From positions 38,106 through 102,105 of IMG/VR virus record IMGVR_UViG_2595698619_000001: DNA of 64,000 bases; one strand, written 5' to 3'. The position numbers and the translations under genes were made by a program. This document shows, in pieces, positions 1 through 64,000 of the stretch. Numbering within the stretch: position 1 is the stretch's first letter; every line of letters begins with the position of its first letter. Under the pieces are notes generated by a model. That model ran no database searches. It had not been told where the DNA came from and saw nothing but the letters and a program-made list of their open reading frames with translations. This stretch comes from a virus. Lineage: Duplodnaviria > Caudoviricetes.

Positions 1-190
1 CGCACACCCATGTAGCGTCGTCCATGGGTTCGTCGCCTGGTTCGTACTCGTTCAGTTCGTCGTCCCACCCGCAGGTCAGGTTACAACCCGCGAGACGCAG
101 GAAAACCGCCGGGACTCCCGCGTAAGGACCCTCGCCTTGCACCGAGTAGAACTGTTCCGCTACCGGGATTTGTGTGCTTACGTCGTTCAT
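1..190 (-). CDS. queE: 7-carboxy-7-deazaguanine synthase (radical SAM), N-terminal part, truncated by window edge
   Basis: Hand translation [41 protein letters not shown]...WVC; the [20 protein letters not shown] signature; lies next to queD/queC. Confidence 0.9.
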
Positions 191-630
191 CGTTGAGTTA
201 CCCCCGTGTACTCCGTGTCCCAGAGGCGGTACAGGTCGACTCTGTCACCGAGGTCCTCCAGGCCTTCATCCTCGAGAAGCGCGAGCCATGCACCGTCCTT
301 GGCGACACGCGCAGGACCGTTGTGAACCGTATCGAGAACGTTGTCTCGTCGGTGTTCTTCGTCCGGTTGAATCACGTCCTCCAGACGCGGGTCACTGACG
401 TTCCAGTAAATCGAGTCCCACTGGTCGTCCTTGAGATGGTCCGGTTTGTCCTCGAGACGCTCCTGCTCCGATTCAGCGAGCCGTGCGAGCGCTTTCCAGT
501 ACGTCTCCGCAGTGACGACGTGACCGCCTGCTTTGACGCGAACCTTCCCGTTCTTGAGTTTCTGAACCAGGTAGTGACTGACCGACTCGTCCACGACTTC
601 CTCGCCCTCTGGACGTGCCGTTTCAGGCAT
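187..630 (-). CDS. hypothetical protein
   Basis: Acidic ORF, likely start MPETARP; ATGA overlap with queE. Confidence 0.65.
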
Positions 631-757
631 CTTCCTCCTCCTCGACCTCGAGAACGTCCACGCGCACCACGTCGCCACGTTCGCGGAGTTCCTCAGCGAC
701 CTCCTCCGCGTCTCGGTCAGGTTCGAGCGCGACGAGCAGCGAGTTGATGGTGGACAT
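623..757 (-). CDS. small acidic hypothetical protein
   Basis: Hand translation [44 protein letters not shown]; fills the gap and overlaps both neighbours. Confidence 0.5.
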   Translation of the reverse strand: MSTINSLLVALEPDRDAEEVAEELRERGDVVRVDVLEVEEEEDA

Positions 758-1215
758 TACTCCTCGTCGAAGGGGTCAGGATACGACGCTGACATGGCGT
801 ACTTCGCCGTCTCCTTGATTTGGACACGGGCACGCTCGACGTTCTCGAACGTATCGACCAGTTGCTGAGCGACGACCTGACTCACGAGTTCCGTCGTCGG
901 GTCTCCGTCGAACGTGTAGACCTCACCCAGAACGTCGGTGACGAGCGCACTGCCTCCGAAGTCCTGAAGCGCCTCGAGGAGTGGGTCGTCGTTGTTGAGG
1001 AGGATGGCGTGGTCGTACTGGTCGAAGACGTCCGAGATGTCCTTGAAGTCCTCCGCCATCTGATGCTCCTCGTTCGGGACGCGCACCTTGAGACGCGCGT
1101 TCCACTCCATGTTGTGTCCGTGGATGTTGTTACACGCCCCGTCGTAGTGCATGAGGCGGTGTGCGGTGCTCGTGGTGTGACCTTCGACTTCGAGTGTGCG
1201 GATGTTGTTGCTCAT
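757..1215 (-). CDS. queD: 6-carboxy-5,6,7,8-tetrahydropterin synthase
   Basis: AHRL..YDGAC..IHGHN, DHA.LLN, PTTE, ET motifs; start MSNNIR overlaps the queC stop. Confidence 0.92.
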   Translation of the reverse strand: MSNNIRTLEVEGHTTSTAHRLMHYDGACNNIHGHNMEWNARLKVRVPNEEHQMAEDFKDISDVFDQYDHAILLNNDDPLLEALQDFGGSALVTDVLGEVYTFDGDPTTELVSQVVAQQLVDTFENVERARVQIKETAKYAMSASYPDPFDEE

Positions 1216-1976
1216 CGGTGACTGACCTCCTCCAGGATGTTCTCCCACGCTTCGGGACTGTTCTGCTTCACCGCGTCAGGCGTACCGAACGGGTCGGTGA
1301 CGCGGGCGATATGGAACGCTTCGCCTCGCTCGATACAGGCGGGACACTGCCCGCACGGTTCGGGGTCATCGTCCTCGATTGCTTCGTAGCAGGAGTACGT
1401 GTATTCCCACGGAACGCCGAGGTTCTCGCCTTGCTGAATCACCTCGACCTTCGACCGGTGAAGGAGAGGCGACCGGAGAGTGATGTTCTCACCGTCAGCG
1501 AGCGAGGCGTTGATGGCATCTTCCGCCGCGGTGACGAACGGCGCTCGACAGTCAGGATACGACTCCTCATCGCCACCCTGAACGCCGATGTAGAGCGCGT
1601 CCCCGTCCGTCACGTCAGCGACGCCCGCACCCGTAGCGAGGAGGTGCAGGTTTCGCATGGGCACGTACCCAGTCGAGCGACCATCATCTTCCTCCAGGTC
1701 GCCGTCGTCGGTGACGAACGAGTCGCGGTCAGACGCGACACCGCGCCCGAACACCGAGAACACCGACTCGTAGTCGATGGTCGTGACCGGGTGGACGTTG
1801 TGTCCTTCGTCGCGGAAGTGAGTTGCGAGGTTGACCGCCTGCTGCTCCTCGAACTCCGCCGTCTGCTGACCGTAGTTGTAGTGAACTGGCTGTACCTCAT
1901 CGTAGTGTTCCGCTGCCAAAGCGAGACACGTCGCCGAGTCGATTCCTCCCGAAAGGAGGACGATTGCTTTCGTCAT
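1212..1976 (-). CDS. queC: 7-cyano-7-deazaguanine synthase
   Basis: LLSGGIDS PP-loop, YVPMRN, YPDCR, TYSCY...CGQCPAC..R. Confidence 0.95.
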   Translation of the reverse strand: MTKAIVLLSGGIDSATCLALAAEHYDEVQPVHYNYGQQTAEFEEQQAVNLATHFRDEGHNVHPVTTIDYESVFSVFGRGVASDRDSFVTDDGDLEEDDGRSTGYVPMRNLHLLATGAGVADVTDGDALYIGVQGGDEESYPDCRAPFVTAAEDAINASLADGENITLRSPLLHRSKVEVIQQGENLGVPWEYTYSCYEAIEDDDPEPCGQCPACIERGEAFHIARVTDPFGTPDAVKQNSPEAWENILEEVSHR

Positions 1977-2033
1977 CTTGCGTTTGAGATATGAGCGTTG
2001 TCGGTTATCAAACTTCCCATCTATCGGAACCGC

Positions 2034-2468
2034 CTATTTTAGCTCGTGTCCGCAGTTCGGGCAGACGTCTGTATGCCAGCCTTCCTGGTGTCGGGACGCA
2101 TGGTCAGATGGAGTTTCGAGTGTGAGGTTCGACGGGCGATTATCCCATTTGATTCCCGTTTTGTGGTGAACCTGATTCCCGCATACCGCCTCGAACCCGA
2201 ACTGAGCAACAGCAACGAGACGATGGACGAGGACGCTCCTCGTTGTTTTCGGTTCACCGTCCCACGCCTGCCACAGTTCGTATCCGTCCTCGGTGGTCGA
2301 GAACGACGCGCGGTTGACTTCACGTTGCTCACGCTCGATTCCGAGTTTCTCCATCCAGTTGTATATCGTCTGCGCGGTCACGTCATACCTATCTGCGATT
2401 TGACCACCACTCAGGCCTTCTTCGCAGTAGAGACGACGGAGTGTTTCTTCGTCGCGGTATCCCGTCAT
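2034..2468 (-). CDS. HNH homing endonuclease with N-terminal HTH
   Basis: HTH (GQIADRYDVTAQTIYNW); VHRLVA...VHHK.GIKWDNRPSNL......H...H. Confidence 0.8.
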   Translation of the reverse strand: MTGYRDEETLRRLYCEEGLSGGQIADRYDVTAQTIYNWMEKLGIEREQREVNRASFSTTEDGYELWQAWDGEPKTTRSVLVHRLVAVAQFGFEAVCGNQVHHKTGIKWDNRPSNLTLETPSDHASRHQEGWHTDVCPNCGHELK

Positions 2469-2528
2469 TACATCTATTACTTCGGGTATAGATGTAAAGG
2501 TGTGACGTGGAGACACGAGCATTTTCTG

Positions 2529-2945
2529 TTACTGGAACCCGAGCTTGCCGCCACCTCCTGTCGAGTCACCGAACATGCCGCCCATGTCGCCCATCTGCTC
2601 TCTCATCTCCTCCATCATCTCCTCGCGTTCCTGCTGTCGTTCCTTGAGCCACTCGGTCATGTCGGGGCCGTAGATTTCCTTGCCGACCTGCGTGCCGACA
2701 CTGCCCATCAGTTGGGAGAGACCCGCAGTCGACTGGTCGGACGCCAGCTCGATTTCTTTCTCCCATGCGACGTGCAGGAGAGTGAGCGCCTCAGCACGAG
2801 TCAGGTCCACGCTCACAGGACGGTCCTCTTCCGTCTCACCGGCGCACTCGTCGCACGCCTCGTTCTCTCCGCACGTACAGGTCGCCCCGTCCGATTCATC
2901 CTCCGCGTCGTCGAACCGCTCAGCGTCGTTGTCTCTGTCGTTCAT
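2529..2945 (-). CDS. hypothetical protein with Cys cluster
   Basis: Acidic ORF with CTCG..ACDEC. Confidence 0.65.
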   Translation of the reverse strand: MNDRDNDAERFDDAEDESDGATCTCGENEACDECAGETEEDRPVSVDLTRAEALTLLHVAWEKEIELASDQSTAGLSQLMGSVGTQVGKEIYGPDMTEWLKERQQEREEMMEEMREQMGDMGGMFGDSTGGGGKLGFQ

Positions 2946-3160
2946 TACCCTTCCCTCGAGATGTGGATGAAGCGGTCACCGTGCACCGTCAGCACGCGCT
3001 CCTCATCAGCGTACACGTCGAGGAGCGGAGGTGCCTCGTCGGGAGTGATGGCGTCTCGGTGAGGTTCGACACGGGGGTACGAGGTCGACTGGAACCGCTT
3101 CGACTGAACCTCACCCTCGACCGTGCGCCACTTGGCGACGTAGGATTCTTCTCGACTCAT
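2945..3160 (-). CDS. small hypothetical protein
   Basis: Start MSREESYVAKW; tightly packed between neighbours. Confidence 0.55.
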   Translation of the reverse strand: MSREESYVAKWRTVEGEVQSKRFQSTSYPRVEPHRDAITPDEAPPLLDVYADEERVLTVHGDRFIHISREG

Positions 3161-3164
3161 CGGA

Positions 3165-3506
3165 TTACTCCTCGTCAGTCTCCGTCTCAGTCTCGTTGTC
3201 CTCCTCATCGGTGTCGTCTCCCTCGTCTGCCGCGTCGTCTGCGTCGTTGTAGTCGTACCCGATGGATACGGTGAAGCGGTCGTCGAACGCGGAGACGTCG
3301 GTGTTGTCCGGGTCGTGCTCCGGCGGCAACTTGTTCTCGAGAATGTCCTTCGCACGCTCGAGATTCTCGGCGGTGTCACCGTCGTCCTCCCACTCGATTT
3401 GGAAGGTCACCTTGCCTTCGTAGTGCGAGACGTTGACCGCGTCCGCCTCGAAGCGTTCCTCCAGCTCCTCCGCTCGTTCCGTGATTTGCTGTCCTAGGTC
3501 GTACAT
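3165..3506 (-). CDS. acidic hypothetical protein
   Basis: Start MYDLG overlapping the queF stop. Confidence 0.6.
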   Translation of the reverse strand: MYDLGQQITERAEELEERFEADAVNVSHYEGKVTFQIEWEDDGDTAENLERAKDILENKLPPEHDPDNTDVSAFDDRFTVSIGYDYNDADDAADEGDDTDEEDNETETETDEE

Positions 3507-3967
3507 TACTGGATACCTCCAACCCACGTCTGCGACGAGATACCACCGCGCGGATTCACGTCGAAGGCGACGTGGAGTCGCTTCTGCACCTCGTCCTCAT
3601 CGAGGTCCGGGTACAGGATTTCCGCGAGGTCCTGCCACACCTTCGCGGTGACTTCCTCGTGCGAGATTCGAGCGTCCTCGAACGACATGAGGTAGTACTT
3701 CAGCGACTTCAGTTCGACGATGAAGTCATCTGGGACGTACTCGATTTCTATCTCGCCGTAGTCGCGCACTCCTTCGCTCTCGACCTCATCCTCGTCGGCG
3801 TCCGGGTCCACGCCGTAGTCGACCGGACAGTTGGTCGAGAACTCCTTTGCGACGTGCCGGTCGGTCCTGTCCGTGTCAGGACGCGGGTTGGGCACTGCCT
3901 GTAGCACTTCGCCGTTGATAGGGTCGTAATCCGGGTTGAACCGGAAAGTCACTTCGTTGTCTCCCAT
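3506..3967 (-). CDS. queF: NADPH-dependent preQ0 reductase, QueF family (T-fold)
   Basis: EFS..CP...DY, QueF motif ELKSLKYY, SHEE, PRGGI. Confidence 0.85.
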   Translation of the reverse strand: MGDNEVTFRFNPDYDPINGEVLQAVPNPRPDTDRTDRHVAKEFSTNCPVDYGVDPDADEDEVESEGVRDYGEIEIEYVPDDFIVELKSLKYYLMSFEDARISHEEVTAKVWQDLAEILYPDLDEDEVQKRLHVAFDVNPRGGISSQTWVGGIQ

Positions 3968-4010
3968 CTGCGAATAGACGTTACTGACGGGAGGACGTTA
4001 ACCTGATTGT

Positions 4011-4595
4011 CTAAGATTCACCTCGTTTTTGGCTTGGCCACTTATGTTCAAATCCGGGCAGTGGGTCACCCATCCATTCTAAAATTCGCTGAGACTGCGC
4101 CGTTCCAAACCGAAGTTGACCTTCACTAAACTTAACCATCCACTTCTGTTCTTGAAAGATTCGTTCAAATAATCTCCGCCGTTCTTGCTGTGCATAATTC
4201 GAGATGAGCATGTTGGGAGTACCGATGGGAGTAGGACAGTAATGCCCGTCACAGCAATACCAAACTTTGAGTTTGAGGGGTGTTAGCGATAAGTCATCTG
4301 GGAATCTCTTACCACCATCTATGTACCAGTCAGAATAAGAATTAAATACAGGTGAAGATTTAGTCGACCACACCCAAGTTTGAGAGTAATTCTCAGACGG
4401 ATACTCCGACGATTTACGTTTGCTACCTTGTTTCACACCCAACGAATATTCCGAGAACTCATCATGCAACCACTCCAAGAACTCACGTTCGGTCAATTCA
4501 CATACGACCGAGCATGAATCTCCCCGTCGGTCCAAATACCCGTCACCAAGAAGTAACCCCTGTATAATATCGTCTTGCCTCTCTGTAAGTTCCAT
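4011..4595 (-). CDS. LAGLIDADG homing endonuclease
   Basis: GLLLGDGYL and WYCCDG helices; lower GC than flanks. Confidence 0.8.
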   Translation of the reverse strand: MELTERQDDIIQGLLLGDGYLDRRGDSCSVVCELTEREFLEWLHDEFSEYSLGVKQGSKRKSSEYPSENYSQTWVWSTKSSPVFNSYSDWYIDGGKRFPDDLSLTPLKLKVWYCCDGHYCPTPIGTPNMLISNYAQQERRRLFERIFQEQKWMVKFSEGQLRFGTAQSQRILEWMGDPLPGFEHKWPSQKRGES

Positions 4596-4756
4596 ACCAC
4601 AGGTATGACTTCGTCTGCATTAACCACGTTGAAACTACCCAGAAAAGACGGCGTTCTTAGCCCGGGACAGCCAGCTACTCAAAGAGCTGACCGGCGCGCT
4701 CGAACGTCGCCGCGAAGTCATCAGCGACACTGACCTTGTAACCGTTCTCGTTCAGG

Positions 4757-4927
4757 GTGTTGACGAACGAACGAGACAGAAAAGAATACGTGAAAGGGTT
4801 GTTCTCATCATTAGACGTTTCACCGCGTTTTCACAACGGAGTGGTGGGGTTTCGAGTAGACGACAGTGGCAAGCTATGGGATTATATGGGTGATGCCGTG
4901 CAGGGGTTCGAGTACAAATGGCCTTGA
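4757..4927 (+). pseudogene. C-terminal remnant of a second LAGLIDADG endonuclease
   Basis: Reads ...GVVGFRVDDSGKLWDYMGDAVQGFEYKWP*, which matches GQLRFGTAQSQRILEWMGDPLPGFEHKWP of the 4011-4595 protein; in-frame stop just upstream. Confidence 0.65.
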
Positions 4928-4932
4928 CAGGC

Positions 4933-5787
4933 TCAGAAATCTAATACATCTCTTCCTTGGGTGTTGAACGAGGCAGAAGACGGGTCGTAATTCATCACTA
5001 GCCTCTCAACAGATTTCTTTGAAGAATCACTTTGAGTAGTATAGTTACGGTCTCTGACCGTAACATCCCACTCACCGTTTTGCACCTCCTTTTCAAACGC
5101 AGGAGGTAACTCTTCATATGAGACGATGAACGACCCATCAATCTCACAAAGCACTTCGTAGAACCGTCCATGGTCGAAGTCTTCTTCATGCTCATAATAA
5201 GCATCTCCTACACGGTAGTACGGAGGGTCATAATAGAAGAGTGTACCAGCACGGTCATATTTCTCAGTCAGTTCAGCATAGTCGAGGTTTTCTATGATAA
5301 CCTGGTCAAATCTATTCTGAATCCTTTTAACCTGCTCCTTTGTTCTCTCGTACTTGTAAGTAATCTCATCAGCAGGACACTTCGTTGTTGAATTGATTCT
5401 AAAACCACCCCCATCAATTTTACCGGAGAAGGAGGTAGATTGGATGTAGAAGAACCTACCCGCTTTCGCTACAGGGTCCGTTGGCTCATCTTCCGACCGC
5501 ATATCCTCGACATATTCCTCATACAGTTCACGGGAGTATGGAGTTGATTCTAACCACTCGTACAACTCCTCACCTTGGTCACGGCAAACCTCAAAGAAAT
5601 TAACGACTCGACCGTAAACATCGTTATAGACCTCGATAGTAGAACGGGGTTTGTTGAATAAAACAGCAGCAGACCCACCGAAAGGTTCAACGTAGCACTC
5701 ATGCTCCGGCATATGCTCTATAATCCACGGAGCTATCGTTGTCTTACTACCCGGGTAGTTAATCGTACCGCTATTTTTCTTAGGCAT
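4933..5787 (-). CDS. D12-class (Dam-family) N6-adenine DNA methyltransferase
   Basis: YPGSK, YVEPFGGSAAV, VYND, DPPY; lower GC. Confidence 0.9.
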   Translation of the reverse strand: MPKKNSGTINYPGSKTTIAPWIIEHMPEHECYVEPFGGSAAVLFNKPRSTIEVYNDVYGRVVNFFEVCRDQGEELYEWLESTPYSRELYEEYVEDMRSEDEPTDPVAKAGRFFYIQSTSFSGKIDGGGFRINSTTKCPADEITYKYERTKEQVKRIQNRFDQVIIENLDYAELTEKYDRAGTLFYYDPPYYRVGDAYYEHEEDFDHGRFYEVLCEIDGSFIVSYEELPPAFEKEVQNGEWDVTVRDRNYTTQSDSSKKSVERLVMNYDPSSASFNTQGRDVLDF

Positions 5788-5789
5788 GG

Positions 5790-7034
5790 TTAGAAATCAA
5801 GAACCGATTGACTCTTTGATTCATATTCCTGTACGCTGGAGTCCTTCCCGCCCGCCCAATCCTGATAGGCGTCCGGGTCGAGGTCGAGCACCTCAAGTTC
5901 GTCTCCCTCGAGACGGTGCTGGAGTGCCATTTGCCGACGTTCCTCTACGTCGAGGTCGCGTAGCAGGTCGAGCATGACGTTCTTGAAGTGAATATACGAC
6001 CCGCTGAACTTGTACGTGGTCCCGTCGTAGTCCTTCAACTTGCGATAGACGCGAGCAGTCGCGGTGTCTCCCGATGCTTTGTCCAGCGAGTGCCTGAACC
6101 AAGTGGGGAACAGGTCGGGGATGTACCCCGAATATGCCTCGGTGAGGCGCACCTCTGCCGTCATGCGTGCGAGTGCGCCGGCGTATTTCCAGTATCGGTA
6201 GTTGCGCGTCGTCTGAGAGCGTCCCAACCACTTGTCGGCACGCGCCAGAGCATCGTAAGCGACGCCTGCCTCGAGACCTCGGAACTCCTTCGCCACCGCC
6301 TGGTCGAGCCAGATGACCAGGTCGTTCGGAGAGATGTCGTTGCCAGCGTACTTGTCGCCGCCGATGAGTTCCGGGATGGCGTCGAACTCTCCTTCCTCCC
6401 ACTCACGGTCGTCGAACCCGAGTGGAACGTCGCTCTCCGCCATCATCTGTAGGTCGTTGATGGCAGAACGCAGGTCAGGACGTTGTGCGAGGCGTTCCTC
6501 GTCATGCTCGTCCAGTTCGACACCCTCGGACGCCGCGACCTCTCGAATCTTCGCCGCCCGCGACCGCTTCCCAAGTTTGAATTTCTCGGTGTTCACCCGA
6601 TTCTTGATGCCGTCTGGCACGTCATACTCCTCGTTCGCCGTGAGGATAATCGGGTTCGCGGGGGAACTGAGCGCGTCGTACAGCGGTTGCTTGTTAGCAG
6701 CGTGGTGCCACCCGTCCACCTCGTCGAGAAGGACGAGTTGACGCTGACCGTCTGCCGGCGACGCGGCGATGCTCGCCGCCATCTCCTCAATATCGTCTGT
6801 CTTCCGCGCAGACGAGGCGTTGATTTGATTGAGCGGCATGTCGAGAACGTCAGAGACGACGTATGCCGTGGTCGTCTTGCCTGTCCCCGGTGGTCCCACG
6901 AGCAACTGCCCCTGGTCGCCCGGTTCCCACTCCTCTGCCCACTCCCGAATCCGGTCGAGAGCGGCGTTGTTTCCTTGAATCTCGCTGAACGATTCAGGAC
7001 GATACTTGTCTACCCAGGATTGATTCTCACTCAT
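5790..7034 (-). CDS. rfcL: replication factor C large subunit (clamp loader)
   Basis: WVDKYRP, GPPGTGKT, INASS.R, LLDEVD, DLRSAINDLQ. Confidence 0.9.
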   Translation of the reverse strand: MSENQSWVDKYRPESFSEIQGNNAALDRIREWAEEWEPGDQGQLLVGPPGTGKTTTAYVVSDVLDMPLNQINASSARKTDDIEEMAASIAASPADGQRQLVLLDEVDGWHHAANKQPLYDALSSPANPIILTANEEYDVPDGIKNRVNTEKFKLGKRSRAAKIREVAASEGVELDEHDEERLAQRPDLRSAINDLQMMAESDVPLGFDDREWEEGEFDAIPELIGGDKYAGNDISPNDLVIWLDQAVAKEFRGLEAGVAYDALARADKWLGRSQTTRNYRYWKYAGALARMTAEVRLTEAYSGYIPDLFPTWFRHSLDKASGDTATARVYRKLKDYDGTTYKFSGSYIHFKNVMLDLLRDLDVEERRQMALQHRLEGDELEVLDLDPDAYQDWAGGKDSSVQEYESKSQSVLDF

Positions 7035-7224
7035 AGGATTTGCTCACCTCATCGTCGTCCTCGACTTCCTGTTTCGCCATCTCGTACATCTCCTCCGCCG
7101 TCTCTTTCACGTCGTCCGTTCTTTCGCCTTCAGACTCCTGTACTGTCACCTCTATCTCCTGGTCGGATGTGGCCGAGTGAACGTAAATCCGCGGACGCTT
7201 GTCGGCATCGTTGCTGTTCGTCAT
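7027..7224 (-). CDS. small hypothetical protein
   Basis: Acidic ORF within the operon. Confidence 0.55.
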   Translation of the reverse strand: MTNSNDADKRPRIYVHSATSDQEIEVTVQESEGERTDDVKETAEEMYEMAKQEVEDDDEVSKSYE

Positions 7225-7226
7225 GG

Positions 7227-7724
7227 TCAGAAATCGAGTGGGTCCTCCACGGTGTAGTCGGGCTCCAGTTCACGCTCGTACACGACCATGCGATTGCCGC
7301 GGTCGGTGTAGTAGTAATCGACTGCACTGAACCCGTTATCCATCCAGAACTCCTCGAGGTCAGCAGTCGAGAGAACGTCTGCGACCATGACCTCCTTCCC
7401 GCGTTCCTCGGCGTACCGAACCGCCTCGTCGAGCAACTCGCTGCCATACCCCTCGTGACGGTCCCGAGCAGCGACAGCGATGTTACGGAGACACGCTTCC
7501 TCACGGGACAGGATGTCTGACTCGGCCCAAACCATGCACGCGCCAGACACGCGGTCTCCGCGCAGGAAATACAGGAGACGCCTGTCCTCGCGCCTGGCAC
7601 AACGCTCGACGTTCTCACGTCGAACGAACCAGTACAGGTCCTGGGTGATTTCCACGTCCTCGAAGAACGCTTCTATCTCCTCGAGACGCTCGTCGCCGGG
7701 TTCTGCGACCTTGATTTCTACCAT
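7227..7724 (-). CDS. GNAT-family acetyltransferase
   Basis: IAV...RHEGYGSELL (motif A), FW..NGF. Confidence 0.8.
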   Translation of the reverse strand: MVEIKVAEPGDERLEEIEAFFEDVEITQDLYWFVRRENVERCARREDRRLLYFLRGDRVSGACMVWAESDILSREEACLRNIAVAARDRHEGYGSELLDEAVRYAEERGKEVMVADVLSTADLEEFWMDNGFSAVDYYYTDRGNRMVVYERELEPDYTVEDPLDF

Positions 7725-10459
7725 GAGAGAACACCTCCGCTACCGTCGTCGCCATCGTCGTCGTCACTACCACCTGCGAACGGGTTGCTGTTGTTGCTGT
7801 CCTCCAGTTCGACACCCTCTGTCTGCGCACCTGCCGCCAGTTCGTCGAAGTCCCATCCGACCTCCTCGAGGATAGGACGTAGCGGACGGTCGAGCGTTTT
7901 CTCGATATGCTTCTCGGAGTCGAGGTCGAACCCGTCCGGAATGTCGTCCCACCACTCCAACGCGAGAACGTCGGTGTTGGGTTTCATCGCCGGCGTCTTC
8001 TTGATGTAGTAAATCCACGGTTGGTCACCGTGCGACCAGTCGTATCCGAGATGCTCGTTCGAGTAGATGGACGCTCGCACCGACAGCGTGGGCGACGAGT
8101 ACGAGTGAATCGGGTCGTTGATGGTGCCCGGTTTTGCGATTTTCCGCAGTTCTATGTCCTGACTGCGGATACGGTCACAGAGGTCCTTGATGTACGCGCT
8201 CACCTCGTCGAACCCCTCCGCGTTGAGAATCTTCTTGATGACTTCGGGTTGTGCCTCTTCGGTGAGTTCCGGGGAGTCACTGCGCTCTGACTCCATCCCG
8301 GTGATGTTTGGCACGGGGACGATGTTACCGTTCTCGTCCTTCATGTACTTCCCCTCCTTCCATACGCAACCGCCCGCGTACCGCTTCTTCTTGTTGTACT
8401 GGAAGAAACGACGGAAGAGTTTCTCAAACTCGAACGCCCACGCATGATTCTCGTCCTCGGGCAGGTTGTGAGGCAGTTCGCTCAAGTCGATGAACGGGTG
8501 GTCATCACCGAGACCTATGTCGTCTGCCGCACGCCCGATTTCTTCGTTGATACGACGCTCGACCTCCTTCCCGCGTTCGACGACCTTCTCCATCGTCTCA
8601 CGCTCGGACAGGTCCTCGAACTCTTCGGGGTCAGCGAGGGACACCATCACCGAGTCAGTGTCCCCGTAGAGCACCTCGTACCCGAGTTCTTCGCAAATCT
8701 CCACGCCCGTCCACAGGATGAACCTCGAGAGACCTGTGATAGTGTCACCCAGTTCGGGAGACGACAGGCGGTAGTATTTGTTGTTGCTCACACCGAAGAA
8801 GGAGTTCATAATGACCTTAACCGCACGCTGCTTGTGGTCCCACACCTGGTACATGGGCGTGTCAGGGTCGTACCGATTCCGGTTGTCCTTCATGTCCTCG
8901 CGCTCACTGAACAGGAGTTTGAGGTACTTCGGCATGATACCCTCGTCGTCGAGTTTCAGACCTTGCCCCTTCTTAGCGTCGAACTCCAGATGCTCACGCT
9001 TGATGGTCCCGCCGAAGTCGTCTTCCTTCGCCGGCATCCACGGAACGATAACGTCTGCCTCGTCGTTGTCGTCGGTCATCATCTCCTTCGAGATGTTCGC
9101 CGTGATAATCGAGGACGGGTAGAGTGACTTCAGGTCAATCACCCCGACCCACTCGGTGATACCGGACGACGGTGACAGGACGAGGCCTCCTTCCGCGTTG
9201 TCTACTTCCTCCGTGTCAGTCGAAGGCAGAATCTCATCGTCGCCTCGCCGGGACAGGACGAACCCGTCCACGAGACGCATGGCGGAGAACGTGTCGTAAA
9301 TCGGGACACCGGTGAGGTCCGACAGTTGGTAGAAGAACCCGTGGATGTCCGCCATGTCGTCGAGAGCGACGAGCAACTGCGTGTCTATGATGTTATACGC
9401 CGTGAGACGACTGCGGTCCTTCTCGTACCCGTCATGGATGTTGATGTCTTCGACCTTGCCGACGCCCAATTCTTCCTGGGACACGTAGTCGAGCGACTTC
9501 GACCGCCAGTCGCTGAACACCATCTGGTCGCAGTACGCCCTCATCATGTCGAACCCCGGCAACCCGTCAATCCGCGCGACGGTCGTCTCCAGGTCGTTCC
9601 GGTAGTTGTGCGTGATTCCGCCGATGTCCGACATACGCCAGCGGTCGACTCCGTCCACCTTCTCCATGCGATTGAGGAGATATCGGTGGTCGAAGTCCTC
9701 CCAATTCCATCCCGACAGGAGGTCTGGGCGCACGTCCTCGATGTACGAGAGGAAGGCGTTGAGGAGCGCAGATTCGCTGTCAGCAATCGTCAAGTCGATG
9801 TCTGCGTTGACGTAGTCGGGTGCTAACTCGTGCCCGTTCCAGTGGTCACCGAGATGGTGTTTCACGTCCTTCCCGTCTACCGAGCGGTCAGGGTCGAGAA
9901 CGAAAACGTCGTACTGCTCCTCCCGCGTGTCGTAGGCGGAAATCATTATGACCTCGCCCGTCGCTTCCTCGGTAAACTCGTCGAAACCCACGTCGTAGTC
10001 GGGTAGCGCCTCGATGTCCGCCATGACGACTCGAGGAGTAATCGACTCCACGTCCGACTCCTCGATGTCTGTCTCCACCTCAGATATGTCGCAGTGTTTC
10101 CTATCCGGCACGCGGATGTAACCCGACAACCCGTAGTCGACCGACACGCGACGACTGAACGGGATGTCTGCTTCGTAGGTCACCGAGAAGTCGTCTCGAA
10201 TCTGCCCGACGTTCTTCGGGAGTTTCGTCACTACCTTCTTCAACGGTCGACCGTCGTACCCTTCGTACCCATGCTCCTCACGCACCACGCAGTCCTGGTC
10301 GGCGCTCTCGTGAGGCGGGACGAAACAGTACGGTTCTGTACCACCGATTATCGTTAGGTTCCGCTCGCCGTCTTCGTCGCGTCCGACGACTCTGACGACG
10401 ACTTCACCATCGTTGTCCTTGTAGTCGAGGTCCGTAACACGGACGAGTTTATCGCTCAT
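7718..10459 (-). CDS. polB: family B DNA polymerase
   Basis: Exo DIE, GWN..FD; pol DLKSLYPS, K..MNS.FG, YGDTDS, KKRYA; no intein evident. Confidence 0.97.
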   Translation of the reverse strand: MSDKLVRVTDLDYKDNDGEVVVRVVGRDEDGERNLTIIGGTEPYCFVPPHESADQDCVVREEHGYEGYDGRPLKKVVTKLPKNVGQIRDDFSVTYEADIPFSRRVSVDYGLSGYIRVPDRKHCDISEVETDIEESDVESITPRVVMADIEALPDYDVGFDEFTEEATGEVIMISAYDTREEQYDVFVLDPDRSVDGKDVKHHLGDHWNGHELAPDYVNADIDLTIADSESALLNAFLSYIEDVRPDLLSGWNWEDFDHRYLLNRMEKVDGVDRWRMSDIGGITHNYRNDLETTVARIDGLPGFDMMRAYCDQMVFSDWRSKSLDYVSQEELGVGKVEDINIHDGYEKDRSRLTAYNIIDTQLLVALDDMADIHGFFYQLSDLTGVPIYDTFSAMRLVDGFVLSRRGDDEILPSTDTEEVDNAEGGLVLSPSSGITEWVGVIDLKSLYPSSIITANISKEMMTDDNDEADVIVPWMPAKEDDFGGTIKREHLEFDAKKGQGLKLDDEGIMPKYLKLLFSEREDMKDNRNRYDPDTPMYQVWDHKQRAVKVIMNSFFGVSNNKYYRLSSPELGDTITGLSRFILWTGVEICEELGYEVLYGDTDSVMVSLADPEEFEDLSERETMEKVVERGKEVERRINEEIGRAADDIGLGDDHPFIDLSELPHNLPEDENHAWAFEFEKLFRRFFQYNKKKRYAGGCVWKEGKYMKDENGNIVPVPNITGMESERSDSPELTEEAQPEVIKKILNAEGFDEVSAYIKDLCDRIRSQDIELRKIAKPGTINDPIHSYSSPTLSVRASIYSNEHLGYDWSHGDQPWIYYIKKTPAMKPNTDVLALEWWDDIPDGFDLDSEKHIEKTLDRPLRPILEEVGWDFDELAAGAQTEGVELEDSNNSNPFAGGSDDDDGDDGSGGVLSW

Positions 10460-10480
10460 CTAATCACCTGTTGTCGGTCG

Positions 10481-11092
10481 TCAGTAATCAAGCACGTCAT
10501 CCACGTCAACCTCGTCTATGGCTTCGGGGTCAGGACACTCAATCCTACCCGTTTCGACTAACCGGTGATGGGTGGCACACAGGGTGATGAGATTGTCTCT
10601 GGTGTGTGCATTATCCGGGTCGTCGAACTTCTTTACCTTGACGAGATGATGAACGTGCAGCGGGTCACTGACCATCTGCCCGCGTCCGCACACCCTGCAC
10701 TCGTAGTTGTCTCGTTCGAGTACCATCTCACGTTTCTCGTCCCAGGTAGAACCGTATCGAGGACGCTCGTACCCGTCACGGTAGTTCGGGTTGCCTTCGC
10801 CCTTGATTGTCTCCGACTGAGCGTCGCGCATACAGTCGCCTCCGCAGGTTTCCTGGGTACGATACTCCCAACACTCGAACTCTTCACCGCAGATACGACA
10901 CTCTCGTGTCTCTTTAGCGAGCGACTCATCATGCACCATAGTGTGGTGACGCCTCATCCCCGATTCCGATTCAAAACCGTCGCCGCAGGTCGGACAGTGC
11001 CACGGTAACCAATCGGAGTGTAGATTCTTCTTGTGACGGATGAGGGTTGAATCGCTTGCCAGTTCATCACCGCAGTATTCGCACTTCGGCAT
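10481..11092 (-). CDS. HNH endonuclease with C2H2 zinc fingers
   Basis: Two C2H2 fingers; RD...C..CG..LHVHH...NLITLC..HH. Confidence 0.85.
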   Translation of the reverse strand: MPKCEYCGDELASDSTLIRHKKNLHSDWLPWHCPTCGDGFESESGMRRHHTMVHDESLAKETRECRICGEEFECWEYRTQETCGGDCMRDAQSETIKGEGNPNYRDGYERPRYGSTWDEKREMVLERDNYECRVCGRGQMVSDPLHVHHLVKVKKFDDPDNAHTRDNLITLCATHHRLVETGRIECPDPEAIDEVDVDDVLDY

Positions 11093-11889
11093 TAGTATTT
11101 CCAGTACGAGAGATTCGCCATGCTCGTCTCCTGTGCCGGGCAGACAAACTCATAATCGCAAAATCCACAGTGCCCGCCCGGTTTCGCCGGGAACTCTCCT
11201 GCGCCCATCGCTTGCAGGAGCGAACGAGCGTACTGCTTCATCTGACTCCACTGCTCCTCGTCGGGAATCCGGTTCGCTATCTCGCCGTCACCGAGGTAGA
11301 CGAACGTGACGTACTCCGGGTACTCTCCGTACTTGTTGAGGTAGGCGCCAGCGTACACCATCCCCTGAATCAGTTCGTCGCGCTTCCGGTAGTCGCGCAC
11401 GTTCCCATCGCTGTCCTTTCGCTTGCCCGTCTTCCAGTCGAGGACACCTTCCTCGGTGACGATGTCCATCTTCGCGTTGAATCCTTTGTTGACCTCGCCA
11501 CCGACATGATACTGATGCTCGACCTCGAACCCGCGAAACGTCATGTCCGCACCGAACTTCTCGATGTACTTCGCGGCGTTGTCGCAGCAATCCAACCCGT
11601 TCTCGTACATCCACTCGGGGACGTCCGGGTTCTTCTCGCGGTACCTCTCCTTGAACCGGTGCGACAAGATACCGCTGTCTCGTATGCTCTCGTCGTCTAA
11701 GAGCACCTCCTCAATCGCCTCGTGAACTGCGGTGCCCATCTCTCGATACCCCTTCTCCGGTTTCGTTCTGTCCTCGTCGCGTGCGTAGTCGAACCACCAA
11801 CTGAGTGGACACTGCGCGAACTTCTTGACGCGCGACGCTGACAGGTAGTCGTCGAATAGTTCGTCTGGTACGTAGCGTTCCTTAGTCAC
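11092..11889 (-). CDS. PD-(D/E)XK nuclease, Cas4/AddB-like with Fe-S staple
   Basis: LSAS...QCP, GTAVH..IE, E..D..DWKTG, Q..VY, C..C.Y...C. Confidence 0.85.
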   Translation of the reverse strand: MTKERYVPDELFDDYLSASRVKKFAQCPLSWWFDYARDEDRTKPEKGYREMGTAVHEAIEEVLLDDESIRDSGILSHRFKERYREKNPDVPEWMYENGLDCCDNAAKYIEKFGADMTFRGFEVEHQYHVGGEVNKGFNAKMDIVTEEGVLDWKTGKRKDSDGNVRDYRKRDELIQGMVYAGAYLNKYGEYPEYVTFVYLGDGEIANRIPDEEQWSQMKQYARSLLQAMGAGEFPAKPGGHCGFCDYEFVCPAQETSMANLSYWKY

Positions 11890-12199
11890 GGTTACTCCAC
11901 CTCATTTCTGCTTTTTCTTTTGCTGCTGCGTCCTTCATCGAGCGACCTCCTGCCGCGTCCATGTTTGTACCGTACTTCTCCATGAGGTTGACGTTCTCGG
12001 ACAATCCGAGCGACGTGTCAACCTTCGAGGTCCAGTCAGTGACCTCGTAGTACACCGCCGCGCCCTTGACGACCTGCCACTGAATCAGCGTCAGGTTATC
12101 GTCGTTCTGATTCCCCATGGGCAGACGACGTATCTCGTCGTCCGTGAGGCGCGCTTGGCCGATGGGGACTGACTGTCCACAGCACGGGCACGTTGGCAT
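11882..12199 (-). CDS. hypothetical protein
   Basis: N-terminal CPCCG; operon packing. Confidence 0.6.
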   Translation of the reverse strand: MPTCPCCGQSVPIGQARLTDDEIRRLPMGNQNDDNLTLIQWQVVKGAAVYYEVTDWTSKVDTSLGLSENVNLMEKYGTNMDAAGGRSMKDAAAKEKAEMRWSNRD

Positions 12200-12200
12200 T

Positions 12201-12389
12201 TTACTGGATGTCGTCGTCGAAGGTGTCCATCTCGTCGTACATCTCGTCTATCTCATCGAGTTTCGCCAGCGCCTGCTCCTTCGACTTCTCGTGTACCTGC
12301 ACCAGGTGCTTCAGTGCGTCCTTGCGCGAGTCGAAGTCAGTGTCGTGGTCGAAGCAGTAGTATCGACTGAAGTCACCCGAGGGTTTCAT
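12201..12389 (-). CDS. small zinc-finger-like protein
   Basis: Start MKPSG; C..H...F......H....H pattern. Confidence 0.55.
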   Translation of the reverse strand: MKPSGDFSRYYCFDHDTDFDSRKDALKHLVQVHEKSKEQALAKLDEIDEMYDEMDTFDDDIQ

Positions 12390-13369
12390 CGCTCGTACCC
12401 CTCCAGCGAGACGTACCGTGCGACGTGCAGGTCCGCGAGGAGCGAGTGGAACTGAACGTGCGGGTTCGCACCACGCATGGCACGCCAGTTCGTCTCCGCG
12501 AGTTTGTCGAGACACTTCGCTTTCACGTCACCGGGTAGGTCCTGCCGCTTGATGACTCGGAGGAACGAGTCGCAGAGTTGGTTCGTCGGGACGCCCTCCT
12601 TGAGAACCTCCACGTCGAGTTGCCGCATGGCATCGTCCAGGTCACCCTCGACTGCGGTGTTGACGATTTGCTCAACGAGCGCGTCGTCGACCGTCGAGAC
12701 GACCACGTTGACGCCGTTCTCGTCAATCTCACCCTCGTATGCCGCCGCCTGCATGCTGTTGATGAGTTTGCGAGCGTCGCCGCCTGCCGCGTTGACCATC
12801 AGTTTCAGCGTGTCGTCAGCGATGGTCAGACCTTCCTGCTCCGCGACGTTCTGCCCGATTTGGTACAGGTCGTCGTCCGTGAGCGGCGAGATGCTGAACG
12901 GGGCGCACCGCGACTGGATAGGCCCGATAATCTGCGACAGGTAGTTGCACGAGAGGAAGAACCTCGTCACGTCCGCGTGGTCCTCCATGATACGCCGGAG
13001 TGCAGTTTGCGCGTCTTTCGTGAGCTGGTCAGCCTCATCGAGGAATACGATTTTGTACTGATGGTCGCCAATCGTACCCTGGACGGCGTAGTTCTTCACC
13101 TTGTCGCGGATGGTGTCAATCCCACGCTCGTCGGAGGCGTTCAGTTCGAGGATGTTATTCCGCCAGTTGTCCTCGCCGTACTTCTCCTTGGCGAACGCCT
13201 GGATGATTGCTGTCTTCCCGATTCCTTGCTTGCCGGCGAAGACGACGTGAGGCACGTCCTCGGTGCCGAGGAACTTCCTCATCCGCTTCACCACTTCCTC
13301 GTGCCCAACTATGTCGTCGAGCGTTTGAGGGCGATACTTTTCGACCCAGATTTTGTCGCTGACACTCAT
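12386..13369 (-). CDS. rfcS: replication factor C small subunit
   Basis: WVEKYRP, G..GIGKT, ELNASDERGID, LDEAD, SRC arginine finger. Confidence 0.95.
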   Translation of the reverse strand: MSVSDKIWVEKYRPQTLDDIVGHEEVVKRMRKFLGTEDVPHVVFAGKQGIGKTAIIQAFAKEKYGEDNWRNNILELNASDERGIDTIRDKVKNYAVQGTIGDHQYKIVFLDEADQLTKDAQTALRRIMEDHADVTRFFLSCNYLSQIIGPIQSRCAPFSISPLTDDDLYQIGQNVAEQEGLTIADDTLKLMVNAAGGDARKLINSMQAAAYEGEIDENGVNVVVSTVDDALVEQIVNTAVEGDLDDAMRQLDVEVLKEGVPTNQLCDSFLRVIKRQDLPGDVKAKCLDKLAETNWRAMRGANPHVQFHSLLADLHVARYVSLEGYER

Positions 13370-13435
13370 GCTTCGTATGTTGTTATTCGCAAAGGGTTAT
13401 CAGTCGTTTCGTCGAGAGAACGGGTCGCTGCTGGC

Positions 13436-14026
13436 TTACCCGTTCACTACGTCCTGAACGATGTCCAGGACCTCCTCACGGACCTCCTTCTTCGACTGCT
13501 CGCCGTCCACGACAGCGTACTCCTTCTCGTCGGCGAGGTCCATCATGTACGAGTAGTTCTCCTTGACCTGTTCGAGCATCTCGCGCTTCTCGTACTTCTC
13601 CTCACCGTCGGAGCGTTCGAGCGCCGTGTCCACGGAGATGTCCAGGTAGATGGTGAGGTCAGGTCGGATATTCCACGGAGACATGACACCCGCCATCCAG
13701 TCGACCGGGTCGTCCAGTTCGTCCTGCAACTGCACGGGTTGATACGCGAACGTGGAGTCGGTGAACCGGTCGGAGACGACGACCTTCCCCGTCTCGAGGT
13801 GCGGTTTGATGAACTCTTCTATGTGGTAGTGCCTGTCCGCCATGAACAGGAAGAAGTCGGTGAACGCCGGCGTATCGCTGCGTAGCGCCTTGCGCACCTG
13901 CTTCCCCGTCCAGAACTCGGACGGCTCGCACGTCGTCACGGCACCGAACTTCCGCTTGATGGCCTTGACGACGAGCGTCTTCCCCGCGCCGTCGAGACCT
14001 TCGACAGTGATGAACGTTCCTGACAT
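13436..14026 (-). CDS. tmk: thymidylate kinase
   Basis: FITVEGLDGAGKT, LFMADR, SDRF.DST.AYQ. Confidence 0.92.
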   Translation of the reverse strand: MSGTFITVEGLDGAGKTLVVKAIKRKFGAVTTCEPSEFWTGKQVRKALRSDTPAFTDFFLFMADRHYHIEEFIKPHLETGKVVVSDRFTDSTFAYQPVQLQDELDDPVDWMAGVMSPWNIRPDLTIYLDISVDTALERSDGEEKYEKREMLEQVKENYSYMMDLADEKEYAVVDGEQSKKEVREEVLDIVQDVVNG

Positions 14027-14028
14027 GG

Positions 14029-14481
14029 TTAGAACCCCAGCACGTCGTCGCCAGTAACCTCAGACGCCGGGTCGCCCAGGCGATTGAGGAGGCGTCGTCC
14101 TTCCTCGGTGATGTAGTAGTACGACCGCCGTCCGTCCTTGCGTTCGTTCGCGTACCCCGCCTTGAGGAGCGCGGAGGTCGCAGGGGATGGCTCGAAGTCA
14201 CCGCCCGCCGACAGTTCGAGCAGGTCGTAGTTGCTCAGCATCCGCCGCGGAGAATCCGCGTCGTTGTTGTCGAGCAGGTACAGGCACCGATGAGTCGGGT
14301 CGTCGTCCTGTACGGGCAGGTCCGGGTTGTACGAGGTCTCCTCGGACCCAGACAGGTCGCGTGGTTCGGGGTCGCCGTCCCTTTCGAGGACCCGAATATC
14401 ACCGTCGAACTCCGGGTTGTCGTACAGGAACGATACTGCTTCGTCGGTCGTGTCGAACGTCTTGATTTGTTCTTGCGTCAT
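14029..14481 (-). CDS. winged-helix DNA-binding protein (putative)
   Basis: C-terminal L..AGY..ERKDGRRSYYYITEEGR wing motif. Confidence 0.6.
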   Translation of the reverse strand: MTQEQIKTFDTTDEAVSFLYDNPEFDGDIRVLERDGDPEPRDLSGSEETSYNPDLPVQDDDPTHRCLYLLDNNDADSPRRMLSNYDLLELSAGGDFEPSPATSALLKAGYANERKDGRRSYYYITEEGRRLLNRLGDPASEVTGDDVLGF

Positions 14482-14482
14482 G

Positions 14483-15634
14483 TTAGTCCTCTATCCACTC
14501 CGCTTTCCCGCCGCCCCAACCGAAGGTCGGGCAGGATTCAGGTTCCTCCTTTCGCGTGCAGAGACCCAGCGACTGAATCGACTGGCACGACATATCGGAG
14601 TACCCGCGGTTGTGGATTTGATTCAGGAACTTCCGTGTCTTGCTCCGGTCGGCGTCAACCCACCCGAGCGACATGAACATCTCCTCTATCTCTTCCTTGG
14701 CGAACCCTGCGTTGAACAGGAGAACCGCGCAGTTGAACCGCACCATGTGGTGCGGATTCGGTTGTACGATACGCTCGTACATACAGGGCATCTGGAGTAG
14801 TTCCTTCAGCATGTTCAGGATGCCCTGACGTTCGTAGTTCTGTACGTCTATCTCGACCTCGACCTCTCCACGCACTGTCGCCCGTTCCTCCAGGTAGTCG
14901 TCGTACACCTGCATTTCCGGACGTTCCCCATCGGGCAGAGGAATCTTACGAGGCGATTCCGACCAGTCGAGAAGGTCCTTCACCGTCAGGTCCTTCACGT
15001 CGTCCCGCGTGAGAGGCACCGTGTAGAGGTTACACGCCATCGTATGCGTGTCCTCGGTGATGCTCTCACCGCGGTCGGAGTCAACGTACACGCGCCTCAC
15101 GTTCGGTATCCTGAGGATACGCTGCACGTCACCGATGAGTTGAATATCGAGCGTGTCGAGGTCCAGTTCATCGAGGTATCGTCTGACCGTCGTAGCGAGG
15201 TGCTGACGCGCCTGCAACTGCTCCTGGTACAGAAGGTGGAGGTGTAACCCGAACCCAGAGAAAACGCCCACGAGCGGTATCTGTTCGGCCTCTGCGCGCT
15301 CGGCGACCCTACGCGCGTCCTCGACGACCTCACCCAGGACCTCCTCAGCGAGGTCCAGGTCCTCACGCATGAGCATGACCTTCTCATCGTCGCGGTCAGT
15401 ACGTGGGAACGCTGCTTCCTTCATGGGTGAGTCGAGGTCAATCGAGATTTTGTCCGAGACGACACCGCCGCCTTCTGTCAGGTCGAAGTGCGAGATGGTG
15501 GCGTACAGGTTACGTTCGCCTTCGCACTCCTCGATGACTGCGTCCAGTTCACTCTCGCTATGGACGGGCCACTGCACCGGGTTACCGACCCGACGCGGGA
15601 ACTTGCCGTACAGCAGTTTCTGAACTGGGTCCAT
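14483..15634 (-). CDS. archaeo-eukaryotic primase: PriS domain fused to a PriL/PriX-like C-terminal domain
   Basis: IDLD, FSG.GLHL, RILRIPN; C-terminal PCM..H..RF...GY...SC. Confidence 0.8.
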   Translation of the reverse strand: MDPVQKLLYGKFPRRVGNPVQWPVHSESELDAVIEECEGERNLYATISHFDLTEGGGVVSDKISIDLDSPMKEAAFPRTDRDDEKVMLMREDLDLAEEVLGEVVEDARRVAERAEAEQIPLVGVFSGFGLHLHLLYQEQLQARQHLATTVRRYLDELDLDTLDIQLIGDVQRILRIPNVRRVYVDSDRGESITEDTHTMACNLYTVPLTRDDVKDLTVKDLLDWSESPRKIPLPDGERPEMQVYDDYLEERATVRGEVEVEIDVQNYERQGILNMLKELLQMPCMYERIVQPNPHHMVRFNCAVLLFNAGFAKEEIEEMFMSLGWVDADRSKTRKFLNQIHNRGYSDMSCQSIQSLGLCTRKEEPESCPTFGWGGGKAEWIED

Positions 15635-15648
15635 AGCGAGTCAGGTGC

Positions 15649-16506
15649 TCAGTTCTTGTTGACCGGACCGATAACGTTCCGGAGCACCTGACCTTCGTAC
15701 TCGTCCTGCACCACGCAGATGGGGTTGCCGTCGTCCGTCTCGATACGGACATCCCCCGACACCGTGCCGAAGAGTTCCTCGAACCCCTGGTTGTACTCGT
15801 TCGACAGGTCGGGACCTTCGACGCTATCCGCGTTGAGCGCACCCCACGCGGCATTCCGTCGCTCGTCCTTCCCGACACTCAGGTACAGGTCACCGTCCTG
15901 GATGGTAATCGGGTAGAACTTCGTATCGTCGTCGTCGTTGACGATGTCTACGATACGCTGAACCTCGCGCACGCCCGTCTCGATGGTCGCCTCCATCGGT
16001 TCGCCGTCACCGGTGAGGAAGGAGTGCGTCTCGTCGTCGAACCGACCCACAGCGTCGAGCGGGACCTCATCGAGGTTCGACTCGCTCGCGGGCAGCATGA
16101 CGCGCGTCTGAATCGCTCCGTGGAACTGGAGCGCGTGACAGAGGCGGTCGTCCTCCTCACCGAGGAGCGTCAGTTCGACCGTACTGCTCGGGTCGTCCTG
16201 CGCGTAGTTGAGATACGTGAGGAAGTCCTCGACGTTGATAATCGCCTCCGCTGTCCCGTTGTTGTCCTCCACGAGGAGGTCTTGGTCGACCTCGACCGAG
16301 TCGAGGAATCCCGCACCGAAGGTGGAGTACGAGATGACGCTGTTGTTCTGCTTGGAGGCGAGGAACCGCGCCTCACCGCCGCCCACGTTGACGTACACCT
16401 CCGAGTGCACAGCGTCGCCGGAAGACGCCTTGAGCGACGCCTTCTTAATCATCTGTTCGAGTCGGTTCGCCTTCGCCGTGATAGTTGCCTTGGTGACTTC
16501 AGTCAT
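15649..16506 (-). CDS. divergent PCNA-like sliding clamp
   Basis: About 285 aa; N-terminal pattern SEVYVNVGGGEARFLAS..NNSVISYSTF..GFLDS parallels PCNA; both RFC subunits encoded nearby. Confidence 0.6.
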   Translation of the reverse strand: MTEVTKATITAKANRLEQMIKKASLKASSGDAVHSEVYVNVGGGEARFLASKQNNSVISYSTFGAGFLDSVEVDQDLLVEDNNGTAEAIINVEDFLTYLNYAQDDPSSTVELTLLGEEDDRLCHALQFHGAIQTRVMLPASESNLDEVPLDAVGRFDDETHSFLTGDGEPMEATIETGVREVQRIVDIVNDDDDTKFYPITIQDGDLYLSVGKDERRNAAWGALNADSVEGPDLSNEYNQGFEELFGTVSGDVRIETDDGNPICVVQDEYEGQVLRNVIGPVNKN

Positions 16507-16996
16507 CGTTGTTCTCGTCGTTGTCGTCCGCACTAAGTTCGTTGTCGAGCTGTGCCCTTATCATCTCGGAGCCAGTGTCCCCGAGGTATCTGTCCAGAAC
16601 GTCGAGCGCGGTGACGTTCTCTCCAGCGAGCGAGTTAACGTCCTCATGCACGTCCTCCTCGACGTACACGGAGACGTACTCATCCTCGGGAATCTCCATG
16701 CGGTGCGCTTCCACGTCGTCGGGCAGGAGGACACGTAGCGCGTCGCTGAGCGTGTACTCCGTGCCGTCCACTGCCTCCTTCAGCGTCGTCCGCCAGTCGC
16801 GTGGGACGCGGATGCCCTTAAGGTTCCGCTCCTCGGTGATTTCCATCTTCATCACCAGCCCGCGTCCGATGCCCTCGATGGACAGCAGGTCCTCGTCGTC
16901 CTCCTCGAGAACCTCCTCGGCGGATTCGTACCCTGCGTCTCGCAGGATGCCCGCCGTCTTCGGACCCACGCCCGCGAGACGTTCGAGCTCAGTCAT
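16499..16996 (-). CDS. helix-hairpin-helix DNA-binding protein (RadA N-terminal-like)
   Basis: LAGVGPKTAGILRDAGY and LSIEGIG HhH pair. Confidence 0.7.
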   Translation of the reverse strand: MTELERLAGVGPKTAGILRDAGYESAEEVLEEDDEDLLSIEGIGRGLVMKMEITEERNLKGIRVPRDWRTTLKEAVDGTEYTLSDALRVLLPDDVEAHRMEIPEDEYVSVYVEEDVHEDVNSLAGENVTALDVLDRYLGDTGSEMIRAQLDNELSADDNDENNDD

Positions 16997-18509
16997 CGCT
17001 CCACCGTCCCGGGTTACCTTCGACGACTCGCACGTCGCCGTCCAGCACTTCTTCGAGCATCGGGTCCTTGCCTTCCTCTTCGAGGTCGCGGATTTCCTCG
17101 CAGACCTGCTCGTGCTTGTCGAACGTGGGATACCGCAGACCCGTGTAACTGTACTTCGACAGCCCGTTCTTCTGAAGTTGACCGACGGGTTCGCCGTCAG
17201 GACCTTCGACGAACCGCAGGACCTGGTCGACCTTGTAGGCGTTGTCTCGCTCGCCCACAGGTTTCTTCGGGTTCCCTTCGTCACCCTCCATGATGGCCTC
17301 GTAGTCGTCCGTCTGCATGGCCGTCCAGTAGAAGTGGAACGGGGTGTCAATCATTACCTCGCGGAACCGCTTGTTGTGGTACCGCTTGATGACTTTCCAG
17401 TCGCTCTCACCCGAGCGTCCCATGTTGGACGACAGGTTGACTTCGTCGAGCGTCTTCCCCTGGTACGCCTTGCTGACGTACTTCTGCTTCGACCACTCCC
17501 ACATCTCACTCATCGAGTCGACTACGATGGTGCCGCGGTGACCTTCCTCGAGGTAGCGGTGAAGCACGGAGATGGCCTCGTTGAGCGCCTCTCGCGCCTC
17601 GTCGTAGTCGTCGGGTTGCCAGATGTACGTGACCTTATCCTCGAACTTCGAGGCGAGGTTGTGCGCCTTGCCCTCCGTGTCTATGATACAGACAGGTTGA
17701 GGCATGGTGAACCCGAAGTGGGTCTTGCCCTTGCCGGGTTCTGCCCACCCGAGGATACGCCAGAGGTACGGTTGCTCTGCCGCCTCGTCGGTGTCCATGG
17801 CGTTCGGAGCAACGTCTCCGATGTCCACGGCCCCGATGCTGCTCACGTCGTCGTCTACCGAAGCAGTTTGCGTCGTCTCGGGTTCGTCGTCCTGCTCGGT
17901 CGTGTCGGACGTGTCCTCGTCGGCGAGGTTGTCTACCCCAATCTCGTCGAGTTCATCGGGGTCGACTTCATCGACCGCGTCGTCCACCTCATCCTGAGTC
18001 GCTCCGTCGTCCTCGTCGTCCATGCCCCACCCGCCGCTGTCGTCGGTCGACTCGTCGTCGGATGTCTCGTCCTGCGTCTCGTCGTCCTCGTTCTGCGAGG
18101 TGGCGTCGGAGTCGTTTCCCGCGTCCTCATCAGCATCGTCCTCGACCTGATTCAGACGACGCTCGTACACTTCCTGTGCGGACGAGCGCGTGTCCTGCTC
18201 CATCGCTTCGCGCAGAACGTCGGCGTCGTCGAGCTCCTTGTACTTGTCCTCGATGGTGGACACAGTGATGCTCTCGACGTTCTCCGCGTCAACGACCGAC
18301 GCGAACTGCTGCGCGAACCCGAGTTCTTCCTCGGTTTCGTCGTCGCGGTCATCACCGTCAGCGAGGTCCTGCACGTCAGAACCCCATCCTCCAGCGTCGT
18401 CAGACGTGTCCTCGGTGGTGTCCCCCTCCACCTCGGTCGTTTCCTCGTCGGCATCGTCTGCCTCGAGGTCCTCTGCCTCCAGTTCGTCGTCGTCCATTCC
18501 CCAGCTCAT
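16989..18509 (-). CDS. P-loop ATPase, Sak4/AAA_24-like, with long acidic N-terminus
   Basis: PGKGKT, IDTEG, IVVDS; roughly 240 aa D/E-rich N-terminus. Confidence 0.7.
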   Translation of the reverse strand: MSWGMDDDELEAEDLEADDADEETTEVEGDTTEDTSDDAGGWGSDVQDLADGDDRDDETEEELGFAQQFASVVDAENVESITVSTIEDKYKELDDADVLREAMEQDTRSSAQEVYERRLNQVEDDADEDAGNDSDATSQNEDDETQDETSDDESTDDSGGWGMDDEDDGATQDEVDDAVDEVDPDELDEIGVDNLADEDTSDTTEQDDEPETTQTASVDDDVSSIGAVDIGDVAPNAMDTDEAAEQPYLWRILGWAEPGKGKTHFGFTMPQPVCIIDTEGKAHNLASKFEDKVTYIWQPDDYDEAREALNEAISVLHRYLEEGHRGTIVVDSMSEMWEWSKQKYVSKAYQGKTLDEVNLSSNMGRSGESDWKVIKRYHNKRFREVMIDTPFHFYWTAMQTDDYEAIMEGDEGNPKKPVGERDNAYKVDQVLRFVEGPDGEPVGQLQKNGLSKYSYTGLRYPTFDKHEQVCEEIRDLEEEGKDPMLEEVLDGDVRVVEGNPGRWSDD

Positions 18510-19549
18510 AGGCTTTGCGTCTCCGTTCCGTGGTCATCGTCGTCGTTACCGCCGTTGTTGCCGTAGTTGTCGTCTATCGGCATCGAGATGTACGGGACGA
18601 TTCCGACCACGTTCATCTGAATCTGCCCCTTGTTGTCTCCACTGTCCTCGCGCGTGATTGTTCCGTAGAAGTCACACTGCGAGTCGTTTCCGTACTCCAT
18701 CAGGTCCGGTTGCGTCCAGCACGTCAGACCTGCGTTCCGGTCGTCGCCACCGGTAATCTCCTCGCGGAGGTCGTTCGGGTCTACCACCGTGTCGTCGAGA
18801 ATGTTGTAGATACCGAACGGGTTGCCGTTCTTCGACTCACCCTGATAGTGGTCGACCACGTACCCGCTGATACGCTTGAGGTCTCCCTCGTGCGAGAAGT
18901 CATCGCTGTCCCCGACGGACAGGTGGTCACCGAGGTCCGCGAGCGTCGCCGCGTCCTCGATTTGGTTGTTGATGACTTTCCGCTTGCCGTCCTTGCTGCT
19001 CGGCAGGTCGTCGAAGTCGCCCTCCTCCGCCTTTGTCTGGTCAGACGACCAGCAGACGTAGATGGGCGTCGGTTCGGGGTCGCCCGTCGCCTTCACGTCG
19101 CCCTCCTCGATGGAGTTCCACACCTTCAGTTCGTTGAGCGGGCGGAACTTCGCCTTCATGTCGCCCAGGTCAACGCCGTCCGTCTCGTCGAAGATGAACA
19201 CTCCGATGCCGACCGGCTTGTCGTGCGGGTTGACGATGGCGTAGGCGAAGAGAACGTCTCGCTCCTGAGTGTTCGGGTTGTTACGTCCCCAACGTCGCAC
19301 ACCGCCGTGACCGAGTGCGAGTGTTGGAATCTCGACGACCTCACCCGAGAACGAGGACGTGCGGTCCTGACGCATGATTTCCGAGCGCACCATGCGAACC
19401 GCGAACGACTTGATGGCATCCTCACTCAGGTCGTCCTCCGCGTTTTTCCTCGCGTCGCTCAGTTTGGTTTGGAACCGCTCCTTGAGGTCTGCGAGGTCCT
19501 TCCCGGTGTCGTCTGCGATTTTCTCGAGTTCCTGTGCCACGTCCGTCAT
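18506..19549 (-). CDS. hypothetical protein, possible OB-fold ssDNA-binding protein
   Basis: Beta-rich segments, acidic tail, position beside the recombination ATPase; inference only. Confidence 0.45.
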   Translation of the reverse strand: MTDVAQELEKIADDTGKDLADLKERFQTKLSDARKNAEDDLSEDAIKSFAVRMVRSEIMRQDRTSSFSGEVVEIPTLALGHGGVRRWGRNNPNTQERDVLFAYAIVNPHDKPVGIGVFIFDETDGVDLGDMKAKFRPLNELKVWNSIEEGDVKATGDPEPTPIYVCWSSDQTKAEEGDFDDLPSSKDGKRKVINNQIEDAATLADLGDHLSVGDSDDFSHEGDLKRISGYVVDHYQGESKNGNPFGIYNILDDTVVDPNDLREEITGGDDRNAGLTCWTQPDLMEYGNDSQCDFYGTITREDSGDNKGQIQMNVVGIVPYISMPIDDNYGNNGGNDDDDHGTETQSL

Positions 19550-19782
19550 GCCGTATCTCCTCGCTTCATCTGCGTCTTTTCGTTTACCGTACCCCTCCGT
19601 AAAGGGTCGGGTCTAAGATGCCCCGCAAGAATAGGTCCAGCACACCCACCCGCTCTGGACACTAAGTGTTAATATCCCTACCGCGTTACTTATCTTTGAA
19701 CATGGCTGTAGTAGGGAAGAGGGAGTTAAGGGCTGACCCTATTTTACAGCAGTAGACGGTTGCTACGACGGAGACACTAACC
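19550..19782. promoter_or_regulatory. divergent promoter region between the replication operon and radA
   Basis: Non-coding gap between divergent genes containing AT-rich boxes (ttaata, ttatc, gttaag). Confidence 0.5.
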
Positions 19783-20694
19783 ATGGAAGTCACAGACCTT
19801 ACTGGCGTTGGTCAAGTAACGTTCAACGATAAACTGAAGCCGGCCGGATTTGATACGATAGACAAGATAGCGAAGGCTACGGTGGATGAGCTGGTCGATG
19901 AAGCAGGACTGACTGAAGGGAAGGCTGAGAAGATACACCAACGAGCGAACAGAGAAGCGGTGATACTTCAGTCAGGTACGGACGTGCAGGACGAGTACGA
20001 CAGCAAGAGTTACGTGAAGACGGGGATGGAGAAGCTCGATACGATGCTCGGTGGAGGATGGGAGGAAGGGTTCCTCATCACCCTGTCGGGCGAAGCAGGT
20101 TCCGGGAAGACACAGGTCGCGTTCAACTCGATGGTACACGCTGTGGAGCAGGAAGGAAAGCCCGCTGTCTACATCGAGACGGAGCCTAACCGTTATCGCC
20201 CCGAACGGCTACGTGCCCTCGCCAACGAGGAGGACACTCAGCAAGACATATATCGTATAAAGGCATACGACCTCGAAAAGCAGAAGCTCGCCTACGAGAA
20301 GGTGCGTGAAGCGTTTGACGAGGTGTCTCTCGTTGTGGTCGACTCGTTCACTGCCCGCTTCCGCCTCGCTGAGCAATTCGACGGTCGAGGTTCGCTGAGT
20401 CAACGGTCGGAGGAGATGGGCGCCCACCTACGTCGTCTCGAGCGCCTGTGTGAGGAACTGGGCGCACCCGTCCTTCTCACTGCGCAGGTGTACGGGAATC
20501 CCAGCGGGTTCGGTGCAGGAGACGCTGTCTACGGGGGTTCGCTCATGCAGCACACCGTCTCGTGTTTCGTCAATATGAAGTCGTCGAGTGGGAATCTGAA
20601 GGAGGCACAACTACGCGGTCATCCTGGTCAGGCAGACGAGGAGGTCTACGTCAATATCGGCGAGAATCAACTCGAAGCGATGGACAACGTCTAG
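19783..20694 (+). CDS. radA: RadA recombinase
   Basis: N-terminal HhH, LDTMLGGG, GEAGSGKTQ, VVDS, RG.L..R. Confidence 0.92.
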   Translation: MEVTDLTGVGQVTFNDKLKPAGFDTIDKIAKATVDELVDEAGLTEGKAEKIHQRANREAVILQSGTDVQDEYDSKSYVKTGMEKLDTMLGGGWEEGFLITLSGEAGSGKTQVAFNSMVHAVEQEGKPAVYIETEPNRYRPERLRALANEEDTQQDIYRIKAYDLEKQKLAYEKVREAFDEVSLVVVDSFTARFRLAEQFDGRGSLSQRSEEMGAHLRRLERLCEELGAPVLLTAQVYGNPSGFGAGDAVYGGSLMQHTVSCFVNMKSSSGNLKEAQLRGHPGQADEEVYVNIGENQLEAMDNV

Positions 20695-20843
20695 TAGCGA
20701 CGGTACGACGACCGACGCCGACTCTTTCTCTCGAAGTGTCGCAGGCCCACGTACACGAGCATTATCGCCCAGAGTCCTGCGAAGAATATGACGAACGATA
20801 GCAGGACCATCATCTGCACGTCAGCGACGAGGTTCTCGAACAT
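20691..20843 (-). CDS. 50-aa single-TM microprotein with basic tail
   Basis: Hand translation MFENLVADVQMMVLLSFVIFFAGLWAIMLVYVGLRHFERKSRRRSSYRRY. Confidence 0.55.
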   Translation of the reverse strand: MFENLVADVQMMVLLSFVIFFAGLWAIMLVYVGLRHFERKSRRRSSYRRY

Positions 20844-20844
20844 C

Positions 20845-20946
20845 TTAGAACCCGCCGGAGACGCTCACGACCATGAGCAGGCCCGTCAGGACGAGGACGA
20901 GCAGCGCCCAGAGTCCTGCGCCCAAGCGAACGAGAGTGTGGTTCAT
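20845..20946 (-). CDS. 33-aa hydrophobic microprotein
   Basis: Hand translation MNHTLVRLGAGLWALLVLVLTGLLMVVSVSGGF; preceded by a gaggtga SD-like site. Confidence 0.5.
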   Translation of the reverse strand: MNHTLVRLGAGLWALLVLVLTGLLMVVSVSGGF

Positions 20947-21282
20947 CTCTGTGTCACCTCACACATGGTAGTACACAGGTCGCGCATAAATACTTGGCGG
21001 AGAAAATACCGTACCGAAACGTATGGGGCAGAGTAGTAAAACGTGAACCGCCTTTAGAAGCGCCTATGCAGACAAAATCCGACGAAGCGGGGTATAGCAG
21101 TCAACGTCAGGCCATCGGAGTTACTGTGACGTACTACTGAAACCCCCGAGAACTAGTCTACCGCCCGTCAACTGTCTTTAGAAGGGCTATACTCCGTCCG
21201 AGTTCAGCGAGTATCTCGACCGGTGAAATTCTCTGCGGGATGTTGAAGGTCGCATGACGGGAAACGTGTTATAGAGAGCGTC

Positions 21283-21945
21283 ATGCCAGGTGGTAAACCC
21301 AAGTTCCGGAAGAAGGAAACCCGCGTAGAAGTTGCTCTCGCCAAGTACTACGGTCTTGGTGATGAGGAACCGTGGGACCTCGACAGGATAGCGGAGTACC
21401 TCAACGTCTCCCTGTCCACGGTCGAGGACTACGTGTATAACAGCGAGATGGCGGAGGAGGTGGAGCGCGCCGCTGCGGAAGCGCAGGCACGCACGCGCAT
21501 GGAAATCGTCGTCAAGCTCAAGAACGAGCTGTCGAAGCTCGAAGAAATCGAGGAGGACCTCCTTCAGGCGAAAGATACCGTCATCTCGTCGTACACACCG
21601 AAGCACGTCGAGGTCAAGGTCAACTCCCCGGAAGGGGTCCACTTCGACGACGACGCCGATTCTCCGACCGTCTCCACGCAGATACCCGTGCCTGCGGACT
21701 ACAAGGAGGTCCCGGACACGAGCAAGCTCAAGAACGTCTGGATTCAAAAGCGCAAAATCATCCAAGACATCGAGGACCTGATGGGGCTCGAGGCGCCGGA
21801 CAAGGTCGAGCAGGAAAGCAAATCGGTGCACCTCGAACGCAAGGTCTACGAAGTGCGCGACTCGGGTGACTTCCCGGAAGCGGACGTCTCGCACGTCAAC
21901 GACGAACCCGCAGAAATCGAGGTCGAACCTACAGACGACGCATGA
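21283..21945 (+). CDS. putative terminase small subunit
   Basis: N-terminal HTH (IAEYLNVSLSTVEDY), coiled coil, upstream of terL. Confidence 0.55.
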   Translation: MPGGKPKFRKKETRVEVALAKYYGLGDEEPWDLDRIAEYLNVSLSTVEDYVYNSEMAEEVERAAAEAQARTRMEIVVKLKNELSKLEEIEEDLLQAKDTVISSYTPKHVEVKVNSPEGVHFDDDADSPTVSTQIPVPADYKEVPDTSKLKNVWIQKRKIIQDIEDLMGLEAPDKVEQESKSVHLERKVYEVRDSGDFPEADVSHVNDEPAEIEVEPTDDA

Positions 21946-22499
21946 GTAGCTCAGCAAAGGAGACGACTCGGTGTCAGAACTGTGGTGAGCAGTTCTCTTA
22001 CTATCCTTCGAGCACACCGGGTAAGTATTGCTCTCGTTCCTGTTCGACGGACGCAAACTCCGGTGAGAATCATTACAGGTACTCACAGGTGTCGGTTCGT
22101 TGTACGTGGTGCGGAAAACGTCTCTCGCGTCGTAAGTCGCGGGTCCTCAAACACGACCATCAGTTCTGTGATGAGACGTGCGAAGGTCAGTGGCGTTCAG
22201 AACTCCAGTCTGGCGACGGTAATCCTAATTGGAGAGGCGGTTCTGACGACGAGTATCCGTTCGGGTCGAATTGGGAGAAGCAGAGGGCAAAAGCGCTCGA
22301 ACGTGATAAGGTCTGTCAACGGTGCGGCGAGGACGGCTCGGACGCTCGCCTGTCTGTTCACCACCTGGAACCTCGCCGGTCGTTCGACCGAGATGACCTT
22401 GAGGAGAAGGCGAACGACTTGAGTAACCTCGTCGTCCTCTGCATGCCGTGTCATGGTGCGGTAGAGCACAACCCCGAGGTGACTCTTGATGTCTGCTGA
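21942..22499 (+). CDS. HNH endonuclease with Cys-rich fingers
   Basis: RD..C..CG..VHH...NLVVLC..CH. Confidence 0.85.
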   Translation: MSSSAKETTRCQNCGEQFSYYPSSTPGKYCSRSCSTDANSGENHYRYSQVSVRCTWCGKRLSRRKSRVLKHDHQFCDETCEGQWRSELQSGDGNPNWRGGSDDEYPFGSNWEKQRAKALERDKVCQRCGEDGSDARLSVHHLEPRRSFDRDDLEEKANDLSNLVVLCMPCHGAVEHNPEVTLDVC

Positions 22500-23934
22500 G
22501 CAATCGGCGGCGTGGGAGTTTACACCTTTTGATAAGCAAGAAGACTTCCTCAACTGTACGGACAGGCAGGTTCTCCTGTCCGGCGCGTTCGGTACCGGGA
22601 AGACACTCGTTGGGTGTGAGAAGGGGTACAGGTTCAATCAGATGTACCCCGGCAACCGCGGGCTCATCGTTCGTAAGACGTTCACTGACGTGAAGTCAAC
22701 GACGGTGAATCAGACGCTCCTGGAGGACGTGATTCCCCCGTCGCATATCGTCGAGCACAACCGCTCGGAGCACGTCATAGAACACTACACGGGTGAGCAG
22801 ACGCCCGACGGTGAACCCGTCACGTCCGAGATTTACTACCACGGTCTCGACTCGGGACGGAAGACAGGCGACGACGACCTCCCGCGCAAAATCGGTGGGA
22901 TGGAGTTCGGGTGGATTTTCGTTGATGAGGCCTCAGAACTGTCGAAAGGTGAGTGGACCCAGCTCATGGGCCGTCTTCGTTTCGACGGGCGACGGGTCGG
23001 GAATTACCAGTACCAGGTCCCGTATCGTCAAATCTTCGCTGCGACGAACCCGGAACACCCGGGACACTGGATGTACCGGTGGTTCTTCGAGGACAACAGA
23101 GGAACGCACTTCACCCTCCGCATGGACGATAATCCCCACCTAGCGGAGGACTACGTGCAGGACAACAAGGAGAACTACTCGGGCGTGTACTTCGACCGAT
23201 ACATCCTCGGGAAGTGGGTCGGTGCAGAAGGTCTCATCTACGACGAGTGGGACCCTGATACGCACCACGTCAAACCCAGCGAGCTTCCCGGAGATTGGGA
23301 GGTTCACCGCACGGAGGAGTACGAGGACGGCGAGGCATACTTCGCGTCTCCGCCCGAAGACTGGCGCGTGTACCGCACCATCGACTTCGGGTATCGTAAC
23401 CCGTTCGTCTGTCAGTGGTGGGGTCGCGGTCCCGACGACCAGTTCGTCCTGTTCCGCGAGCTGTATCAGACGGAAGAACTCGTCGAGGACCTCGCCAAGA
23501 AAATCAAAACGCTCGACCCGCAAGGACACGTCGTAGACCAGTCGTTCGCTGACTGGAACGCCGAGGACCGCGCCACTCTCCAACGTCACGGGGTGGACGT
23601 GGCTCGTGCGAATAAGGACGTGTCGCCGGGAATCCAGAGTGTGAAGTCGCGCCTGACGAAGGACGAGCGCGGCAAACCGGGGCTCTACATCATGCAGGGT
23701 GCGAGAGTGCATGAGCCCGACGACAACCTCGATGAGAACAACGACCCGGTTAAGACAGTGGGGGAAATAACTGGGTACAAGTGGAACGACTCAGATGACG
23801 AGGACCGCCCGAAAAAGGCCGACGACCACGGCATGGACGCTATGCGGTACTTCGTCCATACGGTCGATGCTCGGGGTCAGATGTCAGAGGAGGAGATGAG
23901 AGAATGGAGCAACACGGTGAATTCTGCATGGTGA
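22486..23934 (+). CDS. terL: terminase large subunit
   Basis: GAFGTGKT, FVDEA, ATNP, IDFG..NP, DHGMDAMRY. Confidence 0.95.
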   Translation: MMSAEQSAAWEFTPFDKQEDFLNCTDRQVLLSGAFGTGKTLVGCEKGYRFNQMYPGNRGLIVRKTFTDVKSTTVNQTLLEDVIPPSHIVEHNRSEHVIEHYTGEQTPDGEPVTSEIYYHGLDSGRKTGDDDLPRKIGGMEFGWIFVDEASELSKGEWTQLMGRLRFDGRRVGNYQYQVPYRQIFAATNPEHPGHWMYRWFFEDNRGTHFTLRMDDNPHLAEDYVQDNKENYSGVYFDRYILGKWVGAEGLIYDEWDPDTHHVKPSELPGDWEVHRTEEYEDGEAYFASPPEDWRVYRTIDFGYRNPFVCQWWGRGPDDQFVLFRELYQTEELVEDLAKKIKTLDPQGHVVDQSFADWNAEDRATLQRHGVDVARANKDVSPGIQSVKSRLTKDERGKPGLYIMQGARVHEPDDNLDENNDPVKTVGEITGYKWNDSDDEDRPKKADDHGMDAMRYFVHTVDARGQMSEEEMREWSNTVNSAW

Positions 23935-24515
23935 AAGAACATACGTGTGATAAGTGCGAAGCTCGTTTCAAGAGTTGGCACTACAAGGACGGGCATGAAA
24001 GGCGAGAACACCCGGAGTTATTCCCTTACGAGTGCCCATCTTGTGACAAGAACCTCAAAACGGAACGAGGCGTTCGTACCCACCACAAGCAATCGCATGG
24101 TGAATCGCTAGTCGAGGAAGAAGTAGAATGTGATACCTGCGGCGAACCGTTCGTTCAATCGGGGTACAAACTTCGCAGGAACGAGCATCACTTCTGTTCG
24201 TCCGACTGTTACGGTGAGTTCCGTTCTCAGTATTATACTGGCGACAAGCATCATAATTGGAAAGGAGGACACGTCGAGTACGGTGAGAACTGGTACGCTG
24301 TGAGACGGAAAGTGCGTAGTAGGGACGAGGTATGTCAGAAGTGCGGTTCGGATGGGACTGACTGCCTCCTCGACGTTCATCATATCGACCCCATCCGGAC
24401 GTTCGAGAAACCCGAGGAGGCAAATACGATGGACAACCTGATACTCCTTTGTAGGAGTTGTCACCGAGCAGTGGAAGAGAATCAAGCAAAATGCCCGCAA
24501 CCGGAGGCATGGTAA
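23928..24515 (+). CDS. HNH endonuclease with zinc fingers
   Basis: C2H2 fingers; RD..C..CG..DVHHI...NLILLC..CH. Confidence 0.85.
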   Translation: MVKEHTCDKCEARFKSWHYKDGHERREHPELFPYECPSCDKNLKTERGVRTHHKQSHGESLVEEEVECDTCGEPFVQSGYKLRRNEHHFCSSDCYGEFRSQYYTGDKHHNWKGGHVEYGENWYAVRRKVRSRDEVCQKCGSDGTDCLLDVHHIDPIRTFEKPEEANTMDNLILLCRSCHRAVEENQAKCPQPEAW

Positions 24516-24518
24516 ATC

Positions 24519-26381
24519 ATGGCAACGAAACTCGGTAAGGCAGTCCGTAGCCGTGTAACGAGCACGCTGGACAAACGTATCGCCGGCATGCTGTCGAAGT
24601 ACGGAGTCGGTTATCCGTCCTTCTCTCGCGCGGAGCAACCGCGTGGACGTGAGCCGCAACCACCGTATCAGCGTCGCGTCAGCCCGACGTTCATCTATCG
24701 CCTGCGTCAGAACTCGACGCTGGTCAACAACGCCATCGAGGAGAAGGTATCGCAGACCTTCCGTCGAGGCTTCACGGAAATCGAGAAGAAGTGGGAAGCG
24801 AAGTGTCCCGCGTGCAAGGAGACCTACGAGACACTGCAACCGTTCTACGATGAGTTCTCGTGGCTCGAGGAAGGCGACGAGGTTGACTTCTCGAAGGAGC
24901 GGCGGTGTCCTGACTGCGACGAACGAGTCGGGTTCAAGACGCCTGACAAGCAGGACAAGTTCCTGCTGGAATCGTTCCTCGGGCAAGCGAACCAGCGGTC
25001 GCAGGTCAACAGCGACCTCGAACCTTCCGAGCAGAACTCGGTCGGACAAACGCTCCTCGAGGTGTTCAAGGAGGTCGGGTGGGACATCCAGTCCTTCGAC
25101 GACGGATGGCTCATCTTCGAGCGTTCGTACAAGACGGATTCGGACGGCAAAATCGTCGACTACGAACTGAAGGGTGTGCACCGCGCACCGCCTGAGCTCA
25201 TGCGATACTCGGTGGACGAGAACGGTCACTTCGGACAGGAATACTACGTCTGTGTCGAGTGTCGCGCGACTGAAGGCGAGATGTACGAACCGCAGCGTTC
25301 GGGCGAGCACTGTCAGAACTGCGGGAGTCACACCTATCCCGTGTACGCTGTTGGGATTGACGGGCTCGGTCGTGGCAACAACGAGGACCCGGACAACTAC
25401 TTCATCCGCGGAGAGTTCGTACACGCGAGCGAGTACGAGCCGTCGAAGTTCTATGGGTACTCGCCAATCCTGACGCTGTGGGACGAGGCGTCTACCCTGG
25501 AGAAGATGGACAACTGGTATCGAGAGGCCTACAAAGAGCGTCGCGCACCGCGTGGCGCCATGATTATCTCGTCCTCGAACAGCGAATCCACCCGCGCGTT
25601 CAACAAGGGCGAGATGGAGAAACTGCGGAACGACCCCAACTACATCCCGACGTTCATAGACGATTCTCAGTCGGGTGAGGGCGGGAAGCCTATCGAGTTC
25701 ATCAACCTACTCGAAACGCCCGCCGCCATGCAGCACATGGAGATGAGGGAGTGGTTCCTCGACCGTATCTCCGCGAAGTACGGTGTCACCGCTGTGTTCC
25801 AGTCGGGTTCGCCTGAGAACGCGGGCCTGTCGCAGTCGATGGAGATTCAGGTGTCGAACCGGAGCGCCGACCGGCTGCGCACCATCTTCAACAATACGTT
25901 CTTCCCGGCAATCCTCGGGCAGCTCGGTGTTGACGGGTGGGAAGTCAAAGTCGATACGGTCGAAGAGGAGGACGAGCAGGAAGAGGCGCAACTCACGCAG
26001 ACGCACCTCAAGATGGCGAAGCTCGCTCTGGAAATCGGTGCCCAGGTCGAGTGGACAGCGAACGACCGCGCAGACATCAAGGCAGGCAAACTCGAGGCGC
26101 CGCAGGAGGAAGAAGGTCAACCCGGCATGGGTGGCCTCGGTGAGATGATGGGTGGTGGCGCTGACGAGATGATGGGCGAGGACGGTGACCCTGAAGCGGG
26201 TTCAATCCCGGCGCAGGACGAGGAACAGGACCCTGGTCCGCAAGGCGGAGCAGAAGGCGGGATGGCGCCGAAACCTGAGGAGGGTGATGGTGACCCGAGA
26301 TTTCAGTCACCGGGGAAGTCGTTTAAGATGACGCGGGATGAAGATGATAACGTCTTCAAACTGGTGAAGAAGGATGACTAA
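24519..26381 (+). CDS. portal protein with zinc-ribbon insertions
   Basis: Follows terL; FYGYSPI, R..I.AKYGV motifs; two pairs of CxxC. Confidence 0.8.
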   Translation: MATKLGKAVRSRVTSTLDKRIAGMLSKYGVGYPSFSRAEQPRGREPQPPYQRRVSPTFIYRLRQNSTLVNNAIEEKVSQTFRRGFTEIEKKWEAKCPACKETYETLQPFYDEFSWLEEGDEVDFSKERRCPDCDERVGFKTPDKQDKFLLESFLGQANQRSQVNSDLEPSEQNSVGQTLLEVFKEVGWDIQSFDDGWLIFERSYKTDSDGKIVDYELKGVHRAPPELMRYSVDENGHFGQEYYVCVECRATEGEMYEPQRSGEHCQNCGSHTYPVYAVGIDGLGRGNNEDPDNYFIRGEFVHASEYEPSKFYGYSPILTLWDEASTLEKMDNWYREAYKERRAPRGAMIISSSNSESTRAFNKGEMEKLRNDPNYIPTFIDDSQSGEGGKPIEFINLLETPAAMQHMEMREWFLDRISAKYGVTAVFQSGSPENAGLSQSMEIQVSNRSADRLRTIFNNTFFPAILGQLGVDGWEVKVDTVEEEDEQEEAQLTQTHLKMAKLALEIGAQVEWTANDRADIKAGKLEAPQEEEGQPGMGGLGEMMGGGADEMMGEDGDPEAGSIPAQDEEQDPGPQGGAEGGMAPKPEEGDGDPRFQSPGKSFKMTRDEDDNVFKLVKKDD

Positions 26382-27120
26382 ACGGTATCAGCGAAAGGAT
26401 TGGCTTGAGCAGAAGTACTGCAAAGAGTCCTTAGACAAAATTGAAATTGCTGATATTTGTGGTGTTTCTAGGTCTACTGTTGATTACTGGGTGGATAAGC
26501 ACGGCGTCGAAAGAGAATATAAGAAGAGTGACTGGCTTCAGGAGAAATATTGGGAGGAAGAACTGAGTGCTGGTGAGATGGCAGAAATGTGTGAGGTTGA
26601 CCGCACGACAATTCTGTACTGGATGGATTGCCATGATATAGAACGCCGGGGGTTTTCAGAAAGTTCTGAATTAATGTGGCGTGAGAACGAGGAGCTACGC
26701 GAGGAACAGAAGGAACGTAGTGAGCGAGTGTTCGCAGAAAGCCCACCTCCTGTTATCGCTGATGGGTGCCATCTTGAGGAGACGAAAGAAAAGATATCTG
26801 AATCGTTGACTGGTAAGAGTAATCCTCGTTGGCGTGGAGGGTCGTCTGAGTATTACGGTGGTCGTTGGGATGCTAAACGGGAGAAGGCTATCCTTGCTGA
26901 TTCCGAGCAGTGTGCGTCATGTGGTATGACCCGTGCAGAACACAAGCAGGTGTATGGTCGAGACTTGCACGTTCATCATAAAATACCAGTTCGTGTATTT
27001 GACGATGTTAGTGATGCTCACTTCGAGGTTAATCTTGTGACAGTGTGCATGGAGTGTCACGAGGAGTTCGACCGAATTTCTCGGGAGTGGCAGGACCGAA
27101 AGATGGAGGTTCCGGCATGA
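26374..27120 (+). CDS. HNH endonuclease with tandem HTH repeats
   Basis: WL..KY..E.L...EIA repeats; LHVHH...NLVTVC..CH. Confidence 0.85.
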   Translation: MTKRYQRKDWLEQKYCKESLDKIEIADICGVSRSTVDYWVDKHGVEREYKKSDWLQEKYWEEELSAGEMAEMCEVDRTTILYWMDCHDIERRGFSESSELMWRENEELREEQKERSERVFAESPPPVIADGCHLEETKEKISESLTGKSNPRWRGGSSEYYGGRWDAKREKAILADSEQCASCGMTRAEHKQVYGRDLHVHHKIPVRVFDDVSDAHFEVNLVTVCMECHEEFDRISREWQDRKMEVPA

Positions 27121-36587: not shown

Positions 36588-37061
36588 TTACTCGATTCTT
36601 TGCACCCACTCTTCTGCGGTTTTACCCTGATAACCTTTCGAGTTGAGGTTCTTTACTTTGAATATTAATTCTTCGAGTTCTTCTTTTGATTTGTTTTCTC
36701 TGTAGGAGTAAAGTTGTTTGAGGACTGACTTCCAAGTGACGTATGTTGAGTATTTGTCTGTTCGTTCAACCCATGAGCAGATATTAGCTGCTTCTTCAAA
36801 TATATCGCAGAATACATCGAGGTCCTTTTTACTCCTCAGCTCCCATTTAGTTTGGTTCTGTGTATGGTCTTCGTTGACAACTCCTATCTCGAATTGTTGT
36901 TGAAACTCGTAGAGAATATCCTTATCGTCGTCATGCACAGCGACAGAGATGTTAGGAGAGATGTTAATGTTGTGAGTGTACCGCTCGTTGTGTGCTAATC
37001 CGAATTGGAAGCACCCTTCGGCTGCTATAAACGATGCCATGAACACTTTCTTGTTGTCCAT
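36588..37061 (-). CDS. single-motif LAGLIDADG homing endonuclease
   Basis: FMASFIAAEGCF; low GC; antisense to the structural operon. Confidence 0.75.
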   Translation of the reverse strand: MDNKKVFMASFIAAEGCFQFGLAHNERYTHNINISPNISVAVHDDDKDILYEFQQQFEIGVVNEDHTQNQTKWELRSKKDLDVFCDIFEEAANICSWVERTDKYSTYVTWKSVLKQLYSYRENKSKEELEELIFKVKNLNSKGYQGKTAEEWVQRIE

Positions 37062-37286
37062 AATTATACTTGTACGCGGGTGTATATGTATTTTCGGTAC
37101 ATCTCCCCGGTGTGGTCTTTAGAATTCTTGCGGTAGAGGTTATATACTACTTAGTCTATGTTTTGAGTGGTGGTAGTTCAATCTGCATATCGTTCGTCTA
37201 CTGGTTATAAACTATTTTAATATTGGTCTATATCTCGCGCGTGTCTCGCTCCACGACACCTAAACCAAAGTGGGCGGAACGATGCT
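37062..37286. promoter_or_regulatory. AT-rich divergent promoter region upstream of the capsid operon
   Basis: ttatata, ttataaa and ttttaata boxes in a non-coding gap. Confidence 0.55.
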
Positions 37287-37316
37287 ATGAAGAGGTCGCC
37301 AGACCACCGAGCATCC

Positions 37317-37478
37317 ATGACAACGTGTCCAAACTGCGACTCCGAGGTTGACGGCACCACTCAGAAGAACCTGAAGGGTCGTCCGTCGTCCAAGTCGCGT
37401 CCTCAGGAGTGTCCTGAGTGTGGGCACGAGCTGGAGAAGTCGCTCGGGCGTAACAACCCCTCGCTACTCAACAAGTAA
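37317..37478 (+). CDS. small zinc-ribbon protein
   Basis: CPNC...CPECG; abuts the protease start. Confidence 0.6.
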   Translation: MTTCPNCDSEVDGTTQKNLKGRPSSKSRPQECPECGHELEKSLGRNNPSLLNK

Positions 37479-39389
37479 ATGCCACAGGCAGTAGAAGACT
37501 GCGTGGATTCTGTAATGTCGGACAACCCCGACTATTCGGAATCACGCGCGTATGCCATCTGTTGGTCGCAGGAGAATGAGGGGAACCTCAAGGAGGCCGA
37601 CGAGGACTTCTCGTGCGCGTTCTCCGACGAGGTGAGGGACCTGAGCAAGGACAACGACGCTCTTACTGACGACGAGGCGGCCTCAGTAGTTGCGGTGTCC
37701 AAGCTCGCAGACAACGACGATGACCAGGCCGTAAAGGCGGTCGCCTATCGTTCCTTCGCAGGTCAGTGGGGTGGCGTTCATCCCGCTGAGAAAACGAAGG
37801 AAGGACGAGAGCACCTCCTCACAACGTACAAGTCGACCGTAGATTCGCTCCTCAAGGAGTGGAACGACGCTCTCAACAAAGTCGACGACGATGAGGAGGA
37901 GACGGTGGACGCGACGACGGAGAAGTCGGACGACGACTATCCCGTTGTCAAGTTCAAAATGCAGTCCTCGACAGGCATCCTGCCTGTCTTCAAGTCGAAG
38001 GACGGCGACATGGTCATCTGGGGTCCTGCTTCTGTTGAGGTTGTGGACAAAGAGGGCGACAAGATTCGAGCGTCGGCGCTCGAGGAAGCCCTGCCTCAAC
38101 TCCTTCGTCGCCAGCGTCTTTCGCTGGAACACAGCGACCAACTCGTAGGGGAGATTCTCGAAAACTTCGAGACGGACGAGGAGATTACCGTCGAGGTTGA
38201 CGGTAAGACCTTCACCCGTAACGAGTTCCCCACGGACGTTCTCGAACTGGACGACATGGAGCCGTCGCTGTTCGTCGCAGGCAAGGTCTGGGACGACACG
38301 CGACAGTCGCGCCAGGCTCAGAAAGATATCGAGAACGGAGAAATCGACTCGTACAGTATCAGCGGCGAGTCGCTCGTTGCTACTACGAAGTACGAGGAAG
38401 GAGACGTCGTCAACGACATTAAAGAGCTCGACCTGAGCGCTGTGACCCTCTGCGAGGAGGGGATGAATCAGAAGGCGAAGTTCGGCGTCGTCTCCAAGGC
38501 AGACGGGGACGCCCGCACCGATGAAGGCGACAACGTAGAAAACAGTCAGGCGGCTGTGAGTAAAGGCGCCCGAGGCCCGGCAGGAGTCCACGCAGACGGA
38601 ACCATCCACATAGTGAAAAACATGGGAGACAACGAATCCGAGTCCGACGACGCGAGCAATCCGTCGGAGGCTGTCTCGCTCGACGACGTTCGAGAGGAGT
38701 TCAAGAGCGTCGTGGACGAGTCGCTTCCTGACGCGGAGCTCGCTACGAAGGACGACATGGTCAGTAAGGACGACGTTGAGTCCATCGTCGAGGAGAAGTC
38801 GATGGGCGAAGACGAAGTCCGCAGTATCGCACGCAAGACCGCCGAGGAAGTCGTCAAGGAGGGCTACGACGAAGAGGAGCCCGAGGACGACGAGGAGAAG
38901 GGCGACGACGAGATGCCTCCGGAGGACGAGGAGGAGGACGAGGAGCCCGAACCCGTCGAGGCGGAGGACGACGAGGAACCCGAGGACGAGCCCGAAGTCG
39001 ACGACGAAGTCGCTCCGGAGCCTCCCGAGGACGAGCCCGACGAGGAGAAGGGCGAGGACTACGAGGAGGACGACGAGGACGAGGAGATGAAGGGCTACGA
39101 CCACGGCGACCTCGAAGAGATGCTGCCCGAGGACCTCTACGAGGCTGTGCGGGAGTATCTCGACGAGGACGACGGGGGCGACGAGGTAGTCGAGGCGTCC
39201 GAGTCGGATGAGGAAGGCCTCACCGAGGACGACGTGGAGAAGATGATTGAGGAGCAGTTCGGCGACGAGATGGTCCTCGATTCCCCCTCCGGTCCCACGG
39301 CGGAAGTGCAGAAGTCCTGGGAACAGGAAGACGAACCCGCGACGGACGACCAGGTCGGTCCGGCCGCGCAGCAGCTCTACGACCTGTAA
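37479..39389 (+). CDS. prohead protease fused to an acidic scaffold
   Basis: GPASVEVVDKEGD, H, SYSISG, VTLC..GMN; acidic C-terminal half; precedes the capsid gene. Confidence 0.85.
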   Translation: MPQAVEDCVDSVMSDNPDYSESRAYAICWSQENEGNLKEADEDFSCAFSDEVRDLSKDNDALTDDEAASVVAVSKLADNDDDQAVKAVAYRSFAGQWGGVHPAEKTKEGREHLLTTYKSTVDSLLKEWNDALNKVDDDEEETVDATTEKSDDDYPVVKFKMQSSTGILPVFKSKDGDMVIWGPASVEVVDKEGDKIRASALEEALPQLLRRQRLSLEHSDQLVGEILENFETDEEITVEVDGKTFTRNEFPTDVLELDDMEPSLFVAGKVWDDTRQSRQAQKDIENGEIDSYSISGESLVATTKYEEGDVVNDIKELDLSAVTLCEEGMNQKAKFGVVSKADGDARTDEGDNVENSQAAVSKGARGPAGVHADGTIHIVKNMGDNESESDDASNPSEAVSLDDVREEFKSVVDESLPDAELATKDDMVSKDDVESIVEEKSMGEDEVRSIARKTAEEVVKEGYDEEEPEDDEEKGDDEMPPEDEEEDEEPEPVEAEDDEEPEDEPEVDDEVAPEPPEDEPDEEKGEDYEEDDEDEEMKGYDHGDLEEMLPEDLYEAVREYLDEDDGGDEVVEASESDEEGLTEDDVEKMIEEQFGDEMVLDSPSGPTAEVQKSWEQEDEPATDDQVGPAAQQLYDL

Positions 39390-39404
39390 CACGAGGTGAC
39401 TCAA

Positions 39405-40778
39405 ATGGGAGAACTCACTGACAACGGCGTTCAACTCGCCAAGGCACAAATCGGCAAGCATCAGAAGCTGATGAAGAGTACGCAGGCCCGCAAGTACCTC
39501 GCCAAGCGCCAGCTTGAGCGAGGCGGCGACAGCGGGCAGGCGGCTCGACAGCAGGGCCTCTACAAGACGCAGGCCCGTGGTCCGAAGGGTGAGAATCCGG
39601 GCAAGCTCCGCAAGGCGGACGGCCGGATTCACACCATCTACGACATGATAGACTACTACTACGACTTCTACCCGAAGTACACCCGGAAGGAGTCGGGCGG
39701 GATGTCCAAGGCGGACAACCTCCTCGACACCACGGACGCCGGGTACCGGAACGTAGTCTACGGGTCCGAGGTCTTCTCGCTGCTCAACAGCGAGGCCAAC
39801 CTGTTCGCGCTCCTGGAGAACCGAGCGTGGACGAAGTCCGGTGAGCGTATCGTCACCGGTCGGGACAGCAACCGCACGCTCGGTGAAGGTGGCGTCGGCG
39901 AGGGCGGCACTCTGCCTGACACCATCCACCCGGACATCAGCGAGTACGAGCAGGACCCCGCGTCCATCGTCCACACCTTCAACGTGAGTCAGGAGAAGCA
40001 GCTCCTCGCTCAGACGGACGACGACGACCTCAACGACCCGTTCGACTTCCTCCGCCGCTGGTACGGTGAGGGGACGGAGCACCAGACGGGCATGGGCGAG
40101 CACCCGAAAGACATCAACGTTCAGCTTCTGAACGAGGCTGACAACCCGGCCGGCAACAACATGGAGTCGGTCGACCGCGTCATCTCGAACGGCGCCGAGT
40201 CCTCGCTCCTGTCGAGCCCCGACGACAACGACATCTACGGGTTCGACCGTTCTGCCAACGAGTTCGAGTCGAACGTTCTCGAGAACGGCGACACCGACCG
40301 CTCGTTCACCATCAACCTGATGGACGACGCCATCGAGCAGGTCAAGACGAACTCCGGCAAGAACCCGGTCCAGGACGACGGTTACTTCTGGCTCACCGGC
40401 CACGACACCTACAAGATTCTCGAGCAGGAGGTCGGCGGCAAGGAGCGCCTCGAGCCTGTCCGGACGCAGGTCGGGATGAACGGTGTCCAGACGAACCCCG
40501 GTGACGACGTGGGAATCATCACGCAGTCCTACAAGACGATTCCCATCTTCGAGTCGGACGACGTCTTCCAGGACACGCTCTCGCGTGTCTACCTGGTCGA
40601 CTCGGAGACCATGTTCGTCAAGACCCTGCTGCCGACGCAGTTCTACAGCACGGGTATCGACGTTGACGACAACCCCTTCGCGGTCGACTCGCTCACCAAC
40701 GAGGGCGCGTTCGTCACCATCGGGCAGCTCACCTGTACGAACCCGGCTGCCCACGCAAAGATTCGGGACCTGAAGTAA
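39405..40778 (+). CDS. major capsid protein (HK97-like)
   Basis: Position, size, strong codon bias, SD gaggtga, C-terminal L.C.NP.AHAKIRDLK. Confidence 0.85.
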   Translation: MGELTDNGVQLAKAQIGKHQKLMKSTQARKYLAKRQLERGGDSGQAARQQGLYKTQARGPKGENPGKLRKADGRIHTIYDMIDYYYDFYPKYTRKESGGMSKADNLLDTTDAGYRNVVYGSEVFSLLNSEANLFALLENRAWTKSGERIVTGRDSNRTLGEGGVGEGGTLPDTIHPDISEYEQDPASIVHTFNVSQEKQLLAQTDDDDLNDPFDFLRRWYGEGTEHQTGMGEHPKDINVQLLNEADNPAGNNMESVDRVISNGAESSLLSSPDDNDIYGFDRSANEFESNVLENGDTDRSFTINLMDDAIEQVKTNSGKNPVQDDGYFWLTGHDTYKILEQEVGGKERLEPVRTQVGMNGVQTNPGDDVGIITQSYKTIPIFESDDVFQDTLSRVYLVDSETMFVKTLLPTQFYSTGIDVDDNPFAVDSLTNEGAFVTIGQLTCTNPAAHAKIRDLK

Positions 40779-40796
40779 ATCTGAGGTACATTTACG

Positions 40797-41174
40797 ATGA
40801 AGGTGGCGAAGGTTCGGTTCACGGCGGGGGCTCGCGTGCATACGCACAGAGTGCCGTCTACGCGGCAGAAGTACACGTTCCAGCACTACACTGGACGTGA
40901 GCACTGGGTGCCCGTCGAGGCCGTCGAAGACGCCGCCTACTTCGACGAGCATGAGTCCTTCGCCGTCGAGTGGACGCCTGCGGGCCTTCTCGCCCGCGCG
41001 ACTTCTGGTGCAGCGGGTTCGGTCAAGGAGGCACTGAAGGCGCTCGATTACCGCGACAAGCAGAAACTCGCACAGGAACGCGGTATCAAGGCGAACCAGT
41101 CGGAGGAGGAGCTCGAAGCGGAACTCAGCGAGGCGGCAGATGAGCTTGCACAACAGCTACAGCATCAACGGTAA
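40797..41174 (+). CDS. hypothetical protein with C-terminal SAP/HeH-like motif
   Basis: LDYRDKQKLAQERGIKANQSEEEL. Confidence 0.6.
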   Translation: MKVAKVRFTAGARVHTHRVPSTRQKYTFQHYTGREHWVPVEAVEDAAYFDEHESFAVEWTPAGLLARATSGAAGSVKEALKALDYRDKQKLAQERGIKANQSEEELEAELSEAADELAQQLQHQR

Positions 41175-41192
41175 CCAAGGAGATAACACGAC

Positions 41193-41525
41193 ATGACGAA
41201 GACTGTCACTATCGAGGAAACGGAGTACATGGGCGCCGTCACCACGCGGTTCGTCGAGGTGGACATCACCAACTACGACGATGAGGGTGACGGCGATGGA
41301 GAAGAGTTCGTCCCCGCAGACGTCAGCATGCGGCGGTTCCAGGCGGTCATCCCCGAGGTCAAGGATGGCACCGGGCTCACCGCGTCTTACGACGAGAGCG
41401 CGGGTTCTATCCGTCTGTTCGGTCAGAACAACGACGGGACGGGGACTGCAACAGACAACCTCACGGAGGTTCCGAGCAACAACACCGAGGGCGCGACGCT
41501 CACGGTCATCTGCATGGGTCGGTGA
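41193..41525 (+). CDS. putative capsid accessory/decoration protein
   Basis: Beta-rich; follows the capsid gene. Confidence 0.5.
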   Translation: MTKTVTIEETEYMGAVTTRFVEVDITNYDDEGDGDGEEFVPADVSMRRFQAVIPEVKDGTGLTASYDESAGSIRLFGQNNDGTGTATDNLTEVPSNNTEGATLTVICMGR

Positions 41526-41531
41526 TAACCC

Positions 41532-41945
41532 ATGGGTCGCCCGATTAGAGCCGAGGCGCTCACCGGTGCGACCTCCGCTACCGCTGGGGACCGCGTTCAG
41601 ACGAAGGGTCACAACTCGCTCGGCCTGTACGTAGTCGCGGAGAACCTCGACACGGCGAACGACACGCTCGACGTTCGCGCAGAAATGCAGGTCGCGGGTG
41701 AGTGGGCACCTATCCGAGACGCTTCGGGTACAGTCGTCCTCTCGCTCTCGACTTCTGACTTCGAGGACCCCGACGGTAATGGCACCTACGCGGCGTTCAT
41801 CTTCGCCCACGGTGTGCCTGCGGAGTTCCTCCGCGCTCGTATCACGTCGTTCACCGACAACGCGAACGGTGACCTGAGCGTGGACGCCTACGTCATGGGC
41901 GCGAACTGGAACGGTCCCGCGAGGGAGTTCAGGGAAATCGTCTGA
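41532..41945 (+). CDS. putative virion structural protein
   Basis: Beta-rich; operon context. Confidence 0.5.
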   Translation: MGRPIRAEALTGATSATAGDRVQTKGHNSLGLYVVAENLDTANDTLDVRAEMQVAGEWAPIRDASGTVVLSLSTSDFEDPDGNGTYAAFIFAHGVPAEFLRARITSFTDNANGDLSVDAYVMGANWNGPAREFREIV

Positions 41946-41947
41946 CC

Positions 41948-42280
41948 ATGCCTCTGGTCGATGTAATACTGTCCCACCTCGTCAGCGAGGTTGGGGTCGT
42001 CGGCCTGTTCATCATCTGGGTCCTGTACCAGGTGTACTCGCCCGACTGGATGCCGAACACCAAGTTCCAGCAGGTCGCGTCAGACATCGAGTCAGAGGTT
42101 AGAGAGACGAAGCATCTGCTCGTCTCGACTATCACGGTGCTCCGAGCGGTAGTGCGTACAAACGACGAGGTTGACACCGACAAGGTGGATGAGTATCTCG
42201 TTGAGAACGGCGTCGAACCGGATGACTTCATCCGGGACGCGCACCTCCCGAACCACGACAGAAATCCAGGTGACGACTAA
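41948..42280 (+). CDS. single-TM protein (holin-like candidate)
   Basis: VGVVGLFIIWVLY TM segment followed by a coiled coil. Confidence 0.45.
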   Translation: MPLVDVILSHLVSEVGVVGLFIIWVLYQVYSPDWMPNTKFQQVASDIESEVRETKHLLVSTITVLRAVVRTNDEVDTDKVDEYLVENGVEPDDFIRDAHLPNHDRNPGDD

Positions 42281-42960
42281 TGGGACTTCAAACTGCTGAC
42301 TCAAACGTCGGGTACTGCGACACGTCAGACGTGGCTCGATTCTTTCGCGTCATAGACGGAGACTTCGACGCTAACACCGACCCGACGAAGTCCGAGGTGG
42401 ATGACCTCATCCTGGAGATGTCCGATGAGATTGACCGCTACACCGGTCACGCATGGCGTGAGCGTCAGGTCGTAGACGAGTATCACGACCTCGACGAGAC
42501 GCCGTACTACTTCGGGTCGGGGACGCCCATCAAACTCCTGCACCGAGAAATCGTCTCGCCGCTCGACGACGCCCAGGGAGACAAGCTGGAAATCTGGGAT
42601 GGCAACGAGTGGGAGGAGTGGGTGTCTGACTCGTCGAAGACGCAGGGCAGGAACGGTGAGTTCTGGATTGACAAGACGAGCGGGCTGCTTTACGTCTACC
42701 GACGCTACGCGACATGGAGCGAACCTGCGGTCCGTGTCACGTATCGCTTCGGGAACCAGGCGAACGTGCCTCGTGACGTGAAGAACGCCTGCGCTCGTCT
42801 TGCCGCCGCCGAACTGCTGTGGACGGACCAGTACTCCGACCTCCTGCCTGCCGGCAACGACGGTGCGCCCGACCCGGGACGTGCAGCGGAACGTCTCGAA
42901 GACAAGGCCTACGAGAAGCTCGACAAACGCAAGGAGGTCCGACCCGCGGGTACGTACTGA
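42280..42960 (+). CDS. head-tail adaptor protein
   Basis: YC...DV, ID.YTG..W, V.Y.FG...P.DVK.A. Confidence 0.7.
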   Translation: MGLQTADSNVGYCDTSDVARFFRVIDGDFDANTDPTKSEVDDLILEMSDEIDRYTGHAWRERQVVDEYHDLDETPYYFGSGTPIKLLHREIVSPLDDAQGDKLEIWDGNEWEEWVSDSSKTQGRNGEFWIDKTSGLLYVYRRYATWSEPAVRVTYRFGNQANVPRDVKNACARLAAAELLWTDQYSDLLPAGNDGAPDPGRAAERLEDKAYEKLDKRKEVRPAGTY

Positions 42961-43571
42961 TGGCAGGAGTTGAGTACGAGGTCGAGCAGGACGCCGTGGA
43001 CGTTATCGAGCAGACAGAGAACGCTGTCGGCAAAGTCGAGTATCCTGCGGAGTACGCCTCGTATGTCAACTACCCCACCAACTACAAGGGGGACAGCGCT
43101 CCTCCGTTTGAGCCCATCTTCGAGTGGGTCAAACGCAAGTGGGGCGACCTCAGTACGGGACTCAAGAACGCCGCGCTTGAGAACGTCAACGACCCAGGAA
43201 GCGTGACGAAGAAGGAGCACCAGAAGAAGGTCGCGTGGGTCGTCGTTCGTTCCATCGGAGACTCGGGTACCGAAGGCCTGTACTTCGCTGAGCGGTCGAT
43301 GAAGTTCGGCAAGGACAACGCGCAGAAGGTCGCGCAGAAATACGAGAACTCGAACGACCCGCTCGCGCCGTACAAGGCAGTCGTGGACATCACCGACCTG
43401 ACGTTCCAGCACTCGCAAGACATCATCTCGGGCGACCAGAAGGTAGACACCGACAAGGAGGAATCGTCGGCGTTCGACGAAGGGTTCCTCAAGAGGTCGG
43501 GGACGCGCGAGTACACGCAGGATGGCGAGGGCGCGGAGAGCGGTGACTGGGACGGAGGTGTTCCTAACTGA
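42960..43571 (+). CDS. neck protein (HK97 gp10-like)
   Basis: EYA.YV.Y, PP..PI..WV; position. Confidence 0.55.
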   Translation: MAGVEYEVEQDAVDVIEQTENAVGKVEYPAEYASYVNYPTNYKGDSAPPFEPIFEWVKRKWGDLSTGLKNAALENVNDPGSVTKKEHQKKVAWVVVRSIGDSGTEGLYFAERSMKFGKDNAQKVAQKYENSNDPLAPYKAVVDITDLTFQHSQDIISGDQKVDTDKEESSAFDEGFLKRSGTREYTQDGEGAESGDWDGGVPN

Positions 43572-44041
43572 TGGCCGATGTTGACTGGGACGTTGCCGAA
43601 CTGACGCGCACGTACCTCGACAACAACTGGGACGACGCAGGTAACGGCATCGCCAAACCTGACCGCGTAGAACTCCTCACCGAGGATAACACCGGGAAGG
43701 CACGGCAGAAGGTTCGTCGCAACTCGAGCGAGTACATCCTCGTGTACGAACCCGGAGAACGTAACATCGAGTCGGCGGACATCTTCCACGAGTCAGAGGA
43801 CAAATCCGCCATGGTCGCCATCGAGGCGTCCACTCAGGACGGGCGTGCCCGCCGTGAGGAAATCTTCAAGGAGATAAAGCGCCTGACGAACGAGAGGCGC
43901 AAGCGTTCCGGTCCCGTGGCGACGCCTGGGAACTGGGACAAACTGAACATCCAGACCGTCAATCCGTTCGACGACACCGCCTTCGGGTGGCACGTCCTCG
44001 AGATGACGGTGGAATACTCAAGGCACTCCGACCTGATATAA
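43571..44041 (+). CDS. putative tail completion/terminator protein
   Basis: Size and position immediately before the tail tube gene. Confidence 0.55.
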   Translation: MADVDWDVAELTRTYLDNNWDDAGNGIAKPDRVELLTEDNTGKARQKVRRNSSEYILVYEPGERNIESADIFHESEDKSAMVAIEASTQDGRARREEIFKEIKRLTNERRKRSGPVATPGNWDKLNIQTVNPFDDTAFGWHVLEMTVEYSRHSDLI

Positions 44042-44058
44042 CCACATAGAGAGCAAGC

Positions 44059-45072
44059 ATGCCAGGAAACGACGCACCCTTCAAGTCAAAGAGCACCCAA
44101 CTCGTGGTGGGTCACGAGTCGTCGCAGAACACGACCGTCGCCCCCGACCGAGTCCCGGGGCTCGTCGCAGACGCAGCATCGCTCCCCGACCCCGAAGTCG
44201 ACTACCTGGAGGACCGAGTCATCGGTGGCGACCGGGAACTGTTCGACAAGCGGGCGGGTCGCAGAACCTACGAAGCAGGAAGCATCACTGTCCGGCCGCA
44301 GGACGCCTGGCCGTTCGCGTACCTGTTCGGTAGCGAGACGGTCAACGCCGACACGGACATAGACGGCAACTCGGAGACGGGCACCGACACGCACGTCTTC
44401 ACGCCGCTGATGGACGACCTGCCGCCGACGTTTACTACCGAGGCGGTGTACTACGCTCCCACGTCGTCCTCGGCAAACGACTTCGTTCGTACCTTCGGTG
44501 GGTGCGCAGTCGCGTCCGGGGAGATTACGATGGACAACGAGAACCAGCTCGAGGTGGACCTGGACCTTTACGCCATGTCGGTCAGTCCGGGTAGCAGTCC
44601 TACCTCGGGAATCAGCGTCCCCGACCAGGAGAAGTGGATTTTCTCGGACGCGAAGTCGAACCTCAACCTGTTCGGCACGTCGTTCGCTCGTGTCACCGAC
44701 TTCTCCGTCTCGATGGACAACGGTCTCGAGGCGAAGTACTACATCGAGTCGGCGAACGCTCCTGACCCGTTCGAGCTGCTCTACAACATTATCGAGTACC
44801 AGCTCGACTGCACCATCGCCGTGGACGATAATACGCTCTACAACCAGCTCGTCAACAACACCGACACGACCTTCACGGCGGAAATCACGTTCGAGCGTCC
44901 CAACGGTGACGCCCTGCGTATCAAGGCGACCGAGTGTCAAATCGAGAGTGCACCGCACGAGATTCCTGAGGACGACCAGACCATCGAGGTGGACGTGAGT
45001 ATCGTCCCCGAAGGTCTGGAGGTCCGGGTCGAGGACAGCAACACTGCCGACGGTACGGCCATCCTCGCCTGA
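44059..45072 (+). CDS. major tail (tube) protein
   Basis: Position, beta-rich composition, strong codon bias. Confidence 0.75.
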   Translation: MPGNDAPFKSKSTQLVVGHESSQNTTVAPDRVPGLVADAASLPDPEVDYLEDRVIGGDRELFDKRAGRRTYEAGSITVRPQDAWPFAYLFGSETVNADTDIDGNSETGTDTHVFTPLMDDLPPTFTTEAVYYAPTSSSANDFVRTFGGCAVASGEITMDNENQLEVDLDLYAMSVSPGSSPTSGISVPDQEKWIFSDAKSNLNLFGTSFARVTDFSVSMDNGLEAKYYIESANAPDPFELLYNIIEYQLDCTIAVDDNTLYNQLVNNTDTTFTAEITFERPNGDALRIKATECQIESAPHEIPEDDQTIEVDVSIVPEGLEVRVEDSNTADGTAILA

Positions 45073-45126
45073 ATCTCCGCGGTGTAACGAGATTTAAAAC
45101 GCACTACCGACAACGAACATACGAAG

Positions 45127-45543
45127 ATGACAGGACAAAACGACATTCCGGAGGAGTACGAGGACCTCGAGATGGGCGGGCGTCAGGACGTTCTCGTCTC
45201 CGAGGACGTAGAACGCGAGTACATCGAGCATGATGGCAAGCTCTTCTGGTTCGACTTCGGTGAGATGACGTGGGACCAGAAGACGGACATCATAGACGAG
45301 AACCTCGACGTGGACCAGAACAGCGGTGAGATGGACCTCGACATGAAAGGATACTACCGAGACGTAATGGAGGAAGTCATCGTCGACTCCTCCGTTGACG
45401 GGAGTATCACTACGATGCTTCGAGGCATGGAGGCCAACTTCGGGCAGAAGCTCCAGGCGCTCGACCACGTCCCGCAGCCCGGCGCGGTGATGGAGGACGT
45501 TGAAGAGGGAAAGTCAGAGCAGCCATCCGAGGACGAAACGTAG
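45127..45543 (+). CDS. tail assembly chaperone (gpG-like)
   Basis: Between tube and tape measure genes; contains a slippery site. Confidence 0.75.
   Translation: MTGQNDIPEEYEDLEMGGRQDVLVSEDVEREYIEHDGKLFWFDFGEMTWDQKTDIIDENLDVDQNSGEMDLDMKGYYRDVMEEVIVDSSVDGSITTMLRGMEANFGQKLQALDHVPQPGAVMEDVEEGKSEQPSEDET
45507..45513 (+). other. -1 programmed frameshift site GGGAAAG
   Basis: Same heptamer as lambda G/GT; the -1 frame is open from here to 45881. Confidence 0.8.
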
Positions 45544-45881
45544 ACGATGACTCAGCCGCCCTGTTTCGTCGGGAGGCGGTCGAGATGCTCCTGACGAAAG
45601 AGGTCGGGTTGAACCTACGCGACATCCGCGGATGGCATGAAAGGTCCGTGCGTACAGAGAGACGCACAGACTTCGTCGCTGCTGTACGTCGTTGGGTCCC
45701 GTGGTGCGACGACCCGGAGCCCAAACGAACCGTAGAGACGACAAACGTCCGCGGTCTGAGCGAAGGTCAGGTCATGCGCCTGCTCGTGCTGCATGACGAG
45801 CATGAGCAGATGAAGGAGGAAGAGGCCGAGAAAGAACGCAAGCGCGCCCGTCGCAAAGCAGGCGGGCTCAACAACAACTAA
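45513..45881 (+). CDS. gpT-like frameshift extension of the tail chaperone
   Basis: -1 frame is open and continuous with the 45585-45881 ORF. Confidence 0.7.
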   Translation, partial: VRAAIRGRNVDDDSAALFRREAVEMLLTKEVGLNLRDIRGWHERSVRTERRTDFVAAVRRWVPWCDDPEPKRTVETTNVRGLSEGQVMRLLVLHDEHEQMKEEEAEKERKRARRKAGGLNNN

Positions 45882-45882
45882 A

Positions 45883-47325
45883 ATGGTAGTCATCGGCACG
45901 CTGTCGTGGAACGTCAACGTCGAAGGCGCCGCAGAGGCGAAGGCGCAAGCGCAAGCCATGTCCACGGGCATGGACGACACCGCGGAGACCGCGACGGAAA
46001 GTGCCGAGAACCTCGACGAACTGGCAGCGTCGTACATGAGCCTGGAGCATCTGATGGGGGACACCTCCCAGCAGGCAGAAGAGCAAGAATCCTCCATCGC
46101 TCAAACGGCGCTCGCATACGTCGGCCTCGCTGAAGTGCTCGGCATGACGACCGAGGAAGAGGAGGAACAGGAGTCGCAGTCGTCCTTCCTCGCCTCGGGC
46201 CTGTTCTTCCTCGCCTCGATGGTCGGGCGCCTCATCCTCCAGTACACGGCACTCGGCGGTATCCTCGGAACGGCGACCAAGCTGTTCGGAGGTCTCGCTC
46301 GTGTCGTCAAATGGATTGCCGGGCTCCCGCTCGCGTCCTGGGCAGCGACTGCCGGTGGTGCTTTCAAGTCAGGGCTGCTCTGGGTGTTCCGCGGACTGGT
46401 CAGTATCGGGGGTACTCTGCTGTCGTGGGGGTCCTCGTTCGTCTCATGGCTCGCCGCGGGTAGCGCAGGCGCCCTGGCGTTCGCCGCCGCCATCGGTTTC
46501 GTTATCGGCATGATTGGCGTCTGGATTCTCGAGATTACAGGCGTCCTCGATTGGATTGGGAAGCTCGGTCAGTCGCTCAGCGTGCAGCTTCCCGGGTGGG
46601 CTCGTGACGGTCTGCTCGCCGTTATCGGTATCTTCGTCGGTGGCCTCGCAGTGCTCGGTGGACTCGTTATCGGGTTCATCGAGGGTGGGTTCTCCGGTGC
46701 GTGGAACCGCGCGGCACAAATCGTAGACATCTTCTTCGGGTCGTTCAAGCGCACCTTCAACCGACTCGTCGACTGGGGCTCGGGTATCGTCAGCGGGTTC
46801 ACTCAGTGGTTCATCGACTTCAAGAACGACGCCGTGAGCGAGATAGACTCGTTCGTCGGTGACGTACTCGGGAAGGTCGAGAACCTCGGTGAGGACATGA
46901 GCAGGCATATCACCGAAGGCCTGCGCGGTGTCTTCAACAGCGTGATTCCCTCGCGTCTCGAGGTTCCGGAAATCACCATCGGCGGGTTTACGATTGACGC
47001 AGGTCCCGCGGGTAGTTACCAACTGCCGTCCTACACGGTCGGTGGTCAAGGGTTCGACATGCCGCAGCTCGAGAAGGGCGGGATGGTCGAAGAGACGGGT
47101 CTCGCGCAAGTGCACGAGGGAGAGACGTACATCCCGAGGGACGTCCGACAGAACATGGGCGGCGACGGAGGAACCGGAGAGACGAAGAATGTGACGATTA
47201 ACGTCGGTGGTGTCGAGATGGGCGACCAATCCCTCGACCTGTCGCGCATGGGCACCACCGAACTGCGTAACCTCGCGGAGCAAATCGCTGAGGTGCTCGG
47301 GACGGAGGTGGACACCATCGTATGA
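45883..47325 (+). CDS. tape measure protein (short, 480 aa)
   Basis: Ala/Gly-rich amphipathic and hydrophobic helices, C-terminal GG.V..TG.A.VH.GE. Confidence 0.8.
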   Translation: MVVIGTLSWNVNVEGAAEAKAQAQAMSTGMDDTAETATESAENLDELAASYMSLEHLMGDTSQQAEEQESSIAQTALAYVGLAEVLGMTTEEEEEQESQSSFLASGLFFLASMVGRLILQYTALGGILGTATKLFGGLARVVKWIAGLPLASWAATAGGAFKSGLLWVFRGLVSIGGTLLSWGSSFVSWLAAGSAGALAFAAAIGFVIGMIGVWILEITGVLDWIGKLGQSLSVQLPGWARDGLLAVIGIFVGGLAVLGGLVIGFIEGGFSGAWNRAAQIVDIFFGSFKRTFNRLVDWGSGIVSGFTQWFIDFKNDAVSEIDSFVGDVLGKVENLGEDMSRHITEGLRGVFNSVIPSRLEVPEITIGGFTIDAGPAGSYQLPSYTVGGQGFDMPQLEKGGMVEETGLAQVHEGETYIPRDVRQNMGGDGGTGETKNVTINVGGVEMGDQSLDLSRMGTTELRNLAEQIAEVLGTEVDTIV

Positions 47326-47777
47326 CTTCAGGACTCGACGTATCACTGGTCAAATCGGACGGGTCGGAAACGTTCCAGCTCCGCACCGAGAAGGTGCAGA
47401 GCAAGGTCAGCAACGGCCTCATCACTCGTTCCATCCTGTCTGGGCTCGGAGACCTCGTCGCCGGGTCGGACCCAGTGCTCAACACCGAGACGTACAAACT
47501 TCAGAACGTCCTCATCAGGAACGTGGACGCGGCCGACTATCCCAACTCCTCGTCGTACAGCAACGACAACTACGGCATGGAGAACGAGCTGCGACGTGCA
47601 GCGAAGGAGTGGGGTCCGTCGGCGGCGCAGGGGTTCGACCAACTCCAGTGGGACGGGCGGAATATAGACGTGGTCATCACTGACTTCACGTCTGACCAGA
47701 AGCAGTCGGAGGACGGTGTACCTCGCACCTACACGGTGAACATGGAAGTCACTCACGTTGACGTGTACGTGGGGTGA
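47322..47777 (+). CDS. putative distal tail protein
   Basis: Position after the tape measure gene. Confidence 0.55.
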   Translation: MTSGLDVSLVKSDGSETFQLRTEKVQSKVSNGLITRSILSGLGDLVAGSDPVLNTETYKLQNVLIRNVDAADYPNSSSYSNDNYGMENELRRAAKEWGPSAAQGFDQLQWDGRNIDVVITDFTSDQKQSEDGVPRTYTVNMEVTHVDVYVG

Positions 47778-47783
47778 TTCTCC

Positions 47784-49214
47784 ATGGTCACCTACGATAT
47801 TACTGTTGGCGGGACGCAAGTCGAGAACCTGTTCGAGGTCAAGACAGGACGTAGTGAGACGAAGAAGGTTGCCACCGCGGAAATCGTCGCCTCGAACACC
47901 GCGACCAATCGCAACTTCGGTGCCGGTGAGGAGGTGATTATCAAGAAGAACGGGGCGACGGAGTTCAAAGGCGTCCTGATGGAAAAACCGACCGCGGGGA
48001 GGAACGACCCTCGTATCACCATCAAGGCCTGGTCGAAGAAGGCAGAACTGAAGTTCGAGCAGGTCAACCGCACGTTCTACAACAAGGACACGGGGCAGGT
48101 CATCCGTGACGCCATCAACGACGAGGCCTTCGCTCTCAACGAGGACGACATCCACCGAGGCAGTTCGACGGCGAACTGGTCGTCGGACATCCCTGTGTTC
48201 CAACTCGCAGACATCTCGTCGCAGTCACTTCAGGAGCGCGGGAGCAACCTCATCTTCTGCGGATGGCGTAAGGGGAATAGCGGAGATTACTACGCACAGT
48301 TCGACGTGGACACGAGCGACCTCGTGGGTGACGGGCAACTTCTCCAGTTCAAGACGCGCCTCCTCGTTGCTGACCAAGGCGGTCAGTTCACGCTCGACAT
48401 AGAACTGCGCGACGAGTTTGGGAATCAGTACGTCTGGGAAGACCTGACGACGCGCGGACAGGACTTCATCACTTACGAGCTTAACGCAGAGGACGCTTCC
48501 CCGGATGGTCAGGTGTCGTCCGACGCGACACTGGAATATCGGTTCGACATTAAGGGAGACCTGCCTGAGCCTCGTGCAGCAGCAATCGACTACGCAGCAG
48601 CGACGTTCTACGCGACTCAATCGAGAGGCGCGGACATCTCGCCCACTGACGTGCAGAACACGGGACACGACATTATCCGTAGGTTCGACGGGAATATCCT
48701 GCAACTCCTGACGAAGCTCGAGACGGAGGACGACTACATCTCCTGGGTGGATGACAGCGACGTTCTCCACTACGCGGCGGCAGGGGACAAAACGGCGACG
48801 AAAGAAATCGACTATGATACGACGCCGGTGAGCAAAGCGGAGTTCAATCGGGACTACTCTCGTATCAAGAACAAGGTCACTGTGCAGGGGTCGGAGAACA
48901 TCCAGGTCGTCCTACGTGACGACGCGAGTATCAAGTTCTACGGTGTGTCTGCTCGGCACGAACCCATCACCGACCCCGACCTCGAAACGCGAGACGATGC
49001 TATCAAGCGAGGCAAGGGGTTCCTGAAGAAGAACGCATGGAACGACACGGCGATGGTGTTCGAGGTTGCCGACTCCGACTACGCAGAGGTACAGGTCGGT
49101 GAGGCCATCCAGGTGACGTGGCCTCCCGAGAACATTAATAGTGAGTTTGTCGTAACTGACGTTGAAACAGATGAGTGGGGCTTCGTCACCCTCTCGGTGA
49201 GTGGAAATGTCTGA
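47784..49214 (+). CDS. baseplate hub/tail tip protein
   Basis: NKVTVQG...D.ASI..YG, A......L hub-like pattern. Confidence 0.65.
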   Translation: MVTYDITVGGTQVENLFEVKTGRSETKKVATAEIVASNTATNRNFGAGEEVIIKKNGATEFKGVLMEKPTAGRNDPRITIKAWSKKAELKFEQVNRTFYNKDTGQVIRDAINDEAFALNEDDIHRGSSTANWSSDIPVFQLADISSQSLQERGSNLIFCGWRKGNSGDYYAQFDVDTSDLVGDGQLLQFKTRLLVADQGGQFTLDIELRDEFGNQYVWEDLTTRGQDFITYELNAEDASPDGQVSSDATLEYRFDIKGDLPEPRAAAIDYAAATFYATQSRGADISPTDVQNTGHDIIRRFDGNILQLLTKLETEDDYISWVDDSDVLHYAAAGDKTATKEIDYDTTPVSKAEFNRDYSRIKNKVTVQGSENIQVVLRDDASIKFYGVSARHEPITDPDLETRDDAIKRGKGFLKKNAWNDTAMVFEVADSDYAEVQVGEAIQVTWPPENINSEFVVTDVETDEWGFVTLSVSGNV

Positions 49215-49989
49215 CCTGTCCGAAGAAAAGAAGCTAATCTGGCTCGGGCTCAAACGCCCGCAGGCAGACCTGTCTGAGATAAACGAGGAGATAGATAAAC
49301 TTCAACAGCAACTCGAGGACTACAACGAGTTTCAGACGGACCTCGACGGCGTTGCTGACTACACTGAACTGCAAACCTACTTGGAGAACAACGGGTACAC
49401 GACCGAGGAAGCGCAGACGTTCATCAACAAGATTCAGAACAACTTCGACGACTACGCGGCGTTCAAGGACTACGTGCAGAATCAATCCGACTCGTTCACC
49501 GAGCTCAAGAACGCCTTCAACACTAACACGACCATCGGGTCCGAACAGGAAACAGACGGTGGTCAACAGGTCGCTGGGGTCAAGTTCTTCGAGAACGACG
49601 GGTACACGAAGAGTGGTGTCTTCGCGCCTGCGGGTTCGACTGAAGTCTTCGGCAACGAGATTCACTTCAGTCAGACAGGAGCACCGACCGCGGACTCGGC
49701 AGACATCTCGTACTCGAACCTCACCATCTCTGACCAGACGCCTGTCCCGTTCCAGGACGTGGACATCTCCGCGGATATCACTAACAACGGAAATGCTCGG
49801 GGGTCGGTGTTCGCTCCCCTCATCGAGGACGGGTCGGTCGTTTCGAGGCAGAAGGTCGAGATTGCTGCTGGGGCGACCGAAACTGTAACCTTCACGAGGG
49901 AGTATGAAGATTACGAGAGTATCGAGGTCACCATCAAGAACCTCCCGACGCAGACAATCACCGTCGTCCCGCCCAACCTCATCCAATAA
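49207..49989 (+). CDS. tail protein with C-terminal CARDB/Ig-like domain
   Basis: ISADITNNG...G...I.AG.TETVTF. Confidence 0.6.
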   Translation: MSDLSEEKKLIWLGLKRPQADLSEINEEIDKLQQQLEDYNEFQTDLDGVADYTELQTYLENNGYTTEEAQTFINKIQNNFDDYAAFKDYVQNQSDSFTELKNAFNTNTTIGSEQETDGGQQVAGVKFFENDGYTKSGVFAPAGSTEVFGNEIHFSQTGAPTADSADISYSNLTISDQTPVPFQDVDISADITNNGNARGSVFAPLIEDGSVVSRQKVEIAAGATETVTFTREYEDYESIEVTIKNLPTQTITVVPPNLIQ

Positions 49990-50981
49990 TGACGGGCAAA
50001 ATTCAAGACCAAGTTGCGGAGAACAGGAATCAGACGAGACGTCTGGACGCGCAGTTCGTCAACGTCTCTACGCAGAACGACCGGAATCTTACGTTCACCA
50101 ACAACTACATCGAGGTGGAGGTGCAGGTCGAGATTTACACGCGCGACCTTAGCACATCTCTCATCTCGGGACACCCGAACGCGAAGCATGGGTCTGGGCG
50201 TGGTGAATCGGGAGACCTTCGTACTGACTGGACGCAGGAATCCGTTACCGTGTCCTCGGAGGTCCTCGTGCGTGGAGGACGTAACGCCATCAGAGACGCG
50301 CTTGACGGGCAGACAGGCGCGGTCAATCAGATAGGCGTAGGTACGGGCAGCGACGACGCGGCTTCGGGAGACACCGCGCTCACGTCGGAGACGACGAAGA
50401 ACTTCTGTTGGGGGCAGAAGGATACGTTCAACGTGACTCGTGCCCGTTCGTCGCCGTTCCTTTTCGCAGAGTACGGAGACACGGTTCAGGAGTTTGGCGT
50501 CTTCGACGAGGCAGCGAGGCTGCTCACGAGGTCTGTTCTCGATAGTTCACTCAACCCGACGAGTGAGAAGGAACTGCGCGTGGACGTGACTTTCACGTTC
50601 ACTGGTGACGGAATCGGCAACTCGGTCATCACCGACGACGGTGAGGAAGCTCTTGCAGACAGCATCGCTTCGGTCGGTACCGCGACGGGTCTGAAAGAGA
50701 TTAACTACGGGACTGGGACGACGACGCCCAGCACGTCTGACACAGCGCTCGCCGCCGAGGAGATAGCAAAGGACTGTCTTCGACAGCTCGACGCTGAGCA
50801 GATTACGACACAGGCGAAACTGTTTGATAGCGAACCTGCAACTCAGCCCGTAGACCTCACGGAAATCGGTGTTACTGACAACAACGGTCGTCTAGTCTGG
50901 CGCACGCTCATCAAGGCGTTCGAGAAGAATAGTCAGTTCGAGGTTAACACGACCATCGGGTTTATCATCCAGTCGAAGTAA
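49989..50981 (+). CDS. baseplate/tail fibre attachment protein with internal duplication
   Basis: Two copies of I..GTG......DTAL..E...E.GV.D....L. Confidence 0.6.
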   Translation: MTGKIQDQVAENRNQTRRLDAQFVNVSTQNDRNLTFTNNYIEVEVQVEIYTRDLSTSLISGHPNAKHGSGRGESGDLRTDWTQESVTVSSEVLVRGGRNAIRDALDGQTGAVNQIGVGTGSDDAASGDTALTSETTKNFCWGQKDTFNVTRARSSPFLFAEYGDTVQEFGVFDEAARLLTRSVLDSSLNPTSEKELRVDVTFTFTGDGIGNSVITDDGEEALADSIASVGTATGLKEINYGTGTTTPSTSDTALAAEEIAKDCLRQLDAEQITTQAKLFDSEPATQPVDLTEIGVTDNNGRLVWRTLIKAFEKNSQFEVNTTIGFIIQSK

Positions 50982-50994
50982 CTAAATAGCAAGC

Positions 50995-52491
50995 ATGCCT
51001 TCGGCAGAGAACTTCGAGTGGCCACAGGGGAATCCCCTTTTCGAGGTTCAGTGGCGGACGGTCACTGAGTCGCTCGCGGGGAACGGCATCGTAAACAACG
51101 GTGACTTCGAGGTGACGGCGACGGCGACTGATATGCAGATTCAGGTCGCGGCAGGAGACGCTTTTTACATCGGGACGACGTACACCCTCGGAGCCGCAGA
51201 GACGCATACGCTAAGCGATGGAGACGCGAACGATGACCGATGGGACACTGTGTACTTCGACACGAGCACAACGTCGTCAGGAGTCAGAGAAGGAACGCCT
51301 GCGGCGAACCCGGAACCTCCGGACATCCAAGGTGGTGAGCTCCTCCTCGCTGTCGTGTACGTGCCCGCAGGTGCGACGAACATCTCTGACCAGGAGATTC
51401 TCAACTGGCGCGCGAAGTTCTCGAACGAGGCAGAGGACGTTCAGTACGACGACGGGACCGGCGTGTACGGCGTGAACAACGTGGACGCCGCTCTGGACGA
51501 ACTCCAGGAGGCGGCGCAGATTACGGCCTACCCGCTCGCGCAGACGGACCTCGCTACGGGGAGCGTGGGGACGGAGCAAATTATCGACGGGGACGTAGCG
51601 AACGGGGACCTGGCTAACTCGACCATCACGGTGAACGCCGGGACGGGCCTCTCTACGACACAGGCGACCATCTCGCTCGGTGGAAGCGCCACCATCTCTA
51701 TCCCCGCAGATGGCGTCACGACGACGGAACTGGCTGACGCGGTGGACCTGGAGACGATGCGGAGTCGGGATAATAGCATCACCGGGACGCTCGCCGCGCT
51801 CCCGGAGGACGGTGGGGACTTCGGCGTCCTCGTAGATGTGAGCGTCACATCTACGCCCGCCGCTGGAACCGTCCAGCGGTACGACCTCGGCATCGACGCG
51901 ACTGACCTGCTCGGCATAGCGGCGGAGGCAGACGGTGCGGGCAGCATCCAAAACGCCCGCATCCCCCTGAACGCGGCGCTGGGCCTTCTCGCCCAGAGCG
52001 CGGTCCCTGGCTACTCCGGGCAGGGTGCGGCTTTCTACGATACGGACGACGAGACGCCGAAGTACGCGAATAGCGGTGGTACGTACCAGCGCCCCGAGTC
52101 ACGCCCGAACGTGGAAGAATATAACTGCGACGAGTCAGGTAGTGTGGCGAAAGGAAACAGCGGTGTGATGTACCTTACGCAGGTCCCGGACAGTAGTACC
52201 TTCCGAGTGGAGCAGGCGGGCCTCCTACTCGCAGACGGTCAGGCCGCACCCACCGACCTGGACCTCGTAATAGCCACCCTGGATAATGCAGGAGCGGCCT
52301 CGCTGAAATCCGTGGTCATCGACGGAGATGGCACGATACAGAACGACCTCACCGGGGACCCGCTAGCCTCATACATGAATAACAGCGGCGGCGAGGAAAC
52401 AGTCGGACTTCTCGTGGATAACGGGAACTTTAATACCGGGACGGGTAGTTCGCAAGATATCGTAGCCAGCGCCCACGGTGAGGTGGTCTAA
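50995..52491 (+). CDS. tail fibre protein
   Basis: D.RWD.V, GTPA..P.PP, NV..ALDEL; T/G/D-rich shaft. Confidence 0.7.
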   Translation: MPSAENFEWPQGNPLFEVQWRTVTESLAGNGIVNNGDFEVTATATDMQIQVAAGDAFYIGTTYTLGAAETHTLSDGDANDDRWDTVYFDTSTTSSGVREGTPAANPEPPDIQGGELLLAVVYVPAGATNISDQEILNWRAKFSNEAEDVQYDDGTGVYGVNNVDAALDELQEAAQITAYPLAQTDLATGSVGTEQIIDGDVANGDLANSTITVNAGTGLSTTQATISLGGSATISIPADGVTTTELADAVDLETMRSRDNSITGTLAALPEDGGDFGVLVDVSVTSTPAAGTVQRYDLGIDATDLLGIAAEADGAGSIQNARIPLNAALGLLAQSAVPGYSGQGAAFYDTDDETPKYANSGGTYQRPESRPNVEEYNCDESGSVAKGNSGVMYLTQVPDSSTFRVEQAGLLLADGQAAPTDLDLVIATLDNAGAASLKSVVIDGDGTIQNDLTGDPLASYMNNSGGEETVGLLVDNGNFNTGTGSSQDIVASAHGEVV

Positions 52492-52493
52492 GC

Positions 52494-53603
52494 GTGGCCC
52501 TGGACGACCTGGACGGGATAGCGAACGTGGAGTTCAACGTCGGCGGGACTGAAACGCTCACCTGGGACACGCAGGCCGAGTGGGACGCCGCCGCGACCAG
52601 GGAGAAGGTAGTCACTCGCGGCATCGGCGACCGAGTGGCTGACGAGATATGGCTGGGGTACGACCCGAACTACGGCCCCCTCACGGATGCTACTGACTAC
52701 TGGACGCTTGACGAGGATACTGGAGACTTTATTAACGTCATCGGCACGGAGGATATGGAACCAGATACCGGAGGAACGACCAGGGGGCAAAATGGCATCC
52801 TCGGGTCGAACGGGGCCGAGTTCGACGCTACTGGAAACGCCCATACGCAGTTCCCCGACACAGACTCGTACACCTGGGCTACGGGAGACTGGACATGGGC
52901 GCTATGGGCGTACACTCGGTCGTCGTCGCTCACTCGGCAGACTGTCTTAGGGTCTGCGGAAGATGACGTAAGCACGGGCCGAACCTCCTGTACGTGGGTT
53001 TCCTTTGCCGATGATGGGAATATTAAAGACTGGACCGGGGATAACTGGTACAACGTCACGTCGTACTCTACTAACACCTGGTATCTCATCGGGCAGTCTT
53101 ACGACTCTAGCACCGACACCATCACGAACTGGGTAGATGCTACTGACCATGCGACCCGTTCCTCTGGTAGCGACGACGTGGAGAACGGGAACGGTGTAAT
53201 CGCAGGGCTGTCCTGCGGTCGAAGTTTCAACGAACGGAACGTCGATGGGTTCATTTCTGACTGTATCCTATGGGACAGTCTACTTACTAGTTCGGAGTGG
53301 AACGCCCTGTACGGGGCAGCGAGTGATGGTTTCCTCCAGACGGCTACAAAATCCTTCAGTAGTTCCGAGGAACCTGACCTTCAAAACCTCGCGTACTCGC
53401 TAAACGGCGAATCTATCTCACTAGACGTAATCGGTAGTCCGGGAACGCAGGACGAGGAAATTCAGACCCAAACGCTCGATGGTAGTAGTTCATACGCCCT
53501 TACGTGGAACGCGGCCCACACGGACTTTCGTATCCAGGCCGACCTATCTACTACCGACCCCGAGGTAACGCCTGTGGTGGACGAGTTAGAACTGGTGAAC
53601 TAA
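52494..53603 (+). CDS. LamG/concanavalin-like tail protein
   Basis: YW.LDE..G, WT.ALW, NTWY....YD, G.I.D..LWD..LT. Confidence 0.7.
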   Translation: MALDDLDGIANVEFNVGGTETLTWDTQAEWDAAATREKVVTRGIGDRVADEIWLGYDPNYGPLTDATDYWTLDEDTGDFINVIGTEDMEPDTGGTTRGQNGILGSNGAEFDATGNAHTQFPDTDSYTWATGDWTWALWAYTRSSSLTRQTVLGSAEDDVSTGRTSCTWVSFADDGNIKDWTGDNWYNVTSYSTNTWYLIGQSYDSSTDTITNWVDATDHATRSSGSDDVENGNGVIAGLSCGRSFNERNVDGFISDCILWDSLLTSSEWNALYGAASDGFLQTATKSFSSSEEPDLQNLAYSLNGESISLDVIGSPGTQDEEIQTQTLDGSSSYALTWNAAHTDFRIQADLSTTDPEVTPVVDELELVN

Positions 53604-53604
53604 G

Positions 53605-54318
53605 ATGCCGGGCTCCGGGTTCGTCTTTGAAGAAGGTGAAGCCATCCGCGTGGGAAGCCACGGCCAGCACGATTTCGTGTACCACGAGAGAGCAGAGGTG
53701 ACGGACGCGGGACAGTCTAATTTCGTATTCGAGGCAGGGACCGGCCTCGGTGGCGGCGGGCTGGAGGACTTCGAGAACTTCGACGTGGCCCGGTACGCAG
53801 GTGATACGGGTAGTTTCACCGACCAGCAGAGTTTCGTGAAAGAAGGGCAGTTCGGTGGTGAACTGACGCACGGTGGACCCGGTGCTATCGTGGTCAGCCT
53901 GGATGGGACGACCGAGCGTGGCGTCTGGTACTCGGCCTGGCTCCGAACCGGAGACGGGCCTGGGTCTGCGGGTGTATTATGGATGGTTCAAAACGAGTCC
54001 AGTACCCCGAACGCATACCATCTAGGCCTGGAGTCTATCGACGACACGATGGAGTATAATGACTTCGGAGGGGGGAGTGGTATCAGCGAGGTGGTGACAA
54101 ACGTGACTATCGACCCCGAAACGTGGTACCGGGTGGAGTTTATCGCCCGCGAGAACGGCGAACTGTACTCAGAAATCGTAGACGGGCCTTCATCAGCAGT
54201 TGGAACGACCGTAACTACTACTGACAACACCTACCAGTCCGGTGGGTTCGGCTTCCGCACTGGCGGAAATGCCGGGACAGCGTACTTCGATGATTACCGC
54301 CGGAGGGATGCTCAATAA
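53605..54318 (+). CDS. putative lectin-like receptor-binding/tail protein
   Basis: TWYRVE, D.TY.SGGFG, YFDD beta-sandwich pattern. Confidence 0.55.
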   Translation: MPGSGFVFEEGEAIRVGSHGQHDFVYHERAEVTDAGQSNFVFEAGTGLGGGGLEDFENFDVARYAGDTGSFTDQQSFVKEGQFGGELTHGGPGAIVVSLDGTTERGVWYSAWLRTGDGPGSAGVLWMVQNESSTPNAYHLGLESIDDTMEYNDFGGGSGISEVVTNVTIDPETWYRVEFIARENGELYSEIVDGPSSAVGTTVTTTDNTYQSGGFGFRTGGNAGTAYFDDYRRRDAQ

Positions 54319-54339
54319 TAGTATCTCCAGTTATTCCTG

Positions 54340-54620
54340 GGCAGCATCGCGCTCGTGGGGTGGATTCATCATCATGGCTTCTGAACTGTCCGGTATGGTG
54401 AAGACGTGGCAGGTCGTCGCGGCGGGTCGTTTATCCTGGAACGGTCCGTATGACAGGATGCCGCATGGCGGGACCAACCCATACCGATGGCGGCGGAGCT
54501 CGATTTCTCAGCATTCTCTCGGCGAAGGTCAGGCTCAGGTATCCTCGTGATGCCATCCCCGACTGGACCATCAAGGATTGGTTTTAGTTCGCTCGACGAC
54601 GACCTGCGGTAGACCCACTC
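54340..54620. ncRNA. candidate structured non-coding RNA
   Basis: Several complementary segments of 5-11 bp; no ORF with the genome's usual composition. Confidence 0.3.
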
Positions 54621-54621
54621 C

Positions 54622-54774
54622 CTAACGGGCTTTTCTCAGAACAACTGAACCGACGAGGAATCCTGTGCGCCAATAGTGCTTCTCCTGCGTGTACTCGCTG
54701 GTACGCTCATCAACGTACCCGCAGTAGAGACCATCGACGAACGCATGCCACTCTCTGTACGTCAGTGACCCCAT
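54622..54774 (-). CDS. small hypothetical protein
   Basis: Start MGSLTYREWH. Confidence 0.5.
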   Translation of the reverse strand: MGSLTYREWHAFVDGLYCGYVDERTSEYTQEKHYWRTGFLVGSVVLRKAR

Positions 54775-54805
54775 GACGGGGAGACGCACCATCTCATCGG
54801 TTTCG

Positions 54806-55162
54806 CTAACCATCCTCGACGACAACACCATCCTCGTCAGTCAACTCCGTCTGTGCCTCAGAGAACTCGTCAGCGGCGTTCTGTATCGCCTCGACGTACT
54901 CTTCCGCGTGCCCGTCCGATTGACACTCAGGACACGAGTTGACTGGGCAGAAGTCACGGAGCGTCAGCTTCCCGCACGAACGACAGTGAGCGCACTGCGG
55001 ATGCTCGTCGAGGTCCTCCGGGTCCTTCGAGTGACGGAAGATGACCTGCACGCAGTCGGCACAGAAGTATCGTCGCATGCCGTCGCTCATGTGAACCCAA
55101 GTGGTAGCATCGTCGCCACAGTCCCAGCAGTTTGAGTCGAGGTCGTCTCGTTCGAGGTCCAT
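54806..55162 (-). CDS. Cys-rich zinc-finger protein
   Basis: Multiple CxxC motifs. Confidence 0.6.
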   Translation of the reverse strand: MDLERDDLDSNCWDCGDDATTWVHMSDGMRRYFCADCVQVIFRHSKDPEDLDEHPQCAHCRSCGKLTLRDFCPVNSCPECQSDGHAEEYVEAIQNAADEFSEAQTELTDEDGVVVEDG

Positions 55163-55272
55163 ACATCAACTCAACGCGGAGAACGGGAAAGGTGTCCCGT
55201 TCACTTACACCGTGCTCCTCAGATTTATGCGAGCGACTGACGAAGGTGCAGGTGGAGGACCAACAGGAAACG

Positions 55273-55434
55273 ATGGAATCACTCACTGACGAACCGATGG
55301 TCGACCTCGACGTGGACCCGGATACGGGAGAGTTCAGCATCCTCACGGGTGACGAGCTCCTGCGCGTTCGGTACAGTCGATGGTCGGACAACGACTACGA
55401 CGAACAGTTCTGGGACGAGAGGTGTCGAGCGTGA
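55273..55434 (+). CDS. microprotein ending EQFWDERCRA
   Basis: Acidic ORF; GTGA overlap with the RNase H gene. Confidence 0.55.
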   Translation: MESLTDEPMVDLDVDPDTGEFSILTGDELLRVRYSRWSDNDYDEQFWDERCRA

Positions 55435-55862
55435 GCCGCCTCGTCGTCAGCACGGACGCCTCAGTCCTCACGCACGGCGCGGTCGGTATCGGGTACGTTG
55501 TGGAGCGTGTCGGAGACGACGGAGAGCAGGTCGAGATGCTCGTCAAGGAGTGCGACGATGTTTCCCCCGAGCGTTTCGACGACCACCATGAGGCCGTACA
55601 CGAGGCGGAGTATCTCGCAGTCGTGCGTGGAGTCGAGGCGGCGATGGAACATCTCGACGACGATGAGCGTCTCGTCATGCGGTGCGATAATCGCCAGGTA
55701 GTCGGACAGGTTCGCGTCGGACGCGACTGGCCAGACGACTTGCAGGAGCGTCTCATCGACTGCCTGGAAAACGTCGAGTGGGAGATTCGAGACATCCCAC
55801 GCACGCTCAACTCCCTCGCTGACTCGCTCTCCAAGCAAGCATCTCGCGGAAAGGTTCGCTAA
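55431..55862 (+). CDS. ribonuclease HI-like protein
   Basis: TDAS, EAEY.AV..G, D...VV.Q, IPR..N..AD. Confidence 0.8.
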   Translation: MSRLVVSTDASVLTHGAVGIGYVVERVGDDGEQVEMLVKECDDVSPERFDDHHEAVHEAEYLAVVRGVEAAMEHLDDDERLVMRCDNRQVVGQVRVGRDWPDDLQERLIDCLENVEWEIRDIPRTLNSLADSLSKQASRGKVR

Positions 55863-56236
55863 TTTTCTTTGGCGTGCAGTTTTCGGTGACAGTTCGCGCA
55901 GAGGATAGTACACTTCTCGACTTCTTTCTTTACTCGGTCGAGTGCGATTGATGCTGCTCGGGAAACGTCGAACTCTTTCTCCTCGGGGTTGTTGTGGTGG
56001 AAAACGAGGCAGGCGGGATGGTCCTCGTCACAGCGAGAGCATCCGTTGTCCTGTTTGAATTCTCGGATGTACTCACCAGCAGTTGACTGTGGTGTTTGCC
56101 CGAGTCCTCGTTCTCGTCTCCATGCTCGGTCCTTCGCGTTTCGCCGCTCGTAGGTAGTCATCTCAATCCAATCCTCCTCGGTGATGAAACAGTGTCGTCT
56201 TACTTCGTCTGGACGAGGACTGACTCTGTTACCCAT
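55859..56236 (-). CDS. HNH endonuclease
   Basis: C..C...L.FHH...K...KC.ILCANCHRK.H. Confidence 0.8.
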   Translation of the reverse strand: MGNRVSPRPDEVRRHCFITEEDWIEMTTYERRNAKDRAWRRERGLGQTPQSTAGEYIREFKQDNGCSRCDEDHPACLVFHHNNPEEKEFDVSRAASIALDRVKKEVEKCTILCANCHRKLHAKEN

Positions 56237-56512
56237 GCAAGAGTCAACGTCCTCGAGAGATATAAACGTCCGATAAAGTCCGAGGTTTTATGGTACCGGG
56301 CGTTGTGAGTGTTGGGCGCTCCGGGGCAGGAAAAAGCCTATACCTATCCTTTTGATTTCTTTCTCCGGGGCATGGGACCTACCCGACCAGGAATCGCTTA
56401 GACGGCAAGTCTCTTGGTTTGAGAAAGTCCGGGTAGAATCGTTTAGTTTCACTCCGGTACATACCTTTACCACCTCGGGGGTCATGCGTTGATACGCGGA
56501 GGAAGAAGAGAA

Positions 56513-57355
56513 ATGAGCTACGAGATTCCCGACGTTGGAAGCACGGTGCGGTTCAAGTACGAGCAGAACCCGGAGAGCGACTACGGGCCCACGCACGGAC
56601 GCGGTGAGGTTACGGGCACGGCGGAGGACGGCATGGTTCAAGTCGACGACGACCGTGACCGTGATATAGTCATCAACCTCGAGAAGGAGGAGGTCGTCAT
56701 GTTCCGCGAGCGTTCGCGTGGCGACACGGAGGAGTACGTCTACGACCTGGTCGAGTGTCGTGAGGAGACGGTGTCTGACCACCTCATCGACTCGGACGAC
56801 CTGTACGACAACTCCGAGAAGTACACCGACGACCTGGACGACGTGAGCGGAGCAATCGCTCGCGCCAACGCAGCAATCGGAGTCGTTCACCGCGAGAGCG
56901 ATGCTGACTTCGTCAGTCAGTACGACGCTTGGAAAGCGGCGGACGTGTACGAGAACGGAATCCAGCAGCGTCTCGACGCTCACAACGAGACCGACTACGG
57001 TGTGTCCGACCGCGCGACCATCGTCTTCCCGGACGAGGCGCTCGCCTACATCTGGGTCGAGGAAATCTGTGGTCAGATTTCCGACGGCGCGTGGGAGAAT
57101 CAGGTCCGTGACTGGGAGCAGTACTACGGAGCGAAGGTCGAAGTCGACGAGGACCTGCGGAACGTTCGCGTTGACGGTGACCTGCCCACGCTCGACTTCC
57201 GCGGGGAGCTGATGAAGTACGAGGGCCTCGCCGGGCGCATGATGTTCTACGTCGTCGCCTCGGGCGTTGACGAGGACCTCGACCGCGGAGACCTGGACGA
57301 GCTCATCACCATGCGTCTCCAAAACGGTTTTGCTGACTCGCGCGTGAAGGCATGA
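56513..57355 (+). CDS. hypothetical protein
   Basis: Acidic ORF with GQISDGAWEN motif. Confidence 0.7.
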   Translation: MSYEIPDVGSTVRFKYEQNPESDYGPTHGRGEVTGTAEDGMVQVDDDRDRDIVINLEKEEVVMFRERSRGDTEEYVYDLVECREETVSDHLIDSDDLYDNSEKYTDDLDDVSGAIARANAAIGVVHRESDADFVSQYDAWKAADVYENGIQQRLDAHNETDYGVSDRATIVFPDEALAYIWVEEICGQISDGAWENQVRDWEQYYGAKVEVDEDLRNVRVDGDLPTLDFRGELMKYEGLAGRMMFYVVASGVDEDLDRGDLDELITMRLQNGFADSRVKA

Positions 57356-57591
57356 CAACGATGAGCCTTCGCTCGTTCGTCTCGCGCGTGTCTGCGCGTC
57401 TGAGGCGTTCCAAGCCGTGCGGGTGCGTTTACCCGGTCGGTGCAGGAAACGTCGGCGTGCCCGAAGCACACCGCGTAGATGACCGCGTGACGGATGATGG
57501 CGAGTACATCGTCGAGTATCGCTGTGACAACTGCGAGGACACGTTCGAGCTAAGTAAGGGTGCGCTTCTGGAGCGCGACCTTAACGAGTAA
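57352..57591 (+). CDS. small zinc-binding protein
   Basis: CGC and CDNC; ATGA overlap. Confidence 0.55.
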   Translation: MTTMSLRSFVSRVSARLRRSKPCGCVYPVGAGNVGVPEAHRVDDRVTDDGEYIVEYRCDNCEDTFELSKGALLERDLNE

Positions 57592-57622
57592 CGAACGACA
57601 ACTCCTTTTCGAGGCGCAAGAG

Positions 57623-57814
57623 ATGACAGACAGAGACATCATGGTCAGGAACGATGCTGGCCAGTTCGAGGAGGTTGAACAGGATGCCCTCGCGGACGAG
57701 CTCATCGCTGAGCGATACGGGTACACGACCGAAGAAATCGAGGACATGATAGAACAGTACGAGAAGGACGCGACGGGCGGGATATTCGGGAGGCTGTTCG
57801 GACGATGGGACTGA
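57623..57814 (+). CDS. small hypothetical protein
   Basis: Acidic; ends GGIFGRLFGRWD. Confidence 0.55.
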   Translation: MTDRDIMVRNDAGQFEEVEQDALADELIAERYGYTTEEIEDMIEQYEKDATGGIFGRLFGRWD

Positions 57815-57987
57815 AACTGGACGCGGGTGCCGGTGAGAAACTGGACGAGATTATCGAGGCGCTCGATGAGATTGGCGTTGACGTGTACGACGTGGACCAC
57901 GTCGAGTGTGCGGAGAAACCCATCGGTGGCCTCGGCACTCGCTACGAAGCAGACCTCTACGTTCAGTGGGAGGCAGACGATGACTGA
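57805..57987 (+). CDS. small hypothetical protein
   Basis: Acidic; operon packing. Confidence 0.5.
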   Translation: MGLKLDAGAGEKLDEIIEALDEIGVDVYDVDHVECAEKPIGGLGTRYEADLYVQWEADDD

Positions 57988-58243
57988 CGCCAAGGAGGTC
58001 GCGTTCGACGCCCTGCGTGAGATGTACGAGGAGGCAGAACCTCCTCTTGACTTCGACGACGCTCTCGAGAATCCCGACGACTACGATGCCGAGTGGTATC
58101 TCGACCACGAGCTTCCTCACGAGCGACAGGAAGAAATCGTTGACGAGCATCTCGAGAAGCACAACCTCAGCAAGCATCAGGAGACGCAGGTAACGATGAC
58201 TGCGATTCTCCACTACGGGCCATCGACTCCTGACGATGAGTGA
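57980..58243 (+). CDS. small hypothetical protein
   Basis: Start MTDAKE; SD ggagg. Confidence 0.55.
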   Translation: MTDAKEVAFDALREMYEEAEPPLDFDDALENPDDYDAEWYLDHELPHERQEEIVDEHLEKHNLSKHQETQVTMTAILHYGPSTPDDE

Positions 58244-58430
58244 GATGGACCTTCGCCTGAACTGTACGCGGTGCGGGTCGTTCGAGGAGTACGAGACAGG
58301 CGACAAGAGCAGTATCGTCTACTGCGAGGAGTGCGGGAAGAAGCACTCGGATGCTTCCGTGCACTTCGTAGATATCAATCGCCGGTACGAGCGCGACGAG
58401 GCAGGAAATCTCCTGGAGGACGTACTGTGA
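58236..58430 (+). CDS. zinc-ribbon microprotein
   Basis: CTRCG...CEECG. Confidence 0.6.
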   Translation: MSEMDLRLNCTRCGSFEEYETGDKSSIVYCEECGKKHSDASVHFVDINRRYERDEAGNLLEDVL

Positions 58431-58813
58431 ATATCATCCAGCAAGCAATCGACTACGTCACTGGCGTGGAGGAAGAACAAGAACATCGAGGCAGGACACA
58501 ATCGCCTTTCGGTCCTCGTCGAGTCGACTCTGACGGCAACGCGAACAGTCAGTGGAGATTCGGCGCGAACCGCATGACGGACATGGCGTGCAAGGTCGCA
58601 GACGAACTGTCGTGGTGGTACGACGAGCAGGAGGAGCAGTTCGTCGTTCGGAACAACGAGTACGACATGGAGAGGCGGGAGGACGAACTGTGGCGCGCTA
58701 TGTGGATTCTCGAGCGAGACATCCGCGTGGAACACGGGACGAAGTGGCACAGCGTGGACGAACGCGGAGAATTCCCGCCTGCACCTGAACCCATCGAGGA
58801 GGAAGACGCATGA
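58427..58813 (+). CDS. hypothetical protein
   Basis: GTG start overlapping the previous stop. Confidence 0.55.
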   Translation: MNIIQQAIDYVTGVEEEQEHRGRTQSPFGPRRVDSDGNANSQWRFGANRMTDMACKVADELSWWYDEQEEQFVVRNNEYDMERREDELWRAMWILERDIRVEHGTKWHSVDERGEFPPAPEPIEEEDA

Positions 58814-59247
58814 TAACATCAACAGTCAAAGCGTCTGTGTACGACGCTGATGGGAGTATCGTCTACGTCGCTGATGGCGACGTGTTCTACCCAGTCGGAG
58901 AGAAGAAGATGAAGCACGTTCGGAAGAATCAGACGTTCTACCATCGAGGTGAGGTCTATACTCTGACGGGCGACCGGCATGGGACGTTCCTCAGCGAAGG
59001 CGCTACGCCTGGTGGAAGGTACTTGGGAACGACTCCACTTGACTTCACTGAGGTTGTCGTTCTCGAACCCGCGGACGAGATATCTACACAGGAGAAAATC
59101 AGTTGTCAGGCGTGCCACAAGACGTTCTCGATGAGCAGTGATGGTCCTCGGTATGCCGAGGAGGCGCGTGAGCATATCGCAGACAGACATATCGAGAACG
59201 GCGAACCCGACCGTGCGCTCGTTGACGAACTACTCGTCCGAGAATGA
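58810..59247 (+). CDS. hypothetical protein with C2H2-like finger
   Basis: CQAC...H....H. Confidence 0.55.
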   Translation: MITSTVKASVYDADGSIVYVADGDVFYPVGEKKMKHVRKNQTFYHRGEVYTLTGDRHGTFLSEGATPGGRYLGTTPLDFTEVVVLEPADEISTQEKISCQACHKTFSMSSDGPRYAEEAREHIADRHIENGEPDRALVDELLVRE

Positions 59248-59453
59248 GCAGGCGTCCCGGGCCCCGTAAATCGGTCAGCCTGCACGAGGACGACCTGCTC
59301 TTCATCGTCGTCTGGTTCTTCGAGTCGCTGTTCTACCTCATCGGCGGCGAGAATATCGTCACGGTCATCGGCATGTACGTGCTGATTGGCGTCTGCCTGT
59401 TCAACGCCTTCCTGTGCGCACGTCAGTGGAAAAGGTACGGTCGCTATTCTTAG
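59244..59453 (+). CDS. small two-TM membrane protein
   Basis: Two hydrophobic segments with basic termini. Confidence 0.55.
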   Translation: MSRRPGPRKSVSLHEDDLLFIVVWFFESLFYLIGGENIVTVIGMYVLIGVCLFNAFLCARQWKRYGRYS

Positions 59454-60094
59454 GACGAGAAGAACGTTTCGACGCTCGGCGGAGCATCGTCGTCCTCATC
59501 ATGCAGGCGCGTTCCGTGCGCACCTGCGTCTCCCTGGTACTTCCCATCGTAGGGGTCAGACGCTGCCTCGTTCATCTCGTGGAACGCGAGTTGGCAGAAT
59601 CGCTGACCGACGTACAGCTTGATGGGCGTGTCCGTCTGGTTGCAGAGTTCGAGCGTGATTTGTCCGTGGAACCCAGGGTCGATGTACCCGCCGAGGTGCG
59701 GGTCAACACCGAGACGAGCCCAGGACGAGCGTCCATGCACGACTCCCACCACGTCGTCAGGAATCCTCACAGCCTCCTGTGTGTGCGCGAGAACGAAGTC
59801 GTGCGCTCCCAGGATGAACGACTCACCTTCCTGTAGGCGAACGTGTCTCTCGGTCGTCTCTTCGTCTCTCGGGTCCCTGTGGGCAGGGTCAACGTTCGAG
59901 AACGGAATCCTCGACAGGACACCGTGCTTGACTCGTTCCCAGAGCGAAGGTCGCTTCAGCACTTTGAACTCTCGTCCGAGTCGCAGGTCATACGACGCGG
60001 GTTGGAGATTCGTCTCGTCGTAAGGTGAGATGTCGAGGTCGTCCTCGTGGTAGTGGATTCTCGAAGCAATCTCGTGGTCGGCCAGCGCCATCAT
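59450..60094 (-). CDS. dcd: dCTP deaminase
   Basis: LQPASYDLRLG, GRSSWARLG, IDPGFHGQITLE, Y.GKYQG. Confidence 0.92.
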   Translation of the reverse strand: MMALADHEIASRIHYHEDDLDISPYDETNLQPASYDLRLGREFKVLKRPSLWERVKHGVLSRIPFSNVDPAHRDPRDEETTERHVRLQEGESFILGAHDFVLAHTQEAVRIPDDVVGVVHGRSSWARLGVDPHLGGYIDPGFHGQITLELCNQTDTPIKLYVGQRFCQLAFHEMNEAASDPYDGKYQGDAGAHGTRLHDEDDDAPPSVETFFSS

Positions 60095-60192
60095 ATCATA
60101 TCATGGGAGCGTCGGATAAAATACTCGCGTCCTAAGAATACTCGCACGTCTGGATACGGAGGTAAAGGTACGGAGAGGAGTGATACGCACGT

Positions 60193-60522
60193 ATGACGAC
60201 AGGACTACTACTGCTCGCCGCTCACCTTCTCGGTGACTTCCCACTACAGCCGAGATGGATGGCGCGAGAGAAAATAGATGATGTAGGCGTCCGGTTCGTT
60301 CATGTCGTCATCCATGCACTCTTGGTAGTCACGTTCCTCGAACTATCAGGGGTGGGACCGGGCATACCTTCGCCGTTCTACGGTGCCTACACAGCGTCAC
60401 ACTTCCTCATCGACTCGCGTCGGTGGGTCGAACCTCGAGACGACTTCCCGACGTGGCAGTACGTCGTTGACCAGATACTGCACGTCACAGCAATCGCCTG
60501 GTGCTCGGTGTTGTTCTTATGA
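60193..60522 (+). CDS. DUF3307-like membrane protein
   Basis: AHLLGDFPLQ, H..IH, HFLID, DQILH. Confidence 0.75.
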   Translation: MTTGLLLLAAHLLGDFPLQPRWMAREKIDDVGVRFVHVVIHALLVVTFLELSGVGPGIPSPFYGAYTASHFLIDSRRWVEPRDDFPTWQYVVDQILHVTAIAWCSVLFL

Positions 60523-60752
60523 CTGATGGCATCTCGAGACGTGAACTGAAGAAAGCAATCGAGGAGGCGAGCGAGAATATGGCTCGTTCAGCGTGGCAGG
60601 ACGCGACTATCAGCGTCTCGAAGGATACGCATGACGCCTTACGGAAGGAAGCAGGTCTCGACCCGTCACATCCGGGTATGAGTGGGACGATACCCGCTCC
60701 AACGAGTTCTGGGACAGGAGGATGCCATGGTGACGGCGAACGACAAGCATGA
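60519..60752 (+). CDS. small hypothetical protein, possibly frameshifted
   Basis: ATGA overlap; the -1 frame of the tail reads GYEWDDTRSNEFWDRRMPW. Confidence 0.5.
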   Translation: MTDGISRRELKKAIEEASENMARSAWQDATISVSKDTHDALRKEAGLDPSHPGMSGTIPAPTSSGTGGCHGDGERQA

Positions 60753-60930
60753 CCTGTACTACTGTCGTCAGTGTGTCGCGCTATATCACTGCGGCTCGTC
60801 GCGCATGATGGAGGAGGAGCATATGGCAGAGGAGCATCCAGGCTACCCAGGCAGTTGGGACCACTTCGAGTACGAGATGAGAGATTTCCAAGAGAGATTC
60901 TGGGACGCATACGGTGAACGACGATGGTGA
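60727..60930 (+). CDS. FW-motif microprotein (Cys/His finger)
   Basis: Ends ERFWDAYGERRW. Confidence 0.55.
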   Translation: MVTANDKHDLYYCRQCVALYHCGSSRMMEEEHMAEEHPGYPGSWDHFEYEMRDFQERFWDAYGERRW

Positions 60931-61097
60931 GAACATACGGCGGTCGAGAGGCAGAGGGAGCGCAAGGCGCGACGTTCGCGCCTGAGATGTCCGAGGTCAT
61001 CTACTGGACACAGTTCCGCGAGCGTAAGTTCTGGGACAGGTACATGGAGGACCTGGAAATCGTCCTCGACGTGAAGAGGAAATACGACCGACTATGA
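60924..61097 (+). CDS. FW-motif microprotein
   Basis: Hand translation; contains ERKFWDRYM. Confidence 0.5.
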   Translation: MVRTYGGREAEGAQGATFAPEMSEVIYWTQFRERKFWDRYMEDLEIVLDVKRKYDRL

Positions 61098-61285
61098 TGA
61101 CTTACTACTGCCCGGCGTGTCGAGAATCGTTCCGTGCGGGTCATATCAACGCGAGTCAGAAGGCAGCAGAGCACCTGATGGAGCACGAGGAGGACGTGCG
61201 TGACCTCATCACCATCTCCCCGAAGGCGTATCTGACCAAGCACCTGCGCGAGGAACGATACTGGGACGAGAGGTGGTCAGGATGA
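61094..61285 (+). CDS. FW-motif microprotein (C2H2-like)
   Basis: CPAC...H...H; ends EERYWDERWSG. Confidence 0.55.
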   Translation: MMTYYCPACRESFRAGHINASQKAAEHLMEHEEDVRDLITISPKAYLTKHLREERYWDERWSG

Positions 61286-61473
61286 AGCTCGACATGGGAT
61301 ACTGCCCGAAGTGCAACTGTACGACCGAGAACCACGACCTCGCTCACGTACACGAGGAACACTTCGGTGAGAGCCCACAAATCCTCGGGTTGCTCCCTAT
61401 GTGGTACAACTCTGACCACTCGGGCCCGCAGCGTGCAGGAGAATTCTGGGCGCGGAGGTTGACGTATGTCTGA
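61282..61473 (+). CDS. FW-motif microprotein
   Basis: CPKC; ends GEFWARRLTYV. Confidence 0.55.
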   Translation: MKLDMGYCPKCNCTTENHDLAHVHEEHFGESPQILGLLPMWYNSDHSGPQRAGEFWARRLTYV

Positions 61474-61621
61474 GCAATCGTTCGCTGACGAAGTACGCGA
61501 ACCTGAGACACCGTCTGCACTCGCGGAAATCATGCAGCAGCGTAGCCTCGAGAACATCTTCCTCGCGTGGCAACCGCGACGTGACGACTTCTGGAGGTGC
61601 TACTGGGATGAGCGCGTCTGA
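61466..61621 (+). CDS. FW-motif microprotein
   Basis: Hand translation; ends RRDDFWRCYWDERV. Confidence 0.5.
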   Translation: MSEQSFADEVREPETPSALAEIMQQRSLENIFLAWQPRRDDFWRCYWDERV

Positions 61622-61769
61622 CTCGTACATCGTCATGGGGACGAACGGATATATTGAACCTCGTAACTGGCTTCACCACCGTGACCATGACCTCGAAGAG
61701 GAAGCACGTCATGCGTACTGGGTGGAACATCTCGAGGAGGCGTTCTGGAGGTCGTGGCATGACGCCTGA
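61608..61769 (+). CDS. FW-motif microprotein
   Basis: Ends EEAFWRSWHDA. Confidence 0.5.
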   Translation: MSASDSYIVMGTNGYIEPRNWLHHRDHDLEEEARHAYWVEHLEEAFWRSWHDA

Positions 61770-61869
61770 GGAACTGAGACATATGTGGCTACGGCAGCAC
61801 TGGGACGTGCCTCCCACGACTTCACGCAAAGAAGAATTCTGGGAGCGATATATGAGGACGAAACGATGA
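61759..61869 (+). CDS. FW-motif microprotein
   Basis: Ends KEEFWERYMRTKR. Confidence 0.5.
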   Translation: MTPEELRHMWLRQHWDVPPTTSRKEEFWERYMRTKR

Positions 61870-62006
61870 ACGAAGTACAGGGAGTTCGTCTGAGTGATGA
61901 GAGGACGTGGGAGGATTCTCGAGTGTCGTTCCAAGCGGGTCGTCACTACGTAGAGATAGTTCCTCGTCAACGTGAGTTCTGGGACAGTCGACTCGGCCAA
62001 GAGTGA
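61866..62006 (+). CDS. FW-motif microprotein
   Basis: Ends QREFWDSRLGQE. Confidence 0.5.
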   Translation: MNEVQGVRLSDERTWEDSRVSFQAGRHYVEIVPRQREFWDSRLGQE

Positions 62007-62027
62007 CGTGTCTCTGGAGGTGTAGTG

Positions 62028-62035
62028 TTTTAAGT
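62028..62035 (+). promoter_or_regulatory. putative archaeal TATA box (leaderless transcript)
   Basis: ttttaagt 24-31 nt upstream of the ATG at 62059. Confidence 0.5.
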
Positions 62036-62058
62036 GTCCATTACAAATGCTGTAATGT

Positions 62059-62538
62059 ATGCCCGAAAACATACAAGAAGTTGACCCGATGACCGACGAG
62101 GAGATATGGAAGCTGAAGAAGGAGCTTCAGGAGGAGACGTTACTGAGCCCGCAGGAAGCTCGTATCGTCGCGTTGATGACCGAGAAGAACCGTCAGGAAA
62201 TCTGTAACGAGATGGACATCAGCGTCGGGCAGTTCGACTCGATAAAGCACGGTCGAATACCAAAGAAGTTCGAGCATGCAGAGAATACCGTGGAGATGCT
62301 TGAAGGACGCCTGTTCATCCCTGAGGAGAACGTCGCAGACACCGATGCTCATGCGTTCGTAGGATGCTCAGGTCCTGACTGCCCGGAGGACGTGGATACA
62401 GCGACGCGGAATCCTCTGTTCAACGATTACTACTCGAAGACCATCAACGTCCACAGTGATGACCGACGACAGGGGTTCGAGCGTACACTTCACTTCTGCT
62501 CCGTGGAGTGCTTGCAGGAATACAATCGTCACCTGTAG
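62059..62538 (+). CDS. HTH transcriptional regulator-like protein
   Basis: LSPQEARIVAL...RQEICNEMDIS; C-terminal C....C and FCSVEC. Confidence 0.6.
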   Translation: MPENIQEVDPMTDEEIWKLKKELQEETLLSPQEARIVALMTEKNRQEICNEMDISVGQFDSIKHGRIPKKFEHAENTVEMLEGRLFIPEENVADTDAHAFVGCSGPDCPEDVDTATRNPLFNDYYSKTINVHSDDRRQGFERTLHFCSVECLQEYNRHL

Positions 62539-62540
62539 AA

Positions 62541-63128
62541 ATGCCATACACGAAAGAGGAATCGGTTGAGATACTATCGACTGTGTACGAAAAACATGAG
62601 GAAATCTCCTCTGCGTCGCTTGAGCAAGAAGGAGTGCCGACGACAGCAGTATACGATGTTTTCGACTCGTTACGAGAAGCTGAGATGGAGGTAGGAGGTG
62701 AATTAGAGTTTGAGTGTGGTGAGTGTGGGCGTGTTTTCGAGGACAGACAGAAGTATGGGTATCATGTGAAGCGAAGTAGTCATACCCGGGAGAAAAGAAT
62801 GAAGCGCGCTCGTGAGGAAATAGGAAACGTCGAGTGCGAGTGTCTCGTCTACGTTCTCCGTATTGAAAGAGCACCTGACGAGAAAGAATTCTTGTACGTT
62901 GGACGAACCGTCAACCCATACGCTCGTCTGTCTGAGCACTTTCGTGGTCGGACGAAGATGGTGCAACCTACACCTGATGGGATACTCGAGAAGCAGAATT
63001 ACTCGGTTGTCGAGGTTGTTGAAACGATACCGTGTAGTGATTCTGAGCATGGACGCGAAGTCGAACGTAAGACGCTTCTCAGAAAAGCAATCGAGCATGA
63101 AACAACGGACGTTCTTGGCGGGAAGTGA
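62541..63128 (+). CDS. GIY-YIG nuclease with C2H2 finger
   Basis: VYVL...YVGRT.N..ARL.EH, E.E. Confidence 0.7.
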   Translation: MPYTKEESVEILSTVYEKHEEISSASLEQEGVPTTAVYDVFDSLREAEMEVGGELEFECGECGRVFEDRQKYGYHVKRSSHTREKRMKRAREEIGNVECECLVYVLRIERAPDEKEFLYVGRTVNPYARLSEHFRGRTKMVQPTPDGILEKQNYSVVEVVETIPCSDSEHGREVERKTLLRKAIEHETTDVLGGK

Positions 63129-63261
63129 CTCGTCCTCATCGGCAGGCTACAGAGATATAAAAGGTAAAAAGCTCTTACGGTTCACAGGTGCTGTCTCTGA
63201 CGATGGCGCGCAGCGCCGATACATCGTAGGCACCATGGACGGGAACGCAGAGAGCAACCGA

Positions 63262-63393
63262 TGCTCTTCGTCTCTCCGCACGTCTCCATCAACGGCGTCC
63301 ACAGGAGCATGAACAGGGCCATCAACAGGTACATCGAGAGGTACGTGTACGAAGCCATGGAACGCATGAGACACGGGAATAACGAGAGATAGG
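63262..63393 (+). CDS. possible 43-aa helical peptide
   Basis: MLFVSPHVSINGVHRSMNRAINRYIERYVYEAMERMRHGNNER, encoded by 12-nt periodic DNA. Confidence 0.3.
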
Positions 63394-64000
63394 GAGAATA
63401 TAGCAGGCATACACGTATTCTCCTGTTCTCTGGGGGCGGACGCTGAGCACTAGAGCGTGTTCTCGACCGTGGGCACCCGGGCGTACACGTCGAACGGCTT
63501 GATTTCTCGCGCCACCCGGCTCGCCCTCAAGAACGGCGAGAGACGCCACCGAGACCACGCAGACGTCCTCCACGTCGAGACCGGTTTCCCCCTGGTTTTT
63601 CGGGGTTGGTGCGCACCGGGAGCTTGATATTCTCACGCCCCTGTGTCTACCCAGAGAGCGGGGTCTCTGCCGCTATCTCCCCGTTCATTCTCGGCCATGT
63701 GAGACCGGCGAGAGAGACGATTCTCGAGGGCAGGAACGACGAAGAAGCTTGATTCTCTACGTGCGAGAATCTCTGCTGTCTCCACGTCAGAGACCGGGGT
63801 ATATGCAGGGTATCTGTGTGTCTGCTACAGAGGGATTTCTGCTGTGCTGCTGATGCTGCTGTGCGACGACGACGTCTCCATGAACAGGTAGCAGGAAGAC
63901 TCATAGACGGGGTTCTCTACGCGGAGACACAGAGGATTCTCGAACGTGCGCGACGATGGTCCCTTCTATTCCGAAACCTCCCCAGGACGGATATTTGGAT

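Follow-up and report, generated by a model that had tools for sequence, protein, structure and literature searches.

At least eight proteins encoded by an HVTV-1-like haloarchaeal tailed virus (Druskaviridae), all of them acting in DNA metabolism, end in a shared short tail, and we consider it likely that this tail is a clamp-binding peptide, predicted from sequence, that docks on the virus's own PCNA-fold sliding clamp. The tail takes the form x-[V/P]-L-[D/E/S/G]-[F/Y/W]-COOH and follows a flexible, mostly acidic linker. Six of its carriers are encoded in the window (the 64,000-nt stretch of DNA analyzed), which is part of a 102-kb genome (G000), and two lie elsewhere in that genome. The clamp-binding reading is based in part on the presence among the carriers of a family B DNA polymerase (PolB) and the large subunit of the clamp loader (RFC-L), both of which bind clamps via C-terminal peptides in cellular archaea, as reported in PMC7776575 and PMC4929162. 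Our literature search found no published description of a shared tail in such viruses.

The six C-termini quoted in an earlier note on this DNA were all recovered in the translations, and the families it named were borne out by profile matches. On the minus strand, like all window genes given here, lie a D12-class N6-adenine DNA methyltransferase (MTase; nt 4933–5787; PF02086, E 1e-25; ending ...GRDVLDF), RFC-L (nt 5790–7034; phrog_11838, E 8e-178, AAA, Rad17; ...SQSVLDF), a GNAT acetyltransferase (nt 7227–7724; PF00583, E 7e-8; ...EDPLDF), PolB (nt 7718–10459; PF00136 and PF03104), whose ...GGVLSW ending is preceded by an acidic Gly-rich linker, and an HNH endonuclease bearing a C2H2 zinc finger at its N-terminus (nt 10481–11092; PF01844 and PF13894; ...DDVLDY). 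The sixth carrier, a 150-aa protein (p150; nt 14029–14481; ...DDVLGF), displayed no Pfam match; its earlier winged-helix label agrees with weak but consistent fold matches of the C-terminal half of its model to ArsR/MarR/PadR/TubR proteins (best E 2.9e-3). The p150 model has a pLDDT of 75.9, falling below 50 at residues 146–150, where the tail is probably disordered, consistent with a flexible tether. Outside the window, the seventh carrier is the preQ1 DNA transglycosylase DpdA4 (nt 35454–36683 of the 102-kb genome; ...DNVLEF), a DUF6610 protein (PF20314, E 3.9e-59) with 87% identity to the HVTV-1/2 protein and orthologous to HVTV1_69, for which PMC10516641 supplies the name; it is adjoined by the preQ1 synthesis genes QueC, QueD, QueE, QueF, and FolE. 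The eighth, found by six-frame scanning, is a second D12 MTase (nt 24224–25156 of the same genome; ...TNVLDF).

Two further replication proteins of the window end differently, namely the RFC small subunit of the clamp loader (nt 12386–13369; PF08542 and AAA; ...SLEGYER) and an archaeo-eukaryotic primase with fused small and large subunit regions (nt 14483–15634; phrog_9660 and the HVTV-2 gp100 annotation), whose C-terminus (...GGKAEWIED) has no terminal aromatic. As a separate observation, a 138-aa protein of unassigned function in the 7-deazaguanine gene cluster (nt 2529–2945; no Pfam match) bears a near-miss tail, ...GGGGKLGFQ, in which the chain runs one residue beyond the aromatic; its relatives end in RVGFQ or PLGFQ.

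The shared tail is real and not a product of chance. Tails were counted on crude ORF calls, with low-GC genes entered by hand; for the 102-kb genome there were 114 calls, of which 107 were scored ORFs and 7 were added manually. L-x-[FWY]-COOH ended 7 of these 114 genes, whereas its rate inside the proteins predicts 0.56 (binomial P 1.7e-6), and the stricter [VP]L[DGSE][FWY] occurred 14 times in the same proteome, 7 of them C-terminal. Among six-frame ORFs of at least 50 aa in the window, 7 of 409 ended in L-x-aromatic, comprising the six named genes and one antisense ORF, while the published HVTV-2 annotation carries the tail on 7 annotated CDS. A functionless ending, arising by chance or common descent, might be entertained given that the carriers sit in one module and that close relatives inherit all of them together; however, the carriers are of unrelated folds, the loose motif is already far from chance expectation, a low-GC, mobile MTase cassette bears the tail, and three unrelated MTase families bear the local variant, so that this already disfavored explanation is barely credible.

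The putative receptor, proposed from the co-occurrence of tail and viral clamp, is encoded at nt 15649–16506. The AlphaFold model of this protein (pLDDT 96, pTM 0.91) adopts the two-domain PCNA fold, and the best among the Foldseek matches listed against the PDB were PCNAs, headed by 1rwz (E 6e-14, TM 0.71/0.82, ~10% identity); the earlier description of a divergent PCNA-like protein is supported, the product being a sliding clamp by fold. At the sequence level it displayed no Pfam match, PF00705 found no match anywhere in the 102-kb genome, and a profile of the clamp family (106 representatives) reached at best E 0.038 against PDB sequences, with T. kodakarensis PCNA2. Its counterparts are annotated as PCNA in HVTV-2 and were already termed a distant clamp homologue for HVTV-1 in PMC4889955. 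The genes for both RFC subunits, large and small, are among its neighbors. We compared related genomes (G001–G003) and loci (L017–L020); a viral-type clamp is encoded in each of G000–G003, L018, and L020, and the clamp gene lies outside the stretch covered by L017 and L019.

Set in the register of a PIP box, the tail reads S/x3-[V/A/P]4-[L/M]5-x6-aromatic7-COOH. All eight carriers have V or P at position 4 (the P of GNAT being atypical for a PIP) and an aromatic (F, Y, or W) at position 7. Every chain stops there, so that the further aromatic or hydrophobic residue of a PIP, at position 8, is missing. Glutamine is lacking at position 1 in the six window carriers, which instead have S in RFC-L (with Q at position 2) and in PolB, G in the MTase, V in GNAT and HNH, and T in p150. 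The motif had been called non-canonical, a label that calls for qualification: in this register the tail resembles a PIP core ended after its first aromatic, and some cellular archaeal RFC-L likewise stop there (...TLFDF, ...SLFDF).

This resemblance lends some weight to the idea that the tails are ordinary PIP-like peptides docking on host PCNA, as do the presence of host PCNA in every infected cell and the host-type PIPs found on relatives of the D12 MTase. We nevertheless regard host PCNA as an unlikely receptor. Haloarchaeal cellular RFC-L ends uniformly in QxGLxxF[FLMT] (11 complete high-GC, acidic examples), and haloviruses without a clamp copy this motif on PolB, which ends in the host-type QxGLxx[FY]x in five of six; clamp-encoding viruses, on the other hand, lack the host motif and diverge into lineage-specific variants, a divergence that is hard to explain with a conserved host PCNA as the receptor. 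The six clamp-less haloviruses gave no match to the clamp profile or PF00705. The PolB of one, HATV-2, has neither the tail nor a host-type PIP; in HRTV-24, a terminal aromatic occurs in just 3 of 39 CDS of the stretch examined and the DpdA4-like protein is without the tail, as is the MTase of HRTV-27. The tail tracking possession of a viral clamp is supported by this comparison, although the contrast is confounded with phylogeny, the controls representing four Hafunaviridae genera and two other families, with PolB ~25% identical.

Within the clamp-encoding viruses, the motif is kept in orthologues from HVTV-2, HCTV-16, HCTV-1, and metagenomic relatives, as the earlier note would lead one to expect, for RFC-L, GNAT, PolB, HNH, p150, DpdA4, and MTase. 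The GNAT tail is identical in all six loci with a GNAT match, W or F is the terminal residue in 117 of 120 RFC-L homologues among those listed, and the p150 alignment shows terminal F in five of seven sequences and terminal V in two. Related clamp-encoding lineages have their own shared variants, such as SA[LM]xW: G001 bears [PV][LM][ED][WY] on four proteins, G002 bears SA[AS]xxxW on four proteins, and in L019, SA[FLTM][DS]W is common to PolB, an N6_N4 MTase, a 70-aa protein, and RFC-L. Scanning the C-termini of related viruses against chance, which the earlier note had proposed, revealed enrichment of terminal W in G002 (7 genes vs. 1.0 expected) and G003 (6 vs. 0.7). Exceptions are the G001 p150 homologue, which has no tail, and the split PolB of G003, which ends in ...SDPFSD; among broader RFC-L relatives, the position 1 glutamine is often present (e.g., QESAMSW, QASVxxW). 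Across aromatic-ended proteins of eight genomes or loci, tail identity was 0.588 within genomes vs. 0.43 between them, a difference reached by 20 of 5000 label shuffles in a test that counts sequences rather than evolutionary events. Given that the tail variants follow clamp clades, the independent tail changes are few, about two or three; the clamps of G002 and L018, for instance, group together (support 100/99).

All five MTase genes found in G000–G003 with PF01555, PF02086, and PF05869 bear the local tail, as does the L019 MTase, and the MTases doing so belong to three unrelated families. Among the 120 D12 MTase homologues listed, the final 16 residues contain a host-type PIP in 31, VLxF/VLNF is found in 5, and a W-COOH tail in another 5; the viral tail is located where the other members bear the host-type PIP. 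The suggestion that the MTase and HNH had acquired the tag is reasonable for the MTase, given the PIPs on other family members and its low GC (0.444 vs. 0.576 for the genome); its HVTV-2 orthologue (64% identity) ends in TDVLDF. For HNH, recent acquisition is unsupported, since its GC of 0.549 is not notably low and the tail is common to Druskaviridae HNH orthologues in the loci compared, the 98-aa orthologues of relatives ending in VLDY or PLDY.

The halovirus tails are acidic and end in an aromatic, and they co-occur with the other replication genes just as they do with the clamp, so another viral hub, such as a helicase-like AAA protein, an ssDNA-binding protein, or the body of the clamp loader, might be their target, which would be akin to how acidic tails with a terminal aromatic act in the T7 replisome. 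We think this quite improbable, as PolB and RFC-L, classic clamp binders, both carry the tail, the PIP of PolB and of the MTase family has given way to it, and no alternative receptor was identified. That the tail serves instead as a signal for degradation, sorting, or packaging, or as a halophilic solubility feature, is very improbable: other kinds of short C-terminal signals are known, but the tail is limited to DNA-metabolism proteins (none was seen on structural-module genes of the 102-kb genome), it occupies the site of the PIP in three protein families, and clamp-less relatives do not carry it.

In the arrangement we favor, docking on the viral clamp, the tail would act as a PIP-box core ended directly after the first aromatic and insert into a hydrophobic pocket of the divergent clamp, which the viral RFC (large and small subunits) would load. 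PolB and the clamp loader would use the tail as expected, while the other carriers, namely two Dam-like MTases, DpdA4, the HNH nuclease, GNAT, and the winged-helix protein, may ride the viral clamp behind the fork and act on newly made DNA. The difference of the tail from the host QxGLxxFx, together with a clamp only ~10% identical to PCNAs, suggests a private docking code. More tentatively, this code may be orthogonal to that of the host and drift between viral lineages, such that incoming genes must adopt the local tail, self-marking enzymes (the Dam-like MTases and DpdA4) are confined to clamp-bearing DNA, and tethered p150 couples late transcription to replication in the manner of T4 gp33/gp55. 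If true, these would be the first viruses of archaea to match the T4 clamp "toolbelt"; they would illustrate how a viral docking code is kept separate from that of the host, and would supply a simple rule, the local C-terminal variant, for predicting clamp clients among unannotated haloarchaeal-virus genes. It would also offer a concrete mechanism for efficient post-replicative marking of viral DNA, where PMC10516641 reports preQ1 at ~30% of G residues in HVTV-1.

Among known systems, the archaeal/eukaryotic PIP box (Qxxhxxaa) similarly forms the very end of PolB and RFC-L and places an aromatic after a hydrophobic residue, and the halovirus tail takes its place in the D12 MTase family. Unlike the PIP box, the tail has Q1 absent or displaced in most carriers, L or M rather than a polar residue at position 5, and no second aromatic because the chain ends; it does not match the host consensus, and its presumed receptor is highly divergent from PCNAs. 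The eukaryotic maintenance DNA methyltransferase DNMT1 is tethered to PCNA, and the halovirus would likewise couple DNA-modifying enzymes to a replication clamp, marking new DNA right behind the fork, albeit in another domain of life, with other enzyme families, and to aid self-marking of the virus or anti-restriction, not epigenetic inheritance. In archaea, the non-replisome proteins NucS and NreA reach PCNA through PIP motifs at their C-termini, according to PMC4929162, and thus resemble the halovirus set in having a nuclease and other non-replisome proteins as clamp clients, though these are cellular proteins with canonical PIPs and a cellular PCNA. The closest known system is the T4 gp45 clamp, of which the halovirus arrangement is a variant: in T4/RB69, gp43, gp55, and gp33 have common C-terminal tails for gp45 (PMC2988020), and the halovirus similarly encodes its own clamp and loader, with unrelated proteins sharing one hydrophobic-acidic C-terminal peptide. 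T4 also has a transcriptional class of clients, which winged-helix p150 may parallel. The halovirus differs in infecting archaea, in the PCNA fold of its clamp and the RFC type of its loader, in that its tail binding is a prediction from sequence, and in a longer client list that is mainly DNA-modifying (two MTases and DpdA4), with GNAT and HNH in addition.

The virus record under study is 102,105 bp long with direct terminal repeats, the window covering its bases 38106-102105. The DNA of the region considered here matches four members of the family Druskaviridae: Haloarcula vallismortis tailed virus 1 (HVTV-1) and HVTV-2 at 87% identity, and HCTV-1 and HCTV-16 at ~79%. The minus strand of window positions 1-19,500 carries a DNA-metabolism module comprising 7-deazaguanine synthesis genes, a clamp loader, PolB, a Cas4-like nuclease, a thymidylate kinase, a primase, a clamp, and a helicase-like AAA protein. 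The preQ1 (7-deazaguanine) synthesis genes QueD, QueC, and QueF (757-3967, minus strand; labels from the HVTV-2 annotation) adjoin the replication module, an arrangement also seen in HVTV-2.

The earlier note reported that six unrelated proteins in this module share a C-terminal tail, (V/P)-L-(D/G/S)-aromatic-COOH, and the six quoted C-termini match the window sequence exactly: a D12-class methyltransferase (MTase; 4933-5787), RFC-L (5790-7034), a GNAT protein (7227-7724), PolB (7718-10459), an HNH nuclease (10481-11092), and a 150-a.a. protein, hereafter p150 (14029-14481, minus strand). The family labels also hold by Pfam or profile matches, p150 being without a Pfam family. In its AlphaFold model (pLDDT 75.9), the C-terminal half of p150 is a winged-helix, with weak but consistent Foldseek matches to ArsR, MarR, PadR, and TubR proteins (best E 2.9e-3), and its last five residues fall below pLDDT 50. 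Upon inspection of the whole genome, two further carriers were found, extending the set from six proteins to eight. The first, just upstream of the window, is a DUF6610 protein (genome positions 35454-36683, L012:15454-16683, minus strand) ending ...DNVLEF, the orthologue of HVTV1_69 of HVTV-1, which has been named DpdA4 and predicted to be a DNA guanine transglycosylase for preQ1 (PMC10516641); the tail thus also occurs on a DNA hypermodification enzyme. The second, also outside the window, is another D12-class adenine MTase of very low GC (0.412) ending ...TNVLDF (genome positions 24224-25156, L012:4224-5156, minus strand), which the codon-usage gene caller used on this genome overlooked and for which a six-frame scan of HVTV-2 (bases 1-100000) found no corresponding eighth tailed ORF.

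A chance origin of the shared tail is excluded. Among 114 crudely called genes of the whole genome, seven end in L-x-[FWY]-COOH versus 0.56 expected (P 1.7e-6), and the motif [VP]L[DGSE][FWY] is C-terminal in 7 of its 14 occurrences in the same proteins. In the independently annotated HVTV-2, all seven six-frame ORFs with the full tail are annotated coding sequences; two further six-frame ORFs end in L-x-aromatic, both unannotated.

The earlier note had also proposed that the product of 15649-16506 (minus strand) is a divergent PCNA-like clamp. This proved correct, as decided by fold comparison, the sequence tests being weak: the protein has no Pfam match, phmmer against PDB sequences returned nothing relevant, and a profile of its family (106 representatives at 50% clustering) gave a best PCNA match in the PDB of only E 0.038. 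When the structural model built from a 71-sequence alignment (pLDDT 96, pTM 0.91) was compared with the PDB by Foldseek, the highest-ranking matches listed were PCNAs, including 1rwz (E 6e-14, TM 0.71/0.82, ~10% identity) and the Haloferax PCNA 3ifv. This agrees with the HVTV-2 annotation and with Kazlauskas et al. 2016 (PMC4889955), in whose analysis HVTV-1 encodes a 'distant homolog' of sliding clamps, so the clamp itself was already known.

For every carrier, orthologues retain the tail wherever one was found in a relative's locus, with exceptions in p150. Orthologous tails read SVLDF in RFC-L, DPLDF in GNAT, GVLSW in PolB, VLDY or PLDY in HNH, VLGF, VLRF, or VLEF in p150, NVLEF or DVLDF in DpdA4, and DVLDF in the MTase. 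The exceptions are two of the seven aligned p150 sequences, which end VLDV or VLEV, and the p150 homologue of the related genome G001 (128 a.a.), which has no tail. Detectable homologues of p150 were few (5 found), and this putative client could be traced only to the Druskaviridae and the one tail-less G001 protein; proteins at its position in other lineages showed no detectable relationship to it. The HNH protein of the window (203 a.a., minus strand) carries an N-terminal C2H2 zinc finger, while its relatives are 98 a.a. with the same tail.

A related-locus search with the clamp alone returned close relatives only, and scans with P0003 and P0006 returned two loci and none, respectively. The RFC-L alignment search gave 4 viral loci and 80 metagenome loci, only six of the latter (L017-L022) being of viral type; the other metagenome loci were cellular RFC-L, 28 of which were taken as a host comparison. 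In the more distant clamp-encoding viruses, whose clamps are 31–42% identical to that of the window, proteins of these kinds carry another tail, again shared within each virus. Locus L019 shows GSAFDW (PolB), DSALSW (an N6_N4 methyltransferase), DSATDW (a 70-a.a. protein), and ESAMSW (RFC-L); G002 (L015) shows SAASADW, SAAEVTW (a Dam-family MTase), SAAGTSW (RFC-L), SASSTSW, and ...DWGW (PolB), with 7 W-ending genes versus 1.0 expected; and G003 (L016) shows SALDW, SSAITW, GGMSW, EADSW, GAMSW, and EATDW, two N6_N4 MTases being among the carriers, with 6 W-ending genes versus 0.7 expected. G001 has NPLEW (PolB), DVLDY (RFC-L), NPMEY, and DPLEW. Among the 120 homologues of viral RFC-L listed, 117 have a terminal aromatic, W in 103 and F in 14. 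Using all aromatic-ended proteins of eight genomes or loci, unselected, tail identity over five positions was 0.588 within a genome versus 0.43 between genomes, a difference reached by 20 of 5000 label shuffles; this test counts sequences rather than events and, given that tail variants track clamp clades, the number of independent switches is small.

Several other C-termini were considered. The Cas4-like PD-(D/E)XK nuclease (11092-11889, minus strand) keeps an aromatic C-terminus of its own in all lineages ([VI]x[YW]xx[YF]), which was set aside as a further tail since it is constant whatever the lineage variant and since the Cas4 homologue of the clamp-less halovirus HRTV-24 is likewise aromatic-ended (...NWYPY); we regard this C-terminus as unlikely to be the clamp tail. 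The primase (14483-15634, minus strand) ends in ...GW(G/S)GGKAEW followed by 1–3 residues in most clamp-encoding lineages, and its ...AEW was also set aside, being unchanged across lineage variants. A 138-a.a. protein (2529-2945, minus strand) ends ...GGGGKLGFQ (RVGFQ and PLGFQ in relatives), resembling the tail with one residue past the aromatic. Outside the window, a 439-a.a. HTH protein (L011:13638-14957, plus strand) ends ...DRVLDEF, identically to gp27 of HVTV-2; the L-x-x-F-COOH spacing is PIP-like and differs from that of the local tail.

The MTases offer a view of how the tail may have been gained. In the window virus and G001-G003, searches with PF01555, PF02086, and PF05869 found five MTase genes (PF00145 gave no match), every one of which carries the local tail, as does the MTase of L019. 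The presence of the tail on three unrelated MTase families implies repeated acquisition. Among the 120 D12 homologues of the window MTase listed, 31 have the host-type Qxx[LVIM]xx[FYW] among their final 16 residues, 57 only a Qxxh remnant, 5 VLDF or VLNF, 5 a W-COOH tail, and 22 none of these, indicating that the viral tail sits where relatives have a PIP. Many of those listed (P0236-P0347) carry a host-type PIP, such as ...NQSGLEAFE or ...GQSGLNAYQ, a few of them being named from haloarchaeal genomes, and another large group ends Q-x-T-L-x-E-V. These C-termini suggest that clamp tethering of Dam-like enzymes is widespread in haloarchaea and their viruses. The window MTase and the neighboring LAGLIDADG endonuclease gene (together 4011-5787, minus strand) are low in GC (0.444 and 0.45, versus 0.576 for the genome) and, relative to their arrangement in HVTV-2, have switched sides of RFC-L. 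Both features suggest that the pair is a mobile cassette, though one bearing the local tail.

We also compared the tail with the PIP box. In the first register tried, its L was placed at PIP position 4, with an L-x-aromatic spacing; we tentatively prefer a register with V/A at position 4, as RFC-L relatives read Q1-x-S3-[A/V/I]4-x-x-W7. Compared with the PIP box, the tail lacks Q1 and the second aromatic and shares the position, h4, and a7, and we have therefore described it as PIP-like rather than as a canonical member. Some cellular archaeal RFC-L end ...TLFDF or ...SLFDF, like the tail, and the Q-x-S-[AVI]-x-x-W of many viral RFC-L is comparable to it.

Cellular haloarchaeal RFC-L, a by-catch of the metagenome scan, have the uniform C-terminus QxGLxxF[FLMT], which is the consensus given for the Haloferax PIP (PMC7776575). 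In six haloarchaeal tailed viruses (four Hafunaviridae genera, Halomagnusviridae, and Soleiviridae), neither the clamp-family profile nor Pfam PCNA_N had a match in the full records, and five of their six PolB have a host-type end (QTGLAAFC, QRGLADYV, QSGLGAFI, QSGLAQFM, and QTGLGAFV), that of HATV-2 having neither this motif nor the tail. Only 3 of 39 coding sequences examined in HRTV-24 are aromatic-ended, and its DpdA4-like protein, primase, and HNH are all without the tail, as is the MTase adjoining PolB in HRTV-27. PolB carries the local tail in seven of eight lineages encoding a viral-type RFC-L (and the clamp where the locus covers it), the exception being the split PolB of G003 (...SDPFSD). 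This contrast connects the tail with the viral clamp rather than with the PCNA of the host.

Taken as comparative evidence, these patterns give good support to the tail being a clamp-docking peptide, which we consider likely. The tail would represent a PIP core truncated past the first aromatic (x3-[V/A/P]4-[L/M]5-x6-[F/W/Y]7-COOH), set on a flexible acidic linker. It would insert into the hydrophobic pocket of a clamp encoded by the virus and loaded by the virus's own RFC; what we infer here is that the tail binds the clamp, where on it the tail docks, and that the pair is orthogonal to host PCNA. Beyond polymerase and loader, the putative clients would include two Dam-like MTases, DpdA4, the HNH nuclease, the GNAT, and the winged-helix protein. 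As preQ1 insertion and adenine methylation are proposed or known to be post-replicative (PMC10516641), such docking, if true, would give a simple reason why both could efficiently reach new viral DNA. Supplementary data aside, none of the articles returned by our literature search describes PIP variants of haloarchaeal viruses or C-terminal tails shared among their proteins; the word 'PIP' does not occur in PMC4889955, nor do 'pcna', 'pip-box', or 'clamp loader' in PMC8651126. The closest known system is phage T4, with its sliding clamp gp45 and the C-terminal tails shared by gp43, gp55, and gp33 (PMC2988020), of which the present case would be an archaeal-virus counterpart; unlike T4, the virus studied here is predicted to have a clamp of PCNA fold, a loader of the RFC type, and clients many of which modify DNA.
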